NCBI GenBank assembly: GCA_041906505.1
Contig: JAYRJB010000001.1
Location: forward strand, 10,585 to 74,584
DNA: 64,000 nucleotides
Source of the DNA: Candidatus Saccharimonadales bacterium
Lineage (GTDB): Bacteria > Patescibacteriota > Saccharimonadia > Saccharimonadales > 2-12-FULL-41-12
Reading direction: 5' to 3'
Within the stretch, counting starts at the first letter, position 1. The number at the start of each line of letters is the position of its first letter. Below, piece by piece: positions 1-64,000 of this stretch. The position numbers and the translations under genes were made by a program. The notes under the pieces are model-generated. The model saw only the letters and a program-made list of their open reading frames with translations, ran no database searches and had not been told where the DNA came from.

Positions 1-1214
1 AAGATATATTTGCGACTGGTAACACAACCTCTGATATCTATTGCTATTTCTATGAATTATCTTTCAATCTTTTAAGAGATGGGGGTTTTGGTACTTACAT
101 AACTAGCAACAAATGGCTTCGTGCTAATTACGGAAAAAACATTCGTTCGTTTTTAAAGAAGAATACTAAGATAGTAGAAGTTATAGATCTTGGCTCTAAT
201 CAATTCAACGCAGCCACGGTTGATACAAACACAATCCTATACCAAAAGATAAAACCTAATATAGATCATGAAGTGATTTTCAATGTATCTATTCCAAAGC
301 TACCGGATGAAGAGATCACAATAGATCAAGAAGATTTATCAGAAGACGGCTTTAGTTTTGCTAATAAGAAGGCTTTGGCGCTACTCGAGAAGATTGAGAA
401 AACGGGCAAGCGTCTAAAAGATTTGGAATCGCTAAAAATAAACTACGGTGTGCTCACAGGTAGAAATGAAGTGAAAACTGCGGAAGGTAAGGAGGGCGTG
501 TTTATTCTTAGCGAAGCTGAAGCACAGGCTCTAATCAATAAAGATGAAAAATCAAAAGAAATGCTTAAACCAATCCTCAGGGGTCGAGATATCAAGCGAT
601 ATGATATAAGCTGGGCTAGAAAATATCTACTTGCTATATACTACGGCTTTAATACACAAATTGACAACTATCCTGCTATTAAAGAACATCTAATTAAACA
701 CGAAGCTACTCTTAGATCACGAGCACAAGTAAATAGGGGTGATCATCATTGGATGGAGCTCGATCAGAACCCAAGCCAATCATTTATGGAGGAGTTTTCT
801 GAGAAAAAAATAGTCTTCCCGATAATATCAAGCGTGCCATCTTTTTCTCTTGATGAACACGGATACTTTCATAACGATAAAGCATTTCATATTATCGGTG
901 ATGATCTTGAGTATGTTATAGCCTTTTTGAACTCTAAACTTTCAGACTGGACAATTCACCACTATGGCCCTACTTTGGGCAGCGGAGGCTTTGAATATAG
1001 GAAGATATTCATTGAAAAGCTTCCTCTAGTAGTACCGGGTGAAAAAAATAGTAGTTTAGTTCAACAAATTAAGAATCTAGTAGTGCAGATCAATAATTCT
1101 ACAAGCCAAGAAAAAAATCATGAGTATGAAGAGAAAATTGACAATTTATTTTATGAGCTCTACGACCTAACAAGCGAAGAGATAGAACTTATAGAAGGCA
1201 CAAAAAATGAGTGA
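1..1214 (+). CDS. N6-adenine DNA methyltransferase, Eco57I/TaqI-C (type IIG or BREX PglX-like) family, C-terminal part; 5' end lies outside the window
   Basis: The frame of the 273..1214 ORF stays open back to nt 3 (DIFATGNTTSDIYCYFYELSFNLLRDGGFGTYITSNKWLRANYGKNIRSFL...). The SNKWLRANYG block and following region resemble the Eco57I-type methylase core end plus a TaqI-like C-terminal target-recognition domain. The catalytic NPPY motif would be upstream of the window. Confidence 0.65.
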   Translation, partial: DIFATGNTTSDIYCYFYELSFNLLRDGGFGTYITSNKWLRANYGKNIRSFLKKNTKIVEVIDLGSNQFNAATVDTNTILYQKIKPNIDHEVIFNVSIPKLPDEEITIDQEDLSEDGFSFANKKALALLEKIEKTGKRLKDLESLKINYGVLTGRNEVKTAEGKEGVFILSEAEAQALINKDEKSKEMLKPILRGRDIKRYDISWARKYLLAIYYGFNTQIDNYPAIKEHLIKHEATLRSRAQVNRGDHHWMELDQNPSQSFMEEFSEKKIVFPIISSVPSFSLDEHGYFHNDKAFHIIGDDLEYVIAFLNSKLSDWTIHHYGPTLGSGGFEYRKIFIEKLPLVVPGEKNSSLVQQIKNLVVQINNSTSQEKNHEYEEKIDNLFYELYDLTSEEIELIEGTKNE

Positions 1215-1977
1215 ATATTACAAGGGAAAACGAACAAGGAATATCTACTCACCCACTGACGATAAACCATTCAAATTATCTCGCTCCAAAATCGACCTAT
1301 TCATGGAGTGTCCGCGATGTTTTTATATCGATAGACGTCTTGGGCTTGGGCGACCACCAGGATTCCCATTTGCATTGAATACCGCTGTAGATACGATGCT
1401 CAAGAAAGAGTTTGATGCATTGCGTGAAAATGGTGGTTCACATCCACTGCTCGATCAATTTGGTGTAGATGCTAGGCCTGCCCCACACGATATGATTGAC
1501 GAATGGCGCGAGAACTTTAAAGGAGTTCAATACTTACACGAGCCAACAAACCTGATAATTACTGGTGCAATCGATGATCTATGGATTAACAGCAGGGGCG
1601 AATACATTGTTGCTGACTACAAAGCCACAGCTAAAGAAGAGCCTGTCACGGAGCTGTCAGATAAGGACTACCACAACAGCTACCGCCGACAGCTGGAGGT
1701 TTACCAGTGGCTTCTACGCAGAAACGGCTTGAATGTCTCAGATATGGCGTATTGGGTGTACTGCACAGGCAATCCTAACGAAGAATCATTCGATGCTGTA
1801 ATCAACTTCGACATTCATGTCATCTCACACGAAGGTAGTGACGACTGGGTCGAACCCACAATACTTGAGCTGAAGAAAACCCTAGACTCGGACGTTATAC
1901 CTGAGGCTGACCCTGATTGCGACTATTGCTTGTACTGGAGCGACCGTGATGAAGTCGTTAAAGAAGCAGAAGCTTAG
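1207..1977 (+). CDS. PD-(D/E)XK nuclease, Cas4/RecB-like, with 2+2 cysteine metal cluster
   Basis: GAIDDLW...YIVADYKAT gives D...D-x-K. RRQLEVYQWLL gives a QxxxY motif. CPRC sits near the N-terminus and CDYC near the C-terminus. The gene overlaps the upstream methylase by 8 nt. Confidence 0.6.
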   Translation: MSEYYKGKRTRNIYSPTDDKPFKLSRSKIDLFMECPRCFYIDRRLGLGRPPGFPFALNTAVDTMLKKEFDALRENGGSHPLLDQFGVDARPAPHDMIDEWRENFKGVQYLHEPTNLIITGAIDDLWINSRGEYIVADYKATAKEEPVTELSDKDYHNSYRRQLEVYQWLLRRNGLNVSDMAYWVYCTGNPNEESFDAVINFDIHVISHEGSDDWVEPTILELKKTLDSDVIPEADPDCDYCLYWSDRDEVVKEAEA

Positions 1978-1983
1978 TAGCCT

Positions 1984-3495
1984 TTATTTACGCTTTCGCT
2001 CATCCAAATACTTAATAGCGTAGTACTCGTGGTGCTCCCAGCCGCGTGACGTTTGCATAGCCCAACCAAAGGATACCTCCCAACGGACATTGGACTGGAT
2101 GTAGTTCAATCCCATCGACATAGCGTCTGCTAGGTCATCATACTTTTCAACTCCAAAGCCAACCAGCTGCTGCACCATCGGTGCAATTTTTCTGTCTTTT
2201 GGGAAGTAAACCTTCCCCATCTGAAACAGAGCACTAACGAGCTGTAATCTTGCACGTTTATCAGTATGCACCTTCACGCCTTTAGCTTTGATGTCTCGAC
2301 TATGCAATTGCTCAGTGACTGCCGCCTGATACTGGACTGATTCCACCAGCACCATCGGCTCCTTTTTGCTTGCAGCGTTAAGTGCCTGGTAGATTTGTTC
2401 TATTCGGTTAAGCGTATCAAGGTGTGTTATGCGCTCATTTACATACTGAATATCTATGAAATAACGCCTGTCTTCTGATTTGTAGCCATACAAATGGATC
2501 ACAACTATTGCCGTCTTATCAGCAGTGTCGGATTGGGATATCGCCAGGTCTACTGAAACAAACGAATTTATATACTCATTTTTCTTTGTTCGTTCTGGCA
2601 ATTCTTCATAGTATTGAATCCAGCGCGAATCAATAACTTGATCTTCGTCTGGAATGATCCGTAACATGTACTCGCGCTCCCAAGATATCGGGTTTCCGAT
2701 AGACCGTCTGAGCTTATTTAGAGCGGCTTTATCGGGGTACTTGCCAGGCCAAAGGCTTTTGTTGCCACGCATAATCGGCCACTCGTGGTAGCTGCCATCA
2801 ACTTCACGTTTATCGATCCGTTCTTTTAGTCGCATCAGCAGCGAATCTTCGTGCAGTAAGTTACCAACCGCAATTCGTTTAGTGTTGGTGTCGCCTGCAG
2901 GGATTATTTCGCTTGTATACCAGTCAAATGTCTTGTTACGGCCTTCACGGGTCTTCACAGACGCCATATCTTCTACATCATCGGCTATTATCAGGTCTGG
3001 GCGGTATCGTCCGTGACGGATGCCACGAACACTTTGTTCTGTAGAGATTGCTGTAATACGAGCGTTGTACTTTGGAATATAAAGTGAGGTAGAGCCCCAC
3101 TCTTCACGCTGTTCTACAAATGGCCCCATATCATTCTTCAAAAGGTCATTACTTTCAAGTTCACGCTTGATGTTCATTAGGTGGACCCGTGCTTGGTACT
3201 GAGTTTGGCTGGCAATTAGCACAAATTTTTTCTGCTGTTTACCAAGCACTGCCCAAATAGGATAGCTCATAGTCATGATTGTAGATTTACCCGAACCTCG
3301 AAAAGCCACCACTACTGACAGCGGATTACTTTCGTCTTCTGTTAGAGCAAATAGCTGACGGTGCAGGTCTGCAGTTTCGTGCGTCAAATAGCCTGCAAAG
3401 TATGTCGAGAAGAACCACTCGTGGCTCTGCGAAGTAACTGCTGTACGCAGCTCTCGATCAGTAAATAACTTCTGCTGTAATTCATTTGGTTTCAT
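1984..3495 (-). CDS. terL: phage terminase large subunit
   Basis: Walker A-like FRGSGKST and Walker B-like DLIIADDVED are present, and the C-terminal half fits an RNaseH-like nuclease region. The start is moved to Met7 (3495), which is preceded by AAGGAG. Confidence 0.7.
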   Translation of the reverse strand: MKPNELQQKLFTDRELRTAVTSQSHEWFFSTYFAGYLTHETADLHRQLFALTEDESNPLSVVVAFRGSGKSTIMTMSYPIWAVLGKQQKKFVLIASQTQYQARVHLMNIKRELESNDLLKNDMGPFVEQREEWGSTSLYIPKYNARITAISTEQSVRGIRHGRYRPDLIIADDVEDMASVKTREGRNKTFDWYTSEIIPAGDTNTKRIAVGNLLHEDSLLMRLKERIDKREVDGSYHEWPIMRGNKSLWPGKYPDKAALNKLRRSIGNPISWEREYMLRIIPDEDQVIDSRWIQYYEELPERTKKNEYINSFVSVDLAISQSDTADKTAIVVIHLYGYKSEDRRYFIDIQYVNERITHLDTLNRIEQIYQALNAASKKEPMVLVESVQYQAAVTEQLHSRDIKAKGVKVHTDKRARLQLVSALFQMGKVYFPKDRKIAPMVQQLVGFGVEKYDDLADAMSMGLNYIQSNVRWEVSFGWAMQTSRGWEHHEYYAIKYLDERKRK

Positions 3496-3898
3496 TTTCT
3501 TGGTCTCCTTCATTTTTAATTAGCCCAGCCAACCGTAGTGCTTGTGATACAAGCTCGGTTTGCTCGGGAGTTAGTCCTTGTTGAACGCCTTCAATCTTGG
3601 TATCTACTTCTACACGGTTGCGGTAGGCACGCCGGTGATGCTTCAACCAAAACATTATTGCGGTCATATTCTGTTCTTTAATGGCATTTATTAACTGGCT
3701 TTCTGCCATGTCGCTAATCAGCCCAGCACTTTGGTCGATAGCTTCGTCTACTGATTCAGCAAACTCTTCATCATCTTTACGCCAGCGGTAAAAGGTACTG
3801 CGAGGGATGCCTGCTTGTTTGCAGGCAGCCTCCACAATTGGTGTACGCTTCAACTTGGCTAGCACTTTGGCTTTGTCTTTTTCCTGATTACGGCTCAT
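3482..3898 (-). CDS. phage terminase small subunit-like HTH protein
   Basis: It has an HTH (GIPRSTFYRWRKDDEEF) and the MFWLKHHRRAYRNR block typical of small terminases. The start at Met31 forms an ATGA overlap with the upstream gene's stop, and the gene overlaps terL. Confidence 0.55.
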   Translation of the reverse strand: MSRNQEKDKAKVLAKLKRTPIVEAACKQAGIPRSTFYRWRKDDEEFAESVDEAIDQSAGLISDMAESQLINAIKEQNMTAIMFWLKHHRRAYRNRVEVDTKIEGVQQGLTPEQTELVSQALRLAGLIKNEGDQENETK

Positions 3899-5217
3899 GT
3901 CAGCAGCTCCCGCTTTTGACCCGTTAGTTTTTCCCAGCGCTTCAAAGCTACCTCGGCATAGACAGGAGACTTCTCCATGATGTAGCAACGACGATTTAGC
4001 TTACTGCTGGCGATTAGCGTTGATCCGCTACCACAGAAGGGCTCTACCACTAGGTCACCACGCTTTGTGAGCACCTTGATATATGGAATTAAGATCTCCA
4101 ATGGCTTGGTGCCAAACACCACGCCTTGACCGGAGTGTTTTTCATCACTAGCTTGGAATTCTATAAAGTCGGTTGGTTGGTATTTCTTACCGCCTTTGTA
4201 ACCCTCCCATTGGGGTTTGCCGCTGATGGCATACAGTGCCGTTTCATGCTCCTCTTGCAAACCAGCTGACTCTTCATCGTGATTGTAGGGTATGGCGCCG
4301 CTGCCGCCGACCATGGCGATGTCATGTTTGCTAAAGAACTTGTATTTGGCACTAAAGCCCTGGTGTCGGTTGGGTAAGTGCCAGACGATCATGTTTTTGA
4401 CTTTCCAGTACTTTTCCATCTCAGCCCATATGACACGGAGGTTCTTCCAGTTTTCATATACTATGATGCTGTAGTCAGGCTTAGCGTACCTAGCAACATT
4501 TGCCATCCAAAGTTCTGTAAAGTTATCAGGCAGTTCGTCAGTCTCAAGGTAGCGGCGATTTTTCTTAGCCCCAAAGCCGGTAGTTGGTTTGCCGCCACGC
4601 TTGGCGTGCAAGTAATCTAAGATGTAGGGTGGATCGGTCATGCACATGTCTGCAGACTCGCCGTTCATAAGCTTATCGAAATCTTCTGGTATAGTACTGT
4701 CACCAACCATCAGGCGCGAATCACCCAGCTTGTAGACGTCACCTTTCTTGGCTTTAACTTGCTTGATATCTAGCTTCTTGAGCTCTTTTTCGAGATCAAA
4801 ATTCTCTGGCTCGTCCACTTCGATATCAAAAATAGTATCCAGCTCCTCACTGCTGAAGCCGATATCATCCAATAGGGATTCATCGAATTCGGACAATAAA
4901 TCCCAGTCCCAATCACCTTGGTTTTTGTTGAGCCGAAGGTTCAGCTCTCGCTCTTTTTCTTCCTCTGGAATATCCAGATACACCACTGGCACTTCGGTTA
5001 AACCCAGATCTTTAGCCACCTTCAGCCGAAAATGCCCACCGATCACGATGTTTTTGCGCTGCTGCGAACCGTTAACCAGGATTGGGTCAACCAGCCCGAA
5101 CCGCTTGATGCTTTCTGTTAGCTGTTCCGTGGTGTCTTCATTCCACGATCGTGGATTATAATCGGACGGTTTGAGGTCGCCGATTTTCACCTGTTGTATT
5201 GATAATTTGCTCGTCAT
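3895..5217 (-). CDS. ParB-like nuclease domain fused to N4/N6 DNA methyltransferase (phage type)
   Basis: The N-terminus is ParB-like (DYNPRSW, GGHFRL). It has the catalytic MTDPPY motif and a C-terminal SAM motif EPFCGSGSTLIA. The start at 5217 is preceded by AAGGAG. Confidence 0.8.
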   Translation of the reverse strand: MTSKLSIQQVKIGDLKPSDYNPRSWNEDTTEQLTESIKRFGLVDPILVNGSQQRKNIVIGGHFRLKVAKDLGLTEVPVVYLDIPEEEKERELNLRLNKNQGDWDWDLLSEFDESLLDDIGFSSEELDTIFDIEVDEPENFDLEKELKKLDIKQVKAKKGDVYKLGDSRLMVGDSTIPEDFDKLMNGESADMCMTDPPYILDYLHAKRGGKPTTGFGAKKNRRYLETDELPDNFTELWMANVARYAKPDYSIIVYENWKNLRVIWAEMEKYWKVKNMIVWHLPNRHQGFSAKYKFFSKHDIAMVGGSGAIPYNHDEESAGLQEEHETALYAISGKPQWEGYKGGKKYQPTDFIEFQASDEKHSGQGVVFGTKPLEILIPYIKVLTKRGDLVVEPFCGSGSTLIASSKLNRRCYIMEKSPVYAEVALKRWEKLTGQKRELLT

Positions 5218-5251
5218 ATATGCTCCTTTTGTTAAGTTATGACAAACCAAT

Positions 5252-5283
5252 TAAAAATCGTCCTGACAAAAAATATCAGGACG
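5252..5283 (-). terminator. rho-independent terminator (minus strand) between the wHTH gene and the ParB-methylase gene
   Basis: An 8-bp stem CGTCCTGA/TCAGGACG (5259-5266 / 5276-5283) is followed on the minus strand by ATTTTTAA. Confidence 0.55.
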
Positions 5284-5308
5284 AAAATGGGTCGAATGAG
5301 GGGCGAAA

Positions 5309-5905
5309 CTACTGTAAGTAGACCAGCCCTTTGGCAGCAATGCCTTGACCTGGAGGTCGATCGTAATCCAATTTGTAGCCTTGCTGGCTAAGTTGCCACT
5401 TTAGATCTTTGAAGTCTTTATCAAGCCTGTCAGTCTTTACATGTTCCCGAAGTGTTTTATAGTCTACTATTTCAGCGCGGCGATTCAGCAAAAGCTGCAA
5501 CAGCCTGCCACACTTTGATGAACTAGGGTTTAGGATTTTAAGTTCATTTCCATCAATCTTGAAGTAGCCATACTCGGCTTCTTCAACTAGTAGATATTTA
5601 TCCGGAGGTCGACCAAGACAATCCTCCGTTTGGCCAACAGGTCTTGGCACGTAGTAAATCGGCTTAAATGTAAATAAGAACCGCAATGGTTCGACTATTT
5701 TCATTATTGATTCAGTGATAATCTCAATCCAGCGTTTCATTCGCTCAGCGATTAGCTGGAGTGACTTTCGCATTGGCTCCATGTACTCATGGAGCACCTT
5801 AGCTGCTGTTACTTGGGCAGAAAGAGCATTGTTCATTGCCGCAGCGGTTGCGCCAAAGTTGAAAGCAGATGCTACTTTTATTTGAAGTGATTTGTTGATA
5901 TCCAT
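5309..5905 (-). CDS. hypothetical protein with possible C-terminal winged-helix DNA-binding domain
   Basis: The ORF is trimmed to Met70 (MDINKSL...), which has a GAGGT RBS. The C-terminal LLNRRAEIVDYKTLREHV...GQGIAAKGLVYLQ resembles an OmpR-type wHTH. Confidence 0.4.
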   Translation of the reverse strand: MDINKSLQIKVASAFNFGATAAAMNNALSAQVTAAKVLHEYMEPMRKSLQLIAERMKRWIEIITESIMKIVEPLRFLFTFKPIYYVPRPVGQTEDCLGRPPDKYLLVEEAEYGYFKIDGNELKILNPSSSKCGRLLQLLLNRRAEIVDYKTLREHVKTDRLDKDFKDLKWQLSQQGYKLDYDRPPGQGIAAKGLVYLQ

Positions 5906-5924
5906 ATCATTAGACCTCGCAACT

Positions 5925-6236
5925 CTAACGAACCCCACAAGGTGGGTTATGGAATTCACGTACAGCAGATTCAAGCGCCATCCTATCTGCAGCGCTACAG
6001 TAACATGCCGACACATATAACTTGTCACTAACGTGTAGATTCCACTGGTCCTTGCGGTTGTGTGAATTGATGCGATTTTGGACGTCTTCAGACTCGCCGA
6101 CATCCAGAACACGGTGTAACCCGTTTACTATTGTTGTTATTACGTATACCCCTGACTGCGCCAAAAGTGAAGCGATTGAGGTATGAGGACCGTCGAACTG
6201 TACTGGCCCTTGTTGAGTGTGAACGTTTAAGCTCAT
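5925..6236 (-). CDS. small hypothetical protein, weakly GIY-YIG-like
   Basis: SGVYVIT...VLDVGESEDVQNRINSH loosely fits GIY...YIG...R...H. It has a GAGAGGG RBS and is the first gene of the leftward operon from the switch region. Confidence 0.35.
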   Translation of the reverse strand: MSLNVHTQQGPVQFDGPHTSIASLLAQSGVYVITTIVNGLHRVLDVGESEDVQNRINSHNRKDQWNLHVSDKLYVSACYCSAADRMALESAVREFHNPPCGVR

Positions 6237-6313
6237 GATTACCCTCTCTTAGTTGTTAAATTTTGCTTTTGTGTATCCCGGTGCTCCACCTTGCACTTTG
6301 ATCACTATCTTAT

Positions 6314-6386
6314 AGTTTAGCTAACCGTAAAAGGGGTGTCAACAGATTTGTTGACACTTGAGTAATTATGACGTTATATGTATAAT
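6314..6386. promoter_or_regulatory. divergent promoter pair sharing one palindromic operator
   Basis: The perfect inverted repeat GTGTCAACA-gatt-TGTTGACAC lies at 6336-6357. Each arm holds a TTGACA -35 hexamer, on the minus strand at 6337-6342 and on the plus strand at 6351-6356. The minus-strand -10 TAAACT (6314-6319) has a 17-nt spacer. A plus-strand TATAAT at 6381-6386 pairs with a -35-like TTGAGT at 6358-6363 (17-nt spacer) and ends 8 nt before the ATG at 6395. Confidence 0.45.
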
Positions 6387-6394
6387 AACATCTA

Positions 6395-7042
6395 ATGAAT
6401 GAGACACAGGAACGAATACTAGCATTAGCAAAACAGAATGATGTTAGTGCCATGGGGGTGCGGGAGTTAGCCCGTCAACTAGGTGTACATCCACAAACCG
6501 CCAAGTATCATCGTGAACAACTAATAAAAAAGGGGCTGATACGTCGCACTGGCACATTTAAGGCATCAACGGTTGAACAGAACATATTTGACGGTGCAGA
6601 TTTAGTAACCATACCCTACTTAGGTGCTGCAAATTGTGGTCCCGCTGCACGCTTTGCTGGTTCGGAGCCTGAAGGACGTATTGGCGTATCTTCACGCTTG
6701 CTTAGAACCAAAAAATTCGGATCGCTCTTTGCTATTAAAGCTGATGGTAATTCAATGAATCAAGCTAACTTATTCGGGGAGCCAATTGAAGACGGAGATT
6801 TTGTTATCGTTGATAGCGAAGTGGAACCAAGAAAAAACGATTATGTTGTTGCAACGGTAAATAATCTAGCAAATATTAAAAAATTTGTGCCTGAGTTCGG
6901 ATCTGACGGAACTCTACATAGGATTATTCTCGTTTCTGAATCTTCATCAGAGTATGAGCCAATATTCATTCATCCTGAAGACGAAGATGAAGGATTAATC
7001 GCAGGTGTTGCTATCCAAGTTTTAAAAAAACCTATTATGTAG
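6395..7042 (+). CDS. LexA/CI/UmuD-like repressor (N-terminal wHTH plus S24 peptidase domain)
   Basis: The wHTH reads GVRELARQLGVHPQTAKYHREQLIKKGLIRR. The hinge IPYLGAANCGPA has Cys81-Gly82 where LexA has Ala-Gly (UmuD uses Cys-Gly). The catalytic Ser sits in ADGNSM (Ser120) and the Lys in ANIKKF (Lys162/163). Confidence 0.8.
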   Translation: MNETQERILALAKQNDVSAMGVRELARQLGVHPQTAKYHREQLIKKGLIRRTGTFKASTVEQNIFDGADLVTIPYLGAANCGPAARFAGSEPEGRIGVSSRLLRTKKFGSLFAIKADGNSMNQANLFGEPIEDGDFVIVDSEVEPRKNDYVVATVNNLANIKKFVPEFGSDGTLHRIILVSESSSEYEPIFIHPEDEDEGLIAGVAIQVLKKPIM

Positions 7043-7051
7043 GTACTCTTC

Positions 7052-8290
7052 ATGTCTACTGAGTATCGTAATAATCACTATGTTCCCCAGTGGTATCAAA
7101 AAAGATTTATACCCGGCATCCAGGAAAATAAAGAATTATACTATTTAGACCTGAAACCGGGTACGTTTACTGATCCGAGAGGAGTTGTTCATCAGAAAAG
7201 AGCCATTCATAAGCAAGGCACACGATTATGTTTTGCGGAAGACGACCTTTACACAACGTGGTTTGGTGATGAACGGCAAGTTGAAATTGAAAAAATATTC
7301 TTTGGAAACGTAGATGCTCGCGGGCGCGATGCAGTTAAGTTTTTTGATGAATATAAGCACTTCGAATCTAGTTGGGATGGAGATCCGCTCCGCAATTTAA
7401 TGCTATACATGAGTACTCAAAAGCTTCGCACCCCGAAGGGGCTTGATTGGCTGGCGACGCAATTAGGTACTACCGACAGGAACGCTATTTTAAACTTAAT
7501 GCTCCAATTGAGACAAATTCATTCTGCAATATGGGTTGAGTGTATATGGCAAATCGCTGATGCAAATGAATCTGACACTAAGTTTATTATTTCGGACCAC
7601 CCGGTCACCATATACAACAAATTTTTAGGACCACGAAATAAGCAATGGTGTCGAGGTTCTAATGATCCAGATATCACCCTGAACGCATCCCACACTATTT
7701 TCCCGCTATCACTTAATAAGGTGTTGATTCTTACAAATTTATCCTGGCTTAGAAATCCATATCAAAATGGCACCAAGCAACGCCCAAACCCTAACCCATT
7801 GAGGCCAGCGATGTTTAACTTTCAGCACATACAAACAGGACGATTGCTTACAGAACAAGAAGTGAGAGAGATTAATTTCATTATAAAAAGTAGATCCTTC
7901 AAGCACATTGCAGCGGCACGAGAGGATTGGCTTTATCCTGAAAAATTTGTTTCAAAATCCGACTGGAACAGTTACGGCGATGGATTATTACTTATGCCAG
8001 ACCCAAGGGGAATTGAATTCGGCGGCGAAATGATTATGGGTTGGGACGACGGCAGATCTACTGCATTTGACGAATACGGTAGGCGTCCTTGGGAAAAGGG
8101 TTACGGCCAGCATGCAGGTCATAATGAGTTTCAGACACATTATCAGTTTAAGGGTGACTTTGCTGAAAAGTTTGGTCCTTATCGTCGTGGTAGGGGTATA
8201 AGTATGGGCGACATAGATCCAGAGTTTGACACAGATAGCATGCACGAATATCACCTAAGTCTGTCTAAAAAGAATCGTCGAAAGAAGTAG
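7052..8290 (+). CDS. DUF4238 domain protein
   Basis: It has the N-terminal signature NHYVPQWYQKRF and the central ISDHPV block typical of DUF4238. It starts 9 nt after the repressor gene's stop. Confidence 0.7.
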   Translation: MSTEYRNNHYVPQWYQKRFIPGIQENKELYYLDLKPGTFTDPRGVVHQKRAIHKQGTRLCFAEDDLYTTWFGDERQVEIEKIFFGNVDARGRDAVKFFDEYKHFESSWDGDPLRNLMLYMSTQKLRTPKGLDWLATQLGTTDRNAILNLMLQLRQIHSAIWVECIWQIADANESDTKFIISDHPVTIYNKFLGPRNKQWCRGSNDPDITLNASHTIFPLSLNKVLILTNLSWLRNPYQNGTKQRPNPNPLRPAMFNFQHIQTGRLLTEQEVREINFIIKSRSFKHIAAAREDWLYPEKFVSKSDWNSYGDGLLLMPDPRGIEFGGEMIMGWDDGRSTAFDEYGRRPWEKGYGQHAGHNEFQTHYQFKGDFAEKFGPYRRGRGISMGDIDPEFDTDSMHEYHLSLSKKNRRKK

Positions 8291-8322
8291 AGACCATTAG
8301 CCTTCAGGCGTAGAATAGTAAT

Positions 8323-9516
8323 GTGTATACACATCTTAAGGAGCGCCAGTATTATGAGAATTTATATGACCGTTTAACGGTTGATTATGCTCGCGATCAC
8401 ATAGGCTATTACGATAAATTCCACGACGAATTCAAAGAAAAGCTACCCAAGGGCGAAAAGATCGATCGTCCGGGCAATGCTTTTCTACTAAACATCTTCT
8501 ATATGCAGACCATCGGTAACGAGTTGCTCCGGCGTTATGAAAACCGCGAGCAGCAAATCACCGAATGGATTGCTCTTGATGAAGTAAAAGACGACCAAAT
8601 TGAAGTGGCACGTCTCCACGAAGAGCCGTTGTGCAGCCACTGTAAGAAGCAAGGCCTACGAATCATCGACAAATCACTAATGCATCGGCGAGAAAACTCT
8701 AAGTACGATGACCCAGAAGAAGTACTATTTATGCTGAAGTGCCCGCACTGTGATAAAAACAGCGCTTTCTGGGAAGATGGCACCGCTTGGAAGGCTAAGC
8801 CAACACTATGCCCAAAATGTAGTACTGAAGTAACTCATAAAACATCTGAGTCTAAGAAATTCATCACTATTACTTACAGTTGCCCTAAATGTAAGCACAG
8901 CTTCAAAGAGAAGTTAGATATTGGCACTAAAGAAGAAAGACCCGATCCAGACTTCGAAAAAGACCGTGCCCACTACTGTCTGCATGACAAAGAATTCCGG
9001 GATCATTTATTTGCTATCAGAAAGGGTTTTGAGGATATGGCTCGGCTCGGCAAGGAGATGAAGGAAAAGCAAGACAACAAGCACATCTATGATGCCGTAA
9101 AAGAAATGAAGAAGCCAAAAATTGCCGAGCTGATTCCTCTATTATCTGAACCATTGGAAAAGGCTGGTTATATTGAGTTTCACTTGGATAAACCCGAGAT
9201 GGGGCGCGATGTTTATGTAGGCTTCAGCTGCCTTGACAGCAAATCTGACCGAAATGATTACGACAGCAGAAAGACATTGAAAAAGCTAGTCGATAGTGCA
9301 CTTGAGGAAACTAACTGGCGACTGATGAGTGATGGCATCTCATATCGGCTAGGCTACCTTAACGGCCGCGTTAGAGCATATGAAGCCGAAGAGGATCTGA
9401 AAAACCTGGTTATGAAGAGCAAGAAGTTGAAGCCCAAGCAAACAAGTGGCAAGGTTATCAACAAAGGCAACGAAAAGACGCTAAAAGCTCCAGATGGCAC
9501 TGAAATAATTCTATAA
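8323..9516 (+). CDS. hypothetical protein with two zinc ribbons (4 x CxxC)
   Basis: The CSHC, CPHC, CPKC and CPKC pairs lie in residues about 104-191, and no catalytic motif is recognised. It has a GTG start 32 nt after the DUF4238 stop with a weak RBS, and no other in-frame start is available. Confidence 0.55.
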   Translation: MYTHLKERQYYENLYDRLTVDYARDHIGYYDKFHDEFKEKLPKGEKIDRPGNAFLLNIFYMQTIGNELLRRYENREQQITEWIALDEVKDDQIEVARLHEEPLCSHCKKQGLRIIDKSLMHRRENSKYDDPEEVLFMLKCPHCDKNSAFWEDGTAWKAKPTLCPKCSTEVTHKTSESKKFITITYSCPKCKHSFKEKLDIGTKEERPDPDFEKDRAHYCLHDKEFRDHLFAIRKGFEDMARLGKEMKEKQDNKHIYDAVKEMKKPKIAELIPLLSEPLEKAGYIEFHLDKPEMGRDVYVGFSCLDSKSDRNDYDSRKTLKKLVDSALEETNWRLMSDGISYRLGYLNGRVRAYEAEEDLKNLVMKSKKLKPKQTSGKVINKGNEKTLKAPDGTEIIL

Positions 9517-9665
9517 ATCGAGACATACCTGTTTCGTGTCTCATTTGTCCCATTTACTCCTGTAATCAAAGTTCTAGACCAAGACGCTCAGCCAATTTTT
9601 TCTATCTGTTATTTCAAATCTACCATGATGGACGCTAGAACCTAAGGGTTTTTAGAACTTCTTTA

Positions 9666-10898
9666 CTAAAACTGCTTAGCACCTAAACTAAGTGGTTCTC
9701 GTGGCAGACCGTGTGCAAGGTTTTGGTTCTTATAGCGCCGATCTTTAGTAACATCACGTCCAAACCATTTTGGTGGCTCGAATGTCATCGCTTTTACTTC
9801 AGCATCTTCTTGGCGTCCAGTGAATTCCACCTCCGCAGTTATGAGACCAGTGAGATGCCCCTCATATATATCAAGCTCAATTGTATGTTTGCCATATGGT
9901 ATCTTGTAGCGCGTCTTCTCAACCCTCATTCCTGCAGTTTGCGCCCATAGAACTTCAAACATATCTTTCGGGAGTTTTATAGTTTGCTCTGCTCGCTGAA
10001 CGGTACCTAACGACTTGACCGTCAATTCAAACCGCTCATTATCAAAGCTTCTTATGCGAGTTTCTGCGCCATCACTGCTGACAACTACGTAGCCTTGTCG
10101 AAGCACAGTGCGTGGCGCGTCTTTGAGATCAATTTCTTCTGGTATTTCATCTATTAGGAATTTGAGCTCGGTTTCAATTGGACCTCTTGCAGCCTCTTTC
10201 ACTTTTAGTTTTTCGTTAGGGTTTGCTTTATACTTTTCCTCAAAATCAATTGCTAGCACAGCATGGGCGGCAACTAGGTCAGGAAAATCTTGCCCAAACT
10301 TTTCTTGCATGCGCGCGAAAAGCTGGTTATGGGAGACCTCGAGACCAGTTAGGTCAGATACTCCATAGTCTTCGCGAACAATTCGCAGACCATCTCCAGT
10401 AATGTCGACTGCCACAGGCAGTAACTTATCTACCATGCGCACAAACACGGCTTCACTTCGTGCTTGTTGCTCATATTCCTGAAAGTCTTGGGCGACGCTT
10501 GCCGAAATCTTTGATAAACGCTCAAAAACGACGCGCTTTGCTTCCTGCTCACGACGATCTTTTTCTTTCAACTCGGCTGCATTTAGGTCAAATGTCGCTA
10601 CATCGCCAACTTCAACTTCGAGCATGTCATGAACTAGAGAAAATCTTCTTATTTTTTCAACATCAAGGTCTGGATAATAACGTTCAGCTATTGCAGGGGC
10701 GGCGACTGCAAGCATAAAGCTATGCTCTACATCGTTTTCACGCCTACTATCTGCAAGCCTTGGTATTCGTTCAATGTTAGAAAAATCATCGGTCAGTTGG
10801 CTCGCTCCTAGAACTACATTCCCAATACCCCTGGCGGTATCATATCTCTGGTCAATATTTACCTCGCCTGGAAATCTATCGTTAAAACTGTCAGCCAC
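9666..10898 (-). CDS. HD phosphohydrolase domain fused to CYTH (triphosphate tunnel metalloenzyme) domain
   Basis: The N-terminus is an HD domain (NDVEHSFMLA ... SLVHDMLEVEVGD). The C-terminus is CYTH (IETELKFLI gives ExExK, then RQGYV, IRSF, EKTRYKIPY, IELDIYEG, LITAEVEF). It uses a GTG start. Confidence 0.7.
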   Translation of the reverse strand: MADSFNDRFPGEVNIDQRYDTARGIGNVVLGASQLTDDFSNIERIPRLADSRRENDVEHSFMLAVAAPAIAERYYPDLDVEKIRRFSLVHDMLEVEVGDVATFDLNAAELKEKDRREQEAKRVVFERLSKISASVAQDFQEYEQQARSEAVFVRMVDKLLPVAVDITGDGLRIVREDYGVSDLTGLEVSHNQLFARMQEKFGQDFPDLVAAHAVLAIDFEEKYKANPNEKLKVKEAARGPIETELKFLIDEIPEEIDLKDAPRTVLRQGYVVVSSDGAETRIRSFDNERFELTVKSLGTVQRAEQTIKLPKDMFEVLWAQTAGMRVEKTRYKIPYGKHTIELDIYEGHLTGLITAEVEFTGRQEDAEVKAMTFEPPKWFGRDVTKDRRYKNQNLAHGLPREPLSLGAKQF

Positions 10899-11078
10899 TA
10901 AATGTCTTCCCTTTACTCATTGTTACATGATAGCTCTGCATATATGCATTCACAAACATAAACAGAATTATTATCAAGGCCCCCTTGCCGAATCCGCAAT
11001 AATTATGGTTCTAATTTGGACCACCACACCCGGCCAATTTTGAAGTTAGAAACTGCGCCCAGGGTCTAGCCACCTAGA

Positions 11079-11705
11079 TCACTTGCCGCGAATTAACGAC
11101 CGTCGCGATTTATTGAAAATGGGTAAACACAAAAACAACAAAAAGGCGGCTGCACCAACAAAGATCGAAGCGGCAACCACCGCAACGGACATCAATAGAA
11201 TAATCTTGTTGTGCGCGTGAAAATATAACTTATCCTTTTGCGATAAGTTGTTATCAAGCTTGTTTTTATCATTAACTGCATAGTTCCACTGCCAGTAACT
11301 CACTAGCGTTATAGCAAAGAAGTTTATCGGCAACAGTACGCAGGCCAACACCGCGTCGGAGTATGCGCCAGCAATGCTGGTAGATAGTGGGACTAACACA
11401 ACAAATAGCAGTCGAATGTTGTTGATCATGACGAGTCGTCGATCCGCACGCACAATATATTGGAATTGCCGCATATGAACAGCCCATATACTTCCGAGTA
11501 GCAAGAAACTGATGATAAAACTCAAGAAACTTGCACGATTATTTACAAAGTAATCAAATAGTTGACCGCTCGAGACGGCCTGCCCTAAGTCACTTACCCT
11601 AAGATCTAGCACCAGGATTGTCATCGCGATCGCAAAAACACCGTCGGTTAGCATTTCTACCCGGCGTGTCGAAAATGTTTGAATGCTGTTGCTTTTGTGC
11701 ACCAT
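11079..11705 (-). CDS. TMEM175/DUF1211 family potassium channel
   Basis: It carries the signature RVEMLTDGVFAIAMTILVLDL and has six predicted TM segments. Confidence 0.7.
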   Translation of the reverse strand: MVHKSNSIQTFSTRRVEMLTDGVFAIAMTILVLDLRVSDLGQAVSSGQLFDYFVNNRASFLSFIISFLLLGSIWAVHMRQFQYIVRADRRLVMINNIRLLFVVLVPLSTSIAGAYSDAVLACVLLPINFFAITLVSYWQWNYAVNDKNKLDNNLSQKDKLYFHAHNKIILLMSVAVVAASIFVGAAAFLLFLCLPIFNKSRRSLIRGK

Positions 11706-11880
11706 TAAGACCTCAGTATACTCGTCGTTTGTTTTAGGTTCTAGAGCTGCCCAATTGTGGCCAGGTAGGAGTAGAAGCGATACTTATTTGACGCCAAACT
11801 AAAGAAGGCTACTCATTTGGGTGGCCTTTCTGTATCATTGAGACTAATAAACTTGAACATGCAAAGGAGAGAGTTGCGTC

Positions 11881-12513
11881 ATGAAGCCAGATGATTTTAT
11901 ATTGAAGATCATCAATATCTATCAAGATGCAAGAGTCTCACGTTATGCTGACAAAAAAATACGAAGAGGCCGATCACCTTCTATTTCTTCGATTGCGGAA
12001 GATTTATTGGCAAGCTATCTAGTCTATGCCGACAAAGAAGTTGATTTAATCTACGTTGATCAGCCAATACACGTGCCGAACGTGGTAAAAAGCTTTATCC
12101 CCGATATTGTGATTGTCAGAAATAATGTAATTAGCGCCTTTCTAGATCTTAAAATGGATCTTGGCTACAAACGTAAGGGCTTAATTGGTCTATGCGAAAA
12201 AGACCAAAAACTTCTAGGCCTTATAAGAGGTAAGGAGTGTATCATAAAAGACGGGCAAACAAAGGAAAAAAGAAGTTTTGTTATCTCAAAGTCCGCAATA
12301 TATGACATAGTTGTTGTGAGTGACCAAAACATAAGCAAAACTACGCTCAAAGAGCAGCTAGTAGGCGCCCAAATTTACAGCCAAGATGTTTCGGTCCATA
12401 TTCTAACCGAAAAGGAACATCCTAACACTTACGGCTTTAGCCCAAAAGAGCTCATGGATAGAATGCAAATTAAGCGTGCCGCATTTGACCACATGCTTAC
12501 TCGTATAAAATAA
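11881..12513 (+). CDS. hypothetical protein with restriction-endonuclease-like PD-(D/E)XK motif
   Basis: IAEDLLA ... IPDIVIVRNNVISAFLDLKMD gives an E...PD-x15-DLK pattern. It has a GGAGAGAG RBS and no adjacent methyltransferase. Confidence 0.4.
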   Translation: MKPDDFILKIINIYQDARVSRYADKKIRRGRSPSISSIAEDLLASYLVYADKEVDLIYVDQPIHVPNVVKSFIPDIVIVRNNVISAFLDLKMDLGYKRKGLIGLCEKDQKLLGLIRGKECIIKDGQTKEKRSFVISKSAIYDIVVVSDQNISKTTLKEQLVGAQIYSQDVSVHILTEKEHPNTYGFSPKELMDRMQIKRAAFDHMLTRIK

Positions 12514-12731
12514 AAGGAGTCCTATATTAAACGTAAATGGCCAGTTTTTGTCTTTGTTAGAAACAAAATAAAGTAGATAAACTAACCCGTGTGCAATGAT
12601 AAACAGTGAAACAGATAACCCTAGCAACATGGCTCAATTACAAGTCATGGCCATACAGTGCTAGAAGCGAAGGGACTTCCGATCACATACCTGTTGCTGC
12701 AGAGCTGGAGATCAACTGACCTAAGCCATTG

Positions 12732-14423
12732 TCAGAGCTGTAGGAAATTAATATCCTCTTGGCTCTCACCATTTTCAGCATTTGGGCCATCCGGCGCATC
12801 TGAAGCCTTAAGCGCACCTGGGTCTACCCCCAGTTTGTCAAGAATTTCCTTGATTGGTATGGCCCCTGCTGGCTTCTGAATCTTTATATCACCGGAATAC
12901 GGTTTGGCTTCCAGTGTGACCTTAACTTCGTAACGATCTTCTTTACCGCCCTTAACGCTGATCGTCCCTTTGGTTGCGTTTGATTTGATACTAGTATCGA
13001 GAGTTAGCTTGGCATCAATTTGACCACTGTCATCGTGATAGGCAGCAAACAGCGAGAAGCTATCACCGCCTTTGTATGTCTGCCCTAAGTCAATGTAAGT
13101 TTTTTTATTCTCTTTATCTGTAAATCGGACTTTATGTATAAGTTTGTACTTGGCATCAATCCACATATCAAACTCATCTTCATCACTTAATTCATCACTA
13201 CTAGACTTTTGACAGTCGCTTATTGCCAGGTCTTTTTCTTTTGCCAGACTATTCCCGTCTGTTCCAGGAACCTTTTTTATCGCGTTCGTCGCATAAACCT
13301 TTTCGATCAGTGCCCTGCAATATTGCTTTGTGTGCTCCTCATCGACATTCACTTTGTAGTGATAGGCGCTTACCCCGTCCGCCTTCTCCTTGCCAACAAA
13401 GGATTTTTGTTTGAATATTGCCTTATTTGGGTCACCGCTTAAGGCATATTCACTCGTTACCGAGGATACTGCCCGAGCAAACTCAGCGACATCTGCCGAA
13501 GTGATTTGCTCTTTTTCTACTTCCTCTTTAGAGCTGGGAGTTACCCCTAGCGACTTTAGATATGATTCTTCGACTGCAATCCACTTGTTCTCATACGCAA
13601 CAAGTTCGGGCGCATAAACATCAGCACCCAGCGTCTTGAGCCCCGCATACTTGAAATATATGTTTGGAAACTGGCTTTTTTCGGGCAATTCACTCAAAAA
13701 ATCTAGGCGAACATCACCCGTTGGTTTTCCCGCTTCGTTGAGGGTAACCCTTAGCGCGCCATCAGCTTTTGTAGAATCAAATTTTGTAGTAAATGATCCA
13801 GAATAATTAAAATCTTTTGATGAGGCCTCAATGGTAGCCATCATTTCAGATTTCTTGTAAGATTCTAGCTTTTTCTCTTCTGTGGCGTTGATGACAAGTT
13901 TGTCTACGGCCTTGCCTGTTCGGCTTAAGCCGGTTTTCCAAACATTGTCTGGTTTGTTTGGTAAATAGTAACCGAACACAAACCCACTGGCCAACAGTAG
14001 AACAGCAAACAAGGCTCCACCCATTGCAAACAGCTTCTTTTTGCCTCGCCTCCCGCCACTCGCACTGCCCGCAACGTTATAGGGAGAAAACATTGGGTTG
14101 GGATTTTGATTCGTCTGGACAAGAGGTTGTTCCGCTGGAGCCGGGGGTATACTAGCATCTATTGCCGCATACGGCTGTTGCTGCGCTGTTTGAGGAGGTG
14201 TTTGAGCTTGAATGGGTACCGTCGACTGGGGTTCTATGGGCTGCACCGGGGCTGGAAAAGTGTCTTGCGGTCGGCTGGGCGTAAATACAACCGGTTCTGG
14301 TTGCGAAAACTGAGGAGTGGACTGAGGTTGAGGAATATCTTGAGTCGGCTTAGGAACACTGCTCGACTGAACAGGATCATCATATGGTTGAAATGTTGGG
14401 TCTTGTTTGTTGTTTGGTTGCAC
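12732..14423 (-). CDS. membrane-anchored protein with Pro/Gln-rich disordered N-terminus
   Basis: About 125 aa of P/Q-rich low complexity are followed by a single TM (LFAMGGALFAVLLLASGFVFGYYL) and a roughly 410-aa extracytoplasmic domain. Confidence 0.55.
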   Translation of the reverse strand: MQPNNKQDPTFQPYDDPVQSSSVPKPTQDIPQPQSTPQFSQPEPVVFTPSRPQDTFPAPVQPIEPQSTVPIQAQTPPQTAQQQPYAAIDASIPPAPAEQPLVQTNQNPNPMFSPYNVAGSASGGRRGKKKLFAMGGALFAVLLLASGFVFGYYLPNKPDNVWKTGLSRTGKAVDKLVINATEEKKLESYKKSEMMATIEASSKDFNYSGSFTTKFDSTKADGALRVTLNEAGKPTGDVRLDFLSELPEKSQFPNIYFKYAGLKTLGADVYAPELVAYENKWIAVEESYLKSLGVTPSSKEEVEKEQITSADVAEFARAVSSVTSEYALSGDPNKAIFKQKSFVGKEKADGVSAYHYKVNVDEEHTKQYCRALIEKVYATNAIKKVPGTDGNSLAKEKDLAISDCQKSSSDELSDEDEFDMWIDAKYKLIHKVRFTDKENKKTYIDLGQTYKGGDSFSLFAAYHDDSGQIDAKLTLDTSIKSNATKGTISVKGGKEDRYEVKVTLEAKPYSGDIKIQKPAGAIPIKEILDKLGVDPGALKASDAPDGPNAENGESQEDINFLQL

Positions 14424-14586
14424 AATATTCTCGAGCTAAAGCCTATGAGTTCTTGCTGCGGCCTAGTATATCACCAATTAGAACTCCCACACAGTAAAAC
14501 AATCTTTAGGCTGTCTAACCTAGCACGTAATTTAAGTACTACAAAAGAGGGCCAGACCAGACTCATTGAATAATTAAATATTTTAT

Positions 14587-15189
14587 CTATACAAGAGGTA
14601 CAAACATAAAACCTGGGTGGATTTTGGTTTCGTGAGTACTCTTCGAGGTTTTTGTAATTTCTAAAATGTCGTTTTGGACTGGTATTACCAGCTTACCTCC
14701 GACTTTTAACTGAGTTAGCAACTCAGTCGGCAGCTTTTGGGCCGAAGCACTTACTAATATGCGGTCGTAGGAGGCATGCTTAGACAGACCATATTCTTTG
14801 CCTGCGAGAAAGAACTTCGCGTTTTGAACGCCCGTCCTTTCGCAGTTGTCTTTGCCAAATTCTACCAACAGCGGAACTTTTTCAACCGCAAACACACTGC
14901 CTTTTGAACCAACAATCTGTGACAACAATGCCGTAGTCCATCCCGATCCAGAACCTACATCAAGAATTTTTTCGCCTGGCTTTGCATCTAACCAACCCAG
15001 CATTAGCCGAACCGTCGTGGGCTGACTAATTGTCTGACCAAACCCGATCGGCAAAGGAGCATCAATTTCTGCCTGGTTTTGCAAAGCTTTCGGCACAAAA
15101 TTCTTGCGCTGTACTTTATTAAAAGCTTGTTCGACTGCATCCATACTAATAATTATATGCCCACTAAGACCCATCACGAACAACAGCAA
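14587..15189 (-). CDS. pcm: protein-L-isoaspartate O-methyltransferase
   Basis: It contains GFGQTISQPTTVRLML and the SAM motif ILDVGSGSGWTTALL. The true start may be Met16 (15144). Confidence 0.85.
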   Translation of the reverse strand: MLLFVMGLSGHIIISMDAVEQAFNKVQRKNFVPKALQNQAEIDAPLPIGFGQTISQPTTVRLMLGWLDAKPGEKILDVGSGSGWTTALLSQIVGSKGSVFAVEKVPLLVEFGKDNCERTGVQNAKFFLAGKEYGLSKHASYDRILVSASAQKLPTELLTQLKVGGKLVIPVQNDILEITKTSKSTHETKIHPGFMFVPLV

Positions 15190-15222
15190 GATTATGCAAA
15201 CTGAAGCTTGAACTTAGTGTTG

Positions 15223-15498
15223 CTAAATACTTCTGGGTGCGTATGTCACGCTGATGTGGTCACCAAGCTTTAAGTTAAACCTTTTTCTGACCTTCGCGTT
15301 GAGGGCAATAAATTGAGTGCCATCCCCCATTGGAAGGAGCGAAGTATCCCAACTGTAGTCTTTGAGATTAACTCTAATTGCGACCAGCCCACGTTGAGCA
15401 AGCGAACTTAGTTCTTTTGTATGTGATTTAGGAACGCTTATGTAGTACCAGCCCCCTTGCTGAGGAAATATTTTTACGGTGTCAGTTACCTTGTACAT
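15223..15498 (-). CDS. DUF1905 family protein
   Basis: It contains GGWYYISVPKSHTKEL, and the ORF is trimmed to Met16. Confidence 0.55.
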   Translation of the reverse strand: MYKVTDTVKIFPQQGGWYYISVPKSHTKELSSLAQRGLVAIRVNLKDYSWDTSLLPMGDGTQFIALNAKVRKRFNLKLGDHISVTYAPRSI

Positions 15499-16138
15499 CA
15501 CTTTTTGACCTCGAATAATACCAATCGGACGCGCCAACAACATAAAATGCCGGGATCAATGTGACTCCCAGGCAGACCCAAAAGAACAAGAACCAGTCTT
15601 GTTGCAAAGTTCCTCCGAGCGCAATGGCATGAGCAAACAATAACGTCATGGCGAACATCTGAGCAAGGCTGACAAAAAACCATTTAGAACGAACAGTGGG
15701 GCTATTTCGATACCTATCAAAAATTTCAAAAGATAAAAGAATTAGTAACGACAAACTGCCAAAGAATACGTAGCCCTTTAGAGAGGAAGCCACGTAACTG
15801 TAAATGCTACCCGGAGGCAACACATCATTTACCTTCCATTGATTCCATATCAACAAGCCAGGGTGCAGTAGGATTAGGCCAAGGACCGCGTAGCGACTTG
15901 CGTTTCGATAACTTGCGCTGCCCTTCAGTGATGGAAAGCTCGAAACCAGCAGACCAACACTGTAATGCGTCCACATCAGCCCCCACGCAAGCAAGCCGAG
16001 AAGCGGAAAAAGGCTTAGGATCGTAACGGTACTCAGCCGCCAATCAAGACCCGCTGCCCATGCAACAAAAACTACCAGCGACACACTTCCGCCAAGGAGC
16101 CACGGCACACTACCATTGCTTTTATTATCGACACTCAT
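15482..16138 (-). CDS. polytopic membrane protein with intramembrane histidines (possible b-type heme/ferric-reductase-like)
   Basis: It has about six TM segments, with His residues in WTHY, LLHPG and FAHAIALG. Confidence 0.45.
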   Translation of the reverse strand: MSVDNKSNGSVPWLLGGSVSLVVFVAWAAGLDWRLSTVTILSLFPLLGLLAWGLMWTHYSVGLLVSSFPSLKGSASYRNASRYAVLGLILLHPGLLIWNQWKVNDVLPPGSIYSYVASSLKGYVFFGSLSLLILLSFEIFDRYRNSPTVRSKWFFVSLAQMFAMTLLFAHAIALGGTLQQDWFLFFWVCLGVTLIPAFYVVGASDWYYSRSKSDVQGN

Positions 16139-16189
16139 ATATGTAATACCGTATCATGTAGTGAGCAGATTGTTTATAAGGAGGATGTT

Positions 16190-16624
16190 TTGGCAAGTAA
16201 AAAAATCACAGGTATTCTCGTTGGTGTGGCCGTAGTTGTTGCGGGAGGATTTGGCGTCTACCTGCTTACAAACGACGAACAAGCCTCGGCACCAGCCACA
16301 AATCAAACGCAGAGTTCTGGCGTCACAACAACACAACCCGCCCAAAACCAAACTGATTCAAAAACCATTACGATTGCAGAGGTCCAAAAGCACGCGAGTA
16401 AAGACGATTGCTGGACTATTGTTGAAAATAGAGTTTTTGACATTACTTCTTATGTGCCCCGACATCCTGGGGGAGATGAGATACTACAAGCCTGCGGCAA
16501 GGACGGCACAAGTTTGTTTACCCAGAGAAAAACAAGCGGTGGTCAATCGGTTGGCTCGGGAACCCCACACTCATCAAGCGCGACGAGACAACTTGAACAG
16601 TTCCAAATTGGAATCATTCAATAG
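16190..16624 (+). CDS. membrane-anchored cytochrome b5-like heme-binding domain protein
   Basis: It contains HASKDDCWTIVENRVFDITSYVPRHPGG and an N-terminal TM. It uses a TTG start after AAGGAGGA. Confidence 0.7.
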   Translation: MASKKITGILVGVAVVVAGGFGVYLLTNDEQASAPATNQTQSSGVTTTQPAQNQTDSKTITIAEVQKHASKDDCWTIVENRVFDITSYVPRHPGGDEILQACGKDGTSLFTQRKTSGGQSVGSGTPHSSSATRQLEQFQIGIIQ

Positions 16625-16638
16625 ACTAATATTTTTCA

Positions 16639-17400
16639 ATGACGAAGCTAAAAAATCTTTTGGGTGACTCTTCGACCATTTATCCTGCAAAATTTCATAG
16701 GTACGACGAACCCCATGACGGGAAGAACAATGCCCAATTAAACTGGTTGCGGGCGGCAGTATTGGGGGCAAATGACGGTATTGTTTCGGTTGCCGCTTTA
16801 GTGGTTGGTGTCGCGGGCGCCACCAATGATCGTACGGTCGTGCTGACTGCTGGTATCGCAGGATTGATTGCTGGTGCGCTTTCTATGGCGGCTGGTGAAT
16901 ACGTATCCGTAAGTTCTCAAAGGGACAGCGAAAGAGCGATGCTAGCCCGCGAAAAAGCCGAGCTCGAACAGTTTCCAGATAACGAATTGAAAGAACTGGC
17001 CTACATATATGAGCAAAAGGGATTGTCGGCAAAGACGGCGAAAACAGTCGCAAAAGAGCTAACTGAGAACGATGCGTTTGCCGCCCATGTGGATGCCGAG
17101 CTCGGAATTGATCCAGAAGACCTAACTAATCCGTGGCACGCTGCCGTTGCGTCAGCGCTGTCTTTCACCGCCGGGGCAATAATCCCGCTCTCAACCATAA
17201 TTTTGTTCTCGACGTCTCTACGCGTCCCTGCGACATTTGTGGCGGTTGTGTTTGCGCTGGCAATTACTGGCTCTCTTAGTGCGTGGGTTGGAAGAGCACC
17301 GATACTAAGAGCCACTGGCAGGGTGGTCTTAGGTGGACTCATCGCAATGGCGATCACTTTTGCGGTCGGCCACATTTTCCGCATAAATGGCGCAATTTAA
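16639..17400 (+). CDS. VIT1/CCC1 family iron/manganese transporter
   Basis: It carries the signature NWLRAAVLGANDGIVSVAALVVGVAGA. Confidence 0.8.
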   Translation: MTKLKNLLGDSSTIYPAKFHRYDEPHDGKNNAQLNWLRAAVLGANDGIVSVAALVVGVAGATNDRTVVLTAGIAGLIAGALSMAAGEYVSVSSQRDSERAMLAREKAELEQFPDNELKELAYIYEQKGLSAKTAKTVAKELTENDAFAAHVDAELGIDPEDLTNPWHAAVASALSFTAGAIIPLSTIILFSTSLRVPATFVAVVFALAITGSLSAWVGRAPILRATGRVVLGGLIAMAITFAVGHIFRINGAI

Positions 17401-17405
17401 TACAA

Positions 17406-19004
17406 TCATTTTCTTGAGATAAGTGTCGTCGCAGGAATGTGCCTAGACGCCACCAAGCCAAGGAGTCCGAGCGCAACAACCGCGAACAATGAAATTCGAA
17501 GTGCCTCAATTTGGGATTCGGTATAAATCTCTGTTACTTCTTGGGCCTCATCAGAAGAGAGTCCTTGTTTCACCGCAAAGTCCTCGACCTCAGAAACCGG
17601 CACAATCGACACACCTACATTGCTGTTTTGCTGAACATACGTCTTTATTTGATTGTTAAGCGAGCTTGTTTGCACATTGTCAACAAACGCAGTCGTGAGG
17701 CTCGCAATCATAACCGAACCAATAATGGCGGTGCCGAGAGATGCACCAAGATTCTGGGCAACACCTTGCAGACCACCAACCTCACTACTCTGCTTTTCAT
17801 CCACAGAAGACATATTGACATTCCCAAGTTGAGACGCGAGCAGCCCAAGGCCCGCCCCAAGTACGAACATGCCAACAAAAAACAGCCTACTCTTCAAGTC
17901 GACTGATACTGAGCCAAGTAGCGATAACGCGCCTACAATCAGACTGACTTGGCCACAGATAAAAATTCTCTTTGGACTCCACGCAGAGGTTAAGCGAGCA
18001 CCAATGACAGAGAAAAGTACTACTGCCACCGACAAAGGCAAGATTCTTATCCCCGTATCGAGCGCATCGAGTCCAAGGGTCATCTGTAAATACACCGGTA
18101 TTACAAAAAATATGCTCGCCGTTGTCATGAACTGTGACGCCAATGTGCTTAGACCGCTTGTGAGCTGAGGAATAGTGAGCATTGATGTTTTGAGCAACGG
18201 ATTTCGACCCAACCGCTCGAGCAGTATCTGTCTTCTGTAAAATACATAAAGAAGGGCCAGCCCAACTAAAATCAAATATGCAACGACTGATATTCCAAGC
18301 GGATCAATGTCATTTCCGTTAATCTGCGGAATTTGTCTAGGTGTTATGAATCCCCAAACCTTGCTTTGTAGAATTCCAAACACTAAAACAAACAAGCCCA
18401 GTGCCGACAATATCGCACTCGGCACATCAATTTTGGGGATACGCTTTGGCTTTCGTTCGGAGCGGATAATTCGACTTGAGAGTAAGATACAAACCATAAT
18501 CACTGTTTCGGCAGCAAATACATACCTCCAAGACAAATACGTGGTCACATAACCGCCTATAAGTGGCCCCGCGGCGGCGGCGGCACCAGATATACCACCG
18601 ATGATCGCATAGCCAACCACTCTATCCTTCCCCTTATAATGAGTTGCGATCAGTGCCGCGATTGCTGGGATAACAAGCACCGCTCCCAGACCTTCAACAA
18701 TTGACCACCCAACAAACAACGTTTGAATATTTGGGCTGAGTGCAGTCACAAGCGAGCCGACAGCGTAAATTGCCGACCCTAGCAAGAACGCCTTTTTGCG
18801 GCCAAAAACATCACCAAGTTTCCCGCCGAGAAGCATGAACGATGCCATGGTAAGCGTGTAAAACGTGATTGCACCTTGCATGGACGCAACGGTGGTATCA
18901 AGATCTTGGACTACGGTCGAAATAGAAACATTCATGACAGTGCTGTCAAGGACCATCACAAACTGGGCAACAGCAAGCAGGATCACTACCGACCATTTCT
19001 TCAT
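17406..19004 (-). CDS. MFS transporter, DHA2 (EmrB/QacA-like, 14-TM) family
   Basis: It contains AVAQFVMVLDSTVMNVS and LGGKLGDVFGRKK and has a 14-TM layout. The ORF is trimmed to Met18. Confidence 0.8.
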   Translation of the reverse strand: MKKWSVVILLAVAQFVMVLDSTVMNVSISTVVQDLDTTVASMQGAITFYTLTMASFMLLGGKLGDVFGRKKAFLLGSAIYAVGSLVTALSPNIQTLFVGWSIVEGLGAVLVIPAIAALIATHYKGKDRVVGYAIIGGISGAAAAAGPLIGGYVTTYLSWRYVFAAETVIMVCILLSSRIIRSERKPKRIPKIDVPSAILSALGLFVLVFGILQSKVWGFITPRQIPQINGNDIDPLGISVVAYLILVGLALLYVFYRRQILLERLGRNPLLKTSMLTIPQLTSGLSTLASQFMTTASIFFVIPVYLQMTLGLDALDTGIRILPLSVAVVLFSVIGARLTSAWSPKRIFICGQVSLIVGALSLLGSVSVDLKSRLFFVGMFVLGAGLGLLASQLGNVNMSSVDEKQSSEVGGLQGVAQNLGASLGTAIIGSVMIASLTTAFVDNVQTSSLNNQIKTYVQQNSNVGVSIVPVSEVEDFAVKQGLSSDEAQEVTEIYTESQIEALRISLFAVVALGLLGLVASRHIPATTLISRK

Positions 19005-19055
19005 GCGGTCACTATACCACATGCTGAATCTGAATTTGAGGTATGATATGGACAT

Positions 19056-19355
19056 ATGGATTCAAACAAAAAAAGCCCCGCTCAGTCGCTTACTGATAGG
19101 TTTTTCCGAGATAAAGACGGCAACGTTGTTTTGATGCAGCCACCTAATCTGCCGATTGTTGGTTGGTTCGTATTCAAAGTACTCGAAAAATTAGTGGACA
19201 GTGGACAACTCAACACGCTCGCATCACTACTGGCGTTTGGCTGTGCGTTTACGTGGGCGTGGCTGGAGTTATTTTCGGGGGTAAATTATTTCCGAAGATT
19301 ACTTGGCCTACTCGTCCTCATAGCAGCAGTAACACATAGGCTAAGCCTCTCATAA
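19056..19355 (+). CDS. small hypothetical membrane protein
   Basis: It has two or three hydrophobic segments, and its stop shares a nucleotide with the next gene's ATG (TAATG). Confidence 0.4.
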   Translation: MDSNKKSPAQSLTDRFFRDKDGNVVLMQPPNLPIVGWFVFKVLEKLVDSGQLNTLASLLAFGCAFTWAWLELFSGVNYFRRLLGLLVLIAAVTHRLSLS

Positions 19356-19738
19356 TGCAGCACTTGGAAGTATCAGACGAACAATTCGACCACATTATTT
19401 CTGAGGCGCTTGATAGATTACCCCAAAAATATATCAAGGGCTTAAATAACGTTGCGATTATCTACGAAGATGAACCAACAAAAGAACAGCGAGTTAAGCT
19501 AAAACTTAGGTGCAACGAAACGCTTCTTGGTCTATATGAGGGGATTCCACTCACTCGCCGCAATTCTGGATACAACCTAGTGCTACCGGACAAAATTACA
19601 CTTTTTAAGAACCCTCTTATTGCCAAGTCCGAATCGTTTGATGATTTTAAAGAACAAGTTCGGCACACGCTTTGGCACGAGATCGCCCATTTTTACGGAC
19701 TTGACCACGATCGAATTCACAAGCTTGAAGGCAAGTGA
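19355..19738 (+). CDS. metallopeptidase family protein (Zincin_1-like)
   Basis: It has an HEIAHFYGLDHD motif at the C-terminus. Confidence 0.6.
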   Translation: MQHLEVSDEQFDHIISEALDRLPQKYIKGLNNVAIIYEDEPTKEQRVKLKLRCNETLLGLYEGIPLTRRNSGYNLVLPDKITLFKNPLIAKSESFDDFKEQVRHTLWHEIAHFYGLDHDRIHKLEGK

Positions 19739-19754
19739 GCATCTTGCTAGAATT

Positions 19755-20378
19755 ATGCTAATGCCAAAAGGGAAAACAAACACAAAAAGTTGGTTTACTG
19801 GGAAAGCATTTGGGTATCTTCTGCTTATAGGTGGAGTTATCGGAACTTTTGCCTCATTTATGCTTACAGTCGACAAGTTTCGAGTACTCTCGGATCCGAA
19901 TTTTAAACCAGAGTGTAGCATCAACCCAATTATCGCCTGTGGGCCGGTAATGAACTCATCTCAAGGCGAAGCATTTGGTTTTCCAAACCCCTTTTTAGGA
20001 TTGATTGCCTTTGCCCTCGTAGCCAATCTTGGGGCGCTGGTACTCTCGGGAGTGCAGCCAAAAAGGTGGTACTGGCTGTCGTTTAATGCTGGCATGTTAT
20101 TCGCGCTATTGTTTGTTCATTGGCTGATTCACGCGACTCTATACGAAATTGGTGCGGTGTGCATTTACTGCTCAATCGTATGGGCAGTAACGATTCCAGT
20201 TTTCTGGTATACCACCCTCTATAATCTTAGGATGAACTACTTACCAACACCTAAATCGCTAGAAAAATTTGTTGGGTTTGTGCAGCGTCACCATTTTGAC
20301 ATTCTACTGCTATGGTTTCTCGTAATTATTGGCTTAGTGCTCAATCGATTTTGGTATTATTGGTCGACGCTGCTCTAA
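19755..20378 (+). CDS. vitamin K epoxide reductase (VKOR) family protein
   Basis: It has a loop cysteine pair (CSINPIIAC), the redox motif CIYC in a TM, and four or five TM segments. The ORF is trimmed to the ATG at 19755. Confidence 0.65.
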   Translation: MLMPKGKTNTKSWFTGKAFGYLLLIGGVIGTFASFMLTVDKFRVLSDPNFKPECSINPIIACGPVMNSSQGEAFGFPNPFLGLIAFALVANLGALVLSGVQPKRWYWLSFNAGMLFALLFVHWLIHATLYEIGAVCIYCSIVWAVTIPVFWYTTLYNLRMNYLPTPKSLEKFVGFVQRHHFDILLLWFLVIIGLVLNRFWYYWSTLL

Positions 20379-21558
20379 GCCGCTGGATCGCAATTTCGAA
20401 CGAAGCCTGCTTCATCGACGTTTTATTTTTAGCAGCGTAGGAAAGAATTTCTTGAGTTGCACGCGTTAGGGTTGTGTCTAGTTCGGAGCGCACACGGTTA
20501 ATGCTCCATTTCTTGCCGGTTTTGTTTTGAAGCCATTCGTAATAACTCACAATTACGCCGCCGGCATTCGCGAGAATATCAGGAATAACTGTGACGTTTC
20601 TTTTGGTTAGGGCCTCATGTGCAGCGTGATCAATTGGACCATTTGCCAATTCAAGAACGTATTTTGCACGAACATCAGAAACGTTTTTTTGTGTCACCGT
20701 ATCGGCCAGTGCCGCACACACCAAAATATCAACCTCTTCACGCAGAACTGCATTAACATCTTCCTCTAGGTCGGCCTGCAACGCCAACTCATCAATAACC
20801 TGTCTAGAGTAGTGGATTGATGAGAAGTCAAAGCCTTCTGTCGAGAGCACCGTTTTCTTGGAATTGGAAGCTGCCACCACGACCACGCCCAACTCTTCTT
20901 GCGCAATTTTTGAAAAGTAGTACCCAACATTTCCCAGACCTTGGATAGCAACAGTAGCTCCTTTTGGGTTCACGCCAGCGACCCTTAATACTTCACGAAG
21001 CACAACCACGCCGCCGCGGCCGGTTGCTTCTTCTCGCCCTTCGCTTCCACCGTTTTCAAGCGATTTTCCCGTAAAGCTCGCCTTGGTGGTGTCTCCCGTT
21101 GTCTTTTCGTACTCGTCAACCATCCAATCAATTATTTGAGCGTTCGTATTCACATCGGGTGCTGGTACATCTGTATTAGGCCCAAGATGCTGATGAAGTG
21201 CCCGCACATAGCCACGTGCAACTTTTTCAAGATGTGCTTGGTCATGAGCTTTGGCGTCGATCACAACACCACCCTTGCCACCTCCTAGCGGAATATCGAC
21301 CGCCGCGGTTTTAAAGCTCATTAGTGTTGCCAAAGCTTGCACTTCCTCGAGATCAACCTCATGATGAAAGCGAATACCCCCCTTGTAGGGGCCTCGAGTA
21401 TTGTCATGCTGGATTCGGTAGCCATCGTACTTCTGCCCCGCCGCCTCAATACTCACCTTATGAACGTGGTCTGGATCAAGCAAACCAGCCAGTTGTTTTT
21501 TGCTGAGGCCAAGATTATTGCTTGCCTGCGAAATCATTGCATGTGCTGACTTAAGCAT
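20341..21558 (-). CDS. gdh: Glu/Leu/Phe/Val dehydrogenase (glutamate dehydrogenase-like)
   Basis: It contains KGGIRFH, the PLGGGKGG motif and the NAD fold GLGNVG. Confidence 0.9.
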   Translation of the reverse strand: MLKSAHAMISQASNNLGLSKKQLAGLLDPDHVHKVSIEAAGQKYDGYRIQHDNTRGPYKGGIRFHHEVDLEEVQALATLMSFKTAAVDIPLGGGKGGVVIDAKAHDQAHLEKVARGYVRALHQHLGPNTDVPAPDVNTNAQIIDWMVDEYEKTTGDTTKASFTGKSLENGGSEGREEATGRGGVVVLREVLRVAGVNPKGATVAIQGLGNVGYYFSKIAQEELGVVVVAASNSKKTVLSTEGFDFSSIHYSRQVIDELALQADLEEDVNAVLREEVDILVCAALADTVTQKNVSDVRAKYVLELANGPIDHAAHEALTKRNVTVIPDILANAGGVIVSYYEWLQNKTGKKWSINRVRSELDTTLTRATQEILSYAAKNKTSMKQASFEIAIQRLRAASTNNTKID

Positions 21559-21561
21559 ATT

Positions 21562-22170
21562 CTAGGAAGTATGTGTCTCTAATTGAATTGCTACAAAATC
21601 CCAGTTGACCACGTGCCACCAATTTTCTATATAGTCTGGACGTCTATTTTGATATTTTAAGTAATAGGCGTGCTCCCATACATCCAATCCAAGCAGAGGA
21701 TTGATTCCGCCCATTATCGGCGAATCCTGGTTTGGTGTACTCGTAATTTCAAGTTTGCCATTTTGCCAAACTAACCAAGCCCAACCACTACCAAATCTAC
21801 CGATGGCAACCTCGGCGAATTTTGTTTTGAAGTTAGCCAAGTCTCCAAAATCACGCTCAATTAACTCCGCAATTTTGCCTTGGGGGTCGGGTGCAGTATC
21901 TTGCCCCATCATTTGCCAAAAAAGTGAATGGTTATAGTGTCCACCCCCATTGTTCCTCACTGCAACTCGCACCGCTTCTGGCAACTCGTCAATATTTTGG
22001 AGAATTTCCTCAATCGGTTTTGCAGCCCACTCACTACCCGCTAATGCAGCGTTCAGTTTATCAACGTAAGCTTGGTGGTGCTTGCCGTGGTGAATCTCCA
22101 TAGTCCTCGAGTCTATATATGGCTCAAGTGCGTCATACCCATATGGTAAGTTTGGTAACGTAAATCCCAT
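21562..22170 (-). CDS. sodA: Fe/Mn superoxide dismutase
   Basis: It contains [23 protein letters not shown] and DVWEHAYYL. The ORF is trimmed to Met20. Confidence 0.9.
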
Positions 22171-22195
22171 GTGTCGCCTTTCGTTATACTCCTTA

Positions 22196-22852
22196 TTATA
22201 GCGTCTTCTTTGTTGTTGAATTGTCACGACGCCATTCTTCGATCTTGGCGTGGTTTCCTTCCAGGAGCACCCGCGGAACCTTCATCCCGCGAAATTCCTC
22301 GGGTCGAGTATAGTGTGGGTGTTCTATGGTATGACCGTCTGAAAAGCTTTCTTGTGCCGCGCTGGTTTCGCCACCAAGCACACCAGGCAGCAAACGAACA
22401 ACTGAATCAACCAACACCATTGCAGGAAGCTCGCCCCCCGTGACGATGTAATCACCAATTGAGATGGTTTGATCAATGATTGACAACACCCTCTCGTCAA
22501 TCCCTTCATAGCGCCCACAAACAATGATCATCCCCTTTTTTTGATTTGCAATTTCTTGAGACAGGGCTTGCGTAAGTTGCCTACCTCCCGGCCCCATGTA
22601 GTAGGTAAGGGCTGTGGGGTCTTGCGTTTTCGCATGTTCAATAGCAGCAAAAAGGGGTTCGGGCTTTAACAGCATTCCATCCCCACCGCCGTAGAGAATA
22701 TCATCTACCTGCTTTCTTTCGCCAACTCCGAAATCGCGAAGGTTGATATAGCTGTAGTCAACAATACCTTTGAGTTTTGCCTTATATAGCATGCTCGCCT
22801 CAAGGGCGCTCGGAAACATGTCGGGAAAAAGCGTGATAATCTGAATTTTCAT
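22196..22852 (-). CDS. trmD: tRNA (guanine37-N1)-methyltransferase
   Basis: It contains [23 protein letters not shown] and [16 protein letters not shown]. Confidence 0.9.
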
Positions 22853-22871
22853 CTTTACTTACATTATATAG

Positions 22872-22896
22872 AAAAACCCCAAAGAAAGGGGTTTTT
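22872..22896 (-). terminator. hairpin terminator between the KH-protein gene and trmD
   Basis: The stem AAAAACCCC / GGGGTTTTT has a 7-nt loop. On the minus strand a T-run closes the stem, and TATAAT lies just before the trmD start. Confidence 0.5.
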
Positions 22897-22987
22897 CTAT
22901 CACATAAAGCTCCCATTCAACGCCTGTGAATGTCTCGCTGAGCTTTTTTTGTTTTTTTGTCCCTGCTTTTTCAGTGACTAGGACAGA

Positions 22988-23422
22988 TTATACATCAAGA
23001 TCATCAAGATCTTCTAGTTCTTTCCTCGTCTTCGCAACAACATCACTCTCTTTTTCCTCGACAAGTTCATCGACAACTTCGTCTTCGTCTTTTTTCTTGC
23101 TAACACCGGATTCTTCCCTCTTTGACCAAGACTCATCCCCTCGATCCTCTTGTTTGCGTTGCTCGGGGGCAACTCCGTTATCAACAATTTTCAAGTTGTA
23201 GCGGGCGTCGTTTTTTGTCCCTAAGGCTCTTAAGAGAGTTCGCACGCTTTGGGCGGTCGCACCGCGTTTGCCAATTACCCTACCCAAATCTTCTGGGTCA
23301 ACCGTCAACTCTAACAAAACACCCTTCTCATCAATTGTTCTTGTGATTTTAACCTCGTCCGGTTTGGTTACAAGAGATTTTATAACAAACTCAACAAATT
23401 GCTCGTCAATACTCACAGGCAC
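22988..23422 (-). CDS. KH domain RNA-binding protein (UPF0109/YlqC family) with acidic C-terminal tail
   Basis: It contains LGRVIGKRGATAQSVRTLL, and the last roughly 60 aa are rich in E, D and K. Confidence 0.75.
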   Translation of the reverse strand: MPVSIDEQFVEFVIKSLVTKPDEVKITRTIDEKGVLLELTVDPEDLGRVIGKRGATAQSVRTLLRALGTKNDARYNLKIVDNGVAPEQRKQEDRGDESWSKREESGVSKKKDEDEVVDELVEEKESDVVAKTRKELEDLDDLDV

Positions 23423-23515
23423 ACTCCTCGATTACTGTAATTAGATTAGCACTACTATTATATCAAAATCCGAACCCATCCCTGCACTTTTTCCGAAAGA
23501 TATGCAGATATTCTT

Positions 23516-24616
23516 TTAGGTTTTATGCCCAACTAGCTGCCGACGTTTTATGGTCGCGGCATATTCTTTTCTTAACCACTTGAGCCCATCGATTATGAAT
23601 TCTCTTTCGTCTTGAAACTCTTTTTTCGACATTTCAAAAAAATGCCTTTGGTCTCGTCGCTCTTTTAAGGTTTCAGCATGGCCATTAAGCCCTATTTCGG
23701 TTGCCAGCTCTATGCAGGTTTCGACCATTTGGTCCGTTTCATAGACTTCGTCCTCATCAAGAAGTGACGGCTCTTTTTCGACCGCATATTGTCGAACGGC
23801 ATCCAAGAAGCCAGTCCCTTCTTCGGATACACGCATGTTGGTAGTCTGACCATCATGATTTTTTTTGACTTCGACGTAGCGTTTCTCATACACGAGGGCG
23901 GTGAGCTTTCGTCCAAACACGTCGGGCTCCATTTCAAGCTCTGTGGCAACGTCGTGGGAGCAGGGTATGTCATTTGTTTCAAAGTACAACCAATTGCCAG
24001 GGTTGCCCTTTCTGAGCGCTTGATCAGAAATATGCTCAAGTATCTTGATCGTCGTGGGCGCGTTTAGATATGATTTGTTAATTTTTTGCTCTGACTCATC
24101 TTCTTCGCTATAACTCTTGACAGCTTCATACACCGTCTCTACTAATGAGGAGCCGCTAGCGGTGAGGCTCAGTTCACTCTCGTCATCACTGTGCGCTATA
24201 TAAACTACGGCATTTTTGGCTTCAAGGCGTTGACTGGCGCGCGTGTAGGTATCTGGGTCAGACTTTCTACCGAACAGATCTCGAACTACAAGATGCGGCT
24301 TAGGTGCCAAAATAACACCTTGATTTTGATCCAAAGCGACCAAAATTTCTTTTTGGCAAATTCCGAGCTTAGTTTTTTTATGATCAATATGTTCTGGAAG
24401 TGTCACATTAATTGACGCTAAAACTCGGGAGCTAAACTCCTTCAACAAACCTGGGTCGGGGTTAGTTTGGCCATTTACACCAAAGCCTTCACCTAACTGT
24501 TCGAGCCAAAGTTGGCCACTAACAGCTTCACCGTGATCAGCAGTAACGCCTCGGAAATGGCTGTCGAGTTCTTGATTCCCACCGCCAGTTAGTTGTTGAC
24601 TCTCTGGACTTTTCAT
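23516..24616 (-). CDS. acidic hypothetical protein, possibly two winged-helix-like segments
   Basis: The ORF is trimmed to Met50, which has an AGAGGA RBS. No recognisable catalytic motif is present. Confidence 0.45.
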   Translation of the reverse strand: MKSPESQQLTGGGNQELDSHFRGVTADHGEAVSGQLWLEQLGEGFGVNGQTNPDPGLLKEFSSRVLASINVTLPEHIDHKKTKLGICQKEILVALDQNQGVILAPKPHLVVRDLFGRKSDPDTYTRASQRLEAKNAVVYIAHSDDESELSLTASGSSLVETVYEAVKSYSEEDESEQKINKSYLNAPTTIKILEHISDQALRKGNPGNWLYFETNDIPCSHDVATELEMEPDVFGRKLTALVYEKRYVEVKKNHDGQTTNMRVSEEGTGFLDAVRQYAVEKEPSLLDEDEVYETDQMVETCIELATEIGLNGHAETLKERRDQRHFFEMSKKEFQDEREFIIDGLKWLRKEYAATIKRRQLVGHKT

Positions 24617-24717
24617 ACGCAGTATTTCCTCTATTATAAAAGGTTCGGTTATATTACACAAACTTGAAATATCTTTCGTGTTATAGTGAAAGCTTAAGCA
24701 CACGAGAGGAAATAAGC

Positions 24718-24978
24718 ATGCCAAATTCAAAAGATCAATCTGACCAAGAACACCAACACGCACATATTCAATTCAACATTGACGTTCAGAAAACCCCTAC
24801 TCTCTACGCGGATTCATACCTTATAGTCTCGAACGAAAACGCAGTTACCCTCAATTTTGCTCAAGCCATGCCCGACCCAAAGCAACAAAACATTGTCTCT
24901 CGAATTGCAATGAGCCGAGTCCAAGCAAAGGAGTTTGTGAAAACGCTCGAAGACCATATCGCAAAATACGAAGTGTAG
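24718..24978 (+). CDS. DUF3467 family protein
   Basis: LYADSYLIVSNENAVTLNFAQAMP...VSRIAMSRVQAKEFVKTLEDHIAKYE matches the DUF3467 pattern. The ORF is trimmed to Met19, which has a GAGAGGA RBS. Confidence 0.6.
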   Translation: MPNSKDQSDQEHQHAHIQFNIDVQKTPTLYADSYLIVSNENAVTLNFAQAMPDPKQQNIVSRIAMSRVQAKEFVKTLEDHIAKYEV

Positions 24979-25003
24979 ACTCGCTTCGCTCTCACACATA
25001 ATT

Positions 25004-25028
25004 AAAGCCGCCCCAAGAGGGCGGCTTT
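25004..25028. terminator. bidirectional hairpin terminator between convergent genes
   Basis: The stem AAAGCCGCCC / GGGCGGCTTT has a 5-nt loop. Confidence 0.6.
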
Positions 25029-25052
25029 AATGACTCGGTTTTTTAGTGTTTC

Positions 25053-25586
25053 TTAGGCTTTTTTGAGTTCTTTTCGAACAGTGTTGGCCTCGATGGCAGC
25101 TATCACAAGTGCAATACCTCCCGCAATGGTACTAAGACCGATTAGCCACACAAGTGCAATCGCACCTTCCTTGGGGTTCGCAAAAATATAGAACCCAAAG
25201 ATCGTATAAACTACCCCCGCAAATATTTGGAGCCAGTTATTTTTTCCTTCAAAGCCAGCAACCACTTGAAGCATACCGACAGCAACTGCCCAAATGGCAA
25301 TTACCGTGAGCGCCACGAGCGCACTGATTTGCGGATTAGAAAAAACATAAAGCCCTGCCACCGCGCTGATTACACCGACGAGTGCTGTCCCAGCCCAGCT
25401 GCCTTCACGGTTTGCAAATGCCCCAACCAACATAACCACACCAGCGGCAAGCAAATAAACCCCTAGCACTACCAAAAATGCTTTTAGGGTGATGCCTGGC
25501 CACGCTAAAATAAGCGCACCAAAAATTACCGACAGCGCCCCCCATAGGCCCAGTGCCCACGAAGCTGCCTTTAGTTCACTTTGCAT
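25053..25586 (-). CDS. HdeD/DUF308 family membrane protein
   Basis: It has a repeated-TM pattern with GALSVIFGALILAWPG. Confidence 0.65.
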   Translation of the reverse strand: MQSELKAASWALGLWGALSVIFGALILAWPGITLKAFLVVLGVYLLAAGVVMLVGAFANREGSWAGTALVGVISAVAGLYVFSNPQISALVALTVIAIWAVAVGMLQVVAGFEGKNNWLQIFAGVVYTIFGFYIFANPKEGAIALVWLIGLSTIAGGIALVIAAIEANTVRKELKKA

Positions 25587-25673
25587 TGTATCTCCTCCCT
25601 TAGCTTTGTAACTGCACTATACCACTACGACTAACAGATACAAACCATAAGCATTTTCGATTTCTTTAGAGAC

Positions 25674-25844
25674 TTATTTTTCTACCCGCACGTCTTTAAA
25701 TGGTGCTCTGTCAGATTTTACGTTTATAAACTTGCCTGTCTTGGTATCTCTCTCAACGTAGCGCTTAGTTTTCGGATTGAACGTTTGTGATCGGCCTGTT
25801 ATGCGCCCTATTCTGCCGTGTCCCTTTGGTCCATTCTTTGCCAT
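25674..25844 (-). CDS. small basic protein (56 aa), absent from the ORF track
   Basis: My own translation is MAKNGPKGHGRIGRITGRSQTFNPKTKRYVERDTKTGKFINVKSDRAPFKDVRVEK. A GGGGGAG RBS lies 3 nt upstream of the ATG. Confidence 0.5.
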   Translation of the reverse strand: MAKNGPKGHGRIGRITGRSQTFNPKTKRYVERDTKTGKFINVKSDRAPFKDVRVEK

Positions 25845-25968
25845 GACTCCCCCAATTGCTTATCTTTTGATGCACGCACATAATTAGCTGTGCGCTCATC
25901 ACTATTTTATCAATTTCTCAATATTTTCTTTTAGAAATCTTTTCGTTTTTTCGTGATAGTCTTTATCT

Positions 25969-26904
25969 ATGGAATCAAAGTCTTGGCACAACCCCGTTTT
26001 CAAAAAACTTGCAGCTTCTGAGCTTGGTGGAAGTAGTGGGCATACTTCTGGGATTGTGCCAACAAAAAGTACCCAGAGCTATTTTGGAACACCCAAAAAG
26101 CAAGAAACGCACAAAATACACGAACTCGTAATTGAGTTTTGGCACGATGATGCCAGCAAAGTAATTACAACAAACGTGAACTATTTCCTTGCACCACCAC
26201 ACCACGACCACATTCACATTACCGGCAATATTCTTCCCGCCTACAAGGAGGCTGGGGCCAAAGTTGGGGATATATTGGTTTTTTGGAAATCACGAAATGA
26301 CGAAACTGACTTTAAGGCGGAGCTTATTGCGAAGAACTCTGAGCGCTGGATCGAAGCGGAGAAACACGGCAGCAATCTTTCCCTCCCAGGTGGCGCGCTT
26401 CAACTAAGCCCTCCCGGGTTATTAAGCTCAAAAGACTTTGAGGTCCTCGAGGATACGAGCGATTATGCAATTGTCTCTGCTATCGAAGATACATTTACTG
26501 ATAATAATTTTCCGACAGTCCCGCGCGAAGGAAGAAAAAAACAAGGCGAGAGATACATCACCTATCGTAGCAAACGAAAAGGAGATTATGCGCTAAAAAA
26601 ACAGAGTTATGTGTGTCAAATTGATTCGAGTCATAAAACTTTCATAACCCCAGTTGGTGTTCCCTACATGGAAAAGCATCACCTTATCTCAATGAAGTTT
26701 TACGAGGAATACACCAACGACCTGGATGATATACATAATATCGTTAGCCTGTGTCCGACCTGTCACAGAAAAATTCACTACGGAAAAAAGTCTGAAGTCA
26801 GCCACATGCTTGAATTATTGCTAAAAAAACAGGGTCAAATACTTGAAGGTGCGGGCTTCTCCATCAACTTGACGGAGTTAAAGAAAAAATATGGAGTGGT
26901 TTAA
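25969..26904 (+). CDS. HNH restriction endonuclease with possible B3-like (EcoRII-N/BfiI-C type) N-terminal DNA-binding domain
   Basis: The C-terminal HNH reads EKHHLISMKF...IHNIVSLCPTCHRKIHYG. The N-terminal VFKKLAASELGGSSGHTSGIVPTKSTQSYFG resembles the B3 pseudobarrel opening motif. Its stop overlaps the stop of the convergent methylase gene (TTAA). Confidence 0.75.
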   Translation: MESKSWHNPVFKKLAASELGGSSGHTSGIVPTKSTQSYFGTPKKQETHKIHELVIEFWHDDASKVITTNVNYFLAPPHHDHIHITGNILPAYKEAGAKVGDILVFWKSRNDETDFKAELIAKNSERWIEAEKHGSNLSLPGGALQLSPPGLLSSKDFEVLEDTSDYAIVSAIEDTFTDNNFPTVPREGRKKQGERYITYRSKRKGDYALKKQSYVCQIDSSHKTFITPVGVPYMEKHHLISMKFYEEYTNDLDDIHNIVSLCPTCHRKIHYGKKSEVSHMLELLLKKQGQILEGAGFSINLTELKKKYGVV

Positions 26905-27956
26905 TTTCCCCTTTGCAGCAAAGGACTGTGAGTAAATAGAGTTTCGAGTACGCTTTTTGCAACGTTAAGCGTTATTGCGTTGCCGGCCTGTCGATATAGC
27001 TGCGTGTCAGAAACGCCGGCTTTTTGGGCCTTCTCAGCAAATGAATCCTCAAATCCTTGCAAACGAAATGCTTCTTTTGGTGTCAATTTTCTGATTCTAT
27101 TGTGGCCACTTTGTGCGGGCAGCACCTTTTTTCCATCGAATGTACCATGAATAAAGTTGTCAGAATAATAGTTATCTTGGTTTGCTCTGTGCATCTTGTG
27201 CATCGTTGCCGTAAGTGGTCTGGCATGAATCCTGTTAATCTCTGATTTCGAATAATAGCCACCGCTGCCATGCTCCAAAATAGTTTTTATCATTTTTTTT
27301 GAAAGGTAATATTTTTCATCTACCTCTTGTTCTAAAAGATGCCAAACGGTTTTGTATCGAGTTTTGCTCATTGGCTTGTCAAATTGGGCATCAGAGATAT
27401 AACGAAAATCCTTTTTTCTTTTGACGCCAATAAAGTAGAGTCTTCGCCGGTGTTGTGGCACCCCAAAATCAATGCTGTTAAGAAGCTCGGTTCTCAAACT
27501 GTAGCCAAGCTCTTCTGTCAATATTTTTACTATTCTCTCGTACGTCTTGCCTTGGTCGTGCGTCTTTATTCCCCGCACATTTTCCAAAATGAAAAAGTCT
27601 GGTTTTTTTACCGAAAGAATCTTTGCGATTTGGAAAAATAACGTGCCTCTTGTGTCTTCAAAACCGGCCTTATCTCCCATTAGGCTAAACGGCTGACAAG
27701 GAAAACCTGCGAAAAGTACATCAAATTGTGGGATATTTTTTATATCCGCCAATGAAAGTTTAGAAATATCACCGATCGGCACTTCGTTTTTATTAAGCCG
27801 AAAGTTGGCATGATAGGTTTTTAGTGCATGCGGGTCTATCTCGCTATAACCAACGCATTCTGTAGCAAACCCGATCTTTTTCGATGTTTGCTCAATCGCA
27901 GCACGAAACCCCCCAACACCCGCAAATAAATCTACATACCGAATCGGCTTTGTCAT
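26901..27956 (-). CDS. dcm: DNA (cytosine-5)-methyltransferase
   Basis: It has motif I DLFAGVGGF, motif IV GFPCQPFS, motif VI ENVRG, motif VIII QHRRRLYFIG and motif X RQAGNAI. Confidence 0.9.
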   Translation of the reverse strand: MTKPIRYVDLFAGVGGFRAAIEQTSKKIGFATECVGYSEIDPHALKTYHANFRLNKNEVPIGDISKLSLADIKNIPQFDVLFAGFPCQPFSLMGDKAGFEDTRGTLFFQIAKILSVKKPDFFILENVRGIKTHDQGKTYERIVKILTEELGYSLRTELLNSIDFGVPQHRRRLYFIGVKRKKDFRYISDAQFDKPMSKTRYKTVWHLLEQEVDEKYYLSKKMIKTILEHGSGGYYSKSEINRIHARPLTATMHKMHRANQDNYYSDNFIHGTFDGKKVLPAQSGHNRIRKLTPKEAFRLQGFEDSFAEKAQKAGVSDTQLYRQAGNAITLNVAKSVLETLFTHSPLLQRGN

Positions 27957-27963
27957 GGCTCTA

Positions 27964-29121
27964 CTATACCAACCTTTTCATAAGCGTTTTTGCAATAACC
28001 TCACTTAACAGTGGCGGTACTGCGTTGCCAATCTGGTTGTACCACTGAGAGTACGGCCCCTCAAAAATGTAGTCATCCGGGAAACTTTGAATTCGAGCCG
28101 CCTCTCTGGGCGTAAGACCACGAACTTCATACGGATGAATGTACATGTTGCAGTCAAATTTCATGTGAGATGTGATTGTTTTTGACACCTTGTTCGGATC
28201 AAGCTTAAAGTATTTATCCTTGAATATGTGGGAACGAGTTTTATAAGGCATTATGTGGGCAATGCTTTGGTGATCAGATCTTCCGCCTTGCGGCAAAAGT
28301 TTATATATCTCAAGGTCGCGGGGGTTGTTATACCGCGCCTTATGATTATAGGTGCGTTTAGGAGATTTGCCCCGGTTAATCGCAGTGATGTATTTATTCG
28401 CTGGGGACCGTGCAAAAATTTGGTCCTCAAAAAACCCACTGTCTGCCGATTCGATACTTGTGTCCCCCTTTTTTTGTCGTGCCGATAACCTCCTTAATCC
28501 CCACAGTGCATCTTTAATTGGCACAGTAGCGGCTGTTTTTGCGCGCTCTATGTCAGAAAAAAGCTGCTGCAATTGCTGGCGAGGATTTGGCAGGGCGTCC
28601 TTCCTAACACCAATGTAGATGAGCCTTTCACGATTTTGCGGTATACCATAGTCTTTCGCATTTAAGACAATATAGTCCGCTACATACCCAATTGCGTTAA
28701 ATGCATCTACTACCACAGGTGCTACCGGCAGCATTCCTTTCACGTTTTCCATAAGAATAATCTTGGGTTTTGTTATTGCAATCGCGTGTATGAACTTCTT
28801 AAATAGCACATTTCTTGGATCATTTAATAAGCGCTGTCGGTTGGCCATACTAAAGCCTTGACACGGTGGCCCACCAACCACAACTGAAATGTTGGTTTTC
28901 CGTAACGCATCGGCTTGTTTGTCGATAAAATCGTCAATATCACTATGAACAATTTTCTCTTTCGCTAGCGAGGGGTGATTTTTTCTATAGGTAAGGACCG
29001 AAGATAAGTCATTGTCGTTTGCCAAAAAAATCTCAAAACCAGCACGGCTAAATCCGAGAGACAACCCTCCAGGACCACAAAATAAATCTACAACAAGAGG
29101 TTGCTTTGTTTTTTTAGTCAT
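27964..29121 (-). CDS. dcm: DNA (cytosine-5)-methyltransferase (second copy)
   Basis: It has motif I DLFCGPGGLS, motif IV GGPPCQGFS, motif VI ENVKGM, motif VIII QNRERLIYIG and motif X QIGNAVPP. Confidence 0.9.
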   Translation of the reverse strand: MTKKTKQPLVVDLFCGPGGLSLGFSRAGFEIFLANDNDLSSVLTYRKNHPSLAKEKIVHSDIDDFIDKQADALRKTNISVVVGGPPCQGFSMANRQRLLNDPRNVLFKKFIHAIAITKPKIILMENVKGMLPVAPVVVDAFNAIGYVADYIVLNAKDYGIPQNRERLIYIGVRKDALPNPRQQLQQLFSDIERAKTAATVPIKDALWGLRRLSARQKKGDTSIESADSGFFEDQIFARSPANKYITAINRGKSPKRTYNHKARYNNPRDLEIYKLLPQGGRSDHQSIAHIMPYKTRSHIFKDKYFKLDPNKVSKTITSHMKFDCNMYIHPYEVRGLTPREAARIQSFPDDYIFEGPYSQWYNQIGNAVPPLLSEVIAKTLMKRLV

Positions 29122-29186
29122 TGCCTACAATTATAGTCTAGGGTGGCACAAAAAGTCAGGGGCGATTCTTATTTGTCCAGTCTCGC

Positions 29187-30110
29187 CTATCTGGGAAACT
29201 GAGGACACGGCGCTGGCGTAGCCGTATCGGCACGAAGACTGAGTAGTAGTTGCTCATATGAAATATTGCCCAGTTTTTGCAGTATACCTGCCGCCCGTAG
29301 TTGGGCGATTGAATTGTGCCGCTGCTTCGGTCCAAGCGACGAGTTTTTGATGCAACTGCGTACGGTGTCTATTTCTTCTGGCGTAAGCACCGTAAGATCC
29401 CTGGTGTCCAGTGGGCGCATATCAATTAGCTCCTCTTTAAAGGCCGCTGTGATCAGTTCGTCCTTTGTAAGATCGTTTTTCTTTTGGGCGTTAGAAAATA
29501 GCCGAAACTGATCAGTTGGATGTATTCCGGCTCGCTTTGTTATCTCGGCACTGGTTAGCGCAAGGGAACCTAAGAATTTGGCTTCTTGAGGTGTAAGTAC
29601 TAGAGAACTCTCTTCGCGGTTATAGGGACTCGGTCTATTAGAAGCCTTGGGTTTTGGCAAATTCATTTCCTCTCCAATTTCAACCAAATCCCGTTCAAAG
29701 TTAATAATTGCTATTAAATCATCGCCCGTAAAGTAACCCCTTGCAATCAAGGAGGGTTTTGCCGGTTCATAGGAACTTGCCCTTGTGCCAAATACGCGCT
29801 GTCCCGCAATAGAGTGTCTTGCACACAGTTCACTTATTGGTTGTTTTGGCGCAACATTTCTCTTTGCGACAGCATAAATTATTTCGTCGTGGTCTTTAAG
29901 ACCAAAGGACCAACTATTCCCCATTAGCTCCGAGAACACACCCAGGTCACGCCGGGTAATTTCGATATTTCGATGTGGTTCAAGAATTGACTCTACCTCA
30001 GAAAAGAACTCGGAAAGCGACGTTCGCTCTGGATCCATTGCGCCTTTTAGGGCATGACGAAGTGGCGTTTCGTACGCTTGCAGCCATTGCTCTTGTTGCA
30101 GTTCACTCAT
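29187..30110 (-). CDS. hypothetical protein with degenerate LuxR/GerE-type HTH-like repeats
   Basis: LTPQEAKFLGSLALTSAEITKRAGIHPTDQFRLFSNAQKK and LTPEEIDTVRSCI...SIAQLRAAGILQKLG resemble LuxR C-terminal HTH units. Confidence 0.4.
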   Translation of the reverse strand: MSELQQEQWLQAYETPLRHALKGAMDPERTSLSEFFSEVESILEPHRNIEITRRDLGVFSELMGNSWSFGLKDHDEIIYAVAKRNVAPKQPISELCARHSIAGQRVFGTRASSYEPAKPSLIARGYFTGDDLIAIINFERDLVEIGEEMNLPKPKASNRPSPYNREESSLVLTPQEAKFLGSLALTSAEITKRAGIHPTDQFRLFSNAQKKNDLTKDELITAAFKEELIDMRPLDTRDLTVLTPEEIDTVRSCIKNSSLGPKQRHNSIAQLRAAGILQKLGNISYEQLLLSLRADTATPAPCPQFPR

Positions 30111-30160
30111 TTAAAAACTACGTTACCCCAACATCATCAACCGACGCAAGCCCGCACCAA

Positions 30161-30198
30161 ACGAAAAATAAAATCCGCATCGAACGTGATACGGATTT
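30161..30198 (-). terminator. rho-independent terminator after rpsP
   Basis: The stem AAATCCGCATC / GATACGGATTT has one mismatch and is followed on the minus strand by TATTTTTCGT. Confidence 0.55.
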
Positions 30199-30243
30199 AT
30201 GTGATTGTGAGGCAATCCAAGAACCGAATGTGTTATTGCAGTT

Positions 30244-30795
30244 TTATGGCTTCTTCTGCTCGCCCTTCTCCTCTGGCGCAGCTTCTTCAACGACTGGCTG
30301 CGCTTCTTTATCGTCCACAGCAGTATCAGTTTCATCAACCGTAGCCGTCTCGTTACCGCTTGATTTCTCAGCCTCAGCGACTGCTTCGCCGTCTGCCGAC
30401 GGAGGAGTTTTTTCGACTTCTGGTTTCTGTTGATCTTCTTGCTGGGTGTTTTCGGCCTCAGTCTTCGGAGACGTCGTCTCGGCAGGCTGGTTTTTGCGAA
30501 GTTTCTCGGGATTCCTGGTTGTCCGAGAGTGTTTGGTGGGCTCTTGTACCCACTTCGGCAGTTTAATACCTTCCGCACTAAATAGCTGAGCAACCCTATC
30601 GGAAGGATGCGCGCCGTGGTCAAGATAAAATTGCGCCTTTTCTTTTACTAGTGTGTTGGTCTTGGTGTGGGGGTCATAGCTACCAAGGTGCGCAACATAC
30701 TTACCGCTCGTCGGAGCTTGTCGAACATCTTGAACAACCACCCTATATGTGGGATGACCTTTTCGACCAAGTCGTTGCATACGAATCGCGAGCAT
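30244..30795 (-). CDS. rpsP: 30S ribosomal protein S16 with about 100-aa low-complexity C-terminal extension
   Basis: It starts MLAIRMQRLGRKGHPTYRVVVQDVRQAPTSGKYVAHLGSYDPH, and the tail is rich in E, K, P, T and A. Confidence 0.9.
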   Translation of the reverse strand: MLAIRMQRLGRKGHPTYRVVVQDVRQAPTSGKYVAHLGSYDPHTKTNTLVKEKAQFYLDHGAHPSDRVAQLFSAEGIKLPKWVQEPTKHSRTTRNPEKLRKNQPAETTSPKTEAENTQQEDQQKPEVEKTPPSADGEAVAEAEKSSGNETATVDETDTAVDDKEAQPVVEEAAPEEKGEQKKP

Positions 30796-30906
30796 CTAAA
30801 AAATTATTCTCTTCCTTCTGATTAACCGAGACAGCCTATACGGCAAATCCCAAGTTGTTACTATTTCACGCTTTGGTTGATATTTTACAGATTATTTACT
30901 CTGTTG

Positions 30907-31641
30907 TCAACGCCTCTTGGAGTTAGCTTTATAATACTGCAAAGCTTGTTCCGCGGCGTTTTGTTGACCAATTTGTTTGCTAGGACCCATGCCTTTCCCG
31001 CGGAGCGCGCCATTTACGAATACCCCGATCGTAAAAGTCTTGTCATGATCGGGACCTTCTTCTTCGAGCACCTTATACACAGGTGTATGATTTTCGACAT
31101 TTTGGGAGAGTTCTTGCAAATGACTCTTCGGGTCCATCCACGAACCCGACTCTAATATGCCGTCAAGTGTCGTAAGCAAGGTCTTTGTAATAAATTCTCG
31201 AGATGGCTCATAACCTTGGTCTAAATAAAGCGCACCGATTACCGCTTCGTAGCTATTCGCTAAAATTTGCAATCTTGCTCGCCCGGTGCCACGTTTCTCT
31301 CCTCGACTCAACCGCAGCAGCGGTTCAAAATTATGAACATTGGCTGCTTCGCCGATACTTTCGGTGCGCACCAATGCGCTACGCCAATTTGTCAAAATGC
31401 CCTCGGGCTCTTTTGGATATTTTCTGTACAGATACTCGGTCACTATTAGTTCTAGCACCGCATCACCAAGAAACTCTAGTCTTTCGTTATGCTCTTTGGC
31501 GGTTTTCTTGTGCTCGTTCACGTATGAACGATGGGTAAAAGCCGTCACCAACAAGCCAATGTCGTTGAATGTCACCCCCAAAACCTCTCTCGCAAACACT
31601 ATGTACTTCGAATAGTCTTGCATCGTCCTAAAGTCCCGCAC
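30907..31641 (-). CDS. rnc: ribonuclease III
   Basis: It has the signature ERLEFLGDAVLELIV and a C-terminal dsRBD. Confidence 0.9.
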   Translation of the reverse strand: MRDFRTMQDYSKYIVFAREVLGVTFNDIGLLVTAFTHRSYVNEHKKTAKEHNERLEFLGDAVLELIVTEYLYRKYPKEPEGILTNWRSALVRTESIGEAANVHNFEPLLRLSRGEKRGTGRARLQILANSYEAVIGALYLDQGYEPSREFITKTLLTTLDGILESGSWMDPKSHLQELSQNVENHTPVYKVLEEEGPDHDKTFTIGVFVNGALRGKGMGPSKQIGQQNAAEQALQYYKANSKRR

Positions 31642-32170
31642 TCCTTATTTTCTTGAGCCCTAACAGTATTATCTTGCCGATATCCTCATATTCAATCTTC
31701 TCTAGCGCATCTGCGGTTGAAAACCAGCGAATATCATTCATCCACTCTTCTGGCTTGAGTTTGTCGGTGTCTCCTCTGGCGTGCACAAGAAATATCTCAG
31801 TGGTCATAAGCACCAAACTGGTTGCCCTTCGGTACCGAAAATTAATTTTGCCGAGCCAATTCATAACGTTCATTTCTGACAATCCCGTCTCTTCGCGTAT
31901 TTCTCGCTCAGCCGTCTGTTTCGCGGACTCACCTTCCTCAATATGACCTTTTGGTATTGTCCAACGATTTTTTGCGTCTTGAATAAGCAATATCTCTATC
32001 TCTTGACTCTTCGGATTACGACGAAAAACCATGCCGCCGCTCGTTGGTTCGCGAACCACTTCGTTGATTGCCGGCTTCCGCCGTGGGATAAATTTCTTGA
32101 AGCCTTCTATCGGCTTAGGTCTTTTCATTCTTCTTCGTATCTTCTTTCTTGGATGCTTTCTTATGCTCAT
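31628..32170 (-). CDS. NUDIX hydrolase
   Basis: It has the Nudix box GHIEEGESAKQTAEREIREETG. The start may be Met15 (32128). Confidence 0.8.
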   Translation of the reverse strand: MSIRKHPRKKIRRRMKRPKPIEGFKKFIPRRKPAINEVVREPTSGGMVFRRNPKSQEIEILLIQDAKNRWTIPKGHIEEGESAKQTAEREIREETGLSEMNVMNWLGKINFRYRRATSLVLMTTEIFLVHARGDTDKLKPEEWMNDIRWFSTADALEKIEYEDIGKIILLGLKKIRSAGL

Positions 32171-32618
32171 TGTCGAGCGTTTTGGCGAGCTTGGGATTAA
32201 TCTGTCTCAGAAAAGTCCCGAGCACGCCATTGATAAATTTTGATGAGTTTTCTCCACCAAAGCCCTTTGCGAGCTCAACTGCTTCGTTGATGACTACCTT
32301 TGGCGGTGTTTCTGGATGATTCTCGAGTTCATACGCACCGATCCTTAGTATCCAATGATCAACTTTTGCAATCTGATCAAGTGGCCACTCCGGGGCAATC
32401 GGCTGAATTTTAGAATCAAGCTGCTTCGAGCTTTCACTTACCCCTTTTGCGAGCGTCACGATGAATTCGTTATCATCAAGATGTGCCCGATACCGACTAA
32501 TATTTCTGTCTACGATTTCCTTTTGGTCGACTGTCTCGTCTCCACATGCCCTACGAAACGACTCTTCGTAGAGTGACTGCAAGACAATTATTCGACCAAG
32601 ATGACGATTCGATGCCAT
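32115..32618 (-). CDS. nusB: transcription antitermination factor NusB
   Basis: It contains RIIVLQSLYE and AVELAKGFGGENSSKFINGVL. Confidence 0.8.
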   Translation of the reverse strand: MASNRHLGRIIVLQSLYEESFRRACGDETVDQKEIVDRNISRYRAHLDDNEFIVTLAKGVSESSKQLDSKIQPIAPEWPLDQIAKVDHWILRIGAYELENHPETPPKVVINEAVELAKGFGGENSSKFINGVLGTFLRQINPKLAKTLDNEHKKASKKEDTKKNEKT

Positions 32619-32655
32619 ATTGTTAATTCGTAGTATCCCTACTAGTTAGTATAGC

Positions 32656-32826
32656 TTATTTCTCCGCAGCGCGACTCTGCGAGCCTTTTTTCGCACCAGA
32701 TTCGCGGCGAGTCGTGTAGGCCTTGACTGGGCTTTTAGCGTTCACTGCTCGAGCCAACTTGACAACAAGATGACTGCGTCGAGAACCAGTGCGTCTATGA
32801 CTGGTGCGCTTCTTGGGCTTACCCAT
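32656..32826 (-). CDS. rpmF: 50S ribosomal protein L32
   Basis: It starts MGKPKKRTSHRRTGSRRSH. The ORF is trimmed to Met27, which has an AGGAAAGGA RBS. Confidence 0.75.
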   Translation of the reverse strand: MGKPKKRTSHRRTGSRRSHLVVKLARAVNAKSPVKAYTTRRESGAKKGSQSRAAEK

Positions 32827-32982
32827 ACAATATCCATCCTTTCCTAAATGAGGTGGGCTAATAAAGTTACTTGGTATTTTACACGTAATTCCGCTTCGCA
32901 TCAAGAAATTGATATTTACAAAGCAATGGTTTTATGTAATTCAATATTGACTTTTATTGATTTTTGTGTTATTTTTGAGACA

Positions 32983-33327
32983 ATGGAAAAATATGAGTAT
33001 AACAGATCACCTTCAGTATTTGCGGCAAAAAATAGACTTATTAGGGGCTTAGCGGCTGGAGCAGGCATAGTTGCCATTGCGGCAACTGGGATCGTCGCGG
33101 CCCAAGACGTACAAGAAAAGTCGAAAACACCGATAAACTGCTATTTGAGTCCGCCCGCCGAAGCCGGTGACACCGAGTTTAGCCTATCGAGAGAAGCTTA
33201 TCCGAAATTGGACGAAGTAGATCCAAGCAATGTCGACATTGCCGTGATTCCAGGTACCATAGAGGGCGTTGGCGACGACGGGATACTCAACCAAGGCGAC
33301 ACTGTCCGGGTCTGCCTAAACAATTAA
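32983..33327 (+). CDS. small membrane-anchored hypothetical protein
   Basis: It has an N-terminal TM, two Cys residues and GDT...QGDTVRVC. The ORF is trimmed to Met46. Confidence 0.4.
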   Translation: MEKYEYNRSPSVFAAKNRLIRGLAAGAGIVAIAATGIVAAQDVQEKSKTPINCYLSPPAEAGDTEFSLSREAYPKLDEVDPSNVDIAVIPGTIEGVGDDGILNQGDTVRVCLNN

Positions 33328-33371
33328 CGCAAGCGTTTTTTGCTAATACAAAAACCCGCTACAATAACGGT

Positions 33372-33749
33372 GTGCGCAGATCAAACGAAGTCATATCTAC
33401 TAATTCAATCAGTCCTGCGGAACTATATCCAAGCAGAGAGGGTAGTTTGATTGCTATCGCCGCAGCGGCACTCACGCTGGTAGCGGGTTTTTATGTCGCA
33501 AAAGAATTGATGGATGAAGGGCAAACAAAGTGCAGTGGACTGCAAAAGGTTGAGGTAAGCGGCGGCGACACGGTATACGGAATTATCAACAAGAACATTA
33601 AGGTCACGGACGGCTATATTAGCTTTTCTCAAGTCCCTGTAACAGTACTCCGCTATAGAGAAGGCCAAAAACCAACCGAAGTCGAAAATGCGGGACAAAT
33701 AATGCCCGGTGACATTGCTATCTTGCCCACAACGTGTCACGAAGAATAA
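33372..33749 (+). CDS. small membrane-anchored hypothetical protein, weakly LysM-like
   Basis: It has a TM, then GGDTVYGIINKN ... PGDIAILP, and two Cys residues. It uses a GTG start. Confidence 0.4.
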   Translation: MRRSNEVISTNSISPAELYPSREGSLIAIAAAALTLVAGFYVAKELMDEGQTKCSGLQKVEVSGGDTVYGIINKNIKVTDGYISFSQVPVTVLRYREGQKPTEVENAGQIMPGDIAILPTTCHEE

Positions 33750-33755
33750 TTTGCG

Positions 33756-36200
33756 CTAGACCACAAAATTGACTAGTTTTTTCGGGATATAAACAGTCTT
33801 GCGCACGTCTTTTTCTAGATACGGTTGCACTTTCGCGTCTGCTTTGGCAGCCGCAACAACTGCAGATTCGTCCCAATCGGCGGGCACCAATATATTCGCC
33901 CTTACCCTGCCGTTGACCTGGACAACGATAGTTATAACATCGAGCATCAAGTACTTTTCATCATGCACCGGCCAACTGTCAATATGAACTGATCCCTCGT
34001 TGCCCATGTCGCGCCACAGCTCTTCGGCAATGTGTGGCCCAAACGGCGCAATACAAGCCACAAGGCTTGAAAGTGACTCTTGCCACACTTTGTGCTTTAC
34101 AAATCCATTCTGGGCTTTTTCAATATACAACTTGTTTACGGCTTGCATGGCCGCAGCAATTGCCGTGTTGTAGTGATTTCTTTCGATATCTTCGCTCATT
34201 TTTTTGATTGTCGAATGGGTGATATTTTGTAGTTTTTTTTGCTGGTCTTCGGCAACACTGCCTTCTCCCGCCTCTTGATAGTCTTGGACTAATGCCCATA
34301 ACCTTGCCAAAAAGCGATAGCAACCTGGTACACCTTGTGGATCCCAACGAGCCCCGAGCTCTAAAGGTGCAGCAAACATCAGATAAGTCCTCAGCGCGTC
34401 TGCTCCATATCCACTGTCAATAATTTCAAGCGGATCAACACCATTGCCCTTTGATTTTGAAAAGGCGCTACCGTCACTCGCCGTAACTTTTCCATTAAAC
34501 AACATGCGCTTAAACGGCTCTGGGTTATTAACGATTCCTATTTTGGTAAAGAAGCGGGCAATAAATCGAGCATAGAGCAAGTGAGCAGTGGCGTGATCTC
34601 CTCCATTATAAAAGTCGATTGGCATCCATTTGTTCACCATGCGAGAGTCAAATATTTTTTCCTCGTTTGTGGGGTCAAAATATCTAAACATGTACCAGCT
34701 ACTACAAATATAGGTATCAAGGGTGTCGGTTTCGCGCTCGGCGGGGCTTCCACACTTAGGGCAATCAACTTTCAGCCAGTCTGTCGCACGTGCTAACGCG
34801 CTTCGGCCATCGCCACTAGGCTGAAAGTCTTCCAACACCGGCAACTCAACGGGTAAATCGTCGTCTGGAACTAATACCAAGCCGCACGTCTGGCAATTAA
34901 CAATTGGTATTGGCGCTCCCCAATACCGCTGGCGACTCACACTCCAATCACGCATTTTGTAGTTCGTTTTCTCGGTGGCTTGACCTTTCTGGACCAAATC
35001 AGCGGTAATTTTTTCTCGAGCTTCTTCAGAAGCCATTCCGTTGTAGGTACCAGAGTTGATCATGGTGCCTTCTTCGTGAGTACATTCGTCGTCACTCGCG
35101 TCATTTTGAACCACTCTAACGATGGGTAGTTCGTAGCTCTTGGCGAATTCGTGATCCCGTTCGTCGTGCGCCGGAACAGCCATGATTGCCCCGGTGCCAT
35201 AGCCCATCAACACATAGTCGGCTATCCATATTGGGAGCTTCTGGTTATTTACTGGATTAACAGCGTATGCGCCCGTAAAAACACCTGTTTTATTTTTCTC
35301 TGCTTGGCGCTCAACGTCTGTTTTTTGCTGTGATTGTCTGATGTATTCACTAACTTGTTGTTTATGCTCAGCAGACGTAATTAGATTGACGATTGGGTGC
35401 TCTGGAGCTAAAACCATAAAAGTTGCACCAAATAGCGTATCCGGTCTTGTAGTAAAAACGGTAATTGTCTCGTCCTTTCCATCAAGCCCAAACACAATAT
35501 CGGCGCCCTTACTCTTGCCTATCCAATTCTTTTGTGCAAGCTTGACACTTTCGGTCCAATCAAGCTCATCGATCGCATCAAGCAGCTCATCTGCGTATTC
35601 GGTTATCTTAAAAAACCATTGTTTCACTTCCTTTTTTTCTACCTGTGGATCTTCGGGTCCATCGTGCCTCCAGCACTTGCCATCAATCACTTGCTCATTC
35701 GCGAGTACCGTCTGACACTTCTCGCACCACCACTGCATACGCGCATCTTGGTACGCTAAGCCATTTCGATACATCTGGCTAAAAATCCACTGCGTCCACT
35801 TGTAATAAATCGGTTCATGAGTAGCAATTTCTTTTGACCAATCATTACTCCAACCCATTGCTTTGTATTGTCGGTGGTAACTAGGTATGATATTCGCCAT
35901 GCTTTCTTGAGGCGAAACACCAGCCTTGATTGCATAATTTTCTGCAGGAAGACCAAATGCATCCCAGCCAACCGGGTGATAACTTTCATATCCCTGCTGG
36001 CGCTTGTAGCGAGCCTTTACGTCACTGATGGTATAGTTCATCGCGTGCCCAATATGAATACCCGCGCCACTTGGATAATTAAACATGCTCATGGCGATAT
36101 ACTTCGGTTTAGAGCTTGCTAAATCGGCTGTATAGACGTTGGTCTCGTCCCAAATTTTTTGCCATCTCGGCTCAATTTCTTTCGGATTATACCTCTTCAT
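33756..36200 (-). CDS. leuS: leucine--tRNA ligase
   Basis: It contains MKRYNPKEIEPRWQKIW, the HIGH-type motif HIGHAMNY and the KMSKS-type motif FSKSKGN. Confidence 0.95.
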   Translation of the reverse strand: MKRYNPKEIEPRWQKIWDETNVYTADLASSKPKYIAMSMFNYPSGAGIHIGHAMNYTISDVKARYKRQQGYESYHPVGWDAFGLPAENYAIKAGVSPQESMANIIPSYHRQYKAMGWSNDWSKEIATHEPIYYKWTQWIFSQMYRNGLAYQDARMQWWCEKCQTVLANEQVIDGKCWRHDGPEDPQVEKKEVKQWFFKITEYADELLDAIDELDWTESVKLAQKNWIGKSKGADIVFGLDGKDETITVFTTRPDTLFGATFMVLAPEHPIVNLITSAEHKQQVSEYIRQSQQKTDVERQAEKNKTGVFTGAYAVNPVNNQKLPIWIADYVLMGYGTGAIMAVPAHDERDHEFAKSYELPIVRVVQNDASDDECTHEEGTMINSGTYNGMASEEAREKITADLVQKGQATEKTNYKMRDWSVSRQRYWGAPIPIVNCQTCGLVLVPDDDLPVELPVLEDFQPSGDGRSALARATDWLKVDCPKCGSPAERETDTLDTYICSSWYMFRYFDPTNEEKIFDSRMVNKWMPIDFYNGGDHATAHLLYARFIARFFTKIGIVNNPEPFKRMLFNGKVTASDGSAFSKSKGNGVDPLEIIDSGYGADALRTYLMFAAPLELGARWDPQGVPGCYRFLARLWALVQDYQEAGEGSVAEDQQKKLQNITHSTIKKMSEDIERNHYNTAIAAAMQAVNKLYIEKAQNGFVKHKVWQESLSSLVACIAPFGPHIAEELWRDMGNEGSVHIDSWPVHDEKYLMLDVITIVVQVNGRVRANILVPADWDESAVVAAAKADAKVQPYLEKDVRKTVYIPKKLVNFVV

Positions 36201-36244
36201 TGAGTGCATATTATAACAAGAAGCGCATTCAGATACTTGTTGAT

Positions 36245-37147
36245 TTATCTCTTGCCGCAAACTAAGTCAATGCAATAGCTCATAAGTTTCGGCATATCCA
36301 TACCTGCTACTTCGGCCGAGAGAGGAAATAAGCTTTTTGAAGTAAGACCAGGCATTGTATTGACTTCTAACACGTAAAAATCTTCATCAGAGATAATTAT
36401 ATCGACCCTTGAAATGTGTCGACAACCCAATGCACTATGTGCGCGTTTCGCAAGCTCTGTTGCCTTATCTTGAAGTGCTTGACTGACGTGAATCGGAGGG
36501 CACAACTCTCTCGTCTTGCCGTTATATTTGTTTGTGTAGTCAAACGTTTCGCCAGCGGGAGGGATAATTTCGATTACAGGAAGGTCGTAACCATCCAAAA
36601 CTGGTACAGTAATCTCATTGCCGCCTATGAATTGTTCGAGCAACATTGTCTTATGTTTTGCAAAAAGTTTTTCTAATTGCTGTGAATCAACGTCGTGTTT
36701 CTCGACGCCGATTAGCATATCAATGCTAGATCCACCTTCAATAGGCTTGAGAATGTGAAGAGAATTACTTAGATCGGAGGTAAAGTATTGGTCATAATTT
36801 ACTTCTTGACCTTTTGGTGTATTGATAAGATTTGAGCGGAGAACCTTTTTCGTATCTGTTTTCGAAAAACACACTTTTGACGGTTTTGCGTTTGTCCCCA
36901 GAAACAATTTGTTCTTGCTTTCTAGAAATTGCTGAATCTGTCCGTCTTCACCTCCCCGACCGTGAAGAATTGGTAGAACGACTTCAAATCTGCCGATATT
37001 ACTCTCGAGCCAGACATAATCACCCCGCCAATCATAGTATTCAGTTTCATGGCCCAGCGAACTCACTGCCTCGTACACAGAAGCAGAAGAACGGAGAGAA
37101 ACCTCTCTTTCATCAGAAATTCCACCACCGATTATTAAAACGTTCAC
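36245..37147 (-). CDS. ddl: D-alanine--D-alanine ligase
   Basis: It contains IIGGGISDEREVSLRSS, PILHGRGGEDGQIQ and EVNTMPGLT. Confidence 0.85.
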   Translation of the reverse strand: MNVLIIGGGISDEREVSLRSSASVYEAVSSLGHETEYYDWRGDYVWLESNIGRFEVVLPILHGRGGEDGQIQQFLESKNKLFLGTNAKPSKVCFSKTDTKKVLRSNLINTPKGQEVNYDQYFTSDLSNSLHILKPIEGGSSIDMLIGVEKHDVDSQQLEKLFAKHKTMLLEQFIGGNEITVPVLDGYDLPVIEIIPPAGETFDYTNKYNGKTRELCPPIHVSQALQDKATELAKRAHSALGCRHISRVDIIISDEDFYVLEVNTMPGLTSKSLFPLSAEVAGMDMPKLMSYCIDLVCGKR

Positions 37148-38391
37148 GATGTAATTACTTTTTTCTTCTTACTAAGCCAGTCGGGTGATTGGCGGACGAG
37201 CTTAGAGGTGTGCTCGGGGTTTTTCAGAATCGATTTAATAGCCTCCTCCAAAAAGACACCGTTTTGTGAGCCCTTCAATAAAACAACACCGTTATTTTGC
37301 AACTTTTTCTTAATCACATCGCCAGCCTCGTAAGGCGTTTTGCAGCGTATTACTTCGCAGCCTCGCTGCTGGGCAGCCTCGGCTAGATACTTATTTGCGT
37401 CCTTTCCAAGAGTAATTAACAGATCAATTTTTTCGGGGTCAACGTAATGACCAACCGACGAGTGAATTGCCTGTGATAATTTTCCCATCTCGTTCATGTT
37501 ACCAAGCACGGCAATTTTTTGTGGAGCAGCAAGCTCGTACAGCACATCAAGAGCGGCAATCATAGCTTCGGCGCTTGCGTTATACGTATCGTCAATGATC
37601 ATTGAATCCTTGATACCTTCCAACTTTTGCATCCTACCAGGCATCGCTGTAATTTCTTTTAGACCAGCTTGAATTTGTTGATTTGAAACGCCAAGCTGGT
37701 GTGCAGCAAGCGATGCCGCCGCCAACCCCCACATTTGTTGCCTACCAAATAATTGCACTGTCGACTCGACGCGCTGACCAGCAAAGGAAACACCCAGTTT
37801 TGGAGGCGAGTAGTCAAACCTGGCTGTGGAATCTTGGAACTCACCAAAAGTACTAAAGTCAGTGGTTAGGAGTCTCTTAAATTCCCTCGCTGCACCCTCA
37901 TGAACAATAAGATTTTTCGAAAAAGCTTGAATCGAAAACTCTTCTTTCGCTACTGCTTCAATATCACCAAAAAATTCCATGTGCTCTGGGGCAATTCTCG
38001 TGACAATACCAACATCGAGCTGCAGGTATTTACCGAACTTTTCGAGCTGCCCCGGCCCGTCGGTGCCAAGCTCTAAAATCACAATTTCATATGAATAATT
38101 TTTTGATTCCAGGTACATTTTTGTGAAACATCTCAACCATGCAAATGGATTGAGTAGGCTCGGCATCGGCAACCCAAAGAAAACCAAAGGCACACTGACG
38201 AGATCATTGTAGTTTCCGTCCTGCCATCTTACTCGGTATTTTTGCGAAAGCACCGTTGCAACCGCACGTTTCGTGCCACTTTTTCCCAGGCTTCCCGCGA
38301 CTCCGACAAGAGTAATATGACTTTTTTTAAGCAGTCTTCGAACCAGCGTCCACGATATGGCAACCACGATTGGCTTGAATAGGTTTTTCAT
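37144..38391 (-). CDS. murF: Mur ligase family protein, MurF-like
   Basis: It has the P-loop GVAGSLGKSGTKRA and DDTYNAS. Its stop overlaps the ddl start by 4 nt. Confidence 0.75.
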   Translation of the reverse strand: MKNLFKPIVVAISWTLVRRLLKKSHITLVGVAGSLGKSGTKRAVATVLSQKYRVRWQDGNYNDLVSVPLVFFGLPMPSLLNPFAWLRCFTKMYLESKNYSYEIVILELGTDGPGQLEKFGKYLQLDVGIVTRIAPEHMEFFGDIEAVAKEEFSIQAFSKNLIVHEGAAREFKRLLTTDFSTFGEFQDSTARFDYSPPKLGVSFAGQRVESTVQLFGRQQMWGLAAASLAAHQLGVSNQQIQAGLKEITAMPGRMQKLEGIKDSMIIDDTYNASAEAMIAALDVLYELAAPQKIAVLGNMNEMGKLSQAIHSSVGHYVDPEKIDLLITLGKDANKYLAEAAQQRGCEVIRCKTPYEAGDVIKKKLQNNGVVLLKGSQNGVFLEEAIKSILKNPEHTSKLVRQSPDWLSKKKKVITS

Positions 38392-38393
38392 TG

Positions 38394-39164
38394 TTATTTT
38401 TTCTGTGTATTCGCAAGAAATTCGGTTACTATTTTTGCGGTTTCGTTTGGCTCATCTATATGCACAAAGTGCCCTGCTTCTTCCAGCACGTGCAATTGCG
38501 AGTTCGTAATAGCTTCGGTAAATAACGCACCGTATAACTGCGGAGTGGCATGGTCCTCGTCACCGTATATCAGTATTGTCGGAACTTTGATATTTCGCGC
38601 GTGATCAAGTACGTCTTCGCTGACGATGTTCTTAAACGTTTCTTTCATTCCTTCGACCACTAAATAGTCCGATCCGATCCGACGATACAGTTTGTGTCGA
38701 AGCTGTTCCCGCGATTTTTCTGGTGCAAGATGAAGAATAAATTTGCTAGATTTTGTCAGCGCCTTGAGAGCTGTGTTGCGAAAAGTATACGGTCTTCGAA
38801 TTCCCGAAGAGGCAATAAGAACAAGTTTTTTGGGTTTTAAAATGTCGCTGGCCACGGCTTTTATTGAAATTGCACCTCCGTTGGAATGACCAACGAGCGC
38901 AAATAATGAAAGTTCTAATTTCTGCAAGAAATGAGCCGTAAAAAGCGCAAAATCAGCAAGTGTCCATGCCCGCTCTGGGCCCTCTGTTTTCCCAAATCCG
39001 GGTAAATCCAAAGAGATGACGCGGTACTGACTAGAAAGCTTTTTTGCCAAGCCGCTAAATGACGCAGCGCTATCTGCCCAACCATGCAAAATGAGCACAG
39101 TTGGCTTGCCGCTTTTCCCTGTGTCGAGGTAGTTTGTCGAAAGACCGTCGACGATTACTTGCAT
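38394..39164 (-). CDS. alpha/beta hydrolase
   Basis: It has LHGW and the nucleophile elbow GHSNGG. Confidence 0.75.
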   Translation of the reverse strand: MQVIVDGLSTNYLDTGKSGKPTVLILHGWADSAASFSGLAKKLSSQYRVISLDLPGFGKTEGPERAWTLADFALFTAHFLQKLELSLFALVGHSNGGAISIKAVASDILKPKKLVLIASSGIRRPYTFRNTALKALTKSSKFILHLAPEKSREQLRHKLYRRIGSDYLVVEGMKETFKNIVSEDVLDHARNIKVPTILIYGDEDHATPQLYGALFTEAITNSQLHVLEEAGHFVHIDEPNETAKIVTEFLANTQKK

Positions 39165-39212
39165 CTTGCCCTAATTATACCAAGGTTAGCCAATTATTGA
39201 CCGAAGAAACCT

Positions 39213-40157
39213 CTACTGAAACTGTTGGAGTCGGCTTTGGAGCTCGTCAATAGAAATCGATTCGCTCGGAAAACTAATCTGTCGTTTTATCCCGTAAGCC
39301 CCATAGTTTTCAACGCGCTGCGTATCGGTAAATTTGACACTTTTTACGTGTCGGCTAATTAAATCGACAGTCATAACAATGTTAATATCGGGCGAATCTT
39401 TATACTGCCTCGGGTCAAGCTGCTCTTTGTCGCCCACCCCAGTTACTTCTGAATATTTCGAGAGTACTTTTAGCAAGGACTCTGGCTTAAGCGCAATATT
39501 GTAAGCTATTTGTGGCCGCAACCCATCGTAGCTAATCTTGCTTTGCTGATAATTGTACAGCTTTTGCCGGTTTACCTCTTGGATGATGACATCCCTTTGG
39601 TCAGCGGATAAATTTCCAAACGGAACAATGGAAAAGATGCTCTCGTTTAGAAATGTCGGTTTTGCGCCGGTTTTTTTGTCTTGCACTCTCTTGCCCCATA
39701 CATTTATCACTTTGCCAAAATCTTTGTTTCCGGCACCTTCTGGTAACTCAATCGAGGTATACCGCACAAAATCTTGTGTATTATTGCCAGTTGTCTCGTT
39801 TGTTACCTTTGTAACTTTACCACTCTGCAAGTTGCCTTCTCGCAGTTGCACTTCTGACTGCATTGCCACTTGCGGTACAAACGTATTGTAATAAACTTGA
39901 TCAATACTGCTTTGGGGGCCGCCTTGAATAATGTTTCTTTGAACGCTATTCACTTGAAGACTTTTGTTAAGCATTGCAGCAAGGACCCTGTCTGGATTGG
40001 TAAAGATATTTTTGTAATACACATAACCGCTGGTGGCGAACAGGATCACACCGACGCAAAGCATAAGACTCACGAGTTTTTTATAACTTAAGTTCACGCG
40101 CTGATATTCAATGAGCTTCTTTTTTGAAGAACTAGATTTTTTGGTTGGTTTTGCCAC
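39213..40157 (-). CDS. membrane-anchored hypothetical protein
   Basis: It has a basic N-terminus, a single TM and an extracytoplasmic domain. Confidence 0.5.
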   Translation of the reverse strand: MAKPTKKSSSSKKKLIEYQRVNLSYKKLVSLMLCVGVILFATSGYVYYKNIFTNPDRVLAAMLNKSLQVNSVQRNIIQGGPQSSIDQVYYNTFVPQVAMQSEVQLREGNLQSGKVTKVTNETTGNNTQDFVRYTSIELPEGAGNKDFGKVINVWGKRVQDKKTGAKPTFLNESIFSIVPFGNLSADQRDVIIQEVNRQKLYNYQQSKISYDGLRPQIAYNIALKPESLLKVLSKYSEVTGVGDKEQLDPRQYKDSPDINIVMTVDLISRHVKSVKFTDTQRVENYGAYGIKRQISFPSESISIDELQSRLQQFQ

Positions 40158-40279
40158 TTAATGATTCCTTTTACATTTGTCTTCGAGCAAGTCTGGGTTG
40201 CTCTGCCTTCCAAAACGTCGAACATGCGGTTCTTTAGACGCATTCTACACTATATGGGCCTGTTCGACGAGAAAATCCG

Positions 40280-40356
40280 TGGTGGAGCATATCGGATTCG
40301 AACCGATGACCTCTTCCATGCCATGGAAACGCGCTAGCCAACTGCGCCAATGCCCC
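40280..40356 (-). tRNA. tRNA-Ala (anticodon GGC), CCA encoded
   Basis: A hand-folded cloverleaf gives acceptor GGGGCAT/ATGCTCC with G3:U70 and anticodon loop ATGGCAT. Confidence 0.85.
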
Positions 40357-40455
40357 TTCTTTTATGTAAATGGGGTGCTTTTTTGCAACTTTCCCCGTTC
40401 GTTTACTCCTTAGATTGTACCACAGGCAATTATTTTTTACGGATGAAACGAGGAC

Positions 40456-43383
<2,928 letters not shown>

Positions 43384-43391
<8 letters not shown>

Positions 43392-44250
43392 GATCACCCA
43401 TCTCACGAAGAATACGTATACGATCTTCTATCGGGGGATGGGTGCTAAAAAGCCCGCTAAACGAGCCAGATTTGAGTGGGTTTGCAAAAAATAAATGAGC
43501 AGTGGAACTATTTGCTCTGGCGGTAGCGCTTCCCTGCTGTTGAATTTTTTCTAGAGCACTGGCGAGACCTTCGGGGTAGCGTGTTGCCAGTGCGCCGGTG
43601 GCATCAGCCAAATACTCTCGTTTGCGTGAAATGGCAAGCTGGATCATCGTCGCTACGATCGGGGCAAGAACGATGGCTGCTATGCCAAGAATTGCCGTCA
43701 GCTGACTGCCCTCTCGGTCACGACCCCAAGACATCCACCAGATTATATCGGTAATCACACCGACAATTGCAACCAGCGCAAAAGCAATCATCGAAACTCG
43801 AATGTCAAAGTTCTTCACATGTCCCAGTTCGTGCGCCATCACACCTTCTAGCTCTTTGTCGTCCAAGGCGTCAAGCAGACCCCTCGTCGCACAGACGGCA
43901 GCGTTTTGTGGATTTCTACCTGTTGCAAAGGCATTCAGCGCCGGATCTTCCATAATGTACACCTTGGGCATGGGTAGTCCTTCGGTGATTGCCAGATTTT
44001 CAACAATTCTCCACAAACGAGGATCATCGCGCTTTTCTATTTGTTTCGCGCCATTTACCGCCAGCGACATTTTTGTGCCGCTATAGTAGACAATCAGTCC
44101 GTAGATCAGTCCACCAATGAGCACATATGGGGTGATGAAGGGAGAATCAAGATACGCACCCACCAGCCAACCAAGTCCAGTAATCAAAACAACGAATACT
44201 AGGAATATAAAAACGGTTTTTCTTTTGTTTGCTGCAATACTCGAATACAT
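43384..44250 (-). CDS. htpX: zinc metalloprotease HtpX
   Basis: It has the motif HELGHVKN and TM segments. Confidence 0.85.
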
Positions 44251-44323
44251 AGTCTTAAAAATTCACCTATAGGTTTTGGGTTCTTGGGTTCCTTGCCATG
44301 TCTAGCCCAAATTTTGCTGTAAG

Positions 44324-44887
44324 CTAAAACTTAACCTCTGTTGGCTTGGACACCGCTTCGGCTTCGCCCTCTTCGACCTCAAAGAACTCTCTTTCGCTAA
44401 ACCCAAGCATACCTGCGAACAAAATATTTGGAAATGTTTTGATCTTGATATTTAGATCACGCGCAGAACCGTTATAAAATCGTCTGGCAGCCTGGATTTT
44501 GTCCTCTGTGTCTACAAGCTCCTCTTGCAAGTGCTTAAAATTCTCGTTTGCCTTTAGGTCTGGATAGTTTTCTGCAACCGCAAAGAGACTCTTTAGCGTT
44601 TCCGAAAACATATTTTCGGCCTTGGCTTGCTCTTTTGGCCCCTGTGCGTTCATGGCATTGCTGCGAGCTTCTGTCACATTTTCAAACACTGTTTTTTCGT
44701 GAGAGGCGTACCCTTTCACCGTATTTACAAGGTTCGGAATTAGGTCATAGCGTCGTTTGAGCTGAACTGTGATGTCGCTCCACGCCTCGTCAACCCGTAC
44801 TTTGCTTTTTACTAGGCTGTTGTAGATGTAGATTCCAAAAACAACTACGAGAACTACAACCCCTAACAAGACATACAATCCTATCAT
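44324..44887 (-). CDS. lemA: LemA family protein
   Basis: It has an N-terminal [12 protein letters not shown] and [12 protein letters not shown]. Confidence 0.85.
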
Positions 44888-44932
44888 CTAGTATTCCCCC
44901 TTTTTATAATTAACAATTCTAGTATAGCACTT

Positions 44933-45019
44933 TGGTGCGCGGGGAGGGACTCGAACCCTCACGGTCTTTCGACCCCCAGATTTTAAGTCTAGTACGGCTA
45001 CCAGTTACGTCACCCGCGC
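44933..45019 (-). tRNA. tRNA-Leu (anticodon TAA), long variable arm, CCA encoded
   Basis: The acceptor is GCGCGGG/CCCGCGC and the anticodon loop is CTTAAAA. Confidence 0.8.
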
Positions 45020-45143
45020 CTACTTGCACGGTTTGATTATAGCTGAACTGCACTTGATTTCAGAAGCTTTTTAAACCGACTCACACAAATGGAAAATTTG
45101 ATATCAAGCACTGGATTGAATGTTGCAGCTTATGAATAATATT

Positions 45144-45217
45144 TGGAGGCACGGACGGGATTTGCACCCGTGTTCGTGGTTTTGCAGACCACTGCCTAAC
45201 TCCTCGGCCACCGCGCC
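45144..45217 (-). tRNA. tRNA-Cys (anticodon GCA), CCA encoded
   Basis: The acceptor is GGCGCGG/CCGTGCC and the anticodon stem-loop is GTGGT-CTGCAAA-ACCAC. Confidence 0.8.
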
Positions 45218-45381
45218 AAAATACATAAGCTATTGTATCTTTTATCTGCGGTTTCACAAAAGCGGACGCGATAAGGTATGTCAAATAAACGAAGACTAGG
45301 TGTTTTTGCTAGCCAAAAAACAAGAACAGCTCTGCTTGCTTCTTAATGTTGTAGGTAAGTAAAGATTAGAAGCTCTGAGAC

Positions 45382-45852
45382 TTACATTCTATGATGATAG
45401 TCGTGTGCAACAGCGTGTCCTCTGCCGCGAGCGATCAAATATCTATTGAGTGGAAATGCTACCAAAAACGCAACCATCAATGAAAAAGCGAGACTACCCC
45501 AAAATAAAAATGTTGTGAGACCTGCATATATAGCTCCAGGTATAACAACCAAAACTGCGTTATCCGTAATTTCCATAACAGTAATCGAAGCGGTGTCGGC
45601 AGCGAAAGCAATTGTTAGGGACTTTTTCCAGCCCAGGCCGTGCTTTATGAGTGGGATAAGGCTCAGTAGATAGCCGAAAAAGAAGGCAAGCAAAACTGAT
45701 AAAACAATGCTAGGAATAGTGGCCCAACCTAGCGCCGACGATATGATCATGCCCAGAACCTCCCCAATTGCGCACCCGCTTAGGCAGTGCAGTGTTGCGC
45801 TGGCCGCGGTTCTATTTAGGGATTCATGATTTACCGAATGGTTTTTATGCAT
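45382..45852 (-). CDS. DUF4396 family membrane protein
   Basis: It has the LHCLSGCAIGEVLGM motif. Confidence 0.6.
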   Translation of the reverse strand: MHKNHSVNHESLNRTAASATLHCLSGCAIGEVLGMIISSALGWATIPSIVLSVLLAFFFGYLLSLIPLIKHGLGWKKSLTIAFAADTASITVMEITDNAVLVVIPGAIYAGLTTFLFWGSLAFSLMVAFLVAFPLNRYLIARGRGHAVAHDYHHRM

Positions 45853-45854
45853 TT

Positions 45855-46292
45855 TTAGCGACTGCCATGCATCATATTCATCATTTCATCAGATGAGTAC
45901 GACCAATCCTTTTGCCACTGCTTCATGTTTGTAATTTCTTTTTCTTGGGCAGCAATAATGTCTTTGCTAAGTTGCTTGATTTCTTCGTGCCTTGCCCGGG
46001 TGTCCGAAAGTTTGGCCATATCAATAGCCCCTTGATGGTGGTCAATCATCATTTCTGTAAAGGCTTTGTCATAGTCGTCGCCTTTTAGGTCCTCGAGCTG
46101 TCTGCTCATCTCATCCATAGACATCGCGCTATGGTCACGAACTGTGCGCTGTTCAACCTTCGCGGTATCCATGCCCATCATTCGCATCATACCTGTGTTG
46201 TTATTATTTACAGATTGTCCAGCAACAAAACCAGCTATCACAACTCCCGCCAGCAAGCCTATTACTGCAAACATTGCATTGTCTTTATTCAT
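45855..46292 (-). CDS. DUF305 family protein (membrane anchored)
   Basis: It contains FTEMMIDHHQGAIDMA and has an N-terminal TM. Confidence 0.7.
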   Translation of the reverse strand: MNKDNAMFAVIGLLAGVVIAGFVAGQSVNNNNTGMMRMMGMDTAKVEQRTVRDHSAMSMDEMSRQLEDLKGDDYDKAFTEMMIDHHQGAIDMAKLSDTRARHEEIKQLSKDIIAAQEKEITNMKQWQKDWSYSSDEMMNMMHGSR

Positions 46293-46303
46293 AAAATAAC
46301 CCC

Positions 46304-46588
46304 CTATTTACCTCTAACGTTTGATAACTCGTATAAGCCCAGTAGTTCCTCGACTGACCGCTCTTGCGCCTGCTTTGAGTTGGAACCAAGGTTCTCTTTG
46401 ATATGCGTACGAATATGGTTCTCGAGTATTAGCTTGTTGAGTGAGCCGATAGATTTTTGAATAGCGAGGCTCTGTGTCAGTATGTCCATACAATAATCTT
46501 CGTTCTCTATCATTTTCTGGATACCCCGCATCTGTCCTTCGAGGATCTTGGAGCGATGCAAGGCTCGTTTTTTTAGGTCGTTAATCAT
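46304..46588 (-). CDS. csoR: CsoR/RcnR family metal-sensing transcriptional repressor
   Basis: It contains LHRSKILEGQMRGIQKMIENEDYCMDILTQSLAIQKSI, with Cys and His ligand positions. Confidence 0.8.
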   Translation of the reverse strand: MINDLKKRALHRSKILEGQMRGIQKMIENEDYCMDILTQSLAIQKSIGSLNKLILENHIRTHIKENLGSNSKQAQERSVEELLGLYELSNVRGK

Positions 46589-46594
46589 ATTGAA

Positions 46595-46623
46595 ATAATA
46601 ATACCCCCAGGGGGTATTGTCAA
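46595..46623 (-). promoter_or_regulatory. csoR promoter with CsoR-type operator filling the spacer; leaderless start
   Basis: The minus strand reads TTGACA-ATACCCCCTGGGGGTAT-TATTAT. The 17-nt spacer is itself the G/C-tract palindrome (46601-46617). The -10 ends 6 nt before the ATG at 46588. Confidence 0.65.
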
Positions 46624-46774
46624 TACAAAATTAATTACTCTAATAGAGGTGATGCAGCTCTACTCTTGTCATAACAACGGTTGACGAATTTCAAACATCG
46701 GCAATTGAGCAAGCAGGTGACGCTAAGCTGAAAAATCTGTTTAATCTTTTTAACCTAAATAGCGAAGTACTGAA

Positions 46775-47290
46775 CTACTGATTGAGCAATAAATCACTAT
46801 AGGATACCGAAATTAAGTCTTCGTCTTTGATGCCCATTTCTTTGAGATATTTATTGCACTGCTCATTCAACTTATCACTGCCAAGATTGCCACTCGCATC
46901 TATTGCTTCAATTTCCATAAACGTACCCAGACCCTCTACCGCATCAACGTGAAACTTTACATTCTCAATGAAATATATTTCTCTTTTCTTATCAACGACC
47001 ACTAAAACTCCCAGGGCTTTAGCAAGAACTTCCTTTAATGTTGAGCCAGGTTGTGATGTGAAAAGGGTAACTTTTGACTGCTTAGGTCCTTCATGATCTG
47101 AGCGCTCGTAGTGAATGAGGAAGTTCTCGATCTTGCCTTCCCGTAGCTTTAGGCGGCCGTTCGGTACATTAAAGTATGTATCGATTTGGCGGTCTACACC
47201 TTTGAAGTCTGCATTATTATTGCTCAAATACTTACGTATTGTTTCTTGGTTATTGCATCGTGCTTTAATCTCAACATTCAAATGTCCCAT
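46775..47290 (-). CDS. CYTH domain protein (class IV adenylate cyclase/CyaB-like)
   Basis: The N-terminal NVEIKAR gives ExExK, followed by the RLKLREG and FMEIEA strands. Confidence 0.7.
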   Translation of the reverse strand: MGHLNVEIKARCNNQETIRKYLSNNNADFKGVDRQIDTYFNVPNGRLKLREGKIENFLIHYERSDHEGPKQSKVTLFTSQPGSTLKEVLAKALGVLVVVDKKREIYFIENVKFHVDAVEGLGTFMEIEAIDASGNLGSDKLNEQCNKYLKEMGIKDEDLISVSYSDLLLNQ

Positions 47291-47454
47291 CGCCGCTCCC
47301 TATTCTCAAATAAGCATACACCGTAAAGCCTATTGGCATGACTGAATGGTGTATTCGTCAGCTAACAAATAATTCAATGAGATTGAGTCGCTCAAGATTA
47401 TCGAGTTACAGCAAGAAGAAAAAATATCAGAGGATATAACAGCCAAAAAGTTAC

Positions 47455-48093
47455 TTATTTAAGGCTAAACGGTGGATATTTGTCAGTGGCTAGCAGGAAG
47501 GCATAGGCCCAAACCCTAATACCCCACCTGTTGACACCAACTACAAAGTCGAAAAGATTCTTTGGATATTTGCCAGTGAAAAGTATGGCGAACCATGCAA
47601 TTATTGTCGCTAAGAGGGCGGCAATACCCAGAACAGCCAATACAATGTAGTGAGGAATGGCCAAGAACCATTTCACTAGCGGCAGTCCCCTCTTAAGATC
47701 TCGTTCAACATTCGGATAACCTACATCCAAACTGATTGATTGTTTATCAACAGTAGATGGATACCGATCAGTTAGCAGAAAAAGGTAGGCACTAACTCTA
47801 TACGAATATCGATTTAGTTCTAGATTAAAATCAAACCACCACCGCGGATAGCGTTGTCGAAAAAGAATCATCAGAACGGTTGCACAAAATAATCCAACCA
47901 GAATGCCTCCTCCGCCTACGGCTAATTCATCGCCTGCATTACCTGAAAATCCAGTACCAGTCATGGTAAGAAGCGATATGATGATAAACGCAGGAATAAT
48001 CCATAAAATCCGGAAGAATGTACTCAAACGATCAAGCTTGTTCGGATATTCGATGTCAAAACTAGCTGGATATGTATCTTTTTTTGTTGCCAT
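47455..48093 (-). CDS. DUF4389 family membrane protein
   Basis: It contains WFLAIPHYIVLAVL...FAILFTGKYPKNLFDF...TDKYPPFSL. The ORF is trimmed to Met56, which has a GAGGAG RBS. Confidence 0.6.
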   Translation of the reverse strand: MATKKDTYPASFDIEYPNKLDRLSTFFRILWIIPAFIIISLLTMTGTGFSGNAGDELAVGGGGILVGLFCATVLMILFRQRYPRWWFDFNLELNRYSYRVSAYLFLLTDRYPSTVDKQSISLDVGYPNVERDLKRGLPLVKWFLAIPHYIVLAVLGIAALLATIIAWFAILFTGKYPKNLFDFVVGVNRWGIRVWAYAFLLATDKYPPFSLK

Positions 48094-48213
48094 GGCGATT
48101 GTCTCCTCAGCCAAAATATAAAAATTTTTAATTACTACACTGTTAAGGTAGTGTACTACTCCGAAATTAGCAACTGATTCGAAAAAACACCACCATTCGA
48201 CCGACTCTTTACT

Positions 48214-48290
48214 TGGTGCGGGTGCGGGGACTCTAACCCCGGGCCTCATCCTTGGCAAGGATGCGCTCTAAACAACTGAGCTACACCCGC
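48214..48290 (-). tRNA. tRNA-Gly (anticodon GCC), CCA encoded
   Basis: The acceptor is GCGGGTG/CACCCGC and the anticodon loop is TTGCCAA. Confidence 0.85.
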
Positions 48291-48383
48291 TCGGTATTGA
48301 GATAAACCTGCGGTTTTTCTCAACGCTCATCGGCAAAGCCGACCCTAAAGGGCAAGCTCGCTGCTCTTTTCCCTTTAGAATAT

Positions 48384-48459
48384 TGGTGGCTCCTCCCAGA
48401 CTCGAACTGGGGACACAAGGCTCTTCAGGCCTCTGCTCTACCAACTGAGCTAAAGAGCC
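48384..48459 (-). tRNA. tRNA-Phe (anticodon GAA), CCA encoded
   Basis: The acceptor is GGCTCTT/AGGAGCC and the anticodon loop is CTGAAGA. Confidence 0.85.
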
Positions 48460-48567
48460 AAAAATGGCTTAGCCAATCAACCATTATTTATTGTACAGGT
48501 GCGTGACCTCAAACATACAAATCTACAAACCAAACTTTATAGCTGTTTGTAGATTTGAGAGGAGGAA

Positions 48568-48621
48568 ATGTGCAAGATCTCACTAAAAGTTTTGGCCATT
48601 TATTTGTCAAAGCTTTTCTAG
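48568..48621 (+). CDS. 17-codon hydrophobic mini-ORF (MCKISLKVLAIYLSKLF), speculative
   Basis: GAGGAGG lies 3 nt upstream of the ATG. A 13-bp perfect hairpin (48518-48557) sits just upstream and a 7-bp hairpin (48626-48643) just downstream. Confidence 0.2.
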   Translation: MCKISLKVLAIYLSKLF

Positions 48622-48644
48622 TGAGGTCGGAACAATTTCCGACG

Positions 48645-48721
48645 TGGTGGGTGATGAGGGACTCGAACCCCCGACCCCCTCGGTGTAAACGAGATGCTCT
48701 AGCCAACTGAGCTAATCACCC
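48645..48721 (-). tRNA. tRNA-Val (anticodon TAC), CCA encoded
   Basis: The acceptor is GGGTGAT/ATCACCC and the anticodon loop is TTTACAC. Confidence 0.85.
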
Positions 48722-48754
48722 ATGATCCATATTGTAAATTATTTAGGCTATTCT

Positions 48755-48810
48755 CACCCCGACCCCCTCAGTGTAAGTGAGAGACCAGTGCCAACCAAAG
48801 CGAATCACCC
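48755..48810 (-). pseudogene. degenerate partial copy of tRNA-Val (5' acceptor through start of T-arm, no 3' half)
   Basis: Hand alignment of 48755-48810 to the tRNA-Val 5' portion shows CACCCCGACCCCCTCaGTGTAAgtGAGA...GCCAAC...AATCACCC. The anticodon TAC is retained, the D-arm is disrupted, and the T-arm and 3' acceptor are missing. Confidence 0.55.
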
Positions 48811-48886
48811 AAGAATAAGAAACAACAGACGTTATAGTAGCAAATACCCCTGTTTTTTTCAAACTAATTGCTGCTGGTTGAGGCTA

Positions 48887-49840
48887 CTAGGCGGCCTGCA
48901 AAAGCGCGTGTCTGATATCGCCCAAGTTCGGTCGATCTTGCGGGCGAATACTGAGACCTTCGAGCATCAGTTTTGCAATCTTCTTTGGAATTGCGCTGTT
49001 TAGTTCTCTTGGATCAACTGGCTTGGTGCGCTCTAAGGATTGCCTATAAGATTCTACGCTGGTTGCGTTAAAAGGCATTTTTTGGGTTGTTGCTTGATAG
49101 GCTGTGGCTGCCAAACTGAAGACATCACCCTTGGCGTCAACTGCACCGTCGGTGATTGACTCTGGTGGCATGAATCCAACGGTCCCAACTATTTGATCGG
49201 CCCTTGTGCCGAATTCGTCCGCCGGAGCTAGTGACCCCAGTTGACTAACTTGTTCGGTATCAGCATGATCTTCTGAAACCACACCAAAATCGGCAAGCCA
49301 ACCTTTTTCCTGGGAATTAACCAGAATATTGCCAGGCTTTACGTCGCGATGGACTAAACCGTTTTCGTGCATTAAGCCAAGCGCATCCACGGCAGATTGC
49401 AAAGCAACGACAACACGCTGTGGATCACCCTCAAGATCATTCAGCGTACCCTCCGCGAGCTCCATCACCACATGGCGATATTTTTTACCCTCAAACTCAA
49501 ATGTACCCAGACCCTTTAGTGGAACGGCACCCGGGGTTTCGGTCTCGCTCAGCAACAAATGCGTTGCCAACTCTTTGTCAACGCGAAGTCGATAAGATTC
49601 ATCGGGTTCGCTAAAGGTTTTGAGCGCAAAGCGATTGAAATGCTCATCTTCGACCTCAAATATGGCCGTGTCCCGCATGCTGGAACCGCCAATTTTTCTG
49701 ATTATCTCGTAATTCTGGCCAGCCTCCGAGTCTTCGATAATATGACCATAATGAATATTTGGCAGATAGTCTGTATGATCGACATGCGGCAAAGTGTCAG
49801 AATGTAGATATCTCTCCAAACTCTGTTGATGCACGCTCAT
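48887..49840 (-). CDS. serine/threonine protein kinase (Hanks type), no extra domains
   Basis: It has the catalytic loop HRDVKPGNILV, DFG, and an APE-like PPE. Confidence 0.8.
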   Translation of the reverse strand: MSVHQQSLERYLHSDTLPHVDHTDYLPNIHYGHIIEDSEAGQNYEIIRKIGGSSMRDTAIFEVEDEHFNRFALKTFSEPDESYRLRVDKELATHLLLSETETPGAVPLKGLGTFEFEGKKYRHVVMELAEGTLNDLEGDPQRVVVALQSAVDALGLMHENGLVHRDVKPGNILVNSQEKGWLADFGVVSEDHADTEQVSQLGSLAPADEFGTRADQIVGTVGFMPPESITDGAVDAKGDVFSLAATAYQATTQKMPFNATSVESYRQSLERTKPVDPRELNSAIPKKIAKLMLEGLSIRPQDRPNLGDIRHALLQAA

Positions 49841-49889
49841 TTTGGCTCCTAGACTAAAACTTACGTTTTAATAAAACTTCTCTAAGGTT

Positions 49890-50315
49890 TCACGCCGCCA
49901 TCTGGTTATTGGTTGCAAGATACTGATTTAGCATTTGAACCACTTCGTGTCCAGGGATTTGAGGTGGGGTCGCTACTTCTAGAGCTACTTCTGGATGCGC
50001 GGCATTCACTTCTACCGCTTGTTTGGCAACTTCAGCAACAGCTGGAATGGGCGCATATGGGTCTAAGATGTCAACATGAAGAATACCCTCGCCTTGTTCT
50101 TCGTGGTATTCCGCAAGCGCCTCTATGGTATCGGGGTCAATTTCGGCAACAGGGGTATCGTCGTACCGGTTTTTTTCGACCAAGCAAAGAGCGAGCCGAC
50201 CACCGTCAACGGCGGTCTTGTATACTGCGAGGTTGGTTTCGTCCTCAAATACATCTGGAGTGCTCATAAATCCAACAAATTCTGGATTGCGCAAGTCTAA
50301 TTCTGAGACGGTCAT
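49890..50315 (-). CDS. acidic hypothetical protein
   Basis: It is an intact ORF immediately upstream of, and co-oriented with, the kinase gene. No motifs are recognised. Confidence 0.4.
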   Translation of the reverse strand: MTVSELDLRNPEFVGFMSTPDVFEDETNLAVYKTAVDGGRLALCLVEKNRYDDTPVAEIDPDTIEALAEYHEEQGEGILHVDILDPYAPIPAVAEVAKQAVEVNAAHPEVALEVATPPQIPGHEVVQMLNQYLATNNQMAA

Positions 50316-50521
50316 GTTTTTGATTCCTTTTATATGTAGCGTTTATGTTTTCATAAATGTCTATTAATTTATTGTACTCCTCTGTTTCATGGTTTCAACA
50401 GTTACAATACTTTTTAACAACATTTCTTTATCTGTGGTTGAACTTTTTAATAAATACACCATGGATGATATTTTTTACCACTTAGTTACGAAAAATAGAA
50501 GAATATTTAACTAAGAAGCTT

Positions 50522-50608
50522 TGGTGGGGATGAGAAGACTTGAACTTCCACGAGGTTGCCCTCACTAGCCCCTCAAGCTAGCGCGTCTACCAATTCCGCC
50601 ACATCCCC
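50522..50608 (-). tRNA. tRNA-Leu (anticodon GAG), long variable arm, CCA encoded
   Basis: The acceptor is GGGGATG/CATCCCC and the anticodon stem-loop is CTAGC-TTGAGGG-GCTAG. Confidence 0.8.
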
Positions 50609-50680
50609 AAAACATAGCGATTAACAGATTATAGATTACGCTACAATGGGTTTTTTCTCAAGCGATGAGTCGTTTTTTTC

Positions 50681-52318
50681 CTAGGTTCTTGGCATGTGGG
50701 CGTGTAGGTGATCCATCGAAAACTCTTGGCGCAAGATTGGCTTAATATCGTCAAGCGTAACATCAACTTTTACCCCTGGATTGAGCGTACCGTGAGGATC
50801 AAATATCTTCTTTACTTTTTGGAAGACGTTATATGCCTCTGGACCGTATACTTTCTCGAGATAGGGCGCCCGAAGCCGTCCGTCTCCGTGTTCTCCAGTG
50901 GTAGTTCCTCCTAAGTCGATTACCAGCGCGTAGTATTCGTCCATCAGCTTGAAAGCTTTTTGCCGATCGCCCACTTGCGCTAAGTCAAGATATGGCTGAA
51001 TGTGAAGATTGGCATTGCCCGCATGTCCCCACACCGCTACTTGGAGTCCGTGCTTTTGAAATAGTTTGTATACGCCCCCAAGATATTCGCCAAATCGGTC
51101 GACGGGTACCACCCCATCTTCTATGATTGGCACCGCAACTGCCCGACCTTGATTTTGAGAAATTGCTGTTGCGGCGGCGTGTCGTATTTTCCAAAGCTGT
51201 TCTTGGTTTGCCTCTTCGGTTTCGATTTGAAAGGTAAGACCACGTTTGTCAAGCAACTTACTCACCCTTTTGGACATTTTCTTTTGATGTTTTGATGACT
51301 GGTCATTAAACTCAACCAACAATACTAATTTTGGAAACGGGCTTTTGATTATGCCTTTTAGCTGATTGGGGTTTTGCTTTTCTACAAACGAAAGTAAGTT
51401 TTGGTCGACAACTTCTATGGCGCTCGGTATCTTTGGTAATTTTAGGAGCTCGTCAACAATTTCTTGGGCTTGTTCTAAGCTTGGAACTTGAATCATAAAC
51501 AGGGTGTTCGTTGGGTTGTGCGGCTCGACAGCAATTTTTGCCTCTGTCACGATACCAAGCGTGCCCTCGGAACCAACAAGCAGTGGCGTAAGGTCAAAAC
51601 TACCTTTTTTGTCCTTTACAAGGTCGAGGGCGTATCCCGCCGAGTTTTTACTGACGTTGCGCGCCAGGCTAGCAATAATATCGTGATTCTCCTCTATAAG
51701 TGTGTCGAGAGCCCGATAAATCTCGCCCTCGAAAGTCGAAAGGCCCATTTTTTTGTTGAGCTCGCGCTTGCTTAAACGCTTGGTTTCAATAACTTCGCCA
51801 TTGGCGAGCACGACTCGAAGGCTCTCAACAAAGTTACGAGTACTCCCGTACTTGACTGACTTTTCGCCGCTGGCATTGTTGGCGATTGCACCACCAACAG
51901 TAGAGTATTCAAGCGACGCTGGATATGGCGGCAGAAATAGCCCGTGGGTATGAAGAGCTTGCTGGAGTTTCCCGTAGTTGACTCCCGGTTCAATAGTAAC
52001 CGTGCCCCGTTTTGTATCAAGCTCGATGACCTTGTTCATGTGGGCGGGAAAAACCAGCATTATGCCCTTACCGATAGCAGAACCACTCTCGTCAGTTCCG
52101 GCTCCACGGGGAGTAATTGGTATTACCCGGCCTCTCTCGGCGAGCTGCCAGGTAAACCGAGCGGTCTTTCTGACGTCGTTCTCTCCCCGGGGATAGGCAA
52201 CAATTGCTGGCACGATTCGAAATATGCTGGCATCAGTAGAAAAGTAGCGTCGGGCGTCATCTCCAGTCATGACCTCGCCGACTAAATGTTCTTGTAAATA
52301 ATGAGCAACCTTATTCAT
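50681..52318 (-). CDS. FAD-linked oxidase (GlcD/D-lactate dehydrogenase-like)
   Basis: It has an FAD_binding_4-type N-terminus (PRGAGTDESGSAIG) and a C-terminal GGTTTGEHGDGR. Confidence 0.85.
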   Translation of the reverse strand: MNKVAHYLQEHLVGEVMTGDDARRYFSTDASIFRIVPAIVAYPRGENDVRKTARFTWQLAERGRVIPITPRGAGTDESGSAIGKGIMLVFPAHMNKVIELDTKRGTVTIEPGVNYGKLQQALHTHGLFLPPYPASLEYSTVGGAIANNASGEKSVKYGSTRNFVESLRVVLANGEVIETKRLSKRELNKKMGLSTFEGEIYRALDTLIEENHDIIASLARNVSKNSAGYALDLVKDKKGSFDLTPLLVGSEGTLGIVTEAKIAVEPHNPTNTLFMIQVPSLEQAQEIVDELLKLPKIPSAIEVVDQNLLSFVEKQNPNQLKGIIKSPFPKLVLLVEFNDQSSKHQKKMSKRVSKLLDKRGLTFQIETEEANQEQLWKIRHAAATAISQNQGRAVAVPIIEDGVVPVDRFGEYLGGVYKLFQKHGLQVAVWGHAGNANLHIQPYLDLAQVGDRQKAFKLMDEYYALVIDLGGTTTGEHGDGRLRAPYLEKVYGPEAYNVFQKVKKIFDPHGTLNPGVKVDVTLDDIKPILRQEFSMDHLHAHMPRT

Positions 52319-52436
52319 AGATAACTAAAAAACCCTTCTGTCGATGTGTCCTTGTTCAAGAGACATAGTAGCATAAAAGCGCTTGTGTTTGGCGCACCCA
52401 AAGGTGTTGCCGACGCTGCATTCCGTCTTTGAGTGT

Positions 52437-54215
52437 CTACCGAGCTGCACTTCGAACCTTCCATTCGTCAACATTGGCAAAACGATCACTGGGAGTAACC
52501 ACTAGAGTCGAGTTGAAGTCATAGAGTGGTTGGCGTGCAATGTATAAAAACCTGGTTTGGTAAAGCGCCAACGCCGGATTATCATTTTTCCAAGCTTCTA
52601 AAAAGGGTCGGTATTTTATGGCACGATTTGCAGGATCGGACCGAGTTCGCCCGGCTTCGAGAGACCTATCGGCAACGGTTGACTTGTATTCACTAAAGTT
52701 GAGTCGCGTTTCCGAACGAGGATCGGCCTGCGAACTGTGCCAATAGGCAAAAACGTCGGGATCTGGACCGATTGAAATACCATAGAGTAGCGCATCGTAG
52801 CCGTGCGTTGCAACCGTCGACTGCAACTCTGAATCTGATTGCAAAAGTACCTGTACGTCTACCCCTAGTTCGCGCCATTGTCTCTGAAGAGCTCCGCTGA
52901 CCGCCGTCAGCTCACTGTCATTTCCACTGAACAGCCGAAATGTCAGTTTTTTGCCATCCTTTGTTCGAATGCCAGAACTAGGATCTACTTTCCAGCCCAA
53001 ACCATCGAGAAGCGCTTTTGCTTCTTCGCGCTTGTTTGTCACCTGGGCATAGCGCTTGTCGTATCCCGGCTGCGAACGAAGTAAGGGTTCGTCAATCGCA
53101 AGCAGTGGATATGGAACCTGCGAAAATAATTCAGTTTTGTTAACGCCCAAAACCAGCGCTCGACGAACAGTGGGATCTTTTAGAACTTCTTGGTCATTTT
53201 TGAAGAAAGTCATGACTTGCCCAGTGAGCGTGATCGGATACTCTCTTGTTTGGTCGTCGTTCGACAAGAAGTCCGGCAGTTGATTTAGTCCAACCATTGC
53301 GTCGACTTGTTTATCTTTATAGGTGTTAATTAGTTGATCTTCTTGACTATACGCCTTGAGAATAAACTTATCCAAACTAGGGGGTCCTTGATGATAGTCT
53401 TCGAATTTTTGCAGCACCACACTAGATATTCTCTCGTTGTCGCCTTGCTGCTTTACTTCTATATCCACAAACCGAAACGGGCCGGTTCCGACAGGAGACT
53501 GATTATTGAAGGTGTTTGATCTAAGTTGGGCTGGATTGACCTTTGACAAAATATGTTCGGGAATGATGCCGTTCGTGAGCGAATGGGGGAAAGCGCTTAG
53601 TTTATTAGGAAGCGTAAACTGAACCGTGTGGTCGTCGACAGCTTTAATTTTTATCCCGCGCCAGCTCGACAACAGATATGACTTTGTCTCGGGATTTTGA
53701 ATAAGGCTATACGTATAGAGCACGTCTTTTGAGGTAAATGGTTTCCCGTCGTGCCACGTTATATTCTGGCGCAGCTTTACCGTGTAGACAGTTTCTGATG
53801 GGTCATAGGAATAGTTTTCTGCCAGATCCCCCGTCAAACGCCCATTCTCGTCATAGGCGAATAAACTAGAGAACACCAACTTGGATACGGAGCTATCTGC
53901 TAAGTTTGATGCATAAAGAGGGTTTGCGTTCGTGAAGCTGCCGAGCACTCCCTCGGTGTAGATGCCCCCATCAACAGGAACATTTACTTGATACTTGTTG
54001 GAAAGCGCCCGAGACTGCATGAGCACTCCTACCACAAGAATAGCAATGAGCCCTATCCAGCCGATCAAAAAACGCCGTACATTGGTAAGTTTTGTGATTC
54101 GACGAACTAAATGTTTATCGATATGCTCTTCAGTTACGAAGCCAATGTCTTCTACCTGTCGACGTCTTTTGCGGAGTATCCTCCGCATACGCAACTTTGA
54201 TCTACGACTCACCAT
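52437..54215 (-). CDS. ABC transporter substrate-binding protein, family 5 (peptide/nickel), TM-anchored
   Basis: It has a basic N-terminus plus a TM, then an SBP_bac_5-like body (ITWHDGKPFTSKDVLYTY, GTGPFRF). Confidence 0.8.
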   Translation of the reverse strand: MVSRRSKLRMRRILRKRRRQVEDIGFVTEEHIDKHLVRRITKLTNVRRFLIGWIGLIAILVVGVLMQSRALSNKYQVNVPVDGGIYTEGVLGSFTNANPLYASNLADSSVSKLVFSSLFAYDENGRLTGDLAENYSYDPSETVYTVKLRQNITWHDGKPFTSKDVLYTYSLIQNPETKSYLLSSWRGIKIKAVDDHTVQFTLPNKLSAFPHSLTNGIIPEHILSKVNPAQLRSNTFNNQSPVGTGPFRFVDIEVKQQGDNERISSVVLQKFEDYHQGPPSLDKFILKAYSQEDQLINTYKDKQVDAMVGLNQLPDFLSNDDQTREYPITLTGQVMTFFKNDQEVLKDPTVRRALVLGVNKTELFSQVPYPLLAIDEPLLRSQPGYDKRYAQVTNKREEAKALLDGLGWKVDPSSGIRTKDGKKLTFRLFSGNDSELTAVSGALQRQWRELGVDVQVLLQSDSELQSTVATHGYDALLYGISIGPDPDVFAYWHSSQADPRSETRLNFSEYKSTVADRSLEAGRTRSDPANRAIKYRPFLEAWKNDNPALALYQTRFLYIARQPLYDFNSTLVVTPSDRFANVDEWKVRSAAR

Positions 54216-54234
54216 ATGTATTACGTACTTGTTC

Positions 54235-54447
54235 CTACGCCAGTACGTTGAGCAGTAGCGAAACGGAAAAAATGATTGCCAGAATAATGGTAATCTGGTG
54301 AATCGTTTTGTCAGTACCTCGACGAACAGTATTTACCTCACCACCACCACCGAGACCGGCCCCCAGGCCCGCTCCCCTAGTTTGCATTAGTATTAGGACC
54401 GTCATAATTACCCCGGAGATAATAGCAATATAGCCGAATATGTTCAT
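54235..54447 (-). CDS. secG: preprotein translocase subunit SecG
   Basis: It contains LILMQTRGAGLGAGLGGGG and two TM segments. The ORF is trimmed to Met38, and its start forms an ATGA overlap with the upstream gene's stop. Confidence 0.75.
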   Translation of the reverse strand: MNIFGYIAIISGVIMTVLILMQTRGAGLGAGLGGGGEVNTVRRGTDKTIHQITIILAIIFSVSLLLNVLA

Positions 54448-54824
54448 CTGGTTTGGTCCTCTAAGATAGTCACTACTAAATAGTTTACCAAGCCAATCAC
54501 CATCCCAGCAAGCATTGCCGACCATAAACTGGTCACGTTCAGAGGTGCATATAGCCAACTTGCCAGGAGCACCATCAATCCGTTAATTACAATCATGAAC
54601 AATCCCAAGCTGAGCAAGATTGCCGGCAGAGAAAGAAGAACGACGATCGGTTTTATGACCATGTTTACCAGTGCCAATATGAGACCAGAAACAACAATAA
54701 CTCCAAGCTCACTCTGATAATCTATCTTATCGCCAAGCAAACCGGCAGCTATCCACAAACCAAGCCCACTGACAAACCACTGAAGCAAAAATCGACCAAA
54801 TAGAGAATGTCTTCGTTTTATCAT
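54444..54824 (-). CDS. YvlD/phage-holin-4_2 family membrane protein
   Basis: It is a four-TM small protein containing FLLQWFVSGLGLWIAAGLL. Confidence 0.55.
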   Translation of the reverse strand: MIKRRHSLFGRFLLQWFVSGLGLWIAAGLLGDKIDYQSELGVIVVSGLILALVNMVIKPIVVLLSLPAILLSLGLFMIVINGLMVLLASWLYAPLNVTSLWSAMLAGMVIGLVNYLVVTILEDQTR

Positions 54825-56065
54825 CTTTGTTTCATTGTAAGCGAGTGTATGTTCTTCGGTAAAGCATATGTAAGGTTTTCATTTCCGCTGTCTGTAATTA
54901 CTATCTCGTCTTCGAGACGGATACCCAGGCCTTCTTCGGCAATGTAAATCGCGGGTTCTACTGTTAGTACGGTTCCCACACTCAGCGGTGCGTCATAGTC
55001 GCCGGGGTCGTGCGCGTCGATTCCCAAAAAATGCGACGTGAGCTGAGGATAGTACTTTCTGATTGATGCCTTCGATATTGTGCGAATAAGACCAAGCTCT
55101 TGGAGTTTTTCGCCCAAATAGTGCTGTACAGCCGCTTCGTACGCTTTTAGGCTGGCGCCTGGTTTTAGCAACGCGCAGGCAAAGTCATGCACTGCCACTA
55201 CCGCACTGTACACTTGTTGCTGACGCGCTGTCGGATTGTCAAACACTGTCCGAGTAATATCGGCGCAATAACCTTGGTATTTTAATCCGATATCAAGCAG
55301 TAGCGCATTTGTATTCATTGGCTGGTTGTTTTGTTGGTAGTGCAAAACCACTGAATTTGAACCGGCGGCAATAATCGGATCATAGGCAAAAGGCAGGTCA
55401 TTCTCGATAGCGTACTTTGCTGCCAATGCATGAAGTTGACTTTCGTTCGTTGCTTTTTTTCGATTTTTCTCCAGAATTTCGAAAACTTTCGTCGTGTGCT
55501 CGATTGCACGCTTCATTAGACGAATTTCTTGAGGCTGCTTTTTCATTCTTTGCTGACGTAAATATGGAGCAATATCTATAAGGTCAACGGAACTACGTAT
55601 GTTGCTCAGCAGAGACAACAGCCGTGCCGAGCTCGGATTTGTAAACATATCGTGCGACTCGATGTATGACGGACCTGGCTTGAGACCCGCAAGGCGGGTT
55701 GTTTTCTTTACCAGTTTCTCTAAACGACTCCAGCCCTCCCGCCAACCATACACCGCATTTACGCCAGAAGTTTTTTGTACAGCATTGTGATCAATTTCGC
55801 CATCAAACGCAGCCCGAACCGGATCCTGGTTTGGCACAATGATATATTCCGAAGAAGCCTCCATAACCAAGATTATTCCCGGCACCTGGACGCCACTTAA
55901 GTACCAGACATTGCTATTTTGAACAAAGGGGTATGTGCTGCTGGAGGATTCTTGAATTAAGCAGTTGCCGGCCAATATAATTGGAGCACTTTCGCCAAAA
56001 AGTTCACGCAAGCGCGAGCGATTGGCTCTAAAAAACTCGGCTGTTAAGCCCCTATGAGATTCCAT
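54821..56065 (-). CDS. pepP: Xaa-Pro aminopeptidase (M24 family)
   Basis: It has the metal ligands of the pita-bread fold (DIGLKYQGYCADITRT, HFLGIDAHD, TVEPAIY, IRLEDE). Confidence 0.8.
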   Translation of the reverse strand: MESHRGLTAEFFRANRSRLRELFGESAPIILAGNCLIQESSSSTYPFVQNSNVWYLSGVQVPGIILVMEASSEYIIVPNQDPVRAAFDGEIDHNAVQKTSGVNAVYGWREGWSRLEKLVKKTTRLAGLKPGPSYIESHDMFTNPSSARLLSLLSNIRSSVDLIDIAPYLRQQRMKKQPQEIRLMKRAIEHTTKVFEILEKNRKKATNESQLHALAAKYAIENDLPFAYDPIIAAGSNSVVLHYQQNNQPMNTNALLLDIGLKYQGYCADITRTVFDNPTARQQQVYSAVVAVHDFACALLKPGASLKAYEAAVQHYLGEKLQELGLIRTISKASIRKYYPQLTSHFLGIDAHDPGDYDAPLSVGTVLTVEPAIYIAEEGLGIRLEDEIVITDSGNENLTYALPKNIHSLTMKQR

Positions 56066-56103
56066 ATACAGGGGTTCATTCTAACACGCAAGCTGAAACA
56101 GCT

Positions 56104-56826
56104 TCAATCTTCCTTAATCTGTTGCAAAAATACTGGAGCCCAATTTTCTCTATACCCCTTGTTTGAGGGATGAAAAAGATCAGCACCAAAGGTCAACAGG
56201 CCACGATTATTTTTGGTACGCTCGTGCAGTGGCACAAGCGTAAAACCATGTTTCTCGGCAAGTCGATACATGATATTGTTTGCCGTTGTCACATTTTTCT
56301 CCAATTTTGAGAGACGACTGCCACTAAAATTAGGTATATCAGAGATGATTGTCTGTTTCGGAAGTCTGGCCATCAGTTGATCCATGTCTTGTTCGAAGCG
56401 CTGCGCATCAAAATTTGTAATGTCATTCGCACCAATTTCCACAGTAACTACAACTTGGTCGCTCTTGATGAGCACTTCGTAAGCTGGAAGTTGCGTGTCG
56501 AGCACATCACGAATCTTTGCACCACTTTTGCTAAGATTTACCAGCCCGATCTCTCCACCGTTTCGCTTGGAAAGCTCTTGTTGGATAAGGCCAACGTAGC
56601 CTTTGTCGGGTTTACTTGCACCCACGCCTTGCGCCGCCGAGTCACCCAAAGCAACGTAGTCAATTCGTTGGTTTTGTATGGTACGCCGATTCCGTGCATC
56701 CCAATAATTTTGATAACGAGAAAGTTGCGTGTAAAGCTCGACGACTCTTAGTCCAGCAATCAATAAGACTACTACAAGAACTATGGTGATAACTTTTAGG
56801 GCGCTGAGGTTGTTCATGCGTCTCAC
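56104..56826 (-). CDS. SGNH/GDSL hydrolase family protein
   Basis: It has block I YVALGDSAAQG, GAND, and DLFHP at the C-terminus, plus an N-terminal TM. Confidence 0.75.
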   Translation of the reverse strand: MRRMNNLSALKVITIVLVVVLLIAGLRVVELYTQLSRYQNYWDARNRRTIQNQRIDYVALGDSAAQGVGASKPDKGYVGLIQQELSKRNGGEIGLVNLSKSGAKIRDVLDTQLPAYEVLIKSDQVVVTVEIGANDITNFDAQRFEQDMDQLMARLPKQTIISDIPNFSGSRLSKLEKNVTTANNIMYRLAEKHGFTLVPLHERTKNNRGLLTFGADLFHPSNKGYRENWAPVFLQQIKED

Positions 56827-58262
56827 TATACGCTCTTGCGTTGATTTGTTATAAGCTTGGCTTTTGCTTTTCCAACGACCTTTGCCACTTCTTCTTCGGT
56901 GGCCAAGTTGAGCGATTTCGTGCTTCCAAAGTGCTTAATGAGGGCTTTTCTTGTGGCCGGCCCGACTCCAGGAATGTCATCAAGCTGACTGGCAGTTTGC
57001 CGCTGTTTTCGGATTGTCGAATGATAGCTGACTGCAAAACGGTGGCTTTCGTCTCGAATCCGCATGAGTAATTTGAGGCCATCATCGGTTTTCGATAATT
57101 GGAGAACTTCAAACTGTCCAATGCTTTTTGGCACTATTATTTCTTCATGTCGTTTTGCAAGTCCAATCATCGGAATCTCGTAGCCGAGCTCACGCATCGC
57201 GCCTTGTGCCGCACTAACCTGCCCTTTGCCACCGTCTATCAGCAATAACTCCGGCAGTCCCCACGCTTTCACGTTACTTGGCTGTAAGCGACGCGTAATC
57301 ACCTCCCGCATGTGGGCAAAATCATCGTTTCCTGCAATTCTTAGTTTAAATTTTCGATATTGACCCTTGTCAGGAACACCTGCAACAAAAACCACCATAC
57401 TTGCTGCATTATCGCTTCCTTGGAGGTGACTGACATCAAAACCTTCGATTCGGCGCGGTGGTTGTGGCAGCCCTAGAAGTTTTTCCAGCCGCAACAATCC
57501 GTTGTCTTTGCTGATATCCATGAGTTCTCGATCACTAAAAATGACCTGCCGCTCGAGATTTTTTAAGGCGTAAAGTTTATTGCGAAGTTTGCTGGCTTGC
57601 TCAAAATTGTGGGCCTTGGCTTGAGCTGTCATGTCTTTTTCGATCTGGACAACAATCGTTCTTCTTGAGCCTCTAAGGTACATCATAAGTTGACGCAAAT
57701 TCTGTCGATAATCGTCAAGTGAAGTTAAGTTCGCTTCGAGTCCAGGACACAATCCAAGTTGAGCCTGTAAGCACGCTCGTTTGGGAATATTGGTTGAGCT
57801 ATGCGTAGAATACGGAAAGGCTTTCCGTAGGTATTTTAAGGCTCGCGAAATTCCTTGCTTGCTCAAATAGGGGCCAAAATATTCAGCCCCGTCATCTAAG
57901 GGGCGTCTTGTATAGCTGACCGTGGGATGTGAACTGTGAACATCTATCCGAACGTAGGTAAAACTTTTGTCATCGCGAAGCAGAATGTTATACCTCGGCA
58001 TGTACCGACGTATCATCTCGGCTTCCACAAAAAGCGCATCAAGCTCGGTTTCGAGTACTGTCCAGTCCGTATCTACAATTTCGTTCACGAGTGCGTCAGT
58101 TTTAGGGTCTCGTACACGGCTCGCTTGAAAATACTGACGGACACGATTACGCAAATTTGCCGCTTTACCGATATAGATTATTTCTCCGCGACTGTCTTTG
58201 TGAAAATAAACCCCGGGGTCTTTGGGTAAATCTTTTAGTTTGGCTTGGAGTTTTTTGTTCAT
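56826..58262 (-). CDS. uvrC: excinuclease ABC subunit C (compact, 478 aa)
   Basis: It has GIY-YIG (GVYFHKDSRGEIIYIGKAANLRNRVRQY), a UVR domain (FEQASKLRNKLYALKNLE), an endonuclease domain (IEGFDVSHLQG) and a C-terminal HhH (IPGVGPATRKAL). Confidence 0.85.
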   Translation of the reverse strand: MNKKLQAKLKDLPKDPGVYFHKDSRGEIIYIGKAANLRNRVRQYFQASRVRDPKTDALVNEIVDTDWTVLETELDALFVEAEMIRRYMPRYNILLRDDKSFTYVRIDVHSSHPTVSYTRRPLDDGAEYFGPYLSKQGISRALKYLRKAFPYSTHSSTNIPKRACLQAQLGLCPGLEANLTSLDDYRQNLRQLMMYLRGSRRTIVVQIEKDMTAQAKAHNFEQASKLRNKLYALKNLERQVIFSDRELMDISKDNGLLRLEKLLGLPQPPRRIEGFDVSHLQGSDNAASMVVFVAGVPDKGQYRKFKLRIAGNDDFAHMREVITRRLQPSNVKAWGLPELLLIDGGKGQVSAAQGAMRELGYEIPMIGLAKRHEEIIVPKSIGQFEVLQLSKTDDGLKLLMRIRDESHRFAVSYHSTIRKQRQTASQLDDIPGVGPATRKALIKHFGSTKSLNLATEEEVAKVVGKAKAKLITNQRKSV

Positions 58263-58268
58263 GCGGTT

Positions 58269-59138
58269 TTAGGACGTACTTTGCGCAACTTGCACAGACA
58301 CATGCTTTGCGCAGGATGAGTAGTTTCCGACGCATTGCTGGCACATCAAAATTTGACGATTACATTCTTCATTTGTGCAATTTATCTGATTGCTCGTCGC
58401 TTTATTGCAACGGTTACACGCTCCGACATCTTTGCTCTTTTCCGAGAATTGCACCTTCATTCGTTTGTCGAACACGTAGCACTTGCCGTCCCAATATCCT
58501 TCGTCCTTAAATTCTTCGCCGTACTTTACAATTCCACCGTCTAAGTGATACACATCCTTGAATCCCTTGTGATTCATATAGGCGCTTAAATACTCACAGC
58601 GGACATCACCAGTGCAATAGGTTAAAACTGTTTGCTCTTTCGGAATGTCTTTGAGCACTTCCTTGATTTGTTTGAAGGTTTTTATCTTGGGCTTGATAAC
58701 ATTTTTAGCCCGAAATGCACCTATATCACTCTCGTATTCGTTGCGGGCATCTAACACTACCACATCGGGGTTTTTCTCGAGATAATCATGCCATTTTTGC
58801 GGTCGCAAACCTTTAGTGCTATTAAACACATCAAATTTTTCATCTGGAGCGAGAGTTACAAGTTCGGGGCGAACTTTTACGCTCAACTTTGGAAAGTCAT
58901 TTGCCGAACCGTCGCTCCATTTGAACTCCGTTCCCTTAAATAAAGGATGCTGCTTCATCTCCTTTACATAGGCTTTAACTGAAGCAATAGGGCCGCCAAG
59001 CGTACCGTTTATGCCTTGCTCAGCAACAATGATTCGACCTTTGAGTCCCAATCTTTCGCAGAGGTTTCGTTGCCAAAACATAACACTGGTTGGGTCGGCA
59101 ACTGGCACGAATTTATAGTATAGAATCACCTTTTCCAT
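58269..59138 (-). CDS. trhO: rhodanese-domain tRNA uridine(34) hydroxylase TrhO/YceA family
   Basis: It contains YYKFVPVADP, a rhodanese active-site Cys (YCTGDVRCE) and a C-terminal Cys cluster. Confidence 0.8.
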   Translation of the reverse strand: MEKVILYYKFVPVADPTSVMFWQRNLCERLGLKGRIIVAEQGINGTLGGPIASVKAYVKEMKQHPLFKGTEFKWSDGSANDFPKLSVKVRPELVTLAPDEKFDVFNSTKGLRPQKWHDYLEKNPDVVVLDARNEYESDIGAFRAKNVIKPKIKTFKQIKEVLKDIPKEQTVLTYCTGDVRCEYLSAYMNHKGFKDVYHLDGGIVKYGEEFKDEGYWDGKCYVFDKRMKVQFSEKSKDVGACNRCNKATSNQINCTNEECNRQILMCQQCVGNYSSCAKHVSVQVAQSTS

Positions 59139-59181
59139 CTATATATTCTATCAGTTGTCACTTAGGACTTGAAAACAAGAG

Positions 59182-59856
59182 CTATTCTTCTTCTGAAGCG
59201 GCTTCGGGGGCTTGCGCATCAGTTGTCTCTTCGCCTTCAACGGCGGATTCTTCGCCAGCTTCGGATGCTAGGTCGGCTGCGGCAGCGTCAGCTTCAGCGG
59301 CTTGGTCTTTTGGCATCTCAACGGTTGCGATAACCTGCTCTGGCTCAGTTTTAATCGTTATCGTGGCAGGAACTTTTAGATCGGCCACCGTCAATTTGTC
59401 GCCAACTTCGGCAAGCGAAGTTGCATCAACCTCAATAACATCAATGAGGTCCTTGGGAAGCGCCTCTATTTCGATTCGGTCGATTTTCTTTAGTACTTGA
59501 AGACTTGCCTTCTCGGCGGGAATTTCTCCAACGAGCTGGAGAGGAACTTCTGCGGCCGCCTTCTCGTCGGCTTTTATCGCTTGAAAAACCGTATGATAAA
59601 TAATTGCCGTTGCGGGCTTATAGGTCACTTCCTTTATCATGGTTGTATACTTTTTTTTGTCGACCGTAACGTCTACGGGATGGTGTTTTCCTGAGCTCGC
59701 GTACACCTTCTTCAGCTGAGCTTCGGGAACTGCGATATGAATCGAATCGCTTCCATGATCGTGAATTACGGCAGGAGTGTGTCCTTTTGCTCTAAGTTGT
59801 TTTACTTTTTTACCAATTGTGTCGCGCTTTACCGCGGCAAGGGTGCTATCGCCCAT
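59182..59856 (-). CDS. rplY: 50S ribosomal protein L25/Ctc with acidic tail
   Basis: It contains GKKVKQLRAKGHTPAVIH and a Ctc-type C-terminal domain. Confidence 0.85.
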   Translation of the reverse strand: MGDSTLAAVKRDTIGKKVKQLRAKGHTPAVIHDHGSDSIHIAVPEAQLKKVYASSGKHHPVDVTVDKKKYTTMIKEVTYKPATAIIYHTVFQAIKADEKAAAEVPLQLVGEIPAEKASLQVLKKIDRIEIEALPKDLIDVIEVDATSLAEVGDKLTVADLKVPATITIKTEPEQVIATVEMPKDQAAEADAAAADLASEAGEESAVEGEETTDAQAPEAASEEE

Positions 59857-59935
59857 TGTACCTCCAGTGTTAGACAGTCCTTATTATAGCACGTGAGCGA
59901 CGGTATATGGCGGGTGGTATACTGCTAATTAACGT

Positions 59936-60553
59936 ATGTTAGATGCAGATATTTTTGTAAGTGGTGGTCTACTGCTCATTGCATTTATTGTCTTCGCCGA
60001 ATCGGGGCTTTTATTTGGCTTTTTCTTTCCCGGGGATACGCTATTGATTGCCGCAGGCCTACTTGCCAGCCAAGGAAAATTTGAGCTTTTGACCCTACTT
60101 CCAACCATTGCTTTAAGTGCAACATTAGGTGGAATTGTAGGTTACTACATTGGAGAAAAGGCTGGCCCAAAGCTTTTTAAAAAAGAAGATGGGATTATAT
60201 TTCGAAAAGCCTATGTAAATCGTGCAGAGGAATTTTACGAAAAGCATGGCGGAAAAACCATTATGCTCGCCCGATTTATTCCAATTATTCGCACTTTTGC
60301 ACCCGTTGTTGCTGGAATTGGACATATGAATAAGCTTGCCTTCAATGCCTATAATTTTTTGGGGAGTATTGTCTGGGGTGTTGGCGTCACTTTGCTTGGA
60401 TATTTTTTTGGAAGCAAAATCCCAAACCTCGATCATTTCATTCTGCCCATCATTGTTTTTGTAATGATAGCCAGCTTTGGGCCTACGGCCTACCACATAA
60501 TCAGTGACCCAATTTCCCGAAGGAAGCTCAAGCAATTATTGCTTCGCCGCTGA
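59936..60553 (+). CDS. dedA: DedA family membrane protein
   Basis: It contains GFFFPGDTLLIAAG and MLARFIPIIRTFAPVVAG. Confidence 0.8.
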   Translation: MLDADIFVSGGLLLIAFIVFAESGLLFGFFFPGDTLLIAAGLLASQGKFELLTLLPTIALSATLGGIVGYYIGEKAGPKLFKKEDGIIFRKAYVNRAEEFYEKHGGKTIMLARFIPIIRTFAPVVAGIGHMNKLAFNAYNFLGSIVWGVGVTLLGYFFGSKIPNLDHFILPIIVFVMIASFGPTAYHIISDPISRRKLKQLLLRR

Positions 60554-61039
60554 AGAAACAATAGAAATTACGTTTGGCGCAAGCTCGGTTCGCCTAATGG
60601 CCAACTTTCCTGTTGCGACCGCTACCGCAAAGGGTGTGCCATCTGCGGGACCGTCATACTCTGGAAATTGCACTAAGGCTTCTACCTGCGCATCAGCCAA
60701 TAGGTCATCTTGCATGTTGCGATTGTTGGGCTGGAACAACCTAGTTTTTCCAATATCGTTTGAGAGATGTGTTTTTTGAGAGAAAGCGCGTAGCTTGTAT
60801 AGCGCTGCCGAAACCCAAAAGTCTTCCTTGTATGGAGACGGGTCCAAGCAAATCATTGCATGATGCACAAGAGCTATCTCTTTTAACACGTTATCGTGAG
60901 CCTTTATTTGGGGAGGGTATGTGTACGGATCAAACTCGGCGTGCTCTTTGCGAAAGTTTTGTAAAGACTGCCACGAACGAAAGCTCATTGCATCCAACGA
61001 CTGTTGGTGCTGCGTTTTTTCGGGCAACTCTATGGACAT
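60536..61039 (-). CDS. hypothetical protein
   Basis: It is an intact ORF whose 3' end overlaps the convergent dedA by 18 nt. No motifs are recognised. Confidence 0.4.
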   Translation of the reverse strand: MSIELPEKTQHQQSLDAMSFRSWQSLQNFRKEHAEFDPYTYPPQIKAHDNVLKEIALVHHAMICLDPSPYKEDFWVSAALYKLRAFSQKTHLSNDIGKTRLFQPNNRNMQDDLLADAQVEALVQFPEYDGPADGTPFAVAVATGKLAIRRTELAPNVISIVSSAAKQ

Positions 61040-61047
61040 TTTTAATA

Positions 61048-63855
61048 TTATAGTACGGCTGTCAAAAAATGCCCGGTGTGACTCTTCTTATTCTTTGCAA
61101 CCTGTTCAGGAGTTCCCTCAGCAACAATATAACCACCCTTATCACCACCCTCTGGGCCCATGTCGATAATGTGATCCGCCGACTTGATAACATCAAGGTT
61201 GTGCTCGATAACAATCATGCTATTGCCCGTATCAACCAGTGCGTGCAATACCTGCAATAATTTGTCCACATCAGCGATATGAAGCCCGGTTGTTGGCTCA
61301 TCAAGGACATAGAGCGTCCTTCCCGTCGATCGCCGAGATAATTCCGTTGCGAGCTTTATTCGCTGGGCTTCTCCACCGCTAAGGGTGGTGGCAGACTGAC
61401 CGAGACTTATGTAGCCCAAGCCAACATCAACCAGGGTTTGCAGTTTTCTGGCAATTGCAGGAATATTCTCAAAAAAACCAAGCGCTACTTCGGTAGTCAT
61501 CTCTAATACATCACTAATGCTTTTTCCCTTGTAGTGAATTTCCAGCGCCTCTCGGTTGTAGCGCTTACCGCCACATTGTTCGCAGGTAACATACACATCG
61601 GGCAGAAAATGCATTTCGATCTTAATTATGCCGTCTCCGGCGCAGTTCTCACAGCGACCACCTCGAACATTGAAACTAAATCTTCCCGCACTATAGCCTC
61701 TCAGTTTCGCTTCTGGCAAGCCAGCAAAAAGTTCCCGGATTGGCGTGAACAAACCGGTGTATGTTGCGGGGTTGCTGCGCGGAGTTCTGCCGATTGGAGA
61801 CTGGTCGATCACAATAACCTTGTCAAGCTGTTTTATTCCATCTATATGATCATGTCGACCAGGTACCGTTTGCGCTCTCATAAGACGTGCTGACAGTTCT
61901 TTTGCGAGTATGTCGTTGATGAGGCTTGATTTTCCCGAGCCAGATACACCGCTCACCACTACCATTTTTCCAAGCGGAACATTCACTGTCAGATTTTTTA
62001 AGTTGTTCTCGCGGGCCCCGACAATTTGAAGTTGCTTGCCATTTCCTACTCGACGTTTTTTGGGTACCGCAATTTTTTTCTTACCACTTAAATATTGACC
62101 GGTGATTGAGGCGTTGTTTTTGGCAACTTGCGTCGGCGTTCCTTCTGCAATAACCCTTCCACCGTGTATTCCAGCGCCCGGCCCAATATCTAACACATGA
62201 TCGGCAACGCGTATCGTCTCTTCGTCATGCTCAACAACCAACACGGTGTTGCCTAAATCCTTGAGGTGTTTGAGCGTGTTGATTAGTCGCGCATTATCTC
62301 GCTGATGGAGACCAATGCTCGGCTCGTCTAACACATAGAGCACACCTTGCAATCCGCTGCCGATTTGAGTGGCAAGCCGTATTCTCTGAGCTTCTCCGCC
62401 ACTTAGACTAACTGCACTACGTAGCAAATCTAAATAATTAAGTCCCACGTTCTGAAGAAAAGTGAGGCGCGCTGTAATTTCTTTTAGTATTTGATTCGCG
62501 ATCTTCAGCTCGCCGTCGCTGAGTTTTAACGTCTTAAAGAATGCGTACGCACCATCTATAGAAAGGCGACAAATGTCCATGATTGATTTGTCTGCAACAG
62601 TAATCGCCAAGACTTCTGGTTTCAGTCGTAGACCATGACACGCATGACAAGGGCGCTCTTGCATAAAGCGCTCGATATCGCGGCGCATAAAGTCACTCTC
62701 CGTCTCTTTGTGGCGTCGCTCCAAATTTGGTATCACCCCCTCATAAGTCGTGTCGAACGCTCTGCCACTTCCAAGCTGAACTTCGTATACTTCGTCTGCC
62801 GTACCATAGAGTAGCTTCTCTAAATCGGCAGCTTTGAGTTCTCCAGTGGGAATATGAAGCGAAAAATTATAGCGATCAGCCACAGCTTGCATTTTTTTCA
62901 TATACCACGCATCGGCATTCACTCGGTTGAACGGTCGGATCGCCCCTTCGGCAATGGTTAGACGACCGTTAGGAATGACTAAGTCTGGATCAACTTCAAG
63001 GCGACTACCTAAACCCGTACAGACTGCGCAGGCCCCGTGAGGGCTATTAAAGCTAAAGGTTCTCGGCTCGAGCTCGGGAATCGAAATTTCTGGATGGTCA
63101 ACGCAGGCGTACATAAGGCTATAATGATGCTCATCTTTTTTATCAGCGTTTGCGATGAGCAACTTGCCATCGGCAATATCAAGTGCTTGCTCGACGCTCT
63201 GGGCAAGTCGGCCACGGCTTTCCTCGTCGTTCACCATCCTGTCAACCACGATTTCGATTTTGTGTTTATGATTTTTATCAAGCGTGGGCCACTCATCAAG
63301 CGAATAAACTACCCCGTCAACTCTAGCTCTGGCAAATCCGAGCCGTTGATATTGCTCGGGGATATGTTCGAACAGTCCCTTTTTGTCATTCACTATCGGT
63401 GCGAGAACAAGCAAGCGAGCGCCAGTTGTGGTTTCGATTACTTGGTCCACAATCATTGAAGGCGTCTGCCTGGCAACTGTTTTGCCGCAGACGGGACAAT
63501 GCGGAGTGCCAATTCTCGCAAATAATAACCTCAGATAATCATAAATTTCAGTGACGGTCGCAACGGTACTGCGAGGGTTTCGACTTGTCGATTTTTGGTC
63601 AATGGATATGGCAGGACTTAATCCATCAATCTGATCAACGTTTGGCTTCTCCATAAGTCCCAAAAATTGGCGTGCGTAGGCACTCAAACTCTCAACATAA
63701 CGTCTTTGTCCCTCAGCGTAAATTGTGTCAAATGCAAGACTTGACTTCCCTGACCCACTAAGACCCGTTATGACAACCAGTTTATTTCTAGGAATAGAAA
63801 CATCGAGGTTTTTGAGGTTGTGCTCCCGCGCACCTTTTACATGAATAAAGTCCAT
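61048..63855 (-). CDS. uvrA: excinuclease ABC subunit A
   Basis: It has two ABC modules ([18 protein letters not shown], two LSGGE signatures) and zinc fingers ([19 protein letters not shown]...CEQCGG). Confidence 0.95.
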
Positions 63856-63901
63856 AGGTCCGAAGTATTATACGCTCATAAAGTGTTTTATACTAGTGTT
63901 T

Positions 63902-64000
63902 GTGAGTAGTTCATCAAAAAAACATGGCCTGTTAAAACGAATTCTTATCGACATTGCCGGATTTGGTTTAATGATCCTTGCACCATTTTTAGGTTGGTTA
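63902..64000 (+). CDS. 5' end of a small membrane protein gene (PGPGW-family-like), truncated by the window
   Basis: The GTG-frame translation is SSSSKKHGLLKRILIDIAGFGLMILAPFLGWL. The nearby ATG at 63924 is out of frame and stops after three codons. Confidence 0.3.
   Translation, partial: MSSSSKKHGLLKRILIDIAGFGLMILAPFLGWL

Follow-up and report, generated by a model that had tools for sequence, protein, structure and literature searches.

The LlaJI restriction-modification (R-M) system cleaves via a McrBC-like GTPase/nuclease pair (R1 and R2), and the catalytic domains of EcoRII and UbaLAI are of the PD-(D/E)XK type. The catalytic domain of BfiI is a phospholipase D, and MnlI and HpyAV are HNH Type IIS enzymes (PMC4081073). 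Among genomic islands of CPR genomes, a type I R-M island has been described in Patescibacteria nzgw456 (PMC12455944). We examined a 64-kb stretch of a Saccharibacteria (TM7) chromosome (64,000 nucleotides; the window), in which rpsP and the khpA-like KH gene are separated by a 6.8-kb accessory block. This interval is best explained, with a probability of about 80%, as an old, fixed, mosaic accessory islet. As genomic islets go, it is an ordinary one, and it resembles the nzgw456 island in that a complete R-M system occupies accessory DNA of a streamlined CPR genome, was detected by synteny and composition, and is attributed to horizontal transfer. It differs from that island in its predicted Type II-like nature, its small size (6.8 kb), its lack of mobility genes, its fixation in a genus-level clade, and its location between rpsP and khpA.

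Two separate m5C methylases and a restriction protein with a B3-like recognition module are shared with LlaJI, and the N-terminal domain of LlaJI R1 (6c5d) was the best structural match of the nuclease N-terminal domain; in contrast to LlaJI, the islet encodes a single HNH polypeptide with neither an AAA+/GTPase domain nor a second R gene. Fusion of a B3-like DNA-binding fold to a separate catalytic domain is also a feature of BfiI, EcoRII, and UbaLAI, from which the nuclease differs in having an HNH catalytic domain and a sequence identity of only 12 to 16%. MnlI and HpyAV likewise have an HNH cleavage domain, a separate recognition domain, and companion methylases for an asymmetric site, but no sequence relation beyond the HNH motif was detectable, and no B3-like fold is known for their recognition domains. 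The closest solved HNH domain was that of EcoKMcrA (Type IV; 6ghc), but the N-terminal 5mC-reading domain of this protein was unmatched in the islet nuclease, which has a B3-like N terminus and a gene tightly linked to two methylases.

Compared to the rpsP-khpA-rimM-trmD-rplS cluster of most bacteria, rpsP, KH, and trmD were present in the canonical order and orientation. Differences were the promoter-like and terminator-like signals that KH and trmD have of their own, the 6.8 kb between rpsP and KH in the island-bearing clade, and the absence of rimM. No match was detected in the window with a RimM profile derived from 59 sequences, with positive controls at E values of 1e-50 to 1e-67. The gene was missing at the locus in 10 of 10 Saccharibacteria loci tested, both island-bearing and island-free, and its absence therefore has no connection to the insertion.

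Gene inventory and expression signals

Eight genes were found between rpsP and KH (window positions 23516 to 30110; Table 1), and all eight ORFs are real genes, being conserved in other genomes with dN/dS ratios of 0.03 to 0.19. An earlier note on this DNA had named rpsP, KH, trmD, and eight intervening ORFs at these places, had described a terminator of rpsP and a terminator plus TATAAT between KH and trmD, and had reported rimM to be absent; each of these readings was borne out. Its description of the 307-aa product as a LuxR-like repeat protein was not supported, since no GerE/LuxR match was obtained even at an E value of ≤10 and a self-BLAST detected no internal repeat.

Table 1. Features of the rpsP-trmD region of the window
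Feature	Position	Strand	Evidence or remark
rpsP (bS16)	30244-30795	-	Pfam Ribosomal_S16; upstream flank of islet
rpsP intrinsic terminator-like hairpin and T run	30161-30198	-	Stem 30198-30171, 11 pairs
307-aa protein	29187-30110	-	No Pfam match
Promoter-like site	29159-29130		Just upstream of M2
M2, DNA cytosine-5 methyltransferase, 385 aa	27964-29121	-	PF00145, 236 bits; TIGR00675
M1, DNA cytosine-5 methyltransferase, 351 aa	26901-27956	-	PF00145, 280 bits
HNH protein, candidate restriction endonuclease, 311 aa	25969-26904	+	Pfam HNH
Basic protein, 56 aa	25674-25844	-	PADLOC candidate family PDC-S38; phrog_12550
DUF308/HdeD-like membrane protein, 177 aa	25053-25586	-	PF03729, 3 repeats
Perfect 13-bp inverted repeat	25001-25031		Between convergent DUF308 and DUF3467 genes
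DUF3467 protein, 86 aa	24718-24978	+	PF11950, 41 bits
Acidic protein, 366 aa	23516-24616	-	No family match; D+E, 17.5%
Extended -10 promoter element of KH gene, TGATATAAT	23457-23465	-	Read from sequence
KH gene (KhpA-like; KH_KhpA-B)	22988-23422 as annotated	-	PF13083, 76 bits; downstream flank
Terminator-like hairpin, perfect 13 bp	22868-22900		Between KH and trmD
trmD	22196-22852	-	PF01746, 174 bits

The 307-aa and 366-aa proteins had no match in Pfam, PADLOC, PHROG, or NCBIfam, and each had only two relatives among 5.8 billion proteins. A search of 1.84 billion representatives detected one remote relative of the 307-aa protein (E value, 8e-11), on a contig without R-M genes. These searches indicated that both proteins are restricted to the clade of the window and its sister species. 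The AF2 model of the 366-aa protein was unusable (pLDDT, 43); this protein might possibly contain winged-helix DNA-binding domains. The 56-aa protein (K+R, 29%) matched its PADLOC family over 57 of 57 profile positions (E value, 2e-23) and its PHROG family at an E value of 1e-19. Along its entire length it shared 62.5% identity with hypothetical proteins from prophages of the Firmicutes Streptococcus and Staphylococcus, and the identity to the Streptococcus prophage proteins suggested a horizontal origin of this gene. The DUF308 protein had a weak, below-cutoff match to NCBIfam HdeD and 97% amino acid identity to the sister species, and the DUF3467 gene was called as 86 aa in every sister contig. 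The rpsP product, 183 aa in the window versus 128 aa in L082 and L004, has a long, acidic, fast-evolving C-terminal tail; its amino acid identity to the sister species was 80%, versus ∼96% for neighboring genes.

The rpsP terminator hairpin was maintained in L162 and L171, in which one-sided substitutions preserve pairing. No equivalent was found in the 92-bp rpsP-KH spacer of L082, the closest relative without the island (90% and 80% amino acid identity for KH and rpsP, respectively). KH of L082 has its own extended -10 promoter (TGGTATAAT, 5' of the gene), and the hairpin between KH and trmD and the TATAAT-type motif are also conserved; in the window, TATAAT (22868-22863) follows the hairpin, ∼10 nt before the trmD ATG. 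This promoter and this terminator in L082 indicated that the "operon" was loosely organized already before the insertion. The KH extended -10 element marks the downstream boundary of the inserted DNA; the spacers of L082 and the window have diverged beyond nucleotide alignment, and hence the exact insertion ends could not be placed. Comparison with L082 and the 142-aa gene calls in L161 to L171 suggested that KH probably starts at the GTG at 23416, giving 22988-23416. The 25001-25031 inverted repeat is likely a bidirectional terminator. As the islet units appear to carry their own terminator- and promoter-like sites, in addition to the terminator of rpsP and the promoter of KH, expression of the flanking genes need not be disturbed.

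The restriction-modification cassette

The core of the islet, as assigned from Pfam and PADLOC matches, is a self-contained three-gene cassette encoding a B3-like plus HNH fusion nuclease and the two m5C methylases, which are only 29% identical to each other. M1 starts 8 bp after the end of M2, and the nuclease gene converges on M1, with a 4-bp overlap. The nuclease (AF2 model pLDDT, 91) has an N-terminal B3-like DNA-binding pseudobarrel at approximately residues 1 to 150 and a C-terminal HNH nuclease. Foldseek matches were LlaJI.R1-N (6c5d), EcoRII-N (3hqf), BfiI-C (3zi5), the UbaLAI B3 domain (5o63), and plant B3 domains, and the HNH part matched McrA (6ghc; phmmer E value, 2e-7; Foldseek E value, 4.5e-6). 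Approximately 42 full-length homologues were 36 to 86% identical, with homologues named in Woesearchaeota and Marsarchaeota records. An orthologous trio with the same convergent layout was present in L172 to L174 in a different neighborhood, next to a Vsr gene; identities to the L172 cassette were 56% for the nuclease, 65% for M1 (versus M348), and 63% for M2 (versus M386). The occurrence of this trio elsewhere and the deviant composition of the segment in the window indicated horizontal mobility of the R-M cassette.

The two dissimilar methyltransferases would be cotranscribed on the minus strand, with a convergent endonuclease combining B3-like recognition and HNH cleavage. This modular arrangement resembles that of Type IIS systems and, with each methylase serving one strand, would point to an asymmetric target site. 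By the usual R-M mechanism, the methylases would protect host DNA and the nuclease would cut unmethylated incoming DNA. A k-mer avoidance scan gave no usable signal.

Polarity and age of the insertion

The distance from the rpsP start to the KH start was 462 to 733 bp in 34 related Saccharibacteria contigs, whose RNase III was 60 to 77% identical to that of the window, versus 7379 bp in the window. The two genes were also adjacent in outgroup (non-Saccharibacteria) bacteria, and no homologues of any of the eight genes were detected in loci L001 to L160 by tblastn (E value, ≤1e-5). Because rpsP and KH are adjacent in 34 relatives, L082 among them and none with homologues of the eight genes, the block must have been inserted into an ancestrally uninterrupted rpsP-KH junction. 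Identity values, rather than a tree, suggested that the island-bearing clade is a shallow branch nested within island-free lineages.

The same eight genes were found in the same order between rpsP and KH in 11 inspected sister-species contigs (L161 to L171), which came from two NCBI assemblies and many different samples; a lookup reported 24 contigs with the marker gene, and gene order was inspected in these 11. The window and L162 were colinear over 17.8 kb at 86.2% nucleotide identity, and dS values between the window and the sister species were 0.32 to 0.93 for the island and 0.36 to 0.92 for the flanks. The dN/dS ratios were 0.12 to 0.14 for the 307-aa protein, 0.08 for M2, 0.05 for M1, 0.10 to 0.14 for the nuclease, 0.03 for both the DUF308 and DUF3467 proteins, and 0.19 for the 366-aa protein, and indicated purifying selection on all eight genes. 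The presence of the block at the same junction in the sister species, diverged as much as its flanks, indicated that the insertion is old and fixed in the genus-level clade and not recent. Foreign DNA would have lodged in an rpsP-KH spacer of ∼100 to 300 bp in the ancestor of this clade, consisting of the window genome and a sister species ∼86% identical in DNA, and the block would since have been inherited vertically under purifying selection.

Origin and variation of the islet

The earlier note had regarded the block as horizontally acquired cargo splitting a ribosomal operon and, by eye, as more AT-rich in its R-M part. The splitting was confirmed by the 34 uninterrupted junctions; in the synteny comparison, set beforehand as the refuting test, the eight genes were shared with the nearest relatives but absent in all others. 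Horizontal acquisition was established for the R-M cassette and suggested for the 56-aa gene but not shown for the whole block. The AT richness was weakly true (GC of 0.417 to 0.424 in 25.5 to 29 kb versus a window mean of 0.449; z of about -1.7), and the tetranucleotide deviation was the second highest in the window at 26001-28500 (z of 2.6 to 3.3), but the remainder of the 6.8-kb block was host-like. Essentially the same picture, in which a single mobile island, be it a prophage remnant, an integrative element, or a transposon, recently brought in all eight genes, would fit the R-M genes as typical mobile cargo, the prophage relatives of the 56-aa gene, and the deviant R-M segment, and a second region of the window, phage-like and clearly mobile, lies at 1 to 9.5 kb. 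However, Pfam, PADLOC, PHROG, and NCBIfam searches of the eight proteins detected no integrase, transposase, or phage structural matches, no tRNA was present in or beside the block, and the proposed check for direct repeats in the flanks found none of significance. Furthermore, five of the eight genes were host-like in composition, 2.9 million viral contigs contained no relatives of the two clade-restricted proteins and, for the nuclease, matched the HNH domain alone, and the divergence from the sister species equaled that of the flanks. The sister-species comparison had already largely refuted a single recent acquisition, which we consider very unlikely. The block is thus a mosaic. Intermediate genomes with only part of it were not detected; judged solely by composition and the distribution of homologues, the R-M cassette and the other genes probably arrived in more than one step.

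It is equally improbable that the eight genes are ancestral in Saccharibacteria and were deleted in other lineages. Where it occurs, the block is stably maintained under selection, and DUF308 and DUF3467 are among families known from many bacteria, but many independent clean deletions would be required, rpsP and KH are adjacent with no remnant of the eight genes in 34 of 34 island-free relatives and in outgroups, and the R-M cassette is demonstrably mobile. A chimeric contig, with foreign DNA assembled or binned between rpsP and KH, would be conceivable for what is evidently a metagenome-type genome, and contigs of three GTDB relatives stop exactly upstream of KH; this artifact was already refuted, with a negligible residual probability, by the recurrence of the same junctions and order in the 11 inspected contigs, which were assembled independently, with different assemblers, from different samples and include a 476-kb NCBI contig. 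Somewhat less remote, though still unlikely, is that the HNH protein is a methylation-dependent, McrA-like Type IV nuclease and that the methylases are orphans or belong to another system. EcoKMcrA was the best sequence and structure match of the HNH domain, the best PADLOC match was "mREase_IV" (E value, 2e-8), and several homologues are named "5-methylcytosine-specific restriction enzyme A" by JGI. These McrA-type matches were confined to the HNH domain (residues ∼200 to 283), whereas the N-terminal domain has the B3-like fold with which EcoRII, BfiI, UbaLAI, and LlaJI.R1 recognize their sequences and is unlike that of McrA, and the tight nuclease-methylase linkage recurs in at least one unrelated neighborhood (L172 to L174). 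Placed beside two active m5C methylases, an m5C-dependent nuclease would also tend toward self-toxicity.

Within the sister species, dS values among L162, L163, and L171 were 0 to 0.03 for flanking genes versus 0.66 to 0.77 for the 366-aa gene, the most polymorphic of the block, and 0.42 to 0.52 for the DUF3467 gene, with maxima of 0.29 for the nuclease and 0.18 for M1. These values, obtained from metagenome contigs in which chimeras of co-occurring strains could skew the picture, indicated far greater polymorphism in the islet than in its flanks. Allelic variation so much older than that of the flanks marked the islet as a local hot spot, either of recombination or of balancing selection. In contig L176, M2 was split into two ORFs and the nuclease call was short, which may be due to decay or to an assembly error.

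Position of the islet between rpsP and the KH gene

With a GC content of 44.9%, the window represents a chromosome segment of the Saccharibacteria (TM7) type, and the named relatives nearest to it were Candidatus Saccharimonadales and Saccharibacteria MAGs. In minus-strand order, the genes are leuS, two small genes, a bL32-like gene, nusB, a NUDIX gene, rnc, rpsP, the eight islet genes, the KH gene, trmD, sodA and gdh. The eight genes were found where the earlier note, made from the sequence alone, had placed them, as were the rpsP terminator and, between the KH gene and trmD, a hairpin and a TATAAT sequence. An Rfam scan of 21.5 to 33.5 kb of the window gave no match near any gathering score.

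Features of the rpsP-trmD interval (window coordinates)
Feature	Coordinates	Strand	Remark
rpsP	30244-30795	-	
rpsP terminator	30198-30171		followed by a T run
307-aa protein	29187-30110	-	no family match
M2, cytosine-5 DNA methylase, 385 aa	27964-29121	-	
M1, cytosine-5 DNA methylase, 351 aa	26901-27956	-	
HNH protein (nuclease R), 311 aa	25969-26904	+	convergent with M1
56-aa protein	25674-25844	-	basic
DUF308, HdeD-like membrane protein	25053-25586	-	
DUF3467 protein, 86 aa	24718-24978	+	
366-aa protein	23516-24616	-	acidic; no family match
KH gene, KhpA-type	22988-23416/23422	-	
trmD	22196-22852	-	

The locus was compared with those of relatives by using TrmD as the anchor in one genome per species and RNase III as the anchor in metagenome contigs, and all window proteins were mapped by tblastn onto 160 loci. 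In 34 contigs with an RNase III 60 to 77% identical to that of the window, the distance from the rpsP start to the KH start was 462 to 733 bp (median, 551), versus 7379 bp in the window. The closest island-free contig (L082; rpsP, KH and TrmD identities to the window of 80%, 90% and 72%, respectively) had the order leuS-nusB-NUDIX-rnc-rpsP-KH-trmD-sodA, which is that of the window minus the block, and rpsP also adjoined the KH gene in non-Saccharibacteria outgroups. The uninterrupted junction that the earlier note had proposed seeking in related genomes was thus present both in the 34 contigs and in the outgroups, and none of the eight islet proteins was matched by tblastn in any of the 160 loci. 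These results indicated an insertion by parsimony. If the eight genes were instead ancestral, they would have been lost elsewhere by multiple deletions, a history that parsimony disfavors relative to insertion given that rpsP lies beside the KH gene in relatives and outgroups.

The ends of the insertion could be bounded only, to positions 23466-30243. On the upstream side, the rpsP stop (30244) sets the limit, and on the downstream side, the limit is set by an extended -10 box of the KH gene (TGATATAAT, 23465-23457), a counterpart of which is present in L082. Nucleotide alignment of the spacer with island-free relatives gave no usable homology except at the -10 box, the ribosome-binding site and the start codon. 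An apparently conserved spacer downstream of rpsP was rejected because its 95% identity was due to two near-identical alignment rows; the identity to the window was 85%, which is average.

A RimM profile of 59 sequences taken from between KH and trmD in other bacteria (controls, E values of 1e-50 and 1e-67) detected no rimM in the window, nor in any of 10 Saccharibacteria loci, a set that included both island-bearing and island-free ones. The gene is missing from the locus, as the earlier note had reported, but its absence is common to every Saccharibacteria locus tested, island-free loci included, and is therefore unrelated to the insertion. The canonical rpsP-khpA-rimM-trmD operon, with rimM between KH and trmD, is not the arrangement found here. 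In L082, the KH gene has its own -10 box and a conserved motif and hairpin divide it from trmD, indicating that the cluster was already no tight operon before the insertion. The KH-trmD spacer (window 22853-22987; L082:3340-3425) carries this conserved motif (TTGAATGGGAGCTTTATGTGATAGAAAAA) followed by the terminator hairpin; it is common to the island-free L082, is 92% identical in the sister species and has no Rfam match. The TATAAT lies only ∼10 nt ahead of the trmD ATG, suggesting that trmD has a very short leader or none.

A general insertion hot spot in the rpsP-KH spacer was rejected, as this spacer is intact in all 34 closer relatives. One distant lineage (L153) had an 8-kb rpsP-KH gap with glmS-like and sugar-nucleotidyltransferase genes. 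Varied small lineage-specific genes were present in the rnc-rpsP spacer of loci L093, L101, L102, L106, L124 and L005 and in the KH-trmD spacer of L093, L101, L114, L001 and L002, and these included a response regulator, a GIY-YIG nuclease, a NUDIX gene and several family-less genes. The whole gene string tolerates small insertions, though rpsP-KH is usually intact. In the window, two small plus-strand genes without a Pfam match (32848-33327 and 33372-33749) separate leuS from the bL32-like gene. At matching positions in sister-species contigs, genes encoding 100 and 114 aa were called, and the pair are further lineage-specific genes. For the three GTDB representatives closest in TrmD (62 to 63% identity), the contigs end directly upstream of the KH gene (L001:1-100, L002:1-168 and L003:1-19), a hint that the junction in those genomes falls in a region that breaks assemblies and may be variable. 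Unannotated ORFs of ∼0.9 kb lie between KH and trmD in L001 and L002.

Age and composition of the islet

The 307-aa and 366-aa proteins had two relatives each among 5.8 billion proteins. The encoding contigs (L161 to L171, from a sister species) came from many samples and included two NCBI assemblies, and in 11 of 11 inspected, the eight genes filled the rpsP-KH interval in unchanged order, to the extent that each contig covered it. A colinear alignment of the window with one of these, L162, extended over 17.8 kb at 86.2% identity, which indicated different species of one genus-level clade. The dS values between the window and the sister species were 0.32 to 0.93 for island genes and 0.36 to 0.92 for flanking genes, and the dN/dS ratios of the island genes were 0.03 to 0.19. 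The shared order and the similarity of the island dS values to those of the flanks indicated that the block was already present in the common ancestor. Judged by these substitution patterns, the block has co-diverged with the chromosome, with all eight genes, including the nuclease, kept by selection.

No integrase, recombinase or transposase was detected among the eight proteins in searches with Pfam, PHROG, NCBIfam and PADLOC, and there were no phage structural genes among the islet genes. No tRNA gene was located near the insertion, the nearest being at 40280, and a search of the flanks for inverted repeats and for direct repeats, as proposed in the earlier note, gave only short chance-level matches. 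The compositional deviation suspected in that note was detected at 26.0 to 28.5 kb, which covers the nuclease gene, M1 and part of M2 (tetranucleotide z of 2.6 to 3.3; GC of 0.417), while the remainder of the block (23.5 to 25.5 kb and 28.5 to 30 kb) was host-like. A classical integrative genomic island, prophage or transposon was rejected on the basis of the missing mobility gene, the missing tRNA or repeat insertion site and a composition that is deviant in part only. A search of 2.9 million viral contigs yielded HNH-domain matches only; neither a full-length nuclease nor a relative of the 307-aa or 366-aa protein was detected. The confinement of the deviation to 26.0 to 28.5 kb and the recurrence of the restriction-modification (R-M) genes elsewhere argue for a mosaic assembled in more than one step; no intermediate genomes were found.

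Overall, these analyses indicated that the block is inserted accessory DNA, of which at least the R-M core is horizontal in origin, and that the islet is old, fixed and mosaic and carries no mobility genes. The description as horizontally acquired cargo hence holds for the insertion and for the R-M core but not in the sense of freshly landed DNA, as the block is old, fixed and co-diverged with its flanks. The locus is a clean, well-bounded case of streamlined Saccharibacteria genomes gaining and then keeping accessory DNA, here without mobility genes, amid core translation genes and with eight genes selected across a species split.

The restriction-modification cassette

Both methylases contained a full PF00145 domain (280 and 236 bits; cutoff, 22) and matched TIGR00675 (300 and 208 bits), and they were 29% identical to each other. 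The nuclease matched the Pfam HNH family at 26 bits (cutoff, 21.4) and had about 42 full-length homologues of 36 to 86% identity, with Woesearchaeota and Marsarchaeota named in the records of some. Across 43 homologues, residues H237, H238, N257, C262 and P263 of the HNH motif were invariant and C265, H266 and H270 were nearly so; the dN/dS ratio was 0.10 to 0.14. An AlphaFold (AF2) model on the homologue alignment (pLDDT of 91) comprised a B3-like domain at approximately residues 1 to 150, a low-confidence linker at 154 to 160 and then the HNH domain. Structural matches to the N-terminal domain were LlaJI.R1-N (6c5d), EcoRII-N (3hqf), BfiI-C (3zi5), UbaLAI B3 (5o63) and plant B3 domains, and the C-terminal domain matched the HNH nuclease of EcoKMcrA (6ghc).

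An orthologous trio was present on three contigs (L172 to L174) with 56% (R), 65% (M1) and 63% (M2) identity to that of the islet and with the convergent layout kept, adjoining a Vsr gene in a neighborhood unrelated to that of the islet. This recurrence indicated that R, M1 and M2 form a mobile functional unit. The cassette has the features of a Type II m5C R-M system, namely PF00145 methylases, an adjacent nuclease with an intact motif and linkage across contexts, this last being drawn from the one independent context inspected (L172 to L174). As in Type IIS enzymes, the recognition and cleavage domains in the AF2 model are separate within one polypeptide. We infer from these features a modular, Type IIS-like R-M system in which an asymmetric site would be recognized by the B3-like domain, the DNA would be cut by the HNH domain and each strand would be protected by an m5C methylase of its own. 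It is the presence of two dissimilar methylases that suggests a site of this kind, outside which the DNA would be cut at a fixed distance. The alignment of the HNH domain to 6ghc could also point to a Type IV, McrA-like, methyl-dependent enzyme; this reading is disfavored because the N-terminal fold is B3-like, with no McrA-type modified-cytosine reader matched, and because the gene is not stand-alone but has a conserved linkage to two methylases.

A scan for k-mer underrepresentation gave no convincing asymmetric motif, and GACGC, the LlaJI site, was not avoided (observed/expected ratio of 0.91). On a JGI contig from the island-bearing clade (L176:754-3208), M2 was called as two ORFs (284 and 95 aa) and the nuclease call was 83 aa, which may reflect either R-M decay in one population or an error (assembly or frameshift). 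The Type IIS-like combination of B3-like reader, HNH cutter and two m5C methylases is a restriction enzyme architecture open to cloning and characterization.

Other islet genes and diversity within the sister species

The 56-aa protein matched the PADLOC candidate PDC-S38 (E value of 2.2e-23; 57 of 57 profile positions) and phrog_12550 (E value of 1.4e-19) and shared 62.5% identity with hypothetical proteins from prophages of Streptococcus and Staphylococcus, which places it in a widely mobile gene pool. A defense role for this protein and family is a candidate function only, and no mention of PDC-S38 was found in the literature searched. The DUF308 and DUF3467 genes were the most conserved of the islet (97 to 98% amino acid identity; dN/dS of 0.03). 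The 307-aa protein had been described as a LuxR-like repeat protein, a label that is not supported: no GerE/LuxR helix-turn-helix was matched even at an E value of ≤10, self-BLAST detected no internal repeats and the only faint match was to the Rio2_N winged helix (E value of 0.19). Among 1.84 billion representatives, a full HMMER scan detected one remote relative (E value of 8e-11). The context of this relative, a 1.7-kb contig, was uninformative; a second related gene, partial, lies downstream of it, and R-M genes are absent. The model of the 366-aa protein was unusable (pLDDT of 43; alignment of three sequences), and reading of its sequence by eye raised the possibility of winged-helix-like segments. 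These two clade-restricted proteins are evidence of retained lineage-specific gene gain.

Variation within the sister species was examined among three metagenome contigs (L162, L163 and L171). The rnc, rpsP and trmD products were identical, with dS values of 0 to 0.03. Divergence was much higher among island genes, with dS values of 0.66 to 0.77 for the 366-aa gene (77 to 80% amino acid identity), 0.42 to 0.52 for DUF3467, 0.11 to 0.29 for the nuclease and up to 0.18 for M1; the dS value of KH was 0.25 (in L171). The B3-like half of the nuclease was the most diverged, with 85 to 89% amino acid identity versus 94 to 100% for the HNH half. The dN/dS ratios of the divergent genes were at or below ∼0.3, indicating old alleles, and relaxed or adaptive change was rejected on these ratios as the source of the diversity. 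The likely source in these metagenome contigs is long-term balancing selection, or else recombination with other lineages that bear the island, although strain mixing in the assemblies could distort the pattern. This local hot spot of allelic diversity is a possible strain marker.

Genomic islands and islets with R-M systems have already been described in Patescibacteria (PMC12455944), and current understanding stands. A broader synthesis, which we regard as improbable, would make the nuclease and its two m5C methylases an uncharacterized modular Type IIS-like family with a new specificity, circulating mainly in ultra-small bacteria and archaea (CPR and DPANN-type records). The islet would then be a long-lived hot spot of defense and diversity, in which frequency-dependent selection keeps old alleles of the recognition domain and the 366-aa protein, and the two clade-restricted proteins would be new defense-associated or regulatory DNA-binding factors.

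Among the flanking genes, rpsP evolves much faster than its neighbors (80% amino acid identity to the sister species versus ∼96%; dN/dS of 0.12); its product bS16 has a long, acidic, low-complexity C-terminal tail (window 30244-30560) and is 183 aa long here versus 128 aa in L082 and L004. The leuS product of L163, L167, L169 and L170 (e.g., L163:3923-6355) was ∼57% identical to that of the window versus ∼90% in L161 and L162. Nucleotide identity between L162 and L163 fell to 65% at leuS and the upstream mur and ddl genes also differed, the contigs being otherwise near-identical; apparently, recombination has replaced the leucyl-tRNA synthetase allele. A second, more conspicuous foreign-looking region was observed at window positions 1-9516 (GC of 0.398 and tetranucleotide z of 3.4 at 1-2000; GC of about 0.41 at 6000-8500). 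It encodes a TaqI_C specificity-domain protein, a PD-(D/E)XK nuclease, a terminase large-subunit-like protein, a ParB-N6/N4 methylase fusion, a LexA/S24-type repressor and a DUF4238 protein, and it looks like a prophage remnant or a mobile defense region.

Follow-up and report, generated by a model that had tools for sequence, protein, structure and literature searches.

In the 64,000-nucleotide stretch of DNA analysed here (the window), part of a Saccharibacteria-like genome, we identify a three-gene cassette that is very probably a genuine restriction–modification (R–M) system, with a nuclease that combines a B3-like DNA-binding domain and an HNH catalytic domain. It encodes a 311-amino-acid (aa) restriction endonuclease (R; 25969–26904, forward strand) and two C5-cytosine methyltransferases on the reverse strand, M_A (351 aa; 26901–27956) and M_B (385 aa; 27964–29121), the latter being the first gene of the methylase operon. 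The cassette as a whole is best explained as a self-contained type II R–M system, a reading to which we assign a probability of roughly 0.7. Its class is probably type IIA, with even odds that it is a true type IIS system cleaving outside its site; the reader–linker–nuclease layout of R makes such cleavage plausible. All three open reading frames lie where an initial annotation, made from the sequence alone, had placed them, and direct reading of bases 26901–26904 gives the TTAA it described, which holds both stop codons of the converging R and M_A genes. That annotation also reported no Vsr or controller protein: a tblastn search of the window (E ≤ 1) with two Vsr queries from related cassettes found none, and no obvious helix-turn-helix or controller candidate was seen among the small open reading frames of 25590–25965, the translations of which were inspected by eye. 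Several related cassettes do carry Vsr, a point on which the initial annotation was silent.

The same three genes recur well beyond the window. We found about 43 full-length homologues of R, and the R/M_A/M_B order is identical in all of the roughly ten diverged cassettes with sufficient flanking sequence, which come mostly from candidate phyla radiation (CPR) bacteria and DPANN archaea. The arrangement holds down to 42% R identity and amid differing neighbourhoods. Given this number of homologues, and the presence of the same genes wherever the flank suffices, the arrangement is not due to chance. In plasmid and phage collections, searches for R returned HNH-domain matches only and no full-length homologue.

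The R gene, defined by its open reading frame, its homologues and an AlphaFold model of the full-length protein (pLDDT 90.6), encodes a two-domain protein: a B3/EcoRII-N-type pseudobarrel, followed after a flexible linker by a McrA-like HNH domain that retains all its catalytic and zinc ligands. Its translation contains the N-terminal sequence VFKKLAASELGGSSGHTSGIVPTKSTQSYFG and the C-terminal motif CPTCHRKIH. The C-terminal HNH (ββα-Me) nuclease domain (26569–26904, forward strand), assigned from its Pfam HNH and EcoKMcrA matches, has a zinc site built from Cys and His residues, and helices at its C-terminal end. Residues 232–271 match Pfam HNH above the cut-off (E = 1e-5), in agreement with the clear C-terminal HNH motif that had been reported for this endonuclease, and C216, H222, H237, H238, N257, C262, C265, H266 and H270 are invariant across the family alignment. 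The catalytic histidine and asparagine, the metal-binding histidine and the structural zinc site that an HNH nuclease requires are all present. The nearest solved structure to this domain is EcoKMcrA (6ghc; E = 2.4e-7 with a single sequence and 6.4e-12 with a profile). The interdomain linker (approximately residues 146–200; 26404–26568, forward strand) is poorly conserved and varies in length in the family alignment, and its pLDDT falls below 50 at residues 154–162.

The N-terminal domain of R (residues 1–145; 25969–26403, forward strand) is a B3-like DNA-binding pseudobarrel and the putative sequence reader, as judged from AlphaFold, Foldseek and hhalign. Modelled alone (pLDDT 92.1), it displays the β-strands and short helices of the B3 fold. 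In a Foldseek search of the PDB, the best 35 matches were all B3/pseudobarrel domains (probability 0.99–1.00), with lower matches representing noise. The top match was LlaJI.R1-N (6c5d), and the others included EcoRII-N (3hqf; TMq 0.69), BfiI-C (3zi5), UbaLAI (5o63) and plant B3 domains; TM-scores against the B3 matches reached at most 0.69 (query-normalised) and 0.74 (target-normalised). PUA, SRA, EVE and McrB-N folds were absent among the Foldseek matches. None of the 41 R family members matched Pfam EcoRII-N (PF09217) or B3 (PF02362) directly; the R-family profile recovered proteins that score above the Pfam EcoRII-N cut-off, and hhalign aligned the R N-domain with an EcoRII-N-positive protein (P0338) at a probability of 95.9% (E = 5.9e-9). 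The B3-like N-terminal region that the initial annotation had proposed, together with the comparison to EcoRII-N that it suggested, is therefore upheld by both AlphaFold models, by the structural matches and by the profile link to EcoRII-N proteins. Two conserved segments of the domain, a GHTSG loop and THxHxHxTGN, are candidate DNA contacts. Sequence homology of this domain to LlaJI.R1 N-termini was considered and rejected, as BLAST against the Treponema, Pedobacter, Bacillus pumilus and Lactococcus proteins was empty for each, and hhalign against the Treponema N-terminus, the only protein compared in this way, returned nothing. We also discarded the idea that a Weeksellaceae NOV_C protein, encoded downstream of a homologous pair of methylases, carries a B3 domain, the likeness being confined to a short, non-significant ‘KRLSKADLG’ segment.

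Both methylases are intact and, as had been claimed, distinct. PF00145 (E = 2.7e-83 for M_A and 8.5e-70 for M_B) and TIGR00675 cover them over their full length, and each carries C5-methyltransferase motifs I (FxGxG), IV (PCQ), VI (ENV), VIII (QxRxR) and X (GN), which read DLFAGVGGF, GFPCQPFS, LENVRG, PQHRRR and QAGNAI in M_A and DLFCGPGGL, GPPCQGFS, MENVKG, PQNRER and QIGNAV in M_B. The two proteins can be aligned with each other over the catalytic core only (29% over about 180 residues), and their target-recognition (variable) regions are mutually unrelated. Over their full length, the M2-like M_A is 41% and 37% identical to M2, and the M1-like M_B 47% and 44% identical to M1, of the LlaJI-type operons of Treponema and Pedobacter, respectively. 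M_B is also 52–55% identical to methylases of 470–500 aa, for which the one context examined is a LlaJI-type operon of B. pumilus (499 aa; 52%). M_A has an overall similarity to Dcm/SsoII-like enzymes, being 39% identical from end to end to the pKPN2 methylase, which is M.SsoII (PMC3695355). Against the true pNP40 LlaJI M1 and M2, M_A and M_B align over the catalytic core only (24–31% over about 180–230 residues). With LlaJI-type counterparts at 37–47% identity and a likeness to pNP40 LlaJI restricted to the core, specificity cannot be transferred by homology, and database annotation of the methylase homologues offered no informative names or specificities.

A candidate target emerged from word usage. 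In three unbiased scans, covering the host DNA of the window, the flanks of the cassette in a related genome (L035) and eight cassettes from other hosts, CCTGA/TCAGG was the most depleted of the 512 pentamers. It occurs 7 times in the 50.2 kb of window host DNA against 39.0 expected (Poisson P = 4e-10), with the next most depleted pentamer far behind, 2 times against 11.3 in the L035 flanks, and 9 times against 25.3 in the eight cassettes (P = 1.9e-4). Unrelated control loci show no such deficit (143 seen, 146.6 expected), nor do the initial 10.5 kb of the window, which are prophage-like (22 against about 20); only 8 sites remain between 10.5 and 64 kb. All single-substitution neighbours of the pentamer have observed/expected ratios of 0.9–1.5 in window host DNA, and the products of m5C deamination (TCTGA, CTTGA and CCTAA), compared in order to tell decay by mutation from selection, have ratios of 0.99–1.15. 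The word differs from CCWGG by one base on each strand, and we know of no characterised enzyme with CCTGA/TCAGG specificity. On this evidence, we lean towards a target that is or contains CCTGA. The LlaJI/HgaI site GACGC was rejected as a target, given the core-only likeness of the methylases to pNP40 M1 and M2 and the fact that it is not avoided in host DNA, flanks or cassettes. LlaJI-type operons with homologous methylases show no avoidance of CCTGA, so they may have other specificities.

One of the few remaining sites may have a regulatory role. The best promoter-like match of the region (10/12; 29130–29160, reverse strand) is a predicted promoter of the M_B–M_A operon, composed of CTGACT, 18 nt, TATAAT, 8 nt and the ATG, and a CCTGA copy at 29156–29160 overlaps its predicted −35 box. 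The same layout recurs in L012, L002, L022 and L035; the overlapping site is limited to three lineages, and several cassettes have no site at the promoter. The LlaJI system of pNP40 served as a positive control: its recognition sites occur at −75 and −62 relative to M1. The methylase operon would be transcribed from this promoter, and the overlap with the −35 box suggests that expression is probably tuned by methylation or methylase binding. By analogy with what has been published for LlaJI, such regulation could operate without a controller protein.

The most serious alternative is that the cassette is a genuine B3–HNH R–M system with a target other than CCTGA, the avoidance arising from another R–M system or from mutational bias, which we consider rather unlikely. 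It would account for the flanks of cassettes in other hosts, where CCTGA is not clearly depleted (72 seen, 83.5 expected), for the restriction of the promoter site to three lineages and for the low counts of other short palindromes in window host DNA (GGCC, CCGG and GTGCAC), and the methylases with known specificities are all too distant for a site to be transferred. Because the flanks in other hosts are not clearly depleted and some promoters lack the site, specificity may vary among cassettes, or an R–M system elsewhere in the genome may drive the avoidance. Against this stand the first rank of CCTGA in three separate scans, one of them on cassettes of unrelated hosts with undepleted flanks; the retention of the site exactly at the methylase promoter when the remainder has been lost from the genome; and the end-to-end likeness of M_A to CCNGG/CCWGG methylases, given the single-base difference per strand between CCTGA/TCAGG and CCWGG.

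Whatever its exact sequence, the target is probably asymmetric, as the initial annotation had proposed: the methylases resemble each other in the core only, they are orthologous to the M1–M2 pair of LlaJI-type operons, the type member of which has an asymmetric site, and the avoided pentamer is itself asymmetric. Two-methylase systems with palindromic sites do exist, DpnII among them, and it is conceivable, if improbable, that the target here is symmetric, with one cognate methylase and a second that is redundant, is simply carried along or acts specifically on single-stranded or hemimethylated DNA, in the manner of DpnII-type systems. Such a reading sits poorly with what is observed: every cassette, like the homologous LlaJI-type operons, keeps both methylases in the same order; the variable regions of the two are unrelated; and the one word that is both strongly avoided and specific to this system is asymmetric. 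Least probable by far is that R is a type IV, McrA-like modification-dependent nuclease that merely adjoins two methylases and reads modified DNA through its N-domain: its closest HNH is that of EcoKMcrA, among relatives that share the HNH domain alone, the fusion partners are DUF3578, EVE and other readers of modified DNA, its nearest HNH-module relatives sit in modification-dependent (type IV-like) enzymes and its best PADLOC match, covering the HNH region only, is a type IV model, but its N-domain matches B3 sequence readers and no modified-base reader, the same two m5C methylases lie beside R in every cassette examined, where an m5C-dependent nuclease sharing their site would be suicidal, and a distant EcoRII-N–HNH relative is found in a classical dcm–vsr–nuclease operon.

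For the favoured type II system, we propose that the B3 domain of R would read a short asymmetric sequence, most likely 5′-CCTGA-3′/5′-TCAGG-3′, and that the tethered HNH domain would cut at or near the site when it is unmethylated, with two molecules or two nicking events probably needed for double-strand cleavage. Each methylase would protect one strand, most likely through m5C at the inner C of that strand, the position modified by the CCNGG/CCWGG methylases to which M_A is similar. Seen in evolutionary perspective, the cassette would be a LlaJI-type M1–M2 module with a single-chain B3–HNH nuclease in the position of the GTP-dependent, McrBC-like R1/R2 pair. A bolder reading, which we consider somewhat less likely than not, is that the R family represents the first B3–HNH restriction endonucleases, small single-chain enzymes that need no nucleotide and are specific for CCTGA/TCAGG. 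On this reading an HNH fusion would have replaced the McrBC-like motor nuclease in a system of the LlaJI type, a single copy of the site in the −35 box of the methylase promoter would exert epigenetic control, and the system would be potent enough in CPR hosts to have reduced its site about five-fold in the chromosome.

If confirmed, R would bring a new domain combination, B3 reader plus HNH nuclease, to the known restriction enzymes, probably together with a new asymmetric specificity that has potential as a reagent or modular scaffold. It would also represent natural swapping of nuclease modules (LlaJI-type GTPase/McrC, single-chain HNH and possibly NOV_C) around a conserved methylase pair, and the site retained in the promoter would be a simple instance of a system that regulates itself through methylation, with no controller protein. 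The approximately five-fold loss of sites would be a strong footprint in the small genomes of Saccharibacteria-like CPR bacteria, for which R–M is regarded as the principal defence.

One of the closest parallels is LlaJI, which recognises an asymmetric site, has two m5C methylases, one per strand (PMC1459862), and uses a B3 domain as its specificity element (PMC7680126). LlaJI of pNP40 and the window cassette share the M1-then-M2 order and a methylase-operon promoter that holds recognition sites (in the window, the candidate site), and the top structural match of the R reader is the LlaJI.R1 N-domain of Helicobacter pylori (6c5d). The LlaJI-type relationship of the methylases was overlooked in the initial annotation. 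Reference LlaJI-type operons contain a McrB-like GTPase (R1) and an RE_LlaJI/McrC protein (R2), whereas the window cassette contains neither; the other cassettes were screened for R, M_A and M_B only, and the gene tables of some show neither R1 nor R2. Lacking R1 and R2, the window cassette is not a member of the LlaJI family despite the common methylase module and reader fold, and, because a fused HNH domain does the cutting, cleavage is presumably independent of GTP and translocation. The nuclease gene follows the methylase genes in LlaJI, whereas R converges on them.

Other B3 enzymes, including EcoRII, UbaLAI, BfiI/BmrI and NgoAVII/CglI, share with R the pseudobarrel fold, the opening motif FKxLxxS(D/E)xG...GH..G...P...YF and a modular reader–catalytic layout. 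They differ in the catalytic partner, which is PD-(D/E)XK in EcoRII and UbaLAI, phospholipase D in BfiI, NgoAVII and CglI, and HNH in R; moreover, B3 is an allosteric effector domain in EcoRII but the sole candidate reader in R. EcoKMcrA has a homologous HNH domain and the same succession of N-terminal reader, linker and C-terminal HNH; its reader is for 5mC, in contrast to the B3 sequence-reader fold of R, and the constant pairing of the R gene with two methylases implies that methylation blocks R and is not a requirement for its action. The nearest sequence relatives of the N-domain outside the R family belong to EcoRII-N–HNH_2 proteins, of which we found no experimental description in the literature. 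These are remotely related to R (E = 1e-7 to 5e-4) and carry another HNH subfamily (PF13391), but they likewise combine a B3-type reader and an HNH domain beside an m5C methylase, as in the ‘HNH endonuclease’ of Thauera pTha01, which is encoded in a dcm–vsr–HNH operon; the single methylase and Vsr of this Thauera-type operon suggest a symmetric site.

The three genes that the initial annotation assigned to a type II restriction–modification (R–M) system lie exactly where it placed them: a 311-amino-acid (aa) nuclease (R; 25969–26904, + strand) converges on two C5-cytosine methylases, M_A (351 aa; 26901–27956, − strand) and M_B (385 aa; 27964–29121, − strand). The stop codons of R and M_A both fall within the TTAA at 26901–26904, the shared end that had been described. 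Pfam HNH covers residues 232–271 of R above the curated cut-off, in agreement with the HNH assignment, and Pfam C-5 DNA methylase spans the whole of M_A (E = 2.7e-83) and M_B (E = 8.5e-70). NCBIfam also supports the identity of both methylases, and every canonical C5-methylase motif can be read in their translations. The reported absence of Vsr and of a controller protein held as well: tblastn across the window at E ≤ 1 found no Vsr gene or remnant, and inspection by eye of the translated small open reading frames (ORFs) 5′ of R revealed no obvious helix–turn–helix (HTH) candidate.

Among solved structures, R has one relative by sequence, EcoKMcrA, a modification-dependent enzyme whose HNH domain it matches (E = 2.4e-7 for R alone; 6.4e-12 for the family profile). 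When 5.8 billion proteins were searched, 72 matched, about 43 of them over the full length (290–350 aa; 36–86% identity); the remainder resemble R in the HNH region only and have different N-terminal domains of kinds typical of type IV enzymes (DUF3578, EVE and HNH_2-type). Plasmid and phage collections yielded no full-length homologue. Residues C216, H222, H237, H238, N257, C262, C265, H266 and H270 are invariant in the family alignment, which gives R a zinc site and a full set of active-site residues. Conservation is also strong in the N-terminal domain, with the consensus PVYKxLAxSELGAGHTSGIVPxKxTQxYFG...THDHIHLTGN.

An AlphaFold2 model of whole R, built from a 41-sequence alignment, had a mean pLDDT of 90.6, with disorder confined to linker residues 154–162. 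[quoted passage not shown] Residues 1–145 modelled alone (pLDDT 92.1) gave a B3 fold: the best 35 PDB matches were all B3 domains (35/35; probability 0.99–1.00), with noise below them, and TM-scores reached 0.69 when normalized to the query (EcoRII-N) and 0.74 when normalized to the target (a plant B3). None of the structural matches of this domain was a PUA, SRA or EVE reader fold. Pfam B3 and EcoRII-N models matched 0 of 41 family members. A profile of the N-domain matched 21 proteins in total among 1.84 billion representatives; the distant matches (E = 1e-7 to 5e-4) are EcoRII-N by Pfam, and several have a C-terminal HNH_2 domain. For one of these EcoRII-N plus HNH_2 relatives, P0338, alignment with the R family profile by hhalign gave a probability of 95.9% (E = 5.9e-9; 123 columns). 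The B3-like N-terminal domain proposed in the initial annotation is therefore supported by its predicted fold and, through EcoRII-N-positive intermediates, by sequence profiles.

M_A and M_B align with each other in the catalytic core only (29% identity over about 180 residues), and their target-recognition regions therefore differ. Their top full-length matches in the plasmid collection are neighbouring genes on Treponema saccharophilum pTS1, and the methylase adjoining the second-best plasmid match of M_B, on Pedobacter pA27BH1, aligns over its full length with M_A. Each of these pairs heads an operon of M1, M2, an AAA ATPase and a fourth gene, the annotation of which is LlaJI-family restriction endonuclease in Treponema and hypothetical protein in Pedobacter. 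M_B is the counterpart of M1 (47% and 44% identity, respectively, full length) and M_A that of M2 (41% and 37%), so that the window shares the M1-then-M2 order of these operons. Methylases of 470–500 aa are 52–55% identical to M_B, one of them in a LlaJI-type operon of Bacillus pumilus (L009, 5790–11925), where the pair is accompanied by LlaJI-type AAA_5 and RE_LlaJI proteins. A 49%-identical relative of M_A in a Weeksellaceae genome belongs to a methylase pair followed by a gene for a 368-aa NOV_C-domain protein (L011, 5281–9203), the N terminus of which (IKRLSKADLG) looks B3-like, a likeness without significance. A small HTH gene lies 5′ of both operons.

The LlaJI system of pNP40 recognizes the asymmetric site GACGC/GCGTC and has one m5C methylase per strand (PMC1459862); its specificity is set by R1, a McrB-like, B3-bearing subunit (PMC1459862, PMC7680126). 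The window cassette resembles it in its two-methylase module and reader fold. However, both R1 and R2 are missing, and the cassette is therefore not a LlaJI system. GACGC specificity was considered and rejected, because M_A and M_B resemble the pNP40 methylases in the catalytic core only. M_A also matches the Dcm model over its full length. M.SsoII is a CCNGG enzyme. The pKPN2 methylase M.Kpn2kI, identical to M.SsoII (PMC3695355), aligns end to end with M_A at 39% identity.

Look-ups and scans of genomes and metagenomes identified about ten non-redundant cassettes (R identity 42–86%). Those hosts that carry a name belong to the CPR bacteria (Candidatus Saccharibacteria and Wildermuthbacteria) and the DPANN archaea (Woesearchaeota). 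The order R (+), M_A (−), M_B (−) is kept in every cassette with enough flanking sequence, and M_A and M_B (51–93% identity) co-diverge with R; the three genes are obligately linked. Neighbourhoods vary by lineage. In the window clade the cassette occupies a constant spot between rpsP (30244–30795) and the KH-domain (22988–23422) and trmD (22196–22852) genes, which normally form one conserved cluster. The same interval holds a 415-aa ORF (23516–24763) and a 307-aa ORF (29187–30110), both without a family match, a DUF3467-like ORF (24664–24978), a DUF308 gene (25053–25586) and a 56-aa ORF (25674–25844, − strand). The stretch at 22196–30795 is arranged alike in L012 and L035–L042. Vsr adjoins the methylases in four lineages (L001, 7118–7525; L004, 9165–9542; L014, about 6500–6900; L027, about 5590–5970) and is absent from the window and its close relatives.

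All 4-, 5- and 6-mers were counted on both strands against a Markov model of order k−2. Outside the cassette, the most under-represented pentamer in the host DNA of the window was CCTGA/TCAGG. The first 10.5 kb holds 22 of its 30 copies (about 20 expected, no depletion); the remaining 50.2 kb of host DNA has 7 against 39.0 expected (ratio 0.18; Poisson P = 4e-10), where the next most depleted pentamer reached z = −2.4 and all single-substitution neighbours of CCTGA had ratios of 0.9–1.5. An independent scan of the L035 flanks, about 86% identical to the window in DNA, also ranked CCTGA first (2 versus 11.3). Within eight other-host cassettes, with the window and L012 left out, it again ranked first of 512 (9 versus 25.3; P = 1.9e-4), and a scan of all ten cassettes singled out the same pentamer. 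Control loci without a cassette showed no depletion (143 versus 146.6). The flanks of other-host cassettes, however, showed no clear depletion (72 versus 83.5), which counts against the site assignment. This asymmetric pentamer, the candidate recognition site, is avoided in the host DNA, and differs from CCWGG by one base per strand, with the inner C kept on both, which would be compatible with a Dcm/SsoII-like M_A and an EcoRII-N-related reader. Genomic sites could have been lost through selection against self-restriction or, where the cassette lacks Vsr, through deamination of m5C. The deamination products TCTGA, CTTGA and CCTAA had ratios of 0.99–1.15, values that favour neither reading. 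Four cassette relatives bear Vsr, whereas the window clade, whose host DNA is the one with strong CCTGA depletion, does not; this combination fits deamination as a possible contributor. One of the seven host-DNA sites, at 48425, lies inside tRNA-Phe (48384–48459), a gene whose constrained sequence would keep the site from being lost.

A surviving site at 29156–29160 overlaps the −35 hexamer of the predicted M_B promoter, which no other match in the region surpassed in likeness to a promoter. It consists of CTGACT, a spacer of 18 nucleotides (nt) and TATAAT, with a further 8 nt before the M_B start codon, ATG. The sequence CCTGACTTT is found about 15–18 nt 5′ of TATAAT ahead of M_B in three lineages (L012 and L035; L002; L022). 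In the pNP40 LlaJI operon, taken as a positive control, GCGTC and GACGC lie at −75 and −62 from M1, positions in keeping with the epigenetic regulation published for this operon and relayed by a citing paper (PMC11779793).

The domain architecture of R, the intact catalytic sites of the cassette proteins, the linkage of their genes and the avoided pentamer were each observed or computed here. We propose that the B3 domain of R would read the site and that its tethered HNH partner would cut nearby, with double-strand cleavage requiring dimerization or two nicks. Strand-specific m5C from M_A and M_B would block cleavage, and the promoter site may tune methylase expression. B3-type readers are already known on PD-(D/E)XK, phospholipase-D and McrB-type partners, as are type II enzymes with HNH domains and R–M systems in which two methylases serve an asymmetric site. 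In searches of the literature that combined B3-like, EcoRII-N or pseudobarrel with HNH, we found no B3–HNH restriction enzyme described. Databases hold uncharacterized EcoRII-N plus HNH_2 proteins in R–M contexts, such as the dcm–vsr–'HNH endonuclease' operon of Thauera aminoaromatica pTha01 (L033, 3220–5969). Its nuclease is 38% identical to P0338 over the full length and represents a second, uncharacterized B3–HNH family, with a single methylase. The main value of the proposal lies in its concrete, testable predictions: the CCTGA/TCAGG site, the promoter switch and a module swap.

Positions 1–10900 have the look of a prophage or mobile island, with genes for a TaqI_C specificity-domain protein (273–1214), a PD-(D/E)XK nuclease (1207–1977), a terminase large subunit (1984–3513, − strand), a ParB_N and N6/N4 methylase fusion (3895–5250, − strand), a LexA-like HTH and S24 repressor (6395–7042), a DUF4238 protein (7052–8290) and an HD/CYTH protein (9666–10898). 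Unlike the rest of the window, this region has the expected density of CCTGA/TCAGG. In the host DNA at 10501–64000, GGCC and CCGG are also low (observed/expected about 0.7) and GTGCAC occurs 4 times against 16.5 expected, which hints at further restriction systems in the genome or its history.
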